The notes under the pieces: model-generated
Seen by the model: only the letters and a program-made list of their open reading frames with translations
Told to the model about the DNA's origin: nothing
Database searches by the model: none
Position numbers and translations under genes: made by a program
Part shown: positions 1 to 64,000 of the stretch, piece by piece
Layout of the letters: every line of letters begins with the position of its first letter
Position numbering within the stretch: position 1 is the stretch's first letter
NCBI GenBank assembly: GCA_040954595.2
Contig: CM082589.2
Coordinates: 8,316,232-8,380,231, forward strand
Origin: Balanoglossus misakiensis
Lineage: Eukaryota > Animalia > Hemichordata
Length of the DNA: 64,000 nucleotides
Direction: 5' to 3'

Positions 1-2009
1 ATTTATTGTGTTTTGTCTTAATTTTTTAGTATGATCTACTTTAGTATAGATGGGCGGGTTATGTCAGTGTAATATCATTTGTCTACGTTCGTCATTGGCA
101 GTCATTTCGTTTGAGGGCGCTTCTTTTCGGCTGGGTGCGGGTGTACGTGGAGGTACGGAGCGCCCTCAAACGGCTCTACCTTACAAGTTAAAATCTGCGT
201 TCTTTCATGCATGCGTCCAGCCGTCCAGATCAATACCCAGTCTCCCAGACACAATTCAACCAACTTCATTCAAACTTGGTACATTGACATGTTCATGATA
301 TGATCCAATTTGGCAGTCGAACGACAATTTTGTTGTTATATTTTTCATGTCATGAGGCATTTCTATTCGGTTTTTATTAAGATTTGGTAGAGTCAATATA
401 CACTTTTTCCTCGTGTATGGAACATGGCGATACCTATGCATATCAATTTTTGTCGTGATATGATTCAATATGGGCAACGGGTGTTTATTTTGTAGTGTGT
501 ATAATAGTAACTTCGTCACTGTTTACATTATTTTCTTTGTGAAAGCGTGGCTTTCTGTCAATGTGCAATAAGAAGAAATAAACTGAGTATGGTATCAGTT
601 CGGTAAATTCAAAATCCAAAAAAGAAATGTCCATTTCTCCTTTATAAAACATCACTAAAATAGTGCTGAAAAGTTATAATTGTGAATGTTGCCTGAAATG
701 TGGGGTCCACTGTGAACTATAACAGTTTACCTAGAGATGCCATAGAACAAACAAGTAGTTTGATCATATCATATCTATATTCAACCTGTACGGTGAAATC
801 TGCCCAAGAAACATCTCACTACATTTTGATTCATCACTACACCTCAAAGATTCGTAAGATGGGGCTGTTTATAAGAGACTTCACTGCTGTCACGGTTTTC
901 TTGATGTTTCTTGCTGTAACAGGTGGGTGGAAATTGAGTCGTTTTTGCGTCAATCTCCATGATGATCTTTGTCTAAACATCAAGACGACATCATCGTCTG
1001 TCGACAGTGTCTCACTGGATTCTATAATACACATATCAAATCACAATTTGTTCTGACGCCAGTAGTAGGTGGCCCGGAGAGAGTTCAGCGTTGAGGGAAT
1101 ATATATCTAGAGTCTGTTTTGTATCTTCAATGAAATATAACTTTTTTTCGAAATGACAATGTAAACGACATGTTGTACGGTCACAAGGGCTTGGCCATTT
1201 CGTGGATGCATTGATTTAATGTATATTATAAAATGTGTATTTTTTCCACGAAAGCAGTATTAATTTACATGTGTTTTTTCATGAAAGCAGTAAGAATCGG
1301 CGATGTGTCGAAAAAAAACCAAGGGTGAAAAAACTAAACTTTGTTGTAACATGATTAATGAATAAACAATATATCTTCCCATCACTTAATCTTATTAAGT
1401 AAATCTGTGACGTCATAATGTAAAATTTCAAAGGCTCTAAGAATTTTCGATTTGATCGTTGATTTTTCAAAATACACACATTGAATCGAATGTGATTCTT
1501 TGTCGGAGAATATTTGGTACGGTTGTGATCAACAAAGACAGGTGTTTGATGGCGATCAATTTCTGAACATTTACAGTTTGTCTGTTGCAAAGTGAACTGT
1601 ATCATTCAGTTTACATAAAGGTTTAAGTCACTTAGAGCATGGGTGTTGTTTTGAATTAACATAGGAATGTTATTAGGTAATGGGTACAGTCGCCGCCGCT
1701 TTCAATCCTGATAAACGTTCTACTGTGTAACAGAATTTTTACATGGAAATTTGAACGGTGAAACATAACACCCTGCCGTTTAATCTGGACGTTTTGATCA
1801 GGATTTGAACAATGAAGTTCTGATTCAGCGAAAGACGTTTGTGTCAACGGTTTGTCCTTTATTTACTGGCTGACACTTAGCCTCGACAACCTGAACAATT
1901 CCGTACCCTGAATATATGTGTACAACGTTGCAAAGTAACCGACCGTTGGTGGTGCTCTTCAATGCCAATACTGATTGAAAAGTGAACAAATAACATATTT
2001 CTCGATTTA

Positions 2010-2750
2010 GGGAGCATTCGTTTTTTACAGGGAGGGGGGGGGGGCCGGTGGAATTTGAGTCGCCGACTAAATGTAAAAGGCAACCCCCCCTGGAAATTAC
2101 TTTTCTAAAATGTGACCCCCCCCCCAAAAAAAAAAAAAAAGTTTATCCACCGGATTAAACTTTTCATGGACACAGCGCTCCCATGAAAAGAATTTGAAAC
2201 CGATATTTCCCCTCATCAGTGGGTATTAAAACTGAACATTGTTTTTATTTTGTAAGTATTTGTATTCTGTGTTGGGAGACATTGTAAACCGAGAATTGAA
2301 GGGGGTGGGTTTGGGAGGGGGTGTCCCCCTCCCACGTAAGAAAATTTTATAAAATACAGAGCTCAAAGCTGCATTTTAATGAACCCAGCAAAAGCAAATT
2401 AACGTCGCCGCTCAAAGTTATCATGGGGTGGGGGCAAGTCCCCTGACCTGGGACACTAGATAATCCAGTCAATGATTGAAAGGTGTTGATGAATGGAGGG
2501 GGTGGGTGTGGGAGGGGGTGTCCCCCTCCCACATTAGAAAATTTTGTAAAATAAAGGACGCGAAACTGCATTTTTGTGGACTCAAAATAAATATTTAGCC
2601 GTCAAAGTTTTCAAGTCCCCCCCCTTTCAGTCCCTATATAATAATCCCTTGATTATAAAATTTGTCCCCCCCTAAAAACTGCTTTGTAAAAGTAAACCCC
2701 CCCCCCCTGATTTCCACCGGCCCCCCCTTCTGTAAAAAACGAATGCTCCC
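2010..2750. mobile_element. PIF/Harbinger-like MITE, copy 1
   Basis: TIRs GGGAGCATTCGTTTTTTACAG...CTGTAAAAAACGAATGCTCCC, flanked by 3-bp TSD TTA (2007-2009 / 2751-2753). Near-identical inverted copy at 13635-14281. Confidence 0.85.
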
Positions 2751-3713
2751 TTATGACTTTATCTCAGCTATACTTCCTGAATTTCAACACTATGAAAGAG
2801 TTTGACCATAACCATGAGTGCTTGCATGTCTAATTTCTCGATATACTTTCCAGTTAATTCTGTAAGTTTCAACATATAAATAATCCCTGCTTCATTAAAA
2901 CAGTAACAATCTACTGGGTATTATCATTGCAGTAAATGGACAAGAAAGTAATGCTGGACCAAGTGCAGAACCTATGATACTCTACTCAACAGTGGCGTTC
3001 GTATCATTGGCCATCGTATGTCTGGTGGCTGTAATATTTGTTGTCAAGATCAGTGGAAGAAACAATTTTGCCAGACAAGAAATGGAAGAAATCAACTGAG
3101 GAAAGTAAGGGAGGACGTTGAATAGCTGTTACCACTACAAGTTACTGATGAACAATTGACTATGTGATGTTGCCATATCATATCACAGTGCTAAAAAATA
3201 ATTACAGAGTGCAGCGTCAGAAAACATGAACACTCTGATCTGCTGAAGTGCATGCATTCTTGTCCAGAGGAAATAGAATGAATGACTTATCGACTCATTA
3301 GTGCCGATTTGTGATGGAGTACTATTTTTTCAAATATGCATTGTTAGTGACACTAACATTGCATGCTGTTTTGAAGTACAACCTGTACATGGAGAAGGGG
3401 TGATTTCTTCGTGATTTTTGTTTTCTTGGGAATCAACTTGTTTTCTTGTATTTTGTATGTAACCATAGACCCTGGAGGGAGTATGATGTAACATGCTAAA
3501 GTGTCAACTGAACTGATATTTCGTCAAGTATCAGGCAACATCATTTAATTGACAGAATTAAAGCATTTCAAAGTTTATTGGAGATATTTAAAGCATAACA
3601 CATTTTTATTGAGTTGCAGCGCATGGGGTTTTAATATTTCATTGCACAATTGTGAAAGTAATACACAAAATCTGAAAGACAATAAAAAATAATCGGAAAA
3701 ACGGTTAATTTAA

Positions 3714-4069
3714 AGGGACAAAGTCTCTCTCTGGCTGCCCTTTTGTCATTACAATTTCAGTAATTATGTTTGATACAAGACACTGTGAATGTTATTCTAC
3801 ATGTGGATATATAGTGAATCAACGTTCGACCACACACAACTTCCATCTCACTTGTAGACATGAGAGTGAAAATCTCACCAAATTGAATAATCGGTGTTTA
3901 CCATTAATTCATTTTGGCGAGATTTTTACTCTTGTATCCTACAAATTGGATGGAAGTTGTGTGAGGTTGAACGATGATTCACTATATATCCACATGTAGA
4001 ATAACATAAACATTGTCTTTTATCAAACATAATTAATGGGAAAAGGGCAGCGAGAGAGACTTTGTCCCT
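3714..4069. mobile_element. TTAA-targeting MITE (Kolobok-like, AG..CT termini)
   Basis: TTAA|AGGGACAAAGTCTCTCTC ... GAGAGAGACTTTGTCCCT|TTAA, with long internal inverted arms. Partial relatives at ~19190-19395 and 61829-62045. Confidence 0.75.
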
Positions 4070-6857
4070 TTAATAGGTCACCTCTGGGAATTAATCTGCA
4101 TACCAAATTTCAGAGAATATTTTTTACCGAAGTGTTGGCTGACAGCTCAAATCTGAAGTTCCGTGCCTAATATGATAACAGAGTCTCCCAGGCTGTGTTT
4201 ATTAGGGATCAAACAAAGATTGCAGATTTTACAATAGAAATAAAAATATGGGGATAACATTTGCATTCTGCCCCATAATTTTATAATTTATTTCTTCATC
4301 ATGAGTTGCAGAAAACTTTTATCAGTATTAGGGGAAAAAACAATGCTGTGAGACACGCTGAAAATACAGGTCAAAAGTAACAAAAAGTGGTGACATTAGA
4401 AATACGACCACCCTATACAAATATGAGGGGGGGGGGGCAGGGACAATGCATATCTTGGCACCTCCACTTCCAAAAGTGAGGGGGGGGGGGGGGGCATGCA
4501 CATATGTGTTTATATTGAAATATCCACAGGAAAACATTGTGGTTTCCTAAAAAAGAAATTATAATTAGTCAATCATAGGTCACCACTTTGACCGTAATGG
4601 ACCGGGCCAAAAGCATGAATCTACTATTTATGGTGCATTATATATCCCATTCAAATATCATGAAACAGGAAATAGTCCTATGAAACAGGAAATAGTCCTA
4701 TTTGTTTTACCAGAAGAGCTGTAAAAACTTTGAAACATTAACTGTGGAATTCTAAAATATCTCCTACGCATCGAAACCTATGCATCTCGCAAATCTCCTG
4801 TTGAGTAAATCTGAGTGCATTATTCAGAATGGAAATCAATCACATACAATAAATTATGTTTTAACTGGTCAACTGCTTATTATGTATGGTGTACACAAAA
4901 GATGATGAAATACATTGTATAACTAAAACAAGAATATGCATTTCTAACAAAAATAATTCACTGGATGAAAAGTATCTAAAACAAGTCATTAGAAATAAAA
5001 CAATCCGTGCATGGTGATCAGTACATTGAATCTATGGTTATCAAAGGCAAATGGTAAAAAAAAGAATTAATTCATTGGGTGAAGTACTATTTGAAATTGG
5101 TTATACCCATTAAAATTACAGGAACATTGACGCTATTGTCTACCAAATAGTCACAAGATGGCAGAAAATCCTCCAGCCAATTGTGAGTTTAATTTAGGTT
5201 TGATTGCTAAATGGAAGTTAAGAATGTACTCTAAAACAAAGACAAAAAAAATGCACACATCATGATGAAAATCTTCACTAAGAATTTGCTTGTCAATGCA
5301 TCTCAATTCACTCACAACAGTTACAGCGATATAACTTAGAATGCACGCTTGTCAGCAGGAATGTTTACAGCACGTTATTATTATTATTTCATTTTGTTTG
5401 TTCACTATTGACACCTTCTGTTAAATTGTTCTGTATTCAAAATGATCTGGAATGTGATTGTCATGGATTGGCAGTTGCATGATTACTACATTGTATGTGA
5501 GATGCACGAAACTCCAAGTAGCAAATGCATGTTCTAATCAAACAAGCAACTCTGTACATTCTATTATTGAGCACTCTACTCTAGCAGTTCGTATAAACTG
5601 GATTTTACCCAGGGCCGTTATATAGAAAAAGGTTACATTGTATAGAGTACATGTGGAGCTAATTAACCGCCCAGGGCCGTTAATTGACAGAAAAATTTAT
5701 CTACCATTTAGCTAAATGTAGAAGTATATTTTAGTTGACACTCATTGAAATCATTGAAATGATGATAAGTCATTTTTATATTGTGTTAGAGTCGGCTATG
5801 AGTTCAGTCAAGATTGACCAAGAAATGTAGCAACTTTGGGCAACTCCTTGATGCTTTCCTTGACTTTTTTTCAGTGGATTGGTCAAAGTGAAATGCCACT
5901 GACCAAGTCCAAAGTGAAACAGAAATTCTAAATAATGGCCCACCCCCCATATAACCGCATGTGGGCGCCTTTTCGGGTGGGCCAACTCTCAGCAAAATCT
6001 GGAAATATGTATGGAATCCCTCACTATATGTTGTTGAGAATTAAAGTCTCTATGCTAGTACTATGCTAACTTAGTATCTATTAAAACCTCACAAACACAC
6101 TTTCTACACAATATAAACTGAATATGTCTGTAAAGTTTCAGAATCTGCTCAATGTATTACACAACAGTCAGTCCACTATAAGAACAATATCTATTCCGCC
6201 TTTCAAAATTCAAGTGCTGTACTTTCAGAAGTTTATCACTAACAAGACAAGCATACTGGCGGCCGATTTAGCTTCATCAGGATACTTTGTATTGTTAAAA
6301 CAGCTAACGGTTTAATTCGAGAAGAAATGGAAGATTTTTTTCTGAGACATGTCAGTAAGTCTGACTTGGATGCCCTGCACTAACTACAGATGTGCATATT
6401 TGACCAAAAATGGCAAATATTGCCTCACTATACAACATGCTGAATCTGCTGCAATTTGATCCCAGGATCTCAAAACAAAAGGAAAAACAGAAGCTGAGAA
6501 GAAGTCAATTGTTGACCAACAAACAAACTGAAAGTTAAATGACAAATGAAGGAAAACAGTCAACCAATCTGATAAGCTCCATGTCACTGACAGTGGAGGT
6601 GAAAAATCATTAGATATGTACAAAAACTCTTAATTTAAAAGCATATATACATAGGATATCTCTCAGAAGAATACAGTTGCTATGTCAACAAACAACCCAT
6701 GTCATTTTGAGGGCAATACATTGTTATAATCAGGCAATTAGCAAAAAGCTGATTAATTATCTAGTAATATGCAGAGTTCTGGTGGGATGAGTTTGCCTAG
6801 TCATGGTTAATTAATTTCTGCCAATCTCATCCATTTAGTTTTTGAATCTTGACTTAA

Positions 6858-7042
6858 AGGTATATGGTCACCTATGCAAATATAGCTTTAGTTACCATGG
6901 CAAATAGAGATTTAGCCAATCACAGATTTTCAGTGGGTGGCACACGCGAAAAAAAGAGCGCCACCATATGTTCTTTAAAACGCTCAAATATGCCATTTCT
7001 GACATATATGGGCGGATGTAAATTGGAGGTGACCGTATACCT
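6858..7042. mobile_element. TTAA-targeting MITE (Kolobok-like), family 2 copy 1
   Basis: TTAA|AGGTATATGGTCACCT ... AGGTGACCGTATACCT|TTAA. Further copies at 48422-48603 and 52853-53038. Confidence 0.8.
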
Positions 7043-10000
7043 TTAAGTCTTAGGTCGCCAACCATCCATAACATACATTCGTATCTTCTTCGCCTGAAGT
7101 TTGGTGATATTCAGTTCTTGAACAAGGCTACTGTAATCACCTTCTTCTAACAAGGATTTAAACATCTGCCCATCCACTTCATTTTCTATGAATTTTCCGA
7201 CGGCTTCTTCCGTAACATGTATCTCATCGCGCAGAAAAGTGGCGACTTGTTGAACAGTCATGTGCTCTACTGGAAATGGTTTCTTGGGCTGAAAAGTAAT
7301 ACAAAAGTGAGTCTCTAAGGTCAGTGAATTTGATCATGTAAAGTTCACATCGAAAAAAAGACCATATAACAGTGTTTCATCTAGGCGGGGGGGGGGGGGG
7401 GGGAGATTCACCCCCTGGTGCCCCTTAAAATGATGTCACTCACATGTTGTTGGAGATATTACAGTCTCCTTGCTAGAGTGGAATCCCCCAAATATTCTGG
7501 CATACCCCCCCCCCCCCCTTGATGCCATCTTGGAAGAAACACTAATATAAACTTCATCATCTACATCAATAAAAGTCAACATGCAACTTGTCACTTTGTG
7601 CGGCTGCAGTTTACATGTACTGGTTCATGGCGATTTTGTCCAAATTTCACATCTTGAGACAAGTTGGTCCATCTGTCCTATGCTGATGTGTTACACACAG
7701 CACGGTGAAGGTCATGCCTATAGACACCACCCATTGTGCCAAAAAATTTGACTAAAATTGGAGTCAATCTTGTCGATATTATTTACACAGCCATGATAGG
7801 TATTTGGGATCCTGAGATTAAGAAGTGTCCTATCACTGGGAGTGCCTGTTTCCTTTATGACTACTAATGGCCAGCAATGTTTTGATGATAAATCTAATAT
7901 CTTGAATAGTAAAAAAATAGTTTAAAACATATTTCATGAACTCCTGCATATATAATCATAGTGTAATTTATCACCATTTTGATCAGTTATTTGAAAAAGT
8001 AATCAAGCTGCATCTATATTGAGATGGTCATATAGCGCCCTGTGTGGTAGACCGGTATGCAGGATGATGCCTGGGGGGGTGGGGGGGGGGGGGGGGGGTG
8101 GAAGGGATCAACATGCGCAGTGGGACGAACCGGGGTTAGACTTCTGATGTTGTGTTTGGTGTGTACATGACGTTGGTGGAGTCTCATGAATATAAATCTC
8201 CAGTAGAAAACTAGCCGGTGTCTGTTGCAGTGTCAATATGTTATTTCACATTTGAAAGAAAAAAATGACAAATGACCTTCATATAATGAACGGTTTACCT
8301 GTGGCAGAGAAGCCTGGGTCAAAGGTTGCAAAGGGGTGAAGTTTTCATACACATCTGGCTTGTTATGGCCACTTGCTTTCTTTATTATGTTATCGTATGA
8401 GCCCTGTGTGAGGTTCTGCTGTAGAGAAACAAATAATTATTGTCATTTAAATGTTTAAATCTACAAAATAACCGAATTTGATGCATAATGCAGAGTAAGG
8501 CTGCATTCACAAACACCTCGGAGAATTGAGGGGGGAGATTTGAAAAAAATTTGGGTTGTGTACATCGGGAAATTTGAAAAAAAGTGGGTAAAAAATTTGA
8601 ATTCTGTATCCATGCAGTGTTTATCAAACTCTCTGTCAACATTTATTGAGAACAGGGGCTTGAAGTAATTTAGGCAATGTAGTGACAAATAAGAGTTGTA
8701 ACAGCACTGTACATTTCTAACAAAGATCAACAAGTTCATCGCATTTTATCCTGTATAGTAAACTATTCACAGCCAAACAATATATTATTACAATGTGCAC
8801 AATACACCAAGTTATAACAGTAAATAAGAAGTAATTAATTGTAAACACATTGTATCATTTTAATGATGATGGTGAACCCAGGGTATTTAAGAAATATATA
8901 AATACAATCCTACCTGGTTTTCGTGAGTTCTCTGCGTAATAATCGTCTTTCTTGCATGATGAAGATCCTCTAAAAAATAATTTAAAAAAAATTAAAGCTG
9001 TAAGCAGTATTTTAGGGGCTGAAGCAGATTGGAGCAAATAGCAACATTATTGGTCTCCAACAAAACAAGACTTCAGGAACTAATGGTTAGCCTAGAATTA
9101 AGTATGCAAATATTTTTAAAAAAAGGCACCAATGGCTCTTGACCACAACTGGCATATTATTCACAGTGACTACATGTACTAGTAAGACTTTTCAATAGTC
9201 TATAATCCGGACTTGTAGGATTTTTTTTTTTTTTTTTTTTTACACTGCTCACCCCCACACAAGTCTGGATTCTAGACTATAACTTCAGGTGCTGTCACTA
9301 TCTGATCTCTGTTATTCATCGGAATGGTCCTTGTTATTCTATCTCCTTTATTGTTCCAAATAAATTTGAAAACAATATAATCTATTTCATCCATAGTTTC
9401 ATCTGGCAGGTTGGTGAAAACATAAGACCAGTAATCAAGAGGTTGTATCATCCTGTTAAATAGTGTAACTGATAAAATACATGTTTACTAACTAAATTGT
9501 AGATTTTCAATGACTTCTAAAGTTGATTATGTTCGATTAATAATTTACAATTGACACAATACCTGGGATTAATTCATAGTCATCATCATCAAATTCATGA
9601 ACTTCATAAGTAGTAGGGTTTGGTTCTGTAAAAATAAAAACATTCTCATTTTAGCACAGGGTTGAGTGGTGGGGGGAGGGGTGGTGTTGTTTAAAAGGGA
9701 TTTGAAATATACACAAAAAGGATGACAGCCATGAAGTTATGCAAGAAAATGCCCTCCAATGTTTCATAGCAAAGTATTGATTCTGTGCTAATCTGTGTAT
9801 TCACATAATATTATAATAAGTAATGTTTTAACTGAAACACAACGATCAAACCACAATGCTCACATTTGATCAAACATTTTATGCTTAAAGTGTGATTATA
9901 TATCAGCTATATCTGGATTCATACTTTATCATTTTCCGACACACACTCACAAGGGCAACTGTAACACTACATTAAAACCCCATGAGTTGCAACTTTTGGG

Positions 10001-11888
10001 ATAATTATCATAATTTATTTTCAAACTGTACTACTATCAGCCCATACGGATGTATGCACTGAACTATATACAAGTATTATAAACCCTAAGTATGAGTGTA
10101 TATGCAAGTTTATCCAGACAAATAATAATTATAACCTCTGCCATTGTAAACTACAATGAGAATGTTGCATTTCCTCTTTGAAACTTCATAAACAAAGCAT
10201 GATCTCATCCACTAAAACACATGGAAGTAAATGTACTGCACTGAGACACTACATTTTCATTTTTCATTGCAGTTTTTATAATTGCTGGAAATTTCAACTG
10301 TACTGATATTTCTTCACTTTTGAGATCTGAGATCTTTAAATATGAGAAAGACAGTTTGGTTTTAAGTAATTTAGCTAAATATAACTTTTGTTTTACCAAA
10401 AGTGGCCAAAATGGCATTTTTGTCTTGAATAGGTCAAGCAGACTGCTTTTATGGAATCAACACCATTTTTAACATACAATGGACTTCTCAAACCTTCCTT
10501 ACCTAAAATTCTGATTTCAACATTTTTTTCTAAGTGGAAGCAAACAATGAAGCAAAATAATCTTTCACATATGTGCACCACGTGTGATTCTTTTCATATT
10601 GTTTGTACTTTGCACCAGACAAGCCTTTGCCTGGTGCCTTTTTCTTTATGATTCAAATTGCATTAATTAAACCCAACAATGAAACCCCTGTTTTAGTAAG
10701 TTTTAAAAAATCGTGCTAATAAATAATACATATTTTTTCTTGAAAAAAAATATGATAAAAGCTACCATATATTTAAAACCCAGCTATGTAGAACTTCTCC
10801 ATCAAACCTATAAAAATGCATTGATATGCAAATTAGTTTTAAAGAACACTGCCCTAAATTACCAGAAAATGGCAGTGATATATTAATAGGGACAAGTTGC
10901 CGTAATAACAAAACCAGAGGGGCATTTAAACGTGTCTAGTAGCGAATAAATAATAAGTGAGGTGGATGTACTTACTACTGGGTCTGGGAGGAAGCTTGGG
11001 AGGGTTACCTCCATTTGTTGGGCTGTTTGGAGGTTCCAATGGCATGGGCTTCTTTGCACGGTCGATGATGGGTGGGACTGGTGCTTTCCCGTCGATTTTC
11101 GGATTTGGTAAAAGTTGTCCCGTCGGTCTCGACACCTGGCTCTTTGCGATGATGATAGCTTCAGCATTTAAATACTCTGCCTCGCCTGGTCGGTAAACTG
11201 TGGGTCTTTCATAATATTCCAAGTAGGGTATGCTGCACATTTCTCCAACTTCGATATTGGGCAGTTCGAACTTGTTGACGATGAGCTCGTAGTCGTCATC
11301 TTGCTCGGCGACCTGAAATTCAACTTCCACACTGAGAGTCATGATGCACATGAACCTTTTGCCGTTCACTTTGGTGCTGGCAATCAGGTATGTATCGGTC
11401 ACCTCTTTCTCCAAGGTGAAAATACTGTCCTGTCCGCCGAGTTCCTGCAGCATCTGATGAGTCGCTCTGTCGAAGTTCACAAACTTTGTTCTTACAGGAA
11501 GGGTGAAGTCGGTGAGAAGTTCATCTACTTTGTATTCGTTATCTGATCGAACCATATGAGCCTGTCTTCCTGTGGGGATAACTGCCAGAGTGCCCTGGAA
11601 ACTTTTCGGTATGGTGATTTTTTCATTTGTATTTCCGGGTCCAGTGCAAACAGACGCCAGTATTTTGTTCTCTCTGCGTATGCCGTGGACTTTGTAGACG
11701 TCGCCCGTGGAGAAAGAACTTGCATCGCTCACGCCGTAGATGCCTTCACATACCCGAACTATGTGTGGCAACGACTGCTCGTACTCCTTCACGAATGTCT
11801 CCGGATCGTAGTGTTCTTCGGACCATTCTAGCTGTTCCGCCAAAACCTCGTCCTCGTAGCTCCCCGGCTCTACTACAGCTCCAGCCAT
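7043..11888 (-). CDS. CABIT-domain, proline-rich, C-terminal SAM adaptor protein (GAREM/THEMIS-like), ~465 aa, 5 exons
   Basis: Exons 11888-10976, 9625-9563, 8969-8914, 8418-8299, 7288-7043, all GT-AG and phase-consistent (1,1,0,0). CABIT-like start (SLPHIVRVCEGIYG...ITIPKSFQG...FTLPVRTKF), PPKLPPRP, Tyr motifs DDYEL, YDNI and YENF, and SAM (MTVQQVATFL...FIENEVDGQMF...ELNITKLQAKKI). Confidence 0.82.
7370..7544. mobile_element. hAT-like MITE with CAGTGTTT termini
   Basis: CAGTGTTTC...GAAACACT(a) flanked by ATATAA on both sides (7364-7369 / 7545-7550). Related inverted copy at ~53906-54119. Confidence 0.55.
9196..9279. mobile_element. Small TAG..CTA foldback element (Academ-like MITE, degenerate)
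   Basis: TAGTCTATAATCCGGACTTGT ... ACAAGTCTGGATTCTAGACTA. No clean TSD. Confidence 0.4.
9975..10290 (+). repeat. Diverged copy of the TTAA element at 40160-41316 (empty-site paralog of a Crypton insertion)
   Basis: Aligns by eye to 40170-40263 joined directly to 40921-41170 (…GAACTATAtACAAGtATTAT|AAACCCTAA…TGATCTCATCCACT…CATGGAAGTAAATGTAC). Boundaries approximate. Confidence 0.7.
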
Positions 11889-12497
11889 TGTTGTTGTGTT
11901 GTTTATGACATGTACCCTGACATGCACCCTGGGTGTGTGAAAATGTCACGTACGGAGTGAGTGCGGCTAGCGCCATCCGCGCCGGATAGCTGCTGAAGGC
12001 CCGGCCAGATTAGCCTTACCTGGTACGGTCCCTAGCCTGGTCACCATGCATATACCCAGTGTGTTTTAGATAGACTCGCACACAAGCTACCTGGTCCCAA
12101 TCAATATCAATATCTTACAATCAATATCTGAATTGTTCAAGATCTGTTTACGTACGCAACGTCAGACTAGCAATTCCCTCATAGCTGATTTGGATATATG
12201 GCAAATTCAATACATTATCAATGAAAGAGATCTGAAATCAAAGATTAAAAGAAAGATACCATTCTAATCCCATAACACAAGATTATCCAAACTAGGCCTA
12301 AATTCGCGAAATGTATAAAAACAATTAAGAGGTGACTGAAAATTGACAATTTGATTCATAGGCCCCTTCTGATATTTCTAGTTTTAGGAAAGGCGTAAGC
12401 CTGCGGAAACAAGAATGGGAAACTTACATTAATTTTATTTGATAAAGCGACAAGTCAAAGAATTCCCTGGAAAATGATAGAAGTTCTTCTAAAATTA

Positions 12498-12775
12498 GGC
12501 CAAATAAAAAAATATGTGATGTTCCGATTACCCGACCTACCCTAATTTTAGCCCGCCGACCCTAAACTTTTTAGAGCTTAAAATAAACCGGAAAAAACGA
12601 TGTCAACAATACTAAATTTATGAAAATTGCGAGAAAAACGCAACAACTATGATGTCATTCTTCTACACTACGGCGGCCAAAAATAAAAAAATATTGCAAA
12701 AAAATCTTTCCCAGCTTACCTTCCTTATTTTTGAAAACCATGTAATCAGAAAAGCATGTATTTGTTTATTTGGCC
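12498..12775. mobile_element. Harbinger-like MITE with GGCC termini
   Basis: TTA|GGCCAAATAAAAAAATATG...CATGTATTTGTTTATTTGGCC|TGA. Inverted relative at 17235-17628. Confidence 0.7.
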
Positions 12776-12850
<75 letters not shown>

Positions 12851-12915
12851 TGATGATGATGATCATCATCATGATGATCATCATCATGATGATGATCATG
12901 ATGACGACGACGACG
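12776..12915. repeat. (TGA/GAT)n trinucleotide microsatellite grading into CAT/GAC variants
   Basis: Direct inspection. It explains the poly-M/D/H/I ORFs. Confidence 0.95.
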
Positions 12916-13081
12916 AGTGCCTGGCAACGGCCAACCCTGACCCTGAGTGACTACCAGGTTGGCGGAAGTAGCCGGATATGGGATCTTGAAGACGACGACC
13001 AAGACGGGGTGGTAACGGTAACTTGTAACGCAACCAATCAGGGGGGAGAAGCTGTTGCCATAGAGACACTAAGTAAAGAGT
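12916..13081 (+). pseudogene. Orphan 3' half of an immunoglobulin-domain exon
   Basis: …AWQRPTLTLSD…DGVVTVTCNATNQGGEAVAIETLSKE resembles Ig F/G strands (C-x-A-x-N-x-x-G) and ends at a phase-1 GTAAGT donor. The 5' part is replaced by MITE + microsatellite. Confidence 0.45.
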
Positions 13082-13634
13082 GTAAGTATAAAACAGGGGT
13101 CAATGGCAAGGGATACTTGAGTTTATTCCAGGTATGACGCCATCATACCCAGAGTGACCTAAACGGATAAAAATCACAGCAATTCACACTAATTTGAGGT
13201 TGGCAAAATAGCATAAATGTACTTCTATAGCGATGTCTGTTTTCATCGCATAATCATTGAGATTCAGACTTGCATTCACATTTACATAGGTAAAATCCCG
13301 ACACCAGTTTATTGACTAAAAATATGATCATATTAATGCGTACGATTATTGTTCAATCGAGTCGCTTAAGTTCGTGAGAGACTGGAATATGTAATGATTA
13401 TCCCGAGACGACGATCAAAGATAGAAGACACAATCTACTGTCAATTGCATCGCGTCACCTCAAAGCTTACAATTTCCCAGATAAAGAAAAATGCAAGGGT
13501 CTTGTAGTGCTCCATCATAACCCTTTTACTTATGTGGAAGCGTTAAATAAAAACGTTGACGCTGTTGATATTAATAAGCGAAATGCTCATCTGTCAGATG
13601 TTGACGGGTGGGTTAAAACGTAAGAGGCACGTAA

Positions 13635-14281
13635 GGGAGCATTCGTTTTTTACAGGGAGGGGGGGGGGCGGTGGAAATCAGGGGGGGGGGTTTACTTTTA
13701 CAAAGCAGTTTTTAGGGGGGACAAATTTTATAATCAAGGGATTATTATATAGGGACTGAAAGGGGGGACTTGAAAACTTTGACGGCTAAATATTTATTTT
13801 GAGTCCACAAAAATGCAGTTTCGCGTCCTTTATTTTACAAAATTTTCTAATGTGGGAGGGGGACACCCCCTCCCACACCCACCCCCTTCATTCATCAACA
13901 CCTTTCAATCATTGACTGGTTTATCTAGTGTTCCAGGTCAGGGGACTTGCCCCCACCCCATGATAACTTTGAGCAGCGACGTTAATTTGCTTTTGCTGGG
14001 TTCATTAAAATGCAGCTTTGAGCTCTGTATTTTATAAAATTTTCTTACGTGGGAGGGGGACACCCCCTCCCAAACCCACCCCCTTCAATGTGGTATGTCG
14101 AACATACACCAATATCTGACAAAGTTTGATAAGTTTAATCCGGTGGATAAACTTTTTTTTTGTTGGGGGGGGGGGGTCACATTTTGGAAAAGTAATTTCC
14201 AGGGGGGGGTTGCCTTTTACATTTAGTCGGCGACTCAAATTCCACCGGCCCCCCCCCTCCCTGTAAAAAACGAATGCTCCC
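13635..14281. mobile_element. PIF/Harbinger-like MITE, copy 2 (inverted relative to 2010-2750)
   Basis: Same TIRs, TSD TAA (13632-13634 / 14282-14284). Confidence 0.85.
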
Positions 14282-14721
14282 TAAGGTGATAGACTCGTTG
14301 ATAGACTGGGCAGAGGTAGTACAGAGCGCCCGCTACGGACTATTCCTTGCAGCTTGTAACGTTTGTCATCCTACGGCCTCGGGTAATAGCATGTGATTCT
14401 GGTAACTCACAGCCCCTCGGGGGTAATAAACGACCGCTATGGCCCTCATGGCCAGGCAATAGGTGTTCAATATGAAGCCCAGTAAGCATAATCAGTAGGT
14501 AAATATGAATTCTAGTAAATACACTTCAATATATGTGCTTTGACCGAGGGATGGTATACGTGAAAACCGATGCACAGATTGTAACCTCTCTCAAACAATA
14601 GTGTCTTATTGTGTATCATTATACTGAATATATTTTAAATATCGCAAAACGTGCACTTTTCTGTCAGACTGGAATGACCTGTCATTTTTCGGTCAAAGCA
14701 CGACAAGATGCACAATGAGAT

Positions 14722-14999
14722 TTATTCGCTGTCTTCCAGCTTGATCAAAAGTCCACAAATAATCACACAGCCGCGCCGTTTGGTGAACCACTCCAGCTCC
14801 TGATTGCTGAACCTGGGATCGATTTCCGATTCTGCTCCGATAGTTTCCGGACCAACTGTGTAGCTATTTGGCATGACCCTAACCTGGATGGCTACTTTTG
14901 CCGAATATATTTTCTCAGTGGCTCTGTACCTGAAATGCAACAAGTGCAACGAAGCATAAGACAAAGTAGAACGTTATGAGTATGTCTGTCTATCCGTCC

Positions 15000-15045
<46 letters not shown>

Positions 15046-18000
15046 ATGTATGTATGTATGTATGTATGTATGTATGTATGTATGTATGTATGTATGTATG
15101 TATGTATGTATGTATGTATGTATGTATGTATGTATGTATGTATCAATGTATCAATGTATCTATGTATCTATCTATGTATCTATTTACCGTTATGCCACAC
15201 TAGCTGCAGGTCAAATACTCAATTGTCAGTATTTTTCAGTGGTTCAATTTACATTACACATACAGAGGCACACATACATCTCACTAACCTGCTAGGAAGA
15301 GCATAAGCATCGTGTCCAGAGTATCTAATACTAGGAGAGAGAAAAATCTGTTTTGTATCGAATCCATCAGGCTTGCGTTCTTCTGAGAAATGTCCTGGTT
15401 GCTCCCCTAACTGCCGGCCTTCCATTTCTATATCACCTGAAATTCAAAAGAATACATGGTTGAGACTAATGTGTCTTTCAGTATACTACACCGCACGAAA
15501 AAGTAAACTACAAAACAACAAAATAGATAAACCCATCTTTTTCTTAAATTTAATTTTCCCAGTGTTGCTCGCATTTCTCAAAACCATACAACGAAACACT
15601 TCGTCAACTTGTATATTGTATAGTGATAACAACATGCACTTTTACAGAAATTTTCTTTGCTTCTTAGAAATGCTAGATAGAGCCTTCTCACACTCCTGGC
15701 ATGCTGAGATTGTGGTATCAGAGAGTGAGAACAAATCGATCCCACACTCTCACAGAATGCAGTGGGTCATTTAAAAAAATCATCCGGTCACCCGTTCTTT
15801 TAACCTTCTATTGAGCCTACTGTGCATCAGAATTTACAGAAACAAATTCTTCACACACTTCTCACCTGGCATTAGTAGATCACCACATTCTAAAATTGGT
15901 TTGACAGCATTCAAACGAGTTCCATGGAATGCCACATGCCACTTTTCGAATACGTCCAAAGCGGGGGCTCTTCCCGACAGTCTGTTTTCGGAGAAGACAA
16001 AGATACTTCGTTAACATCATTAACTGTAAGAGATAATTGTCAGCGTATCACGGAAGCCAAATTTCCAGCATAAGTTAACAATATTGGCATCAATTATTTT
16101 TTTAAGTGTGATTCAATGTGGAGAGCTTTAACTTATGATCCGTATTCAAACTATTCTGAATCATCATGCTATTCCCACAAAACATCACATATTATGCTTT
16201 AATTTTGCGTGCCAAATGTAACTTTGGGGCATAGGGCATAACCCAAGTAAGCTTACATGGCCTAATTTGGTAAATATTAAAATGAATTCATAAATTACAT
16301 ATCTCGATAATCAAGTTGTGAATAATTAAACATTGTTACTATTAGTTTATCTCTTGATCGAAAACGAAAACATGTAGGCATATGTCCTATAATGTCAATG
16401 TATGCTTCAACTACCTCTTGACATCAGGGAATCAACAAACCTGGAGACTTTCAAAAGAAAACTGAAAACTCATATGTTCGAAAGAGCATACAGTGTGGTT
16501 TAACCATGAGCGTCATTGGGCAAAATTTCTTTTTGGATTTTGGCGCTATATAAACTTTGTTGATTGAATTATCAGACTGCCACATAAACAAGAACTTCAG
16601 AGGTGGGTGTCTCCGAATTTGCATCAATGGGCAATTCTACAGAGGCATATTGCTTCGTTTAAACGTAAAGTAGATTAGCATATTGTTTATATACAAAGTG
16701 CACATTGTTTAAATATATTATACTAATGACATACATGTATTTAATTGTGAATATTTAAAACTTACTTCAATGCAAACCGACACCAACCAATTGGTAGACC
16801 ATAATCTTTTGGCGGCTCACCGCGCGCGTAATAAAGGTCATTTCCTCGGACAATATGACAAGAATTGCAATAACACATATCATGTGCTGGCGAGAATAAT
16901 GCATCTGGAATGGAATAAATGGGCAGATACTTTAAATAAGACAAGACAGCCCAAGAAATAACATATTGCTTCGGAGTACTGAGATGCTGTTGAAAATGCC
17001 ATTTGCTTATTTTAACGATACATGTTAGTGTCGTCATGGCATCCATTTTAGAAGCTTGTTATTAAACGATTTCCTTTCTGTTCTGGTGGACCGCTCTCCG
17101 TTCTCTATTTACACTTTAAGGATGATATTCTGATAAGCTCTCTCCCCGAAAACTTTGATCTTGTGGGGAACAGTTAATTCCAAGTAGACTGCAGTTGATA
17201 ATTTTAAAAGAAGTAGAAAACACAATTCAGCTTAGGCCCAAAAAAATAATATGTGCTGTTCCGATTACACGGTTTTCAAAAATAGGGTAGGTAGGTATAG
17301 GGAATTTTTCATTTTTTTAATTTCTCTGGCCGCCGTAGTGTAGAAGAATGACGTCATAGTTCTTGCGTGATGCGCGCAATTTTCATAAATTTTGTATATT
17401 TGACATCGTTATTTTTACTTCCGGGTATACGAAGCTCTATAATGTTTAGGGTCGGTGGGCTTAAATTAGGGTAGGTCAGCAATCTGATTAAAATCAGATG
17501 TAGGGAACGGCGACTTTGTTTTTTTTCATGCTGTCGGGACAGCATAAAAAACACGTCGCCGTTCCCTACATCTGATTTTAATCAGATTGGGTAGGTCAGG
17601 TAATCGGAACAGCACATATTTTTTGGCCTCATAACTTTTAACGCCAATGATGTCTTGAATCGTCGACATACCTCTTGATATTCGCAGCGAAGGGCGGAAG
17701 CGCCGAATATATATAAAAGACCCTTTCGAACTGTATAAATGAAATTGTGAGTGAATGTCTGATTGTTTCAGTATTTATGACTCGGAAATGGATTCTTTTT
17801 TATTCGATAATCCCCAGCGCGGGGAAGTGAGTAACGAAGGTTGCAAAGTCGCACAAAAGTGTTCCTTTGAGTGACCATATTTCCATCTGAAGTATCGCGG
17901 AATATATTAATTTCTAAATACATGAAATAATATACACAGGTTCTGGTTGTATACGTTTCGGATACCAATTTTAACCGATATTCGTTGTGTTTTTCCCATG

Positions 18001-21000
18001 ATTTTAACATGTAACTCGTCAACAGTGGAAACGACATTGAAGACCTGTCATCTGACTCTGTGGAAACTTTCTGCTAGCATTTCCCCTGCTTGCCGTCATT
18101 GTGACACGTTTCGTTGTTTATAAAATTATAAATCCGTCTTTTAAGACGCAAAGCAAACACTCCCAGTACATAAGCAATGTGATCTTACCGGAATGACGTA
18201 TTGGGGATCTTAGTAACATTGTCGCTCTCTCTGCCGCTTGTTGTACGGCCAGTGTGTCACTCTTTTCAAGTGTAGACAGGGTTTCCAAGACATCATATTT
18301 TGTCGCTATGATCTTTCGCGCAGATTGAAGTTTGCAAAGTGTGGCGATGGTGTTGATGGCGCACTCTTGCTCAATGGGAATCTTTGATCCCGTTAGCTTC
18401 TGCAACAATGGAACGATCCCTTCGTCTACCAAAGTCGCCTTGTTTCTGTCGTTGATGGCGAGGCTAGCGAGGCCAACAACGATCTCGAAGACCCGGTACC
18501 CTTTACATTGTGACGATTTGTCATCCATTTTTGCATCGAGAATACGGAGGAGGTGTTGTATGATACTGCGATCAGCTTCCATTACGTTTTTCGCGCCACT
18601 CTCGCTTAGGCCGATATGTGACAGAGTAAGAAGGGCCACTGTTTTGGCGTCCATGTTGTCGTCTGGTGTTTTTATGTACGGCGTGATCTTCCGTATAGCG
18701 CTGTGTTTATGGTAGATTGGTCTGTTGTCGGCAGCCATGGAACACTTGTGAAGTACGACCAGTGAGCCCAAAATTAACATTTGAATTTTCTGTCGGCAAA
18801 TGATGCAAACTAGATTACATGGTCAATTTGATTAACCATAATTTAATCGTGGAAGATTGCAAATACCCCTATAGAGATAGTACCCTGTAAAGTGAATATG
18901 TGGACCCCTTTGACCTAAGTTAACCCCATTATAGGCTAGCCCATAGAGCTAGAAATCTGTTTTTGTTGGACAAGGACCAGTATGGGACCAAAAGGTATTG
19001 GCAAAGTTTTGGGTGACCTTGGGCCGACCCTCGGCCTATACTCCATATAATTATCTCAGCATCAAGACCATACACTGAGATTTGTCATTTTCAGCGATGA
19101 AACATCTAGTAGTATCTTATCCGTTATTTTGTAAGTACCTAATTCTAGGCTTACAAATACAACTGGGAGTATGTTCATTTGTAAGGCATTGAGAGTAAAT
19201 ATCTCGCCAAAATGAATAAACGGTAAACACTGATTATTTATTTCAGCGAGTTTTTGCACTCTCGTGTCTACACGTGGGATGGAAGTTGCGTGTGGTTGAA
19301 CGTTGATTCACTATATATCCATATGTAGAATAACATAAATGGTGTTTTGTATCAAACATAATTAATGGAAAAAGGGCAGCGAGAGGGACACTTTAAAATG
19401 TAACTAACCTCATTGCTGGCATAGCTGTCGCGATATTTCTCAAGATTGTCCAACAAATCGCACAAGAGGCCACATTGACCACACTGCCTGGCCATTTTTA
19501 AACTAACATCAGAGCAATTCGCTAATGCAGAAAGAACTACATTGATGGCATTCCATTTGCGTTTCGCGGAGTCTTCTTCGTTCATCAGATCACCAAGGAT
19601 GGATTTCAGCTTTTCAGCTACACCAAGGTTTGCGAGGAGATCACCGAACTGGTGATTGGCGAACAGAGAGGGCGGCTGTGTCAGTAACAGATCCACCAGC
19701 CTTATGGTATGGTCCATGTCAAGTTTGGCAAAGTCCAGCAGTACCAAAGCAAACTTTCTCGTCTTCATAATCACAGAATCTGGATCCGTTTCGTAGTTAG
19801 TTAAGATGTTCGGTTGATCGAAATCTGTGATCGACAACTTTTCTTCCTCGTAATCCCTTTCTGAAAATGTCAAAGAATTCATCAAAAGTCTGGTAATAGT
19901 TCGAAATAGCGCCCCTAATGCTCAGCGAATAACTGTTTTCAAAATCACACAAATATATATTAGTCTTACATAAATGGTTCATAAATTCAACAACTTAATA
20001 AGCATAATGCAAAACAGTTATCCGTTAATGTTAGAGATAAATCTGACCTCCGGTGACTTACAGAATCCATTTTAACTTCCTGCTTATCACATATAAAACG
20101 CAACGTGGGTTGACTCGATACATTTAGCATCTCACTGGACCTCATCCCAAAAAGTTATATTGACAAAACTCTTTCTTTCAAGAACAAAACGCAACTAAAT
20201 GTACTTAAGACAACACAATGATTCTCACAGTGATCTCCGTTACTGTAGGATCATCTTCCAAGTGACTTTCGTACTGTGCCCAAAGAAATACCTTCATATT
20301 CATCCAAAAACTATTCTCGTCATTGGCCATCAGTGTAGTGGCTGACAGGTGTACTATAACTATATTTTCTAATTTGACGTTTTATTTCAATGTCTATCGC
20401 CGTTCAGAAATATTGAACATAAATGCTCACCGCAAATAGTGACCCCGTCAGTTCTGCCAAATAAATCGACCACGCAGTAGAGCTCGTCTGTATTTTTAAC
20501 GCCAAGTTGCCGTAAATCCATTGTGCAAACTTCATGTCCATTCAGACGCAGCTGAAGGACGCCCTCTTCCGATGTCGCCATGCCAATTGTATCGCCGATC
20601 TGAGAATTAAAGAAGGATAATTCATTAGAAGTATCCCTCGGCAATAACCGGAACGAGTCGTTACTGTTGTTTTCTGAGAAATTGCTTGACCGTTCAAAAC
20701 TTTCGGAATTCTGATCACCGTATTTGGCCATTGTAGCAATAGACGTTGACTGTCCAACTCTTCACTGCCTAATCTTTCTACTTGTGACGTAACCAGTGAG
20801 AACAATAAAGGGCTTTCTCACGTGCAATGATTAGGGCGCCCTTTTCGGGATTATAAAAGTTGGCAAACATTTCTTATCAGCGACTCAAATAGTTTTGCAT
20901 TCACATGTGTATAAAAGGGACGGGATCACCGCACTCAATGCGTCCACAGCAGAGTGGCTAAAGGTCACAATGGCGGATTCAGTGATGTGTTTACTGTATA

Positions 21001-22952
21001 TGTAGCTCTGGACTTATACCCAAACAGCGTATACCGTAATCTATCCTTCGGTTCGACCAGGAAAAAATAATTATTCTTTACAAAAAGATGAAACAATGGG
21101 GGTAAAAATGAGTCAAAGTGCCAGAACCTCGGACATTTATGCAAATTAGGTTCAAATAGGCTTCATGGTGCGATTGAAAATCAAGGACACATTTCGCCAC
21201 TTGTCCCATTTGTTGTTCCACATCAAATAAATGGAAGATCCGAGAAAATCCACACTTTTCCAGTTTTTGTACAGTCATCCTATAAGTATAAGCGCTTCTA
21301 CGGTACCGCCTGTGAGTCTTACAGCTTTGAAACCAGTGCGTAATATACTAGTAGCATGACTCCATGCTAGTAGTAAAAGCATACCGGGATGTGGGAACGC
21401 TTTGAGTTGGTCCCTTGGGACAAAGACGTTTTTAATTTATTCACGCACAGGGATGTATTTTTAGCCAGACAATGGCAAGACCTAGTTGCCTAGCAATTAT
21501 CACCATGAACTTTGCTACAAGTTTCACTACCACTTCCACTGGGCGTCTCAATTTTTTCAGGAGAGCCCCAGCTGCAGTAAGTTCCGACTACCTCAAGGCT
21601 TTGCCTGTAGGTTTTGGGGCTCCTCATTTTACTGATGACCATCAGCAACAAGGCAAATTGACCGTTGACTAAGCAAGGTGCTAAACATCGCTCTTTTCAG
21701 AGGGGTAATTTTACATGCAAGCTCATTAGAAACTGCCACTTTGTATCCCCTCAAACCGCGTCGGCAGAGTGCGTTTAGATCGGCGTTTAGTGCGGTGTTT
21801 CTGTTCACACGTGATTTGAATCGCTGTTTAGTGCGGCGCCCCGACCCAGGTCCCACCCCTCAACACCGTCACAAAAAAAGAGCGGCGCAGGGCCGCTCTC
21901 ACCTTTTCACACGTGGCACTTACAAATTAACGCCGCCCTAGCACCGCCGCTGGGGCGGCGTTGACGGCACGTGAGAAAGGCACTATAGACTGCACTCGCA
22001 CTGGTAGCTTCTAATGGGCAAAGTGTTCTCTTTCTCTAGCATTTTTTCAGCCTTCGCTTGAGCAAATGAAAAGTGAATAAAGATTTGAGCTCAGAGAATA
22101 ATTGGACACCAGAAACAGACTGGAAATTGTAAGTAGCATATTCGTTTCAATTGACATTTATCATGAAAGGTTCGTGTCACTGGCGTGTGTAGCTAGCAAG
22201 TAAAAACTGTTAGTTATCTTGGATACAGTCAATCTAAAGTCAAGGAAACTCACATAAAAAACTGTTACTCTGGGCAAAGAGGTGACATAATCTATGAGTC
22301 AACACTTACTGTACAATTTTCTAAGTCGTCGTCAACTGTCTTTTTCACGTCGCCATTGTAGAGTAATGTATTTCCAGACCACATAAGAGTCTTGCCTTCT
22401 TCCCAGCGTGACATAATGCTCGGGAAATCCAAACTCTTGTTGTATGGTGACATCGTCGTCACTCCAACGTCAATGCTTCCAAACCACTTGTTCACCGTCG
22501 ATGAAACTTTGACTTCGAAACATTCGCTTGGAAGCAAGGGTCTGTCTGTTATTACGACCCCGTCACCGAAACATTCCCTAGGTCTGTGAATGTGAAGAAC
22601 GGTAAATAAGAATTATGTTGTTGCCAACACAAAAACGCGACATCGGCACCCATCCTTGGTTGTCATAGAAACTTCACGTGCTCAGATTCCTTCGTACATG
22701 TGTATATAGTTGTACCCTTAGACACGTACACCTACTCAAAATGACATCATGCATCGGTCATTCTGTACTAGGCAAATACATTGTACACATTTTCGATTCT
22801 CACCGGTTTCTTTTGGCCATTGTTCCATTTTGACTTATTTTTACATTGGCACCACATCTTGGATGAAAGCAGTAATATGCATCTCGTGCATGGTGTAATG
22901 TTATCATCGGAGTCGGTGTCGTCTTCCGAAGTGTGTCCGCTTCCCTTTCCAT
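14722..22952 (-). CDS. NHR (Neuralized) domain + ARM-like helical region + NEURL4-type ADP-ribosyltransferase domain protein, ~783 aa, 10 coding exons
   Basis: Exons 22952-22804, 22583-22310, 20599-20431, 19860-19409, 18789-18189, 17730-17635, 16904-16766, 15981-15866, 15436-15289, 14929-14722. NHR motifs FHPRCGANVKIS..AKR, GVVITDRPL..FEVKV..WFGSIDVGVT, LYCVVDLFG. ARM-like LASLAINDRNKATLVDEGIVPLL. NEURL4 C-terminal motifs CEYQEVCRRF, CYCNSC..RGEPPKDYGLPIGWCRF, WHVAFHGT, FLSPSIRYS, QVRVMPNSY, DPRFSNQELEW. All introns GT-AG except the donor after 17635 (TT). Confidence 0.8.
15001..15143. repeat. Compound tetranucleotide microsatellite (TCTG)n(TATG)n in an intron
   Basis: Direct inspection. Confidence 0.95.
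17235..17628. mobile_element. Harbinger-like MITE (GGCC termini) carrying a nested foldback insertion
   Basis: TIR GGCC(C)AAAAAA..TATGTGCTGTTCCGATTAC / GTAATCGGAACAGCACATATTTTTTGGCC, TTA/TCA flanks. Homologous to 12498-12775. Confidence 0.75.
17480..17589. mobile_element. 110-bp foldback MITE with 10-bp TSD
   Basis: CAATCTGATTAAAATCAGATGTAGGGAACGGCGAC…GTCGCCGTTCCCTACATCTGATTTTAATCAGATTG, TSD GGTAGGTCAG (17470-17479 / 17590-17599). Relatives at 53649-53860, ~56035-56079 and ~60133-60210. Confidence 0.85.
20810..21983. mobile_element. Possible non-autonomous Harbinger-like DNA transposon in an intron
   Basis: Imperfect TIRs AGGGCTTTCTCACGTGC / GCACGTGAGAAAGGCACT, subterminal TTCACACGTG repeats and a GC-rich right end. 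TSD unclear. Confidence 0.5.
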
Positions 22953-25603
22953 CAGTTCTATCGTGTTCCTCAGACCAATTTCCTGTGAATTGTTATTTCA
23001 ATATTTATCATTTTGCTCGCATGTGTTCATATATAGTTGTACATGTAACGTGTATACTGTCCAATGTAGTGGGGAGTAAGAAAGATAATCCACGTACAGA
23101 CCCCCCCCCCCCCAAATGCATTTCACGGCACTACTTTCGAAGTTGGAGTTCGTTTGTCACACAGAAATTGATTTGGCGAATTCAATGTTGAGTGAGTAGC
23201 AGTGGTTATAAGCTAATGGGGGGGGGGGGGAGGGTCGCCCGCAAACGCAAAAACACATTTGACACACATCTCGACACCCCCCCCCCCTCCACAAGTCGCT
23301 TTACACCTGTCGTGGCCCTTATTCCGTGTCCCATTGAGAGTACGGAGCATATTGCAAGACTATTAACATAATGCGAACTAACTGATGTCAGAATGCAAAT
23401 GTTAACCAAACATAGGATAAAAATAGAATTGTGCATTACATTATTCCGTTTCCTGAACAATGTGAAAGAACATTGTTTTTTTACGTCGTGTAAATATTTA
23501 TCAGGGCGTGTATTTTATCAGAAAACTAAACACGGTAACGATTTTGGGGCAACTTACTTCCGTGTTCGGAATGACCTCATTATAGCAGCATACACGCACA
23601 AGAGTCAACAGGTGCCAGCAAATAACTACATGTATGACCCAATAGCGCCTACAGTTTCTTATATTATAACCTGACAGTACGGCATACTGACCGGTATAAA
23701 ATTGCTGAGACATTGTTTTCTTGGGAGTTTCGAAGCACCTATTTCGTTTTACGAAGCATCTCGTCTCACGTGGTCTGTTCATGATTGTAAATATGCATGA
23801 ATTTTGATGGAAATGACTAATTTATCAGCAAGCAACTTAAAAACAAACAGTGGAAATCTACCATAACGAAGAGTTAATTGATTACAGACTACTGCCAAAT
23901 ACGTATGTATTTTCCCGGTAAAATCTATACAACAACAATAGAGATCCGGCAGTTTGGTATACCGCTAAGTGGGCGTCGATTGCACGAACCTTCAGGTTTG
24001 CAGGCTTACTCCGCCTATCTTAAGCAAACTTAGACTCCCAATTAAGGGTTTTTTCAGTGCATGACTTCATAACTGGCACCTCTTTCGACCTGAGTCTGAC
24101 GTCACCATGGTATCGCAGAATTCGTCGGACACACTTACCTTGCACGTCTTGCACAGACTTTTCACATGAATAATAACGGTATGTGAAGTTTGGGTCCTTA
24201 AAATGGTGTGCGACCTCTAACCTTATTTTGGACAACCATCGAACGATGATTCATTGCAAATTCAACAAAGTGTAAATAAAGTACTTGAAGTATATAGCTT
24301 GTGTACATTCAGTACTTGCATGTACGGGGCCTGGCGGTTTCAGTAAATATTGGGCTGAGTAATTGTGGCTGGGTGACATTTATTTCCCAAACTCTCCCAA
24401 GTATAGGCTGTTGCTCCAAGTGGAATTGTGGCGTGGCTGTCAGAATCGCCAGCATTAAAATAACACGTGTCGAGACACAGAAGTTTAATCTGGACACTTT
24501 CCACTGATGTACCAGAAAATAACCTATATGAAGTAGTTTTGAGTTAGCGTGGTGAGTGACGCAGCATGGTAACCACATTGACCACAATCAACATGTTAAC
24601 CGCAGAAGCCACATTCGACAAACAAAACAAACACAGATCAATTTCGCTTCAAAAAGCTTGTACTTGTTCCACAAGTACAGTGATGGGGCAGTTTCAAGTG
24701 CTGCAGTGATGTAAGCATTTTCTTTCGTCGAAAGACACTTTAATATAATGAGGATATGGCGACAATCAGGGCACCGGGCATTGCAGATTTGAAGCACAGC
24801 GTTGTTTACAAAAATTTACGTTGTTGACATATTGACTTATATATTTTTTTTAACTTCCACAAGAATTGGCATACTTACTGCACTGATCGCTTTTTCCATC
24901 TTAAAGTGATCCGACACCTTCCTTGTAGAGCGATTCTAATAAAATATTTGTGAAAAACATGAGTGATTTGCGTCGTTTTTATTCACTTTCACTTATCGCG
25001 CAGCAGCGTAGCGTCGATCTCGATATGCAGTGTGACGTCACAGACTAGTCACCAGTAGCAGACGCCACCGTGCGCACGCTAACGAACACAGACAGTTGAC
25101 ATGGCTGGCTGCCTCGCAAGTGGGAGCAAAAACAGAGTTGGGAAAAACACGGCGAAAGGTTTTATAAAAGTTCCCGACCCTTCGGTGGACAGTCAAAATG
25201 CAAATCGAGCTGAAAAACAGCAAAAATTGTCGAAACAGCCGGGGCTCCTGTTTTCCTTTGATCACCATATGACGAAACCGAATTTTTGGCACTGTAAATC
25301 AAAACTCTGATCGGAAGAAAGTAGTGTGGCGGAAATAGGCCTACTAGTGAACACTGTTTTTGTCGCGTACCCAAGCTGTGAATGCATCGCAAAACCATTT
25401 CCAAAGACAAAAACGACCACGCGATATGGAGTTTTCAAACGAAGATATCGTCGGATTTTTGTACGAACCCGAATACAGCAGCGATGAGATTGGAGGCGAC
25501 TCAAGTGAAACTGATTCCAATAGTACAGAGGCAAGTGTAGACAGCAAAGACGATCGAGAAGAGAGATCGGCTTCGTCAGAATTTTCAAAAATAAATTCAC
25601 TAT

Positions 25604-26710
25604 GTATGTATATATATCGTATGACTAACGAGGCGATATCCATAATATCAACCGAGGACGAAGTCCGAGGTTGATATTATGGATGACGCCGAGGTAGTCA
25701 TACGATATTTAACATACACAACGAGTGAAAGGTGCAGGCCCCTCTACAAGTAAACACCCCTCAACCGACAATACAGTGTTTAAAAATCTTTTGTATAGAC
25801 CCTAAGCGGTTGATATCAGCCTAACTTTCAAAATGGTATGGTCCTACTTACGGAAAGTATTTAATTATTCAGCGTTTTGCACCTGGGATGCATATATTAC
25901 CTAGTTCAACCAATTATTGTTTAGTAATAAGCTCACACGCAATGTTTCTTCCAATTGTATTGGCTGTGCATGTTTTACACATGCACAATGGCATATATTA
26001 TAATATAAATCCACGGCCACGAGGCACAATTTCTTTCTACCTGAACGTGTCATAGTGGCAGCATGGCGCATGAGGTGTATCCCGATTTTTCTGATATCTC
26101 TGATGAAGAGTTAATTGAAGCCTCACAAGCAGCAGAATATTTGAACGAGCTTGGCTTCGAAAATATGGATATAGCAGTCAGCAGCATTCCTTCGGTGAGT
26201 CACGAATTCTTTTATTCATTCCGCCATTTTCACCTTTTTATCGTGTACGTTGTCGTTGAACATGCACGTAAGACTGTATATTGAATCATTTTTTATTTCG
26301 TTAAAGGACATTCCCAGAAGGCGGTTTGCTGACCCAGTGTCGGATTCCTGCGTACAGGGGGTTGCAAAAATTCCATTCCCAAGAATACTCAACGCCAGAA
26401 TATGTGGGCGCTACGGACTTTCAACGAATGGGCCATGGCCCGAAATGTTACATTTTGTAGTTTTGTATGCATTTTTATTTGGAGGTAGGTCGTGATATTG
26501 TCTCGAGGCGTAGCCGAGAGTCAATATCACGACCGTACCGCCAAATATTCATTTTCGAGGCATGATGGCTGAAATTTCACGAGACGAAGTCGAGTGAAAT
26601 TTCTGCTATCATGCCGAGAGTTCAATAGGTTGATATCACCCCACCCCAAAAATATCACCTCAAAATGAGGTTGCTCTCTAAAATATCAACCGCTAAATCT
26701 ATTGTACTAT
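25604..26710 (+). mobile_element. Non-autonomous Crypton-like element with hairpins at both ends
   Basis: Flanked by the direct repeat ACTAT (25599-25603 / 26706-26710). Hairpins at 25603-25718, 26476-26547 and 26552-26622. Contains a truncated Crypton-like N-terminal ORF. Confidence 0.65.
26063..26447 (+). pseudogene. Truncated, intron-containing Crypton/DUF3504-type N-terminal fragment
   Basis: Exon 26063-26194 (GTGAGT donor), then from ~26307 DIPRRRFADPVSD..., a 1-nt frameshift, then SIPKNTQRQNMWALRTFNEWAMARN. This matches the RF…P.NT…WA…F.EW…RN motif of Crypton-derived proteins. Confidence 0.6.
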
Positions 26711-27813
26711 CTGTGACGAGTTGTGTATACCATTTTAAAACTCAATAGAATTCCAGAATGATTTCTTTAATTTTTTTGTGTGAAGATCTTTTATAGAACT
26801 GCTATTTGTAACATCGCGGGGTGCTTCGATGCTGGTATGCGCATGTCTATAGGTATCGTATAATCCCTGGCTAAAATAGCTGAACCCGGAGTAACCTGTA
26901 AGCAGCCTGATGTGGCTCGTAGAGAGTGGTTCGTTCAAACACGGTCACTGGAGTGACCGTGGTTCAAAAGCCAGGGAAGCCAGCACCCAATACACAGACG
27001 GGCAGTAGTACCATGTAGAGCATTGTGGCCCAGTTTTTGCAATTGCTTTACCAACATGTAGCCGCTAGTTTTCATAGATAATATAGATCGGAACTATCTT
27101 CAGATCGATTTCATGGACATTTGAAGGAAAATAACTAAAACGTGACACTTAGGCCTACTGAAATATGTCTAGAAAATTCTCTCGTATTAGCTTAACATAT
27201 GCACGCAAAACCTCAATAGCTGTAACCCCTCACCACATACACTACGTATCAAACCTGTAAAGTTTAATTTGATGCAAATTGAAGTTTTAAATTAGCATAT
27301 CATTGCGACACGTAAGCATGAATATTTAGAGTAACACCTGTCAAGCGTGGGCGATCTTGTAAGGCCCAGTACATGCAATAGGGCGGTCTAGAACTACCTG
27401 CCCACGACATGATTCATTTAGGAAGAGGATTGGCCAACCAAATTTCACAGTCAGCAATGAAGAGTAAGCCTCCTTTGATAAAATTTTGTTCGTTCATTTT
27501 GCTGAATCGTTGTGTAAAACGACGTCTTCATGATACACAAAGCTCCAATGGTGACAATGTCTGTGCATGGGGGGTCGTGTTTTAACTGCAAATATTCTAT
27601 CAGTATAGTAGCTATATATGGGGAAAAGACAAGGGACATAATGCACACAAATGAAATGTTTGCCAAAAGATAACTACGCACTTATTTTGTTTTATTGAGA
27701 TTTTATTTCGAGAAACAGTGAAGCATGGTTCAGTTTGTTTAAATCAACAACTTTAAAGGCGACTAACTAACAGAAATCGTGTCTATTTCCATGCACCCAT
27801 GGTTTCGACAAAA

Positions 27814-29374
27814 TTAGGCAAGATAGAAATTGCAGTAGAAGTACACTTCACCAAAGCGAGGAATATCCTCAACACAAACGCCATCAGAACGCGAAGCGGT
27901 AACTGGTTTGAACGGAACCCAGGAAAAGGGACCAGAGAATGCGTCGTGGCATTCCGATTCCTGAAATTAAAACAGAACAATTGTTCACTCTCCACGCAAT
28001 AATATAATATAGACACAGACCATGCCAATATTTTCCGATAAATGGAGAGTATTGAGTAATTGAACAAAATATCTTAAACATCCAATACATGCAGCAGGAG
28101 ATGTTTTCGATTTTACATATTTCCCACTGTGTCAAACTGGTAAATCCAGCTCTGTTGGATCGATCATCTATTTCTGAATCAGAACATCAATTGGGGTCCG
28201 GGAAAGCATCGACTCCGTGACGCGTGTTCAGTGGTGAACATTTGAGAACGTGGCAGCAACAAACGCCACAATAATTAGTGACAGAGCAACCATTTATTAG
28301 CGCGCATGCAATGTACATTGCAAGCTATATAAAAAAAAACACACGAGAGACCATATATGGCCGGTCCCAAATGTACATACCGTACAATGCCAAAGACCAA
28401 TTCCGTTGGCATACTCGATCACATCGCAATGATCACAACTGGAAATCAACTTACTTCCGTCCCCGGGGCCCTGTATCCAATGGAATAATCGATGAGGTAC
28501 AAGATTAGCAAAAACGTGGTGGTTTTTTTTTTTACGAATTTTGATCTCATAGGCCTACTTAGCACAACGTCACTTGTAATATGAATATGTGCTGAGACGT
28601 TGGTGATTCTGGTACAGAGGCCTGCCTTCCATAACGTGTACCTAAAACAGTATGGGTATTTGAAACTGTGTGCCCATCAGTGTTTGCAAAGTCAAAGATT
28701 TACACAGCTGTAGACTTACCAGATCGACGTCTTCAGAGTGCTGGCCAGATAACATAACGGTTAAATGGTGAGTGTGGTCACCATTGAAATCAAAAGCTCC
28801 CGAAGACGTGCCCCGATTTCTCTCCTCCACAAGCCCGTCCTTGACGTCATTCATTTTGGCCACCATCTCCGAGGGACACAGCTTTTGTATATTACAGTCT
28901 GCGTAAAGCACTTCGTTGACATCTATCTTGCACATGTGACAATTGTGTTCAGTATTGACGTCAGGTTCTCTTTTCAACAGAGCGCCACTTGAATGCATCG
29001 ACAGTAACACAGCTACTGCTGCCACTGGAAACCATGAAATTGCCTAAGATAGAAAACATATAATTTTACATTCGTCTTCACTATGTGGAAAATGGTGTAT
29101 TATGCGTATTCATTTCTCTTTTGACAATTTCGTATGGACTATAGGATTTTACTCTCATATGTTGGTTTCGCATGTGTTTAAAGAAAGGTAAAAGGCTAAC
29201 CAAGAAACGTTTCATCTATTCTTCGGCAATCAAGATGAGTATCAACTATGCCCTATCAGCACACGACAAAAAGTAACATCTTGAAATCAAAGTATAATAT
29301 CCTCGCTAGACACAATTTGATGCGAACATATACTTATGTGTAAATACATGTATTATGTTTCTGTTCAATGAAAA
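27814..29374 (-). CDS. Small secreted cysteine-rich protein of unknown family, 157 aa, 3 exons
   Basis: Exons 29374-29372 (ATG|GTAAGT), 29043-28720, 27960-27814, all phase 0, GT-AG. Signal-peptide-like MAISWFPVAAVAVLLSMHSSG, then KR, and 7 Cys. The last-exon frame is supported by many third-position differences versus the paralog at 29997-30143. Confidence 0.72.
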
Positions 29375-29622
29375 CACTTACCATATTGTTCATATCAGGA
29401 ACGACTGGACACTGTAAGCTTTGCCTCCGTGTTCTTTAAAAGAAAGTGCGTGGTAACTTTATTTTTATACATTGTTAAAAGTATTGTAAACAGGTCAACC
29501 AATTTATTTTTGTACACACTCTTTGCATGAGGTCGTGATAGAACTATATTTAAACACCTGTGGAAGCAGCTAGAACATGCGACTCTTTATAAATACATTT
29601 ACCACTGTGGCACATGGAGGGG

Positions 29623-29707
29623 TAGTCTGGTTCCCTGCCCCAATCCCACCGCTGGCTGCGCTACGCTCGCGCAGCCAGCGGTGGGATTGGGGCAGGGAAC
29701 CAGACTA
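29623..29707. mobile_element. 85-bp near-perfect palindromic MITE, TAG..CTA termini, 9-bp TSD (AcademH-like)
   Basis: TAGTCTGGTTCCCTGCCCCAATCCCACCGCTGGCTGCGC…GCGCAGCCAGCGGTGGGATTGGGGCAGGGAACCAGACTA, TSD ATGGAGGGG (29614-29622 / 29708-29716). Confidence 0.85.
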
Positions 29708-29996
29708 ATGGAGGGGTAATTTTTCTAATGGGTATTTGTTTGACCCAGTATTAATGTTTGAGAACAATTTTGCCATTCAAACGTAAATGTAAAAAGCGGG
29801 TTTGCAATTACTTGTAATGCATATTGTTTGTTTTTATTATGATTTTCTTTTACGTTCCTGTGAATCTTAGTATAGTTTAATGATTTTGTGATCTTTGAAA
29901 CCAGGGGGTGCATGACTATTTTCATGCCGGCTGAGCTGACCATTTTAGGATGACGCTTTAAATATTTTCACGCGCGCGTCCATGGTTACGGCAAAA

Positions 29997-30393
29997 TTAG
30001 GCCAAAGAGAAATTGCAGTAGAAGTACACATCACCAAAGCGCGGGATCTCCCGGAAACAAAAGCCGGCGGAAAGGGAAGTGGTAATTGGTTTGACTGGAA
30101 CCCAGGAGAAGGGACCAGAGAATGCGTTGTGGCATTCTGATTCATGAAAACAAACAAGACAATATACACTCACAGAATATGTGAAAGGATAGTGAACTAT
30201 TTTTCTTTATACTCTAATGTTGGTATTGCTAGAGAAAGTCAAACAAGAAAAGTTCCAACCCACACACGACAAAAGCGTCATCTTGAAAAGGACAGTTATC
30301 GTAAAGTCGAACATAAAAACCTGTTTATAGGCACAATTTGATCCGTACATAAATACTATGTTTCTGTACATATTGAAAATATACACTTACCAT
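29997..30393 (-). pseudogene. Decayed tandem duplicate of the secreted Cys-rich gene
   Basis: ATG|GTAAGT at 30393-30391 and last exon 30143-29997 (ESECHNAFSGPFSWVPVKPI…YFYCNFSLA*) are retained. The middle exon is absent and the acceptor reads AT instead of AG. Confidence 0.75.
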
Positions 30394-30859
30394 ATTGTTC
30401 GTTTCAGGAACGACTACACGTTTTCTTGAAACAAGTGCGTGGTAACTTTATTAATGTACATGTAAAACAGGTCAACCAAATTATTTTTGTACAGAATCTT
30501 TATGTGAGGCCGTGGTAGAGTCACAGACAAACAACTGTGGGAGCAGCTCTAACACGCTGCTTTTTACGTGAATATGGAATTATATTATATACATTAGGTA
30601 CGATAAACTTACCAGAGTGGCGCGTGGACGGGTCATTTTTCGAATATTCTATAAGCTTTTGTTTGGCTCAGCGAGAACAATCTTGCAATTCATACACAAT
30701 CAATTGTAAGAGCAGGTTTGCAATTACTTGCCAATTACTTATCCAAACTATTATACCGTTAATATTTCGCAGTCATTCTGGAGAATACCTTTCACCTTTC
30801 TCTCTATTAAAGTACACAATTAACAGTTCCAAGTTTCGCATTATAGAATTATTCATTCT

Positions 30860-31190
30860 TATATTACCATGGCTTGTGCGTCGCATTTTAATTGGTCGAG
30901 ATGAACGAGGTCACTGACCACAGATACTCAGTAATGGTTTGTTTACATGCCCGTAAATCCGAGTAGTAATATTAGCAAACAGTTCAGTGAATACAACATT
31001 TTGCGTAATACAAGTTCCGGGGCCCCTTGTCTTTTGCGTGGGACATTTTCGTAAATTTTGACAGTTTTCTTGAGTTCGTTGGCGATATAATGGAAATAAC
31101 CGACTCCGCCGGGCTCGAGGAAAGTCAAAATTCATGGGCTCGGGGAAGCCTGGCCCATGAATTTTTGGCTTTCCCCTCGCCCTCGCTCAT
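30860..31190 (+). mobile_element. Miniature Crypton-like hairpin element (degenerate)
   Basis: TATTACC start, ATTGGTCGAGA motif as in the Crypton 5' region, and a terminal hairpin at 31110-31185 with CTCG repeated in both arms. Confidence 0.5.
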
Positions 31191-32563
31191 CAACAAAGGT
31201 TAATGGTCAGGGCGTTGTGCATTATTTCTATATTAGTTTTCATGGAGTCGTATACATCAAATTCTCACCTACAGTTCAAAGTTGCATGAAAATCAGTACG
31301 CATACAAACATTGTGTCATGATGTATATATGCGCATCATAGTGACAGACCAATACTTAAAATGACAATGAGTAATTTTGCAGATATAAATTGAATAATTT
31401 TATTCCTTCATTTCTTCCAATGTTTTATTAATCCAGTGAGTTAGTCTTTTCTTTCTTCTCAATTCAGAAGTGATCGTTATCTATGAAAGTAACAATATCT
31501 ATTACAATATTTTAATCATCTCAAAGTAACTTCTGTTGCTTTGCCGCTATTCCAAAATTGGAACAGCTTACATTTTACAAATTTCCATCTACTTTAGAAC
31601 AAAGAAAAACACTACTGAGAAGTCAGTGACTTGTTGGATGTACAGGGCAACTAAGATCTGATCAACTGAAAGCAAAGTTCATGTCAAAATTTTCAGATGT
31701 TTTTTAAAAGTATCAAAAGCCTGAAAGGCAAATCAATCGTTCGTTTTTGCCAGCTACCAGCCCTATATACGCCACTGGCAATAAATAATTAATATTAAAG
31801 CTCAATTAGATGTTAACTTTTGCCATCTTTCCAGTATTTTTGTTATGCGTATCTAGTGCAGTTTCTGTTCAAATCACAGAAGCATGATGAAATAATGGTA
31901 TCTGGCTTTTAATACAACTATGCAATGTAGTCATCATTGTTATCATGCTAAATATAAATTCAAATCCAGACTGGAATTCATTTGTCAACAATGGTCATTA
32001 CACACATACAGATTATGTTGACAAGTAGCTTACAGGGTATATTAGCATGCTGTTTAGAGAACAAGAAATTGTATTTGGTACAAAGAATAATAATACTGTA
32101 ATAATACCTTATTTGCCATAGAAATAAACAAAAGAAAAAGAAAAAGAAAAAGAAAAAAGAAAACATGCATGTACAAGAAATTAAATGAAAGAAAGTGATA
32201 ATCACATTTACAGATGCCTTATGTTTACAAGATGTATCATTTTCATAGCATAAAGGAAACAAATCTACCGCTGGAAAACTAGGAAAAGCTAAAGAGAAGC
32301 TTGTAATATCTGTTTCCCATTTAATATAATAATTTTAACATTGAAATCCGGATAAATGAGTACATAAATGAATAAAATGCTGAAGATAAAAACCAAAATT
32401 TACAGCTCATTACCCTTTCAATTAACAATATTAATTAATGATGTTAAACGATCTTAAATTTCAAGTACATTTGTAAATTATCAAAACTACCAGGTATCAA
32501 ATATTTTAAGTATTCAAATATCTGAATTATAATCCAAAGATGGCGGACTACAAACACAGAAAA

Positions 32564-39857
<7,294 letters not shown>

Positions 39858-40159
39858 TCTGCCTGCTACTGAAATTATTTTGTGGACAAACCGTCATGTT
39901 AGAGAGCGATAACATACACCAGTGACTGAGCGATACTTTTACAGCAGAAATCAGTACAAACGCCCACATCATGATTGTCCTCATGTGACCGCCCAACCTT
40001 GTAGTTTGACCTATGAACCATAAGGGTGCACGTTGACCAGTGTTTATCGAACTATACGCGTACTCCGAAGATGACAAAATTCGCGCTTGATGCTGACTTG
40101 GTCAAGAAAATACGATATTTACCTGTCCGTAGCAAGCACCGAAATGATAGGGTCCTTAA

Positions 40160-41316
40160 GGCACGTAACCTGTAACTTTTTGGATAATTTTCATAATTTT
40201 TGTTCACACTGCACTACCATTAGTCCATGCTGATGAACGCAGTGAACTATACACAAGCATTATTACACCTCACGTATTATACCATATTCGTGATTGGCTG
40301 AGACGCGCTCACGTGATATAGAAAAAAAAGTGATATAACATGGCTAGAGTTGATAAAGCCCTGTCGCGTGCGCTGATATTGCCCGCTGGGTTGTTTTGTG
40401 TTCTGCGCGCGACTTCTGCGCGTTCCAAACTGTCGTTCAATGGCTTCCTCCACGATCAGTCAACTCCCGTATCTATGGCTTCAAAGCGACACATAGGCTT
40501 AACACCTGTTCAACTGGACGATATTTTACCACAAACGGACAGTAAATACAACAAAATCGCAACCAACAATGCAGTATTTTCAAAATAATCTAAGTTCGAA
40601 GTAGGTATCGTATAATTCTTGGAAGATCGAGACATTTTACATTCTCAGCAACGTACGACATATGGACGCGAGTCTACATGCTACATGCTGCAGTGTATGT
40701 ACGTTCAAATGTTCGGCGTAATAAAATTAATAACACATGATGCTCGGGCAACATCACGATTTGAAGCCTGCCCTCGGGCTGGTGATCTCTGACCACAATA
40801 TTGATGATACCCTCGCCTGCGGCTCGGGCATCATCAATATTGTAGTCAGAGATCACCATCCCTCGTGCAGGCTTCAAATCGTGATATTGCCCTCGCTATC
40901 ATGTGTTATTATTTAATTATAAACCCTAAATATGAGTACATATGCAAGTTTTAACCAGATAAATAATAAAGCTTTGCCGCAAGCGATTATGGCCGCCACT
41001 GTGGGAAAATGCAAGAAACAATGAAAATGTTGCATTTCCGGTTATGAAACTTCATAAACAAAACATGATCTCATCCACTTGAGCTCATGGAAGTAAATGT
41101 ACACCACTGAGACATCAGATTTTCATTTTTCATTGCAATATTGCACTTTTTTTAAAATTGCAGGAATTTTCGTTTTTCTTTAATTTTTGGCCATTTATCA
41201 TAAATAAGTGTTGAGCTTGATATATTATCATGAAATGTCATTTAATAGACATAATTAAAAGCATATATGAGATTATTTAAAACTTTCATTTTTTATCCAG
41301 TTGCAGCTTACGTGCC
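40160..41316. mobile_element. TTAA-targeting non-autonomous element (Kolobok-like) hosting a nested Crypton derivative
   Basis: TTAA|GGCACGTAAcCTGtAACT…AGTTGCAGCTTACGTGCC|TTTA. Uninterrupted paralog at ~9975-10290. Confidence 0.7.
40264..40920 (+). mobile_element. Internally deleted non-autonomous copy of the adjacent Crypton element
   Basis: 40261-40670 closely matches 41401-41800 (including MASKRH..QLDDIL). It then jumps to the 3' end, with a complete ~184-bp hairpin (40728-40911). ATTAT at both junctions. Confidence 0.88.
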
Positions 41317-41400
41317 TTTAGGCTTCTTACGAATGAAATAAAACGAACGACAATATAGGTTTATGCTATAGTAACGAATGGAAATATGTTATCCCATATT

Positions 41401-43183
41401 TATTACACCTCACGTATTATGTCGTATTCGTGATTGGCTGAGACGCGCTCACGTGACATAGAGAAAAAAGTGATATAACATGGCTAGAGTTGATAAAGCC
41501 CTGTCGCGTGCGCTGATATAGCCCGCTGGGTTGTTTTTGTGTTCTGCGCACCATTTCTGCGCATCAACAAATTGTCGTTCACAACAAACCCTTTCCCTTT
41601 AACGCACCACCACTATGGCTTCAAAACGACACGCTGATTTGACACCAGCTCAACTGGATGATATTTTACTTCAAATGGACAGCAAAAACACGAGAGTAGC
41701 GACCAACAATGCAGTATCCGTTTTCCGAAATTATCTCAGTGCCAAGTACGGATATAGTCACCGGGAGATCGAGACCTTCACAGCGACGACTCTGGACGCA
41801 GCCCTGACTACATTCTACGCTGAAGTGCGAACTCAGAAAGGAGAACTATATACGAACAAGTCTCTTCAATCACTTCGATACGGCATTCAGCGATTTTTCA
41901 ATCAGCCACCAATGCGCCGAAATTTCGATATAGTTGATGGCGATGAGTTTTCCAATAGCCGGAAGATGTTTAGTGCAGTTTGCAAGCGACTGAAAAGCCA
42001 GGGCAAAGGAAATGTTGTACACAAACCGGCCATACTCCCGGGCGATCTCGCTAAACTAGCCACCTACTTCAGTCGCTCGAATACCGACGCAACTTTACTT
42101 CTGCACAAGGTATGGTTCGATATCATGTTGTATTTTTGTCGCCGTGGTAGAGAAGGGCAGCGTGACCTCCGTCCTGAAAACTTTCAGGTTAACACGGACG
42201 ACCGTGGGAATAAGTACGTGATCCAAGTTGGGAGCGAGGTGACAAAAAACCACCAATATGATGACGATGGTGTGTCGGGCGGAATCATGTATGCCAACCC
42301 CACCAATTTATCTCGGTGCCCCGTTCGTACCTACGAACTGTATATTTCGAAGATAAACCGTAAATGCGACGCACTATTTCAACGACCACGCGATAACTAC
42401 AGTAGTGACGACGCGCTGTGGTACGAGAACAAACCACTCGGCAAAAATACATTATCGGCGATGATGGCCACTATATCTGCAGCAGCAGAATTAAGTCAAC
42501 GCTACACAAATCATTGTATTCGTGCCACGTCCATCACACTTCTTAGCGAATCCGGCTTTAACAATAGGCACATCATGAGTGTGAGCCGCCATCGAAACGA
42601 AGGGAGCATCTCCTCCTATGTCAGGGATACGTCAATCCAGCAGAAGAAATTGATGGCAGAAACCCTTTCATCCGCAACAATGACACCATCTGCTGCTGAC
42701 GAAACTGGTGACCACGGTGCAGCCATCGCAACATCAAGCCCCCCACAACAAGCACATCGCTCACCACTGTCATCCATCATTTCGCAGCCTGCTTTCAGTG
42801 GTGTGGCCCAGCCAAATATTAATATACCCGCACCCAAATCAGCTGCAGCATCCCTGTTTGCAGGTGCAACGATCACAGGAGGAAATTTTAACATTTTTCT
42901 TGGACAAAAACAATGACAGTATTTATCTTTTGTGAAATATGCCCAGTACGTTTATTGTTGGTTTATTGTTGTTTCGTGTTTGGCCATTAAACTGTTGTGG
43001 TAATATAAATCCTGACTGTGTGATATTGTCTTGTATGCTGTGTGAATGTTCGGTGTAATAAAATAAATAACACATGATAGCGAGGGCAATATCACAATTT
43101 GTTGCCTGCCCAAGGGTTGGTGACCATGACCGAAATATTGATGATGCCCGAGCCGAACCTCGCTATCATGTGTTATTATTTAA
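41401..43183 (+). mobile_element. Crypton-type tyrosine-recombinase DNA transposon, apparently full length
   Basis: Ends defined by homology with 40261-40916. Inner inverted repeat TTTATTACACC/GGTGTAATAAA, 3' hairpin remnant at 43066-43178, single YR ORF, no RT. Confidence 0.85.
41615..42916 (+). CDS. Crypton/DUF3504-type tyrosine recombinase, 433 aa, intronless and intact
   Basis: Catalytic R-K-HxxR-H-Y set: FCRRGREGQRDL, VTKNHQ, TNHCIRAT, VSRHRNEGSISSY. Also the family motifs FYAEVRTQKGELY…SLRYGIQRF, RCPVRTYELY and WYENKPLGKNTL. Confidence 0.93.
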   Translation: MASKRHADLTPAQLDDILLQMDSKNTRVATNNAVSVFRNYLSAKYGYSHREIETFTATTLDAALTTFYAEVRTQKGELYTNKSLQSLRYGIQRFFNQPPMRRNFDIVDGDEFSNSRKMFSAVCKRLKSQGKGNVVHKPAILPGDLAKLATYFSRSNTDATLLLHKVWFDIMLYFCRRGREGQRDLRPENFQVNTDDRGNKYVIQVGSEVTKNHQYDDDGVSGGIMYANPTNLSRCPVRTYELYISKINRKCDALFQRPRDNYSSDDALWYENKPLGKNTLSAMMATISAAAELSQRYTNHCIRATSITLLSESGFNNRHIMSVSRHRNEGSISSYVRDTSIQQKKLMAETLSSATMTPSAADETGDHGAAIATSSPPQQAHRSPLSSIISQPAFSGVAQPNINIPAPKSAAASLFAGATITGGNFNIFLGQKQ

Positions 43184-45411
43184 ATAGGCCTACGGGATGA
43201 AAATCCTTATTTAGCCATGATACACCCCACTCACCATCACTCCTTTTATTCTGGGGCGTCTCAAATGCGTGCAGTGTGCATATTGAGTATCTGGCCTATA
43301 GGCACTCAAATAGGTGGAAAAAAATTCCCAGTGCTACCGGAATGTTTTCACTGTCCCAAATATCTAAGAAACATACAATTGCCTCACAGACGCCTGTGTG
43401 TCATCTTACCTTTGAGAATTTGACGACAATATACCGGGTTCGATGATGGATAGACCGCGACAGATCTCGATGTCCAACCCGTGGATCCAAAGCCGATAAT
43501 GTCAAAGTTGTTATTTACCGTCTCTGTTTTATATTGTTGTCGCAACTGAAAACTTCTCTGTAATAAAGATTCCGTTGCAATCGTGTGTTGGCTGAACACT
43601 TCTTAAGTGTTTCGACTTATGGAGATAACTATGTAGGCCTAATTAACTTTTTTTATTAGTTGGCAAGAGAAAAATCATTACAAAGCAGATATATTTAGCA
43701 TTAACTATACATGTAAATAGGATGACATCGAGAGCCTCCTCCGATCAATACAGCTGCGTGCTTTCATGCATTTGAAATGTCGAAATATGATATTATCAGT
43801 TGATCAACAGATTGGCTGTACTAATCATTGCAAATGACAACGCAATCGTTATACGTGTATACAGCGTGTTGCTATAGCAAATAGACTAACAAACATAGTT
43901 CTAAACGTCATGAATATATGGAAAATACATGTATACCTAAAAGTACGAAAATAATATATCAAACGAATACCTTCATAGTAATGACGGGGAAGCACGTCAC
44001 CGCTCGAAAGAAATCAGGCTGGTGAATTAATGTATAAAGAGTGTAGTCCGGCAATCTATCGATGCGTTATGAGGTAAAAACGATAAATCTCCACTAATAA
44101 AAGCTTGCGATAACTGAGTACAGAAACAGTCAAAACGTTACATTCCTCATTCTCAGGCAAGAATAAGTCGATTTATTACACAATCTATAACTTCTGAGGA
44201 ATTGAAGAATACGTCCTCAGCGTCCGTACTTAGTGAGCAGTGTAAATTGCAATAACATGTTCGAACCACACTACTTGAATGATTGCAACAATACAGGCTG
44301 TTGGACTGAACAAACCACCCGTTGTGTAGAAAATGCGCTGGTTTACCCCTATACAAAAACAACATGAATATGTTGTTAGTGTAAATTTTGAAAATTACTT
44401 TCAAGTGATTCGTTCAGAAACATGTAAACTTTAGGAATGGAGTAATAATGTATGGGAAATAGCTTAAAGCTCTGTAGAAATATTTATTGAAACTCTTGCA
44501 TTTGAAATTACAACTGGTGACGAACACTTAAAAATCTCGAGGATTAAGATGAAATAAACAAAGCCTTGATTATGCGTTGATGAAACAACGACTGATAATA
44601 TATGTTGCTGGGTTTCGCGCTTCCAAATGAAAACACGTACCTGAGATTTGATTTTTCAATTAACGCAAGGTTGAGTTTAATCTAGTCTTAGCTAGTCAGC
44701 CTGTGAGCGTGCTTGCCTGTATGTGTCTGCATGCCTAGTTTGTCCATCTACCGGTACGTTGTCGCGACGTTCCTGAGATTGTTCATGTATTTTGGCACCG
44801 GACAGGGCCATATAAGGCCTACATTTTCCGATAGTTTGCACTGGAAATTAGTGATACCGGTAAAATACGCTTAATTTTATGATTACCACTCTGGAAGGCT
44901 TTCCCATAGCCTCAGTATGGACGGAAGTACACTATGTATGGCGCAACTCTGACCTTACGATATGACATTTCAGATTAGAACTGTTCGGAATTAAATATGA
45001 ATATTTGACCAGAAATGAAGATTCTCGTCCAAAGACGTGTCTAAATGTTCGGATCACCATGTGAGGGCGCATATTTTTTACGTGTGAGCCACCCACTGAA
45101 AATCTGTAATCGGCTATATTTGATTTCCATGGTAACAGAGATTGAATTTGCATAGGTGCGCATAGGACGGTTCCGAGGTCTGACCAGCGAGGGGTATAGG
45201 TCAACAACGGCTGCTATAGATGTCAAGTAGACCTACATGCAATCAACGTCAGATCCAGTTAGGTCCGTCATTGAGTAAAGCGTCAGACTTGGCAGAATCA
45301 TGGAGCTAGCTCCATGGCAGAATGTAGTCAAGCATTAGTTGATCAGAGAACATCTCTTTGAAATCCTGAAGACCACCCTCCCGCCCCCCCCCCTCAAAGT
45401 TTATTGTTGTT

Positions 45412-48180
45412 TTAGATTCCTTTGTCCCGACGAAAGATGCCAAGTTTGGTGTCACACTCCGGGCAGCTGTGGTGAACATCTTTAAAACTCTTGACGCAGA
45501 ATGGAATCAGACAGCAACCACACCATAAACTGAAAGAAAAAGAAACAACAAACAATGGACGCTTATCAATTTTATATAACATTGTAAGTTGACGGGGTGA
45601 AACGCTAGAAAGAATCGATCGGGCAAAAAACGTTCATCACATGTATCAAACTATTATATAGTCCAGTTGAGTGAACAAATGCGAAAAAAACGTAGCCTAG
45701 AAACTAGACCACTACCAAACAATCTAAGGTCAAATATTGACTAATGATATCAATCATCAGTATTACATGTAGGCCTAACCGAACACCGCCGTTATGAAGG
45801 CCACGTGAAAGGTCGGGACAAACGTTTAGAGGTGCAACCGTTATGCAAATACAATACGATATACTGAAATATTATATCCACATGTAAATAAACAAAACTG
45901 GAAAATATGTGACTCACCAGATATTAATATATAGTTAAGTTTATTCTTCATTTTTTTGTGTTTGGGATGATTTCATCTGCGTAAGACGAGCGACTCTAAT
46001 CTGGGGCGCTATCGGAGCGTTATCGCCCAGCAGAGCTATCGAACCGTTATCACCTGGCTGAAAACGTTTATGAAATAGCAAGATGATCATAAACAACCTC
46101 CCGACCTGACGCGATATATTTTGGGTATAGATTCTTTCTAATAGAAGACGTGAAATCGTGGCTACTTGCCGATGTTCAGGCTGATACTGTACTATACAAT
46201 ATTCTTCCCCTACAATTCACTCAAATCGGTGTCAGCGGCCAGTTGCAGAAAGCATCAATTGAATACGAACAAGGTCAATATCATGATGGCGCGGACAACT
46301 TCAAGTTTGTCTATGAAATTTGTCGCAGGCGGGTCACTCGGTTAGACACACACCAAAACAAATTCACCGACCCCAGCCATATGGGGGCCGGAGGAACTGA
46401 TCAGTCCCTAACGTGGTTTATACTGTTGATGGATCATGGATATATTCTTTCGGTCTGCCATTCACCCAACTACTGTGAGTGATATTTTGGTTTACATCAG
46501 AAATACTGTTAGGTGTGAAAACTTGAGGGGTTTTACCATAAGCATTCCCCATTTGCACATTTTAATGTATATACCATCGCAATAGTCTTTTGGAATCTTT
46601 GTAGGAGGCAAATATATTTCTACAAAAATTCCACAGAAAATTTATTTCACTTTTAGAAAGCTCTGTAGCATAAATGTTGATAATTTGTCCAGAGCCATTG
46701 TTTTCGACAACATCCAGTATTTTGGTACCCGGATAAAAATAAAGATCACGGTATTTATGCTATGCACAGCAAAGAATCATATGGATAACAGAAAACAAGA
46801 ATGGTTACCAGAACAGAGAAATAACTCCGCATGAAATCCAAGAAAAGGTTCCCGATTCGTACTCTGTGTTCGTCAAAATATACTTGTGACAATTTGTACA
46901 TACGACTTCCAGGGGAACTTCTCCAAATCTTTGTAATCCTAAAAAAGAGATGAAAATTGTTATTCATCAATCTTAATCTTGGGCCTGAACCTTGAGTTGG
47001 ACTTGTAGCGTACATGGACCTATATATTCAGGGCTTTAGGCCTATTAACCCAAATTATCAGTCTATTGCAAATCTAAGTCCACCTTAGTTTCTATCCGTC
47101 CAAGTCACGTTTTCAATAGAAATACAGTTTTAAGGAATAAGCAAAGTGGTAGTGTAGTGCTATCACGTCGTTTTCGTAAACACGATGTATTTATTACATT
47201 TGGGACAAAAGTTTTCACGCATTTGCAATAATTATGGTTGCTATGGCAACCAAACGCTTGGCTGTTGGAGATAGAGGGCGCTTTCCCAAAAATCTAGTAT
47301 CAGCAGTATTGATTTTGAGGTGCATTCTACCTATGTGACGCTACTTAAAAGGCATTACTAAAAAATCAGAGGCCACATCGTGTACATTACTGACTGCAAT
47401 AATTGTAGCCATGGTGGGCTGGTTGGATGGCCATGATCCAGCCACTACAATTATTGCAGCTAGTACATTACAAATGATTATAAGAGTTCGATATTTCAAT
47501 GCAATACTTTGAGTTTTTAGGGTGTCGTGAGAACTTGTCTGTGTGTGGTTAGCTTGTTGTGTTTGGTTGTCATACATATACTAGTTGCTTTAATAATAGA
47601 TACATTTTGATGAGTTCAACAAACCTCATTGTCAATATGTTTATTTTCTTGGTCTGTTTTAAGTGTTTTTCTTTATTTTATTTATTATGATCACGCTCTC
47701 CGGAATAAATGTAACTTTGTGTTTATCTCCAATCTGACAGAGATTGCTGTAATGATCTCAAGGAGATTAGACTTTGATATTCCGTTATTTATTTATACAA
47801 ACATGGAGTAAATACAAAAAATTAGAACAACAGTCTTTTGTTTCATGTATCAACTACATTAACTTATTGTTCTCAATGCTATTCCCAAATAGTCATGCAG
47901 GCATCCATGGCTGATCTTAGCGCTTTTGCAAAATGAAAATGAAAATGAAAACATATTTGAAGCCATTGAACTTACCAGGGAGGGGCTGTAGTACAGTTAC
48001 TGTGCCTGCCCCAGCAGGTGGCTGTTGTATTTTGGGGGCCAGACCAGGGCTAGGTTGTGAGGTGAATACCTGTCCATGTTCTTCTGTATTCACTTGGCCG
48101 GGGCAATCCTGCTGCGATACGACATCATCGTGAAAGGAGGAACCTGTAGCTTCACTGTAACTTGGTGGATTTTCTTCCAT
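45412..48180 (-). CDS. LITAF-domain protein, incomplete model (middle exon not found; possibly a pseudogene)
   Basis: Last exon 45529-45412 LWCGCCLIPFCVKSFKDVHHSCPECDTKLGIFRR is a clear LITAF C-half. Exon 48180-47976 has PPSY and a Pro/Gln-rich N-terminus. The phases (1 then 2) require an intervening exon. Confidence 0.6.
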
Positions 48181-48421
48181 GTTGAACCGAGGTCAGCAAT
48201 GATGCTTGTTTCACAGGTATTAACATGCATCATGCACTTGTGAATCACCCACATGAAGCTAATCATTGACAATGATGACACTGTTTGACCTAAATATGAC
48301 AAAGGGAGGGTGGACATTTCCAGGCACAAAATCGTGATACTGAAGGATGAAAAATTTCAACAATATAATGGCACTGTTTTACGAAAGTCAAAGTGGGATG
48401 GCTTGTTTTATCATGTATTAA

Positions 48422-48603
48422 AGGTATATGGTCACCTATGGAAAATTAGCTACAGTTACTATGGCAATCTGAGATCTAGCCAATCACAGATTTTCAGTGG
48501 GTGGTTCAATTAAAAAAAGAAAGTCACCATATGTTCTGTAGCACACTCCAATACACCATTTTTGCAATTTATGGACATGTAAATTGGAGGTGACCATGTA
48601 TCT
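48422..48603. mobile_element. Kolobok-like MITE family 2 copy 2
   Basis: Homologous to 6858-7042. Left TTAA intact, right end degenerate. Confidence 0.75.
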
Positions 48604-49489
48604 CTAAATTATGGATTAGTGTAGAATAGTGTATTGGGTGTGGGGGTACTCTACTTAACCATGTACAGTGCAGACTATGATTTAAATGCATTACATACAC
48701 ATGTACATACACAGACATACACACATACGTACTACATCATATACATTTAGTACGAAGTATGCGGTTCGACTGGTTCGATAAAAAGTGCTCAATACTAAAG
48801 TAGAGCAGAATATAAAATAAGAGTTTGGAGAAATGGTAGGCGGTATAATATCTACAACATTGTTTCGTGAGTCACTGGACTCACGCATCAGAAGACTAAA
48901 CTGGCTAGTTCTCATGTAATAGCCACAAAAATGTCATGTACAAGTAAATATGCAAACTGTATTTCATTATGCAAGTCTCAACCATCAAAATCGGGTAATC
49001 AGATGGAGATTTTCCATGGAAACTGTGTTATACAGTGTTTTCCTATTATGATTGAATTAAACTGTTTAACAAAAAATATCTGATAGATGCATGAAGATGT
49101 TGGTGCAACAATACTTTGTTTGTGTCTCAGACACACTGGGTGCAAAACAAAATCACTACTCATATTGTTGGTTTTAATCAACAAACATGCAATTTATTTT
49201 TCATATTGATAGATAAAGATGGATAACCTCTGCTGTAAATATACATGAGTTTTTTTGAATATGAGCTCATAGGGGAATCTGCTAGAAAGTCTATCTTATC
49301 TGAACTCGCTTTGGAAAACTTTAATACTTGGATGATGGAAAGAGATCTCATAAATTCTGGAAGGAAACCAAAGTCCTTCCCACAAAATTAAATATAAGCG
49401 TTTATGTCAAAATGAGTAAATTATAGCTTTAACATAATTTGACTAATGATAAAAGCACACATTACCCAATTCCAATGGGAAGTTACATA

Positions 49490-49881
49490 CTGTAAAACAT
49501 GTTATTTTCGCGAGTTGAAATGTTCGTGATATCGAGAGAGGCCACTGTTACGTGAGTATTAATTTTCGCGTTCTTGTACTGCAACGTTATCTTCGAAAAC
49601 CTACTATTGTACGCTTATTTGTCACATTTGTAGCAAAATTCTTGCCCACAAACCACAATGTTCAAACAAATTGCACAATGTGTAGCAAAACCATGAAACC
49701 GCAACAATTTTAATAAATTACATGCACTTTCAAACTGAAAACATTTTTTGCGTGTGTGTTTGACTATCGTTCTATTACTAGTATTTACCATGTTGTTCTC
49801 TCACAACTATATTTTCACGTTTTATTAGCTCTCGCGTATTTCACGTAAATTTATTGCTCGCGAAAATGACCTGTTTTACAG
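49490..49881. mobile_element. Tc1/mariner-like MITE with TA TSD
   Basis: TA|CTGTAAAACAtGTtATTTTCGCGAG…CTCGCGAAAATGACCTGTTTTACAG|TA. Partial relative at ~58395-58534. Confidence 0.7.
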
Positions 49882-50133
49882 TATTCAATTACACTGACAT
49901 AAGGGATATGTCTCACAATACCAATAATACACTGTAACCAATGCTTTAGCCAAGATAAAATGAAAAACAAGCTTATTTATAGAGTTAAAATATCTTACGT
50001 CAAGTGAATGGTCAATTACAAACTTATGCAACAAAATACTGAATTATTAACAAACCCTGGATGTCCCATACCAGTATGGCAAAAAGGCAATGCTTTGGCG
50101 CATAGCTGACCAATAGAATTGTACCATACTATG

Positions 50134-50551
50134 AGGTAATTACGAAAATACCGCAAAGTATGCACGAGGACATGAGCGCCAACTAATGTCCGAGTGCATA
50201 CTTTGCGGTATTTTCGTAATAACCTTATTATTATACATTATATTATACCAGTATATTGATGGTGTAAATCACGATATTTGATTGGTCGAGACACGACACG
50301 TGACCGTGATATATTAGCCATATACCACAGTCATATATCATAGTTAAAGAAAATGCCTTTTTAAAATGTTTTATGCAAAGTTTCAATATACTGGCATAAT
50401 ATAATAGCAATAAAACACCCCCAGCCATGGTATACCACTCGATTTTGACCAGTTCAACTCCATATACGCACTCGCTATCGCTCGTGCGTATATGTCGTGA
50501 ACTGGTCAAAATCTCGTGATATACCATGGCTGGGGGTGTTTTATTGCTTAA
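50134..50551 (+). mobile_element. Miniature Crypton-like element(s) with two long hairpins
   Basis: Hairpins 50134-50225 and 50406-50548. Inner IR TATTATACC/GGCATAATA. The motif GATTGGTCGAGACACGACACGTGAC resembles the Crypton 5' GATTGGCTGAGACGCGCTCACGTGAC. Confidence 0.65.
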
Positions 50552-52852
50552 TTTTACAACTCCGTTAGTTCTTGTGTTGCATGGTACCTGGCTTTCAAAA
50601 CGCCCAAAATGCTGATACAATTGATCCTAAACCGCTCAGTTGACTAGGTGAGCAGCCATCTTTCTTTTTTGTTAACGTGCGTTGGAGTGGGGGTGTCTTG
50701 AAACTGTCCGCATAACAGTGAATACCTGTACATAGTGGGTACCGTTCTGTACGGCTCTTTTAGTGCACGCTTAATTCTATTGTTCTCGGTGCCAGATGTA
50801 TAATAATGACTTATAAACAACCCAGACCAGTGTCTCTATTCACAATAAATACTGATATATCCAGTGGTAGGTCAAAGGTCACCAAATGGGAAAGTATAAG
50901 AAATGACCCATTCAAGTGTGCCATATACTTCATCAGTTATAATCCATCTCATACTGATCAATCCCCAACACAAACCCACTCTGTAAGGATTCTTTTAACA
51001 TTAGATACATGTCTATACAAAATTATAGGCAAATGGATGAATAAATCTGATAGAGCATATTCCTTGGGCCCCGCAAGCAAGCAAGCAAAAAAAAAAAACA
51101 ATTCCAAACAACTCTCAAAGTGGAATGTAAAACACAAAACTGTACAGGTCAATGACAATGGAAATGTCTCATACACAGTCAGGACGTAAGTGGGGTAATT
51201 AAACAGCAGGGGATCATGCAATGCAAACACTTGAACTGGCCAGTAACGTTTGAATTGCCATTTGCATACAGTTTTTCAACTTTTTTTCACAACGAAAGTT
51301 AAGCAACTTGCAACCCATTTCTGACAATTATTTCACCCCAGGCACATTACTGGTACTATGAGTGTACTACATGTGATTTTTCATGAAGTTTTATCGAGAA
51401 GAATTTCTTTACTTCCACTGACAAAATTGTGATCACGAAATTCAAAGTGACCTTGAAGTTAAAAAATCAAAAAAAAAATATCAGCCATACCCACACAAAA
51501 ATTAACCCCCTCAGGTTTTAGAAACATTATTAAACTCCTCTATTCATAATTTTGACATGAATATATCCATGCCGAGAGTCAAGGACCACAATTTACAGTG
51601 CCATAGGTCAGTCCTGAGAAGTCAGTCAGCGTGGGTAGTGTATAGACTCCGTATGTAATATGCTAATGAGAGATAACGACGCCTTGAAAAGGAAGCCATT
51701 ACGTCATGGGTTAACATGCGTTGACCTACTTCAATGCATACACATATGGCAAACACGGCTGTACTCGTCGATGGCGAAGGCAATTTTTACACCGTCATTA
51801 CTCCACAACGGAGCGGCTCACACTATTATAATTTCACGGTAACTTAGTTCAATATCTTCCTAACCTACCCAATTTTTTTCAAGACAAGAAATCTTTGCCG
51901 AGAGTCAAGGACCACAATTTAAACCAACATACCGAAACTGTCTTTCTCGGGAACGCGTCGTTAAAACTTCACTGACTATGGTGTTTCATACACGTCTTAG
52001 AAAAATGGGTGCACTACGATCACTTGTAGTACCGAAAATCTCCGTTTGAAAATTTTTCGAACTGGCCGTAACTGCCACTCAGCGACGTTCACATTCAAAT
52101 AGATCTCTTTGATCTCACCGCCGTAATTACCCCACTTACGTCCTGACTGTACATGTGATAACTGAATCCCCCTACACATGCCATTTGATTTCAGTACACT
52201 GTTCTCATAAGATTTCAATTCTGCGCCGACATAAAAGTGGGTTTTCATGAAGAGGCTTCTGTTTTCATACAACCAATTGGTCACTTTCATGACCTCTCTA
52301 CGTGACCTTTACATCCTGGCATTTTGCTGGTATTTCAAGGTCACATAGAGTTCATGAAAGTGGCCCTCTGAAGATGGGGAAAAAATCTACGCTTTTATCA
52401 CCCAAAAATTGAAATTGTTTTTGCTCGATGTGAAGAATTGATGCTTCCTGCTTTACATGCAATTGATGGAAAGAGTCTGTGCAGCAGGAAAACCAAATGG
52501 AAAACCGAATGTCAACATGCCATTTATGTGCATTTATCACAAAAAAAAATGTTTTTCAGACTCAGATAACAATGCAGCTAGTGAAATATGAGAACGCTAA
52601 AATTAATCACTGCGTTACAGTTGCCTCTAATGATATCGGGAAATTTCCTGTCGCGAATTTTCCCGATTTACAGTATTTTTTGCAAAGGGTCAAAACATAG
52701 ATTCGACCACAAAATGCACTATATTTCCTGGCTGTGTGTTGTGTGTTCGTGTGAACACATACGGCTGTCTGTTCACAATATCTGCTGTCATACAGATTTT
52801 TCTGTACAATGTAGTTTCATTTGGCTTTCTTATACTAGCGAAATCAAATTAA

Positions 52853-53038
52853 AGGTATACGGTCACCTATGGAAATCTAGGTACAGTTACCATGGTAAAC
52901 TTGAGATCTAGCCAATCACAGATTTTCAGTGGGTGGCATATGCGAAAAAAAGAGCGCCACTTCACGTTCTTTAGAACCCTCAAATACGCCATTTCAGCCA
53001 TATATGGGCGTACGTAAATTGCAGGTGACTGTATACCT
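52853..53038. mobile_element. Kolobok-like MITE family 2 copy 3
   Basis: TTAA|AGGTATACGGTCACCT…AGGTGACTGTATACCT|TTAA. Confidence 0.8.
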
Positions 53039-53648
53039 TTAAATGGCAATGTAATATTTCACATTCACACCCATTTATAATAATCATGTTTATATTCCTG
53101 TAAAAACCCACTTCCTTTCCTTCCCAATTATGCAATTAAAAAAAAGACCAATTTGCTCACAGGAAACTACTTGGCGTCCTGTATATCCTCACTAATCAAA
53201 AATTAAGGATGTATGACCAGTCAAATCAAAAGTATTGTCATTGTTTGTAATTGCTGATTTTCTGAATCTCCTTTGTAAGTGTTATTAAAATCTGTATAAC
53301 AATTCAGGGGTCACCAGGCTGGTTTAGGCTGTGGGAAAAGACAAATACCACAAGATCATAGTGCACACACATCCTCAATATTAGTGCTAACAGATTCCTA
53401 ATGCTGTGATAAAGATTTAATGATCTTTTAAACAATGCTTACAAAGCATCGTTTATTTAAGATACCTTGAAACTGGAAAAAAATCCAAACTTTGACTGAT
53501 AGACTATACATGAATAGACAGTATTTTAACACTTTCACTTCTTGTTTTCTCTGAACACAAGTGAGGTGAACTTAAAGCATAGAACATAAAATATAGCAGT
53601 ATGTACATAAAGGGTTTTCAGAAAAATACACATATGCACGTATGAAGT

Positions 53649-53860
53649 CAATCTGATTATAATCAGATGTATTGTTGGGCGCCGCCTTTACCCTTTGCTG
53701 ATTCTTGGCCGGTCTGTTCGGAAGGGACGCCCACACTACTGGAGTGGCCTGTACGCCCGAGAACAGCCAAGACAGAGAATAGGACAGCCAAAGCTAGGAG
53801 AACGGAATAGCCAAAACTATCACCCGCTGCCCAACTCTACATCTGATTTTAATCAGACTG
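53649..53860. mobile_element. MITE with CARTCTGATTAWAATCAGATGTA termini
   Basis: Same TIR as 17480-17589, different interior. TSD not evident. Confidence 0.65.
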
Positions 53861-54765
53861 CATGTTATTGTTCACATGAATGCTTCAGGCATTATGTACT
53901 GACACCAGTGTTCAATCAGGACGCCATCAAGTGGGGGGATATGTCTTCCTTTACCAGAATATTTGGGGGGATTCCATTCTGGCAAGGGGGACTGTAATAT
54001 CTCCAACACGTGAATGACATCCTTTTAAGGGGCACTGGTCCCCCTTGACAAATTGCTAGGAGGTGCCAACATATCAATAGGGGGTGAATCCCCTCATCCC
54101 CCGTCTAGATGAAACACTGCATGCTGAGAATGCGCATATGCAAAATAGGTGCACATTAAGTATGTTTGAACAACATGAAAAATGCATACATGAACTACAT
54201 GTATATGCATGTTGGAAGCAAGGAGACTCCATGCTGGATTGACTGAGCAAGTAAAAGTAACAATATATATTCTCACCAATTCAAATAGGAATTAACTTTC
54301 ATGCAAGATCTGAACTTCTCATTCTGATAAACAGTTAGACCACAATGTCTTCTTGCTTTTATATACACTACAGTACAACATTGATGCAAATTTCTGATTT
54401 GAAAATTGTAAGTCAGTCCCTTGTATTCAGTAACATGCTTTTTCCAATGGTTCAATTATTTTCCAACTAGGTAAGCTGGTACATATACATTATACAATGC
54501 AAACTTGTAAAAAATACATACAACCTGCATAATACCAATCCACGAGAGAAATCGTAATGTTGATGATATTTTAAATTAGACCTTTCAGTAAATATGTTAC
54601 AAGTTCGAAAATATTACCATGGAGACCCACATTAACTGAAGTTATGCTCACAGATTTTGTGTATTATTGTACAACTTTTAAAAGTTAAACCATATAAATC
54701 CAAATCGTCTATTACAGTAACTGCTGTTGTCTGGAGTACATCCAATACACGGTTGGCGTCCATGA

Positions 54766-57700
54766 TTATTCCCAATTCTCCCAGTCGTCATCAAGTTCTG
54801 CATCATTATCTGGTTCCTCAATAACAGAAGCAGCTACTTTCAAGTCGTGTTCCGTGATTTCAATGTCAAAGTCCTTTTCCCAGTCATCACTTAAACTACT
54901 TGTATCTGTAGAAAATAACAAGATCAGATATCGCTGCTTTCACTTCATCAATATTGCTTTATTGATATGAAATATAATTGTTAATTCCATTCATAGAAAA
55001 CTAAACTAATAATAAGATGACATGATATCTTGACTCACCTTTTGTACTTGTTCCATTGTCAGACTGGACAGGTGAGGACTTTCCACTGCTCTCTTTTTTG
55101 AATTCTTCTTTCTGTAATGGTAGATGTAAATCTTTTCTTTCCTCATCTTTGCCCTTGTTACTGTCTCCTTGACTACCACATTCCAGTATCTGGTCTACCT
55201 CTTCCGTTGTTTTGCTGTCCTCTCCCGCCTCAACATTTTCAAGTTCTTTATGCTCCTCCTGTGTTTTGCCTGGAGTCATTGACACACTACTCTCCTTGGC
55301 CTCACATATGGAACTCTCTTCTGCCTTACTATCAACACCTTCAGCAGTGTCTGTAGTGTCTTCTTTGACCGACAGTTTAGACAGGTCATCCGTAATGTTT
55401 TCCGAGTCCTTATTTTCAGTTCCAATGCCCGATTCCGTGTTGTCCGTAGCAGAGGTCAAACATTTTGTTCTTTCTATCGTTGGGTCATCAGACATGTCTG
55501 TTGGTGCATCAGCAACTTCCCAGGTTTCATCTTCAAATGAGAAAAGAAAAGAATAAGACTTAAGGATGTACGTTCAGTAAAACTGAAAGTATTGTCATTT
55601 CTTTTAATTGTGGATTATTTAAAATGAAATGAAATTTAAAGTCTATACCTTCATCTCCCCATCCTAGATCCTCTTCTGTAAATGTTTTTGATGTTATTTC
55701 AGCACGCTCTTTCAAAGCATTCCTTCTGGCCTCATCTTGTTCAAGTTGGTGGATTTTATAGAAATATCTGTGCCAGAAATCACCGTGGGATACTGCAGAA
55801 GGAACCTATAAAATGAAATGGAAAAATTGAAGTCAGATTTTCATAGCTAGGTGGAATGTCAGTTTATTACACAATTATTTACTTTACAAAGACAGGTATT
55901 TCTCACACTCCTGGCCGCTGGGAGTGTGGGATCGAGAGTATGGGATAAATCGATCAAAAGCTCTTATGTGACGCGAGCGCTGAGTGGATGAAAAAAATGT
56001 TAGTAACAAGGCGCTCTAATGAGAAATATGAAGTAAAAGACGTCGCCGTACCCTACATCTTCTGATTTTAATCAGATTGGTTTGACCTGCACCTTGGGCA
56101 ACTGAAACACTGAGACCAGGGCTACATGTACAGGGTTCTCCACGGGGGGTTTTTGAGGGGCGGCCCGCCCCTCTGTTTTTTGCGGCCGCCCCTCTGTCGT
56201 ATGTGCCGCCCCTGCATTGGACAACACCGCCCCTTTGTTTTACCCGGTAGAAAACAAAGCTCGCGTGTTGTGGTTTATAGTGTTACTAGCGTCTTTTGGG
56301 GGTGGACGTGAACAAAATGGTCGTTCACACTTTGTCATGCACCATAGTGACACTTAGCATGGCAAATGGAAACCGTTTCACACATTCGGATCAATTTCAA
56401 ATAACCGGCCCAGAGAAAAACGATCGTGCCATCGACATGACCTAATTACGTGACCTTTGACAGTATGCGTCCTTCCTTCACTTTGTAAACCCGGAAGACA
56501 GCAAATTTTTCACTGGACATTTTCATGACAGCGACTTCAACAATGATTACGATTTTTGGGGGTTTCATTGACTACAATTTTATACCGATCAAGGCCATTA
56601 GTAATCCCGACCGTGACAACCGATGTCGAGAGCGGGTGGTCGCGCGCGCGATCGCGGGACCCAGCCAACTGCATTGAGCTGTGGGCGCGATGTACGGTCG
56701 CGGTCAGTCGAACGCGCGCGACCGTGTTTTCGACAGTGTGTCTACATACTTATATTTATACCTTTGTATCTTAACATGTCACTCCTTTGACTTTTGTTTG
56801 AAATTCTGTGAAGTTAGAGCAAAATATTTTGGGACATCGAGATTTCGTTGTTACTTGCAAAAAGTCCTGGGCTGGGGGGTCGTGTACCTTAGAATTTTAA
56901 AGCACTGGCTTATGGTCACTCTTGTGCATTCCACAAATACAAAGAAACATTATGTTAATTTTATGCAAATGACATGCTAATATTATGCAAATTATCCGCC
57001 CCTCTTAATTTTCAAAGCGTGGAGAACCCTGATGTAAACTCAAGTACAGTAACTGTGTGACTGAAAAAAGCTGCCAATGTAAACACAATGAGGAAGTGTT
57101 TCGTACATGTACTTACTAGTTTAGTATATAGAGATCTGACTTCATCACTGGCAACTAAGAGATCAGATATTTGTCCTTTATTTTCATCCACTAGAAATGT
57201 TTCTTTCCAGTTCAAATAATCTTCCGGTGATCCATTCGGCTCATTTAAATACGTCCCTGGGTCAGTTTGGATGTCATTCAACCGTGCCTGAAAAATATAA
57301 CAATCCTGTCAGTGTTAACATAACTTTGAGTGATGAAAATGGAGTATGGTAGGGTTCTTAAGAGCTTCAAAATTCAGAAGGGTGAAAAATAATTAGCTAC
57401 CTTCTCCAAATCTAATGAAGAGTTTTACTGGATAAAATTTATAAGACAAAAAAGAGCAGGGTCCTTCCATTACCGACAAAGGTTCTATTCTGCAAATATG
57501 CAATTCACACTGGATACCAATACCCAGGTCTGAAGTTTCTCTGACAGTCATAGTTACTTTCTCCCAGTTGTAATACACAGGAAGCTACGTAACCATGGGT
57601 TTGTCGCACTTACATGTAACTACCAACTCTGGATTTGTTGAAATCTGTCAAGGATTTCCCATAGGGTACTTTGACACTTGGTAAATAAGATTGCACCAGT

Positions 57701-59525
57701 ATTGGGTGACAAGTAATTAAGACTTGGGTAATTAAAATAACCCTTAATTGGTGCCTGGGCAAGTCATTATAACTTTCAACTTGATTTGACTTGGGTCAGC
57801 CCATAAGTGCTTCCCACTTCATAAATTCTAAAGGTTTATTTTGATTATGCAAAAGTTTTACGACTCTTACAGTGTTTGTAACCGAATTGCAAAACAAAGC
57901 ACGCTGTCTGTGTACCTGTGGCTATATCAATGGTGACACATTTTTTTCTCATATTGTCTTGTTACGCATGAAATAACCAACATAGACATTTTTGCCCAGC
58001 CTTTTCTTGTTACGCATGAAATAACCAACATAGACATTTTTGCCCAGCCTTTGCAGACGCTAAAACACAGTCAAATTTTCGACTGCAAACACTACTAGGA
58101 CACAATAGTTCTGCAGAAACAAGTAGTGACTTATGAGAATAATTTCAGAGATTCGATACTCACCTTGGCCCTATCAAATATGACCTTATGTGGAATATCA
58201 ACCTCTTCATTCTCTCTGCCATAGTTCTTAGGTGCCAGGGTTTCTGATAGGCCCATCAAAAAATTTGAAAATCCCGCTTTGACAGAGCTGGCTGAAGAGT
58301 CTTCAACCTGTAAATTATACGAATAAATGATGTTGATGTTACACGAATAATAATATGGAGAAGGATAAACATAATGAAACAATACATTTTCAAGAAATAC
58401 GCGAGAGCCAAAAAACGTGAAAATAAAAAATTCGCATAAAATGTTTTTACGGAGATAACAATGCAGTTAGTGAAATCGTGTAACAGTTGCTTCTTCTGAT
58501 ATTTTCTGTCACGAAAATAACCTGTTATACAGTATACAAATGACATTTTATGTACCTTTAGTTTTCCTTTGACAGTGTCAGCTGTATGTGCCACAGCAGC
58601 AGAGGTATCCTTCTGTACGACTGTAGTAAACTCTTTCAAATCTCTCTGCATAAAACTCCATGCCTCTGAAGACTGTTGATTAAAAATAGAAACAAATTCA
58701 AATGTGCCCAGATTTAACATTATCTCATGTAAGCCCAGTCAAAAACTCTCAGTCTCTGAGCTGCATTTCATGTTTGCCATCAAGTGTAAATGCAGTCATC
58801 TTTCACCTGACAAATTATACCAGTACAAAAATAGCACCTACAAACCCATGATCCACAATCGTTGTTGTAATTTGTTATAATGGATCTCATCAGATCTGGT
58901 GGCGATGATAGCATTTGGAGGGTTAGTGTTCGAGTAAGGTCTGTGACCTTCGCCATCAGAAAATGCTACAGTCCAAGGTCCGCTCGCCTTGCAGTACAAT
59001 TCAAGAGATCCGTTACAGTCAATTGCCAATTTATAATATTCGAGACGGTGTTGGTCATATTGGGGGAACCAAATGCTTACAGTTTAAACCAGATTTCGAC
59101 CGAAGTTTTTTATTTTTTAGTTGGCGATCATGTCGTCACCGAAATCTGTACCATACAATTTATACGAAGCACGTGATTGACGCAATTCTATAATACCAGT
59201 CACAGCTGTTCAACTGACAGTGTATACAAATATCAAAGCTACCATAAAATTTACATGTAACAGATTGCATGACTCATGACCAGTCGATCAAAACAAAAAA
59301 TTAAAAAAAACTTTGCGCTTGTGTGACTGAGCAAGAAATCCAACACACCTTTTCTTTGGCTGCTTGTATCCAGCCACCCCACCAGTTTCCACCTTCTCCA
59401 CTGTAAGTAAAAACAGTGTTTATAGTTCCAAAATATGATTAATGAAACGTGAACAAGATAGGAATTATGCAGAAATGTGGCGTATTTTGTGCGATGTCGT
59501 AGTCTCTTACTTACCCTTCCGCCAT
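54766..59525 (-). CDS. BSDC1: BSD domain-containing protein 1, 427 aa, 8 exons
   Basis: Exons 59525-59515, 59400-59349, 58672-58556, 58307-58164, 57287-57117, 55805-55649, 55530-55039, 54905-54766, all GT-AG and in phase. MAEG..WWGGWIQAAKEKSSEA..MQRDLKEF, QTDPGTYLNEP, VPSAVSHGDFWHRYFYK, DDWEKDFD…DWENWE* are characteristic of BSDC1. Confidence 0.93.
56131..57031. mobile_element. 901-bp non-autonomous hAT-like element with 5-bp TSD in a BSDC1 intron
   Basis: TIR CAGGGTTCTCCACG/CGTGGAGAACCCTG, with ATGTA on both sides (56126-56130 / 57032-57036). Subterminal CCGCCCCT repeats. Confidence 0.75.
57957..58052. repeat. Tandem duplication of a ~48-bp unit
   Basis: TCTTGTTACGCATGAAATAACCAA(A)CATAGACATTTTTGCCCAGCCTTT twice. 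Confidence 0.85.
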
Positions 59526-59950
59526 ATTTGTTTTGCTTCGTACTCTCGGCTGTTTCGAGAGTTCTCGGGCCTCATATAAACTGAGAGGGCGTGCTGACAG
59601 ATTATTGGATCATGCATGGTTCAAATCAGGCAAATCTTTCCATTAGAGTTCAAATATTCTGAGACCCTCAGTGCTTTCTCAAGATTTTGGATTTTTATTT
59701 GTAATTTGAAGGAAATATGAAAAAGTGAAATTTGATATTCTGGATTTGAGTTTAAACGAGACTATACGAGAATACGGTTTGACCTTGATTGACCCCTCGC
59801 CCGCTCTGCAGGTAGAACCAGGAAGTAGGTCAGGCGAGCTGAATAAGCATACATACAATTGCAACGAGAAGCTTAGGCAGAATGGTGGGATAGGAAATTT
59901 ATCTGTTCCAAGTTCAACAAACATTTCCTAGGCTGAAAGTGACGAGTAAG
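59526..59950. promoter_or_regulatory. Probable bidirectional promoter region between BSDC1 and the aveugle-like gene
   Basis: Head-to-head arrangement. Plus-strand GTAAGT donor near 59946 for a likely 5' UTR exon. TSSs not determined. Confidence 0.4.
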
Positions 59951-60403
59951 TAAACCCACTTGAATTCGCTTGAGTGTTGCTGCAGTTTCGTAGCCTTCAA
60001 AACTCCCCTTGACTAATTTTGTGTTGGATGGCCCACCTCCCCGTCTACTAACCACAGTCACTCCACACATTCACATGACATGCATCATTTTCATGATTGC
60101 TGACTAAGTCATTGATAACATTTTACATGAATCAGTCTGATTAAAATCAGGTGTAGAGTTAGGCGCCGTCTTCACCTTTGCTGATTCTTGGCTGAGCTGT
60201 TCTGAAGAACAGAACAGAACAGCTGAAATGATTAGACAGCACCTAAATACACAGTGTATACATATGATTCTACATCTACAGTCTGTGTCTTCTCCCATAG
60301 GATTACATTGAGAATAGCTAGAAAACTCATTTCTACTATTGTCATTATCATGAAATTTTTCCAACAATCCTAAAGTAAAAGAAATGACAATACGTTCAAT
60401 TTT

Positions 60404-61626
60404 GGATCTGGTTCTCTTAGTGGACACGACTATACCCCTGGGCGATACCATTTTTTAGGGGGCAAGGGGTGGCAATGAGGGTGAGTTTGTATGGGTCATT
60501 GGCGAGGGTGTGAAATGACTAATAAGGCAATAAAGTGTGTTTTTGTGTTGTGTGTGGCTTCTGAAAAGGTCCTGAAAAGGACTGTTTGTTTTGTATTGGT
60601 ATCTCTTTTCTTAGGGAAAGGGTTACTGCTCGGCAATATCCCTCAAAATATTGCGCACCGCATCCTCCTTTGCTCGCCCGTACCACTCCCACCACATAAA
60701 CTCATCCAAATAACCTGGCAGCATTTCCTTGGACACACCATTCATCCTCTTCAGCTTAGCTTTGGCCTTGTTCCAGTAACTCTCGACGGCTTGCGTGTGA
60801 ACACCGGTTACAGGGTCGATGAAGTGGCGGCCGTGATTCACTGAAGCATACGTGAACCGATCATCGTTTGATAATTGTTGATACGCGGCCCATTGATCCG
60901 AATGGATAATGGAGCAGGGTACAACAACATCTTCGATGATCGGTAGTAGTGTCGCTTGCATCACGCTTTTCCACCAGCTGCATAAAGCCAATCGCAGGTT
61001 GAGAGAACCGGTCAACCATTCCAAATACCCATCTCTCTTCCGTCGGGTGTCGTCCACGATGATGTTTGCACTTGTGGCAAAAAAGACTTTCGTCTATCTC
61101 AACCACAGTGCCCGGGCCGCCAAGGTGGAAGGCTTCACCCATCAGCTTGGCGCTGCATACCTCTCACAGAAAATTGCAGTAATCAATAAGCACCCTCTTC
61201 GAAACTCCGGTCGTTACAACCATCATACTCAGTGGTTGGTCTATAGCCCAAAATAAAATAATTTTTAAAAGCACGTCCAAACGTAAACAAGACTTGGAAA
61301 AGAATGTCCCATGTCTGGTCCTGTATTTTTCGCAACCCTTGTTTAAGCAACGCCAGGAAAAACCATCAGAGCGTTTTTTTACCGGTGTCCAAATCATGGG
61401 CTGTATACAAAAAGGACATTCTTGAGAAGTAGCCAAAAGCCCATGTTCTTTAAGAAACAAAATGCTCTGATCAATACTATGGGTTGCTTTTTCGGCTTGC
61501 CGATAAAACGCCATTGTTCAAACTGACGTCATTTCCCCCTTTCAGTAGACTATTTTAAGATCTGGCCCTAAAAAATAATGGTATCGCCCAGGGGGTATAG
61601 TCGTGTCCACTAAGTGAACCAGATCC
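60404..61626 (-). mobile_element. Merlin (IS1016/IS1595-like) DNA transposon, full length, 1223 bp
   Basis: ~57-bp TIRs GGATCTGGTTC(T/A)CTTAGTGGACACGACTATACCCC…, 8-bp TSD TCAATTTT (60396-60403 / 61627-61634). Confidence 0.93.
60611..61514 (-). pseudogene. Merlin DDE transposase (~300 aa), inactivated
   Basis: Zn ribbon CPFC…WRCLNKGC, and DDE motifs VVEIDES, IIHSDQWAAY, HTQAVESYW, YLDEFMW. In-frame TGA at 61166-61164, +1 frameshift near 60958, TAA at 60625-60623. Confidence 0.9.
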
Positions 61627-61715
61627 TCAATTTTACTGATCGTATAAACTTAATTGTAATTTGTATGTTTTTCTCTGCTGACAGGTTAAATAAACCAAAA
61701 CTGAAAAGTTGGAGT

Positions 61716-63967
61716 ATGGAAGAAAGTGACAGACAGAACAAAGATACAGACTCTACTAAGGCTGCCAGCAAGGTCAGTACTTACAGGTCGTCTTGTTCAT
61801 ACTGGTACATTGTGAGAGCATCTTTTAAAGGGACAAAGTCTCTCTCTCTCACTGCCGTTTTTTCATTAATTATGTTTGATACAAGACACTGTTTATATTA
61901 TTCTACATGTGGATATATAGTGAATCAACGTTCGACCACACACAACTTCCATACAGTTTGTAGGATATGAGAGTAAAAATCCCGCCAAAATGAATAAATG
62001 GTAAACACTGATTATTCATTTTGGTGAGTTTTTAACTCTTGTCCCTTTTTAACCTCACCAGCAATTGCAACCAGGCTGTCTCTCAGTATCTTTGTGTAGG
62101 GTATCAACTATGGTTTCTTGCTCTACTACGCTGGAAGCCCCAATAATTCAAAATAAAAAAAAATTCAAGTGAAGGAATCTGTGATCGAGCAAGCGCATTT
62201 CAGAAGTTCCAGAATGAGCTCAGGGGTGTAGAACATCAACATCTCAGCATCACCTGATGCGTGAGGTCAAGACGCGTTCAATATGCAAATCACTTCATGG
62301 TGGTGTCTGAAAACTAAGAAGTCCCATAGTGGCCAATTTATTGTTCATCAAACACGATCGGAATATGTGTATAATTATAAGGTTATTCACAAAATACCAA
62401 GATTTCTGTCCTTGTACACTGTACACTTCAGTACTGTCCTTGATACTGTACATCTCAGAAAATACCTCCGCTGAATGATGTACTCCGACATAAATCCCAG
62501 TATTTTGTGAATAACCTTATAATATCAGCATGTTTGACATAGCAGAAGAACACTGTTACTTAAATAATATTGAACAGTTGACAAAATATAATGTCTCTTT
62601 ATGATTCAAGATTGACAAATTGTTCTTTGTTAATCTTGTAATTTTTTTTACAGAAACGAACCAAACCAAGATCAGTATTTTTATGGGGTGTTCAAGAAGT
62701 TACAAGATGGCTGAGACGTCGCTGTCCTACATACTATGGTCTCTATGGTAACATCTTTGCTGAACATGAAATTTCAGGTAATTGTCTTCCTCACTGGTCC
62801 ATTGGAGATAATATTCTGCGGAAAATTATTATTTTTATATGCTTTTATTTCGGACTCATGGTCAATAATGGTGAAAAATATACATAGTTTGGTAAGCTAT
62901 TATTAACTCCCGGTTCTTAAACATGGCAAAAATCGGCCTAATTGTGTTGACTACGTGAGATTTTTATCACTCGCCAAGTTAGCAAAACCTTATATACAGA
63001 TATAAGGTAGGGAGGATTCTGTAGCCTTACTTTCCACTTAACTAATATGCCTGACAAGTGACAGCCCTGGATTACTAAGCTTAGTATCTGTCCATACTAT
63101 AAATCTTTGAATTACATGTAAATTTACCAATACATGAACTTATGTACAGTTTGTGTATATTTTCACTATATGTTCAGGTCGAGCTTTGGTTCATCTAGAT
63201 ACAAGGAAATTAGAACAGATGGGGATACACAATCCAGACCACAGGTAATTCCCAAAAATCATACGCTCCTAAGCCTCTAGAGCTGCCACTTTTTGCGTTA
63301 TTTTCATGATTTTATCTTCCGACCCAAAATTGGTCCATCTAAATAAGCTTACTGATACAGGTATGTACACCTTATCGATGCCCAAATTTGACTGAATGTT
63401 GCAATTTGAACACGCTATATATTAAACAGGTGCCACACCGATTTAATCAGCTTCCATACAAACAGTACGCTGCTATCGCGGTATGTGTCACCAAGAGATG
63501 TCGAACTGATGCAAATACATGTAATGTGGCTTAATGGGGAGAATTTTCGAGGATAGCGAATATATTTGAAGTATTTTATTGTGGAAATAATATATGTGAA
63601 ATTTGGCAGCTATAGGGGCATTAATAATTTCATACCAGCAAACAAGTATATCATTTAGTTTTACTGATTGGAATGTAAAAGAAAGTTAACACATACAACC
63701 ACTGAACCACATTTCCTATTCATGCATACTGGTGTAATCATATTCAAGTCCATATGTGTTGTGATATAATGCTGGTGTATTTTCTGTGTAATGCCTAAAT
63801 GGGACCAAAGTACTATGTTATTTATTAATTCAATAGGCTCCAATAGGGAATAGATCCCTGACAATGGCTTGTTTTAACATCTTTCAGAACTGAGCTGCTC
63901 AATCAAATATTAAAACTGAAAATAAAACATGAACAACTGGAGCTGAAGGTATTGCAGAAGCAGTCCA
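61716..63967 (+). CDS. Aveugle/SAMD10/SAMD12-like single-SAM protein (3' end outside window)
   Basis: Exons 61716-61772, 62654-62777, 63178-63244, 63888-63967, GT-AG and in phase: …KPRSVFLWGVQEVTRWLRRRCP..Y..IFAEHEISGRALVHLDTRKLEQMGIHNPDHRTELLNQILKLKIKHE. Confidence 0.85.
62375..62522. repeat. Isolated hairpin related to the 50134-50225 hairpin
   Basis: TTATAAGGTTATTCACAAAATAC…GTATTTTGTGAATAACCTTATAA. Confidence 0.6.
63272..63620. mobile_element. Kolobok-like MITE family 3, inverted copy
   Basis: Reverse-complement homolog of 32815-33066 with an extra internal segment. Confidence 0.72.
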
Positions 63968-64000
63968 GTAAGTATACTATGCTCTCAAGTATTATTATAT

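Follow-up and report, generated by a model that had tools for sequence, protein, structure and literature searches.

Why does a long hairpin in an animal genome carry mispaired bases that form a regular pattern on only one of its strands, which element does it belong to, and could a recombinase act on that strand after folding? These questions are raised by the hairpin at 40728-40911 of a 64-kb stretch of Balanoglossus misakiensis DNA (the window), for which a first-pass annotation had proposed an attC-like recombination system that works on folded single-stranded DNA. The window holds few genes and many repeats, and its best protein match is to the acorn worm Ptychodera flava (79% identity). 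Host exons lie at 10926-11927 and 18118-18780 (both on the minus strand); they gave a CABIT domain (E = 4e-14) and a match of ARM-repeat-like type. At 3758-4038, 19190-19389, and 61861-62039 there is a further repeat family, probably a MITE, whose terminal inverted repeats are 100 bp long and which lacks GA/GA loops. The features that concern us here are compiled in Table 1.

Table 1. Crypton-related features of the window
Feature	Position	Strand	Remarks
Likely second-lineage Crypton derivative	25600..26728	+	hairpin 25603-25718 at 5' end; inner hairpins 26476-26547 and 26559-26615
Decayed hairpin	31111..31182		one TC/TC loop, GAA tip on opposite strand; no element body identified
CryptonA non-autonomous derivative	40260..40915	+	656 bp; TTA at both ends (40260-62, 40913-15)
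5' end word	40260..40274	+	partner of pre-hairpin word 40711..40725
Recombinase gene 5' remnant inside derivative, broken	40473..40590	+	71% identity to P0001 residues 1-34; stop codons after
Pre-hairpin word	40711..40725	-	inverse complement of derivative's 5' end; long-range stem with TGAG/CGAA tandem G·A on minus strand
Terminal hairpin	40728..40911	-	minus strand: three CGAG/CGAG tandem G·A loops, GCC-GCA-GGC tip
Full-length CryptonA copy	41400..43182	+	1783 bp, TTA...TTA; same 3' junction as derivative
Tyrosine recombinase ORF	41615..42916	+	433 aa; DUF3504 and Phage_integrase; R177, K211, H300, R303, H326, Y335
Pre-hairpin word and rearranged hairpin of full copy	43048..43182	+	left arm replaced by complement of right arm
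Older Crypton-type mini-element	50125..50806	-	hairpin 50131-50228, code on plus strand; 3' end uncertain; bounds from own inverted repeat only
Crypton-type mini-element	50238..50550	+	313 bp, TTA...TTA; 22-nt split inverted repeat; hairpin 50406-50548, code on minus strand

The arms of the hairpin extend from about 40728 to 40817 and from 40821 to 40911, and the loop between them (40818-40820) reads TGC on the plus strand and GCA on the minus strand. All three of the CTCG/CTCG pairings described earlier (CGAG/CGAG on the minus strand) were found, with TC opposite TC, that is, GA/GA on the minus strand, at 40744-45/40893-94, 40774-75/40863-64, and 40813-14/40824-25. The three pairs share a single coordinate sum and are therefore in exact register. 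The GCC-GCA-GGC tip on the minus strand was found as well.

The hairpin forms the 3' end of 40260-40915, a CryptonA copy that has no intact gene. This insertion breaks an older repeat, the paralog of which at 9988-10295 is uninterrupted, and contigs from three runs of one sample link 40258 to 40916, the joint of an empty site across the insertion. Contigs with varied loose ends were seen at both borders, before 40260 in 15 contigs and behind 40915 in 16 and 17 contigs. Contig depth over the derivative exceeds that of the ORF core and of the right flank, although depth is no copy number, and the joints listed for the derivative included none of the head-to-tail or "goes back" type. Empty-site joints, diverse flanks, and 99%-identical relatives at different sites indicate mobility, a multicopy state, and non-autonomous derivatives, as in CryptonA. 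The annotation had linked the hairpin to the recombinase encoded at 41615-42916; it is indeed a Crypton end, but its owner is the derivative just upstream and not the copy with the ORF. Derivative and full-length copy have the 5' region, the start of the gene (broken in the derivative), and the 3' junction in common, and the first 138 nt of the copy are 96% identical to the derivative. ATTAT on both sides of the derivative could be taken for a target-site duplication of 4-5 bp; this was dismissed, as other insertions have only TTA in common. At the right junction (40916-40919), 4 nt (ATTA) go beyond what the empty repeat predicts if TTA alone is shared.

The recombinase matches PF12012 (E = 7.5e-15) and PF00589 (E = 3.2e-6), and the catalytic residues R177, H300, R303, and Y335 are intact. 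Cre is the nearest match to its predicted structure (pLDDT 82, with low confidence for the C-terminal 70 aa), at Z 17.8 and an rmsd of 3.9 for 287 residues, with IntI at Z 13.2, and the medaka protein P0100 matches it at 35% identity. Further Pfam families (GCR1_C, another C-terminal domain, a reverse transcriptase) were not found in the protein, and a second long ORF was not found within 41400-43182. The element encodes no replication protein. No relatives of either window recombinase turned up in viral contigs, nor of the second-lineage recombinase (the only one of the two scanned there) in prokaryote genomes. The end of the full-length copy has decayed: the right arm of its hairpin (43062-43182) is mostly gone. 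One contig spans 43072-43400 with 3 differences. A parvovirus-like flip/flop as the origin of this reversed hairpin was rejected, because its last 29 nt are the ordinary right arm and not a flipped left arm; it is also contradicted by the relatives, which keep a single polarity.

A motif-blind scan of the window gave 13 long hairpins. The seven named by the first-pass annotation carry GA/GA or TC/TC loops, and the remaining six carry none. The claim that the code recurs in 25603-25718, 26476-26547, 26552-26622, 50134-50225, 50406-50548, and 31110-31185 thus holds in that each has at least one loop, but not throughout, because 31111-31182 is strand-discordant. The hairpin at 25603-25718 has two GA/GA loops on the plus strand and a GAA tip, just as described, and 26476-26547 has a single GA/GA loop and a GTA tip. 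In 26552-26622, one clean loop and the GAA tip stood (26559-26615), whereas the outer pair that had been claimed falls outside the aligned stem. Three TC/TC loops occur in 50406-50548, together with a GATA tetraloop on the minus strand, and one clean loop in 50131-50228, the tip of which has decayed. Two other hairpins with stems of 35-39 bp, perfect or nearly so, are without the code (29623-29707 and 17480-17589).

The 313-bp element 50238-50550 is nested in 50125-50806 and directly adjoins the pre-hairpin word of its host element; a copy at locus L021 is likewise placed after the 3' end of its own family. Crypton element ends may be preferred insertion targets. Two Crypton families have ATTGG and CACGTGA words close to their 5' ends (40290-40315, 41430-41455, and 50278-50305), which we take to resemble a CCAAT box and an E-box.

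A second Crypton lineage is likely represented by a derivative at 25600-26728, with bounds that we infer from one copy. Here, 26063-26450 is the 5' fragment of another DUF3504 recombinase (70-81% identity to P0122 over two aligned pieces), and three coded hairpins lie around it, the largest one upstream, all with the code on the plus strand, which is the sense strand of the gene. Furthermore, 25714-25727 pairs with 26715-26728 by 9 pairs and a CGAG/CGAG loop, as did 19 of 20000 random zones. If 25600-26728 is a single element, both lineages have the code on the strand that starts from the hairpin end, whatever the direction of the gene. The sense-strand position in this lineage, albeit from a single inferred element (n = 1), ties the code to element ends rather than to transcription. 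The element has an extra 12-nt inverted repeat (25806-25817/26683-26694), from which the word GGTTGATAT recurs in hairpin 25603-25718.

In metagenome contigs, 416 stretches encode relatives of the recombinase, and the best 80 of the 416, to which the following counts refer, form 46 families at 80% nucleotide identity. A hairpin lies at most 1 kb 3' of the gene in 14 of the 17 families with at least 1 kb of downstream sequence; in the other three none was detected. With at least 600 bp available downstream, the count was 16/29 families. Upstream of the gene, a hairpin was found in 3/21. We compared 17 hairpins, the best one from each of 16 families and that of the window, with the strand fixed by the gene and not by the motif. 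Their antisense strands hold 47 two-base loops, of which 32 are GA/GA and none is TC/TC; without the window hairpin, GA/GA accounts for 29 of 44. Hence, the strand specificity noticed in the window is conserved over families, physically within tyrosine-recombinase Crypton elements. The context is pyrimidine-GA-purine in 60/64 cases of this best-80 set (closing pairs CGAG 44, CGAA 8, TGAG 8), and tips of the form C(GNA|GTTA)G occur in 15/17 hairpins on the code strand and in 0/17 on the other. The tip match is off-centre or weak in 3 of those 15 (L006, L012, L072), and L018 and L075 are misses. The next commonest loop is AA/GC (5/47), in which GC faces AA on the code strand at the spacing expected for GA/GA; the GC/AA variant was found in the hairpins of L022, L026, L040, and L072. 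Single mismatches are without significant strand bias (G·T 17 versus A·C 10, p = 0.25), and 17 hairpins elsewhere in the same loci have 5 two-base loops, none of them GA/GA or TC/TC. In viral sequences, 121 matches to one tip motif (about 790 in total by estimate) included no long stem, the best pairing at 12 of 20 flanking positions, and a scan of bacterial promoters remained at chance level.

The 17 families form 8 lineages at <55% protein identity and are not all independent, but every lineage has at least one GA/GA loop. That unrelated arms share the code, as first noticed in the window, is borne out by a median identity of 0.42 between arms and 41% between proteins of the compared families. 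Between related families, 9-10 of 45 pairs are altered on both sides while the loop positions stay constant; compensatory changes in palindromes may, though, arise selection-free by copying from arm to arm. Selection on the fold of one strand is well supported by these data. That the loops arose by neutral decay of terminal palindromes, or as an artefact of assembly, is scarcely credible. Palindromes are liable to template switching and mis-assembly, and some of the metagenome contigs look chimeric across copies; however, simulated neutral decay of the 17 hairpins leaves 0.02 GA/GA loops per set on the fixed strand against the 32 seen, in independent datasets and in read-derived contigs, which refutes this explanation unless the alignments are wrong.

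The distance from the first to the second GA/GA loop is often 19-21 nt, or about two helical turns (L006, L022, L028, L036, L040, L072, and others). In the window hairpin, with GA/GA loops at positions 3, 42, and 72, the second position of this spacing is skipped. The loops limit perfect stem runs to about 20 bp in many families. Such a cap would suit a fold that serves the host or mere persistence, in which mismatches spare the palindrome from deletion or sensing and G·A is the cheapest mismatch for one strand. The decayed ends in which one arm was copied onto the other, as in the full copy at 43062-43182 and in L006, where the outer arm was overwritten, fit this idea too. We nevertheless hold it to be improbable: it needs a separate reason for the existence of the palindrome, it predicts no fixed polarity toward the element end where 32 to 0 was seen, and it leaves the DNA-type tip loops unaccounted for.

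Does the structure act as DNA or as RNA? The premises of the annotation, sheared CGAG/CGAG pairs and stable GNA triloops, are upheld by published work: NMR shows antiparallel CGAG to form two sheared G·A pairs flanked by G:C pairs, in agreement with work on the pyrimidine-GA-purine context (PMC10085684), and GNA and GNNA mini-hairpins, including GTTA, are very stable in DNA (PMC13037366). For GCGAAAGC, the RNA form melts at 39°C, compared to 76.5°C (PMC13037366). Loops of the GNA/GTTA type being far more stable in DNA than in RNA, the structure seems to act as DNA. That it functions as RNA (in a 3' UTR or an antisense transcript, for instance) is quite improbable in our view. RNA folding energies do favor the code strand in 14/17 hairpins. 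Tandem G·A is stable in RNA too, and folding parameters model sheared tandems poorly, so the energies are not our main evidence. The Rfam scan of the window gave 0 matches at gathering score, and relative to the gene, the code lies on the antisense strand in one lineage and on the sense strand in the other. AATAAA sits within the pre-hairpin word, and the mRNA may therefore stop ahead of the hairpin.

Copies of the same family, inserted at different sites, served to define the ends of the elements. Of 23 distinct 5' junctions, 21 have the triplet TTA and 2 have ATA; at the 3' end the triplet is TTA in 14/14 distinct junctions, which were located with a motif that ends in TTA; L075 ends in TATA instead of TTA. 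Both ends have just these 3 nt in common. In all eight elements studied, a word at the hairpin base is inversely complementary to the first 12 nt of the element, with 9-12 of 12 matches, a score that no zone of the body equals; five of the eight are independent tests, as the 5' end of L075 and two window mini-elements were placed by this repeat itself. Joining of the ends in silico lengthens the stem past a small asymmetric bulge in the predicted folds of the eight elements. Pairing of the 5' end with the word beside the hairpin base thus suggests that the joined strand folds into a bulged structure with two half-sites. A TGAG/CGAA tandem G·A on the code strand prolongs the long-range stem in both copies of the window family; it is missing from all 7 related loci examined. 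At the target, the left flanks have A at -8 in 20/23 (p = 9e-7, one of 16 positions tested) and the right flanks T at +2 in 10/14; left and right flanks were left unpaired because those from the metagenome may derive from different copies. The two positions are symmetric about 9 nt, which would fit the fold's long arm rather than the 7-nt duplex junction. Both insertions of the window family itself lack A at -8. One tandem junction was found, in L021.

Taken together, the hairpin is a conserved end structure of CryptonA, selected in one strand to fold as DNA, and probably a site for the element's own tyrosine recombinase. The presence of one-strand G·A loops and tips in so many unrelated relatives makes it likely that the recombinase cuts a folded single strand, and we lean, with somewhat less assurance, toward animal CryptonA being a eukaryotic case of single-strand transposition, in which a Cre-like enzyme moves a folded strand that is picked by the G·A/GNA code. 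In our model, the code strand would be exposed by replication or cruciform extrusion. The exposed strand, with its ends joined, would fold and present the inverted half-sites GGTGTAA and TGTGTTA, separated by 7 nt along one arm and by 9 nt along the other. Cleavage of the code strand by the recombinase would fall just 5' of TAA, and this one strand would be exchanged with an AT-rich duplex target; host replication or repair would complete the insertion, in the manner of CTXphi attP(+) and attC. With the G·A loops, the code-strand stem would stay fully stacked and the opposite strand would have T·C mismatches; hence, only one strand would be a good substrate, and the duplex would not be a perfect, unstable palindrome. 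Cleavage by tyrosine recombinases leaves a 3'-phosphotyrosine, and the strand with the 5'-OH is swapped (PMC3458562); ligation requires base pairs beside the cut (PMC3442271). Only on the code strand is the shared triplet immediately 3' of a half-site, which would make the code strand the one that is exchanged. Whereas the extrahelical bases of attC are contacted by the enzyme, the G·A loops are at least 17 bp away from the presumed cut.

The published model for Cryptons is a duplex circle (PMC3212892), and the recombinase might act on its junction, possibly by one exchange as in VGJphi, with the fold serving for second-strand priming, as a copy-out end, or for protection of a single-stranded circle. 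The duplex junction does place two imperfect inverted half-sites 7 bp apart, a normal core-site spacing, and VGJphi integrates from duplex DNA by a single exchange (PMC3442271). Mini-hairpins of this kind occur at priming and promoter sites of single-stranded DNA and are nuclease-resistant (PMC13037366), and a loop spacing of 19-21 nt, far from the cut, would suit a spacing-sensitive host protein. Left unexplained by this proposal are the second 5' word in fixed register at the hairpin base, which is sometimes paired via tandem G·A, and the 9-nt symmetry of the target. We therefore consider it unlikely, yet the most serious competitor of folded-strand cutting.

How does cutting of a folded strand by the CryptonA recombinase compare to known systems? 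In CTXphi attP(+), a substrate of XerC/D, separated inverted sites also fold in one strand with an unpaired overlap (PMC3442271). One strand is exchanged there, and homology is required only beside the cut (PMC3442271); the ends here share 3 nt, which would also fit a single exchange in duplex or a homology-independent route. CTXphi relies on the host's XerC/D, its own replication protein for single-stranded DNA, and one fixed target, and the available text of PMC3442271 mentions no G·A code. Here, in contrast, the enzyme is encoded by the element, no source of single-stranded DNA is encoded, and the targets are loose and AT-rich. The attC site of integrons is likewise an imperfect palindrome at the 3' end of its unit (57-141 bp, compared to about 90-215 bp here), with one strand favored and more information in structure than in sequence (PMC3458562). 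It has extrahelical bases and a variable tip, whereas here the tandem G·A loops are symmetric, the mini-hairpin tip is fixed, and the far end of the element completes the site (PMC3458562 for attC). An integron system proper was excluded, since the region has no cassette array and the recombinase model is closer to Cre than to IntI, and so were R and L boxes with extrahelical bases, the marks here being 2x2 loops of symmetric form and, at the junction, a single small bulge. Thus, what survives of the attC-like proposal is the principle, in that the inverted sites are predicted to be completed only on folding; the likeness does not extend to the enzyme, which is Cre-like.

IS200/IS605 elements have strand-specific subterminal hairpins. 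They too transpose as single strands (they are named in PMC3458562), but with an HUH enzyme and not a tyrosine recombinase; HUH-type hairpin ends as in Helitrons or IS200/IS605 were discarded for this locus because the linked enzyme is a tyrosine recombinase. SE-6945 and SE-6283 are tyrosine-recombinase elements that circularize one specific strand; they are bacterial, have four genes, and have no coded terminal hairpin in the abstract of PMC9345347. Cutting of a folded strand is a route known from bacteria, and it likely operates in this animal Crypton.

With a single DUF3504 ORF, a length of about 2 kb, no C-terminal domain, many non-autonomous derivatives, and a marine invertebrate host, the family belongs to CryptonA (PMC3212892). 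The 3-nt TTA repeat, the split inverted repeat, and the coded terminal hairpin depart from CryptonA as published; the first two probably extend its description and do not define a different family. Eulor6 is palindromic. Eulor5 and Eulor6 are CryptonA relics (PMC5753468), and fungal Glomhopper is named as a near Crypton system (PMC13465315). In the available text of Kojima and Jurka (2011), animal Cryptons have no terminal repeats, and two medaka CryptonA rows are given as "n.d." (PMC3212892). The strings "hairpin" and "palindrom" are absent from the main texts of PMC3212892, PMC5753468, and PMC13465315, and among titles and abstract openings, with Repbase/Dfam notes and subscription papers outside the scope, we found no published account of a coded Crypton hairpin.

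In sum, the ends of animal Cryptons, formerly reported as featureless, can now be described as exact substrates, with a defined strand, a predicted cut at TAA, 3 nt of homology, and a loose target. If our model is true, the mechanism of integrons and CTXphi would extend into animal genomes, and sheared G·A tandems and GNA mini-hairpins, hitherto mostly subjects of the test tube, would have a natural genetic role. It would also suggest a small recombinase able to insert single-stranded DNA, and it would account for many of the unclassified palindromic repeats of invertebrates.
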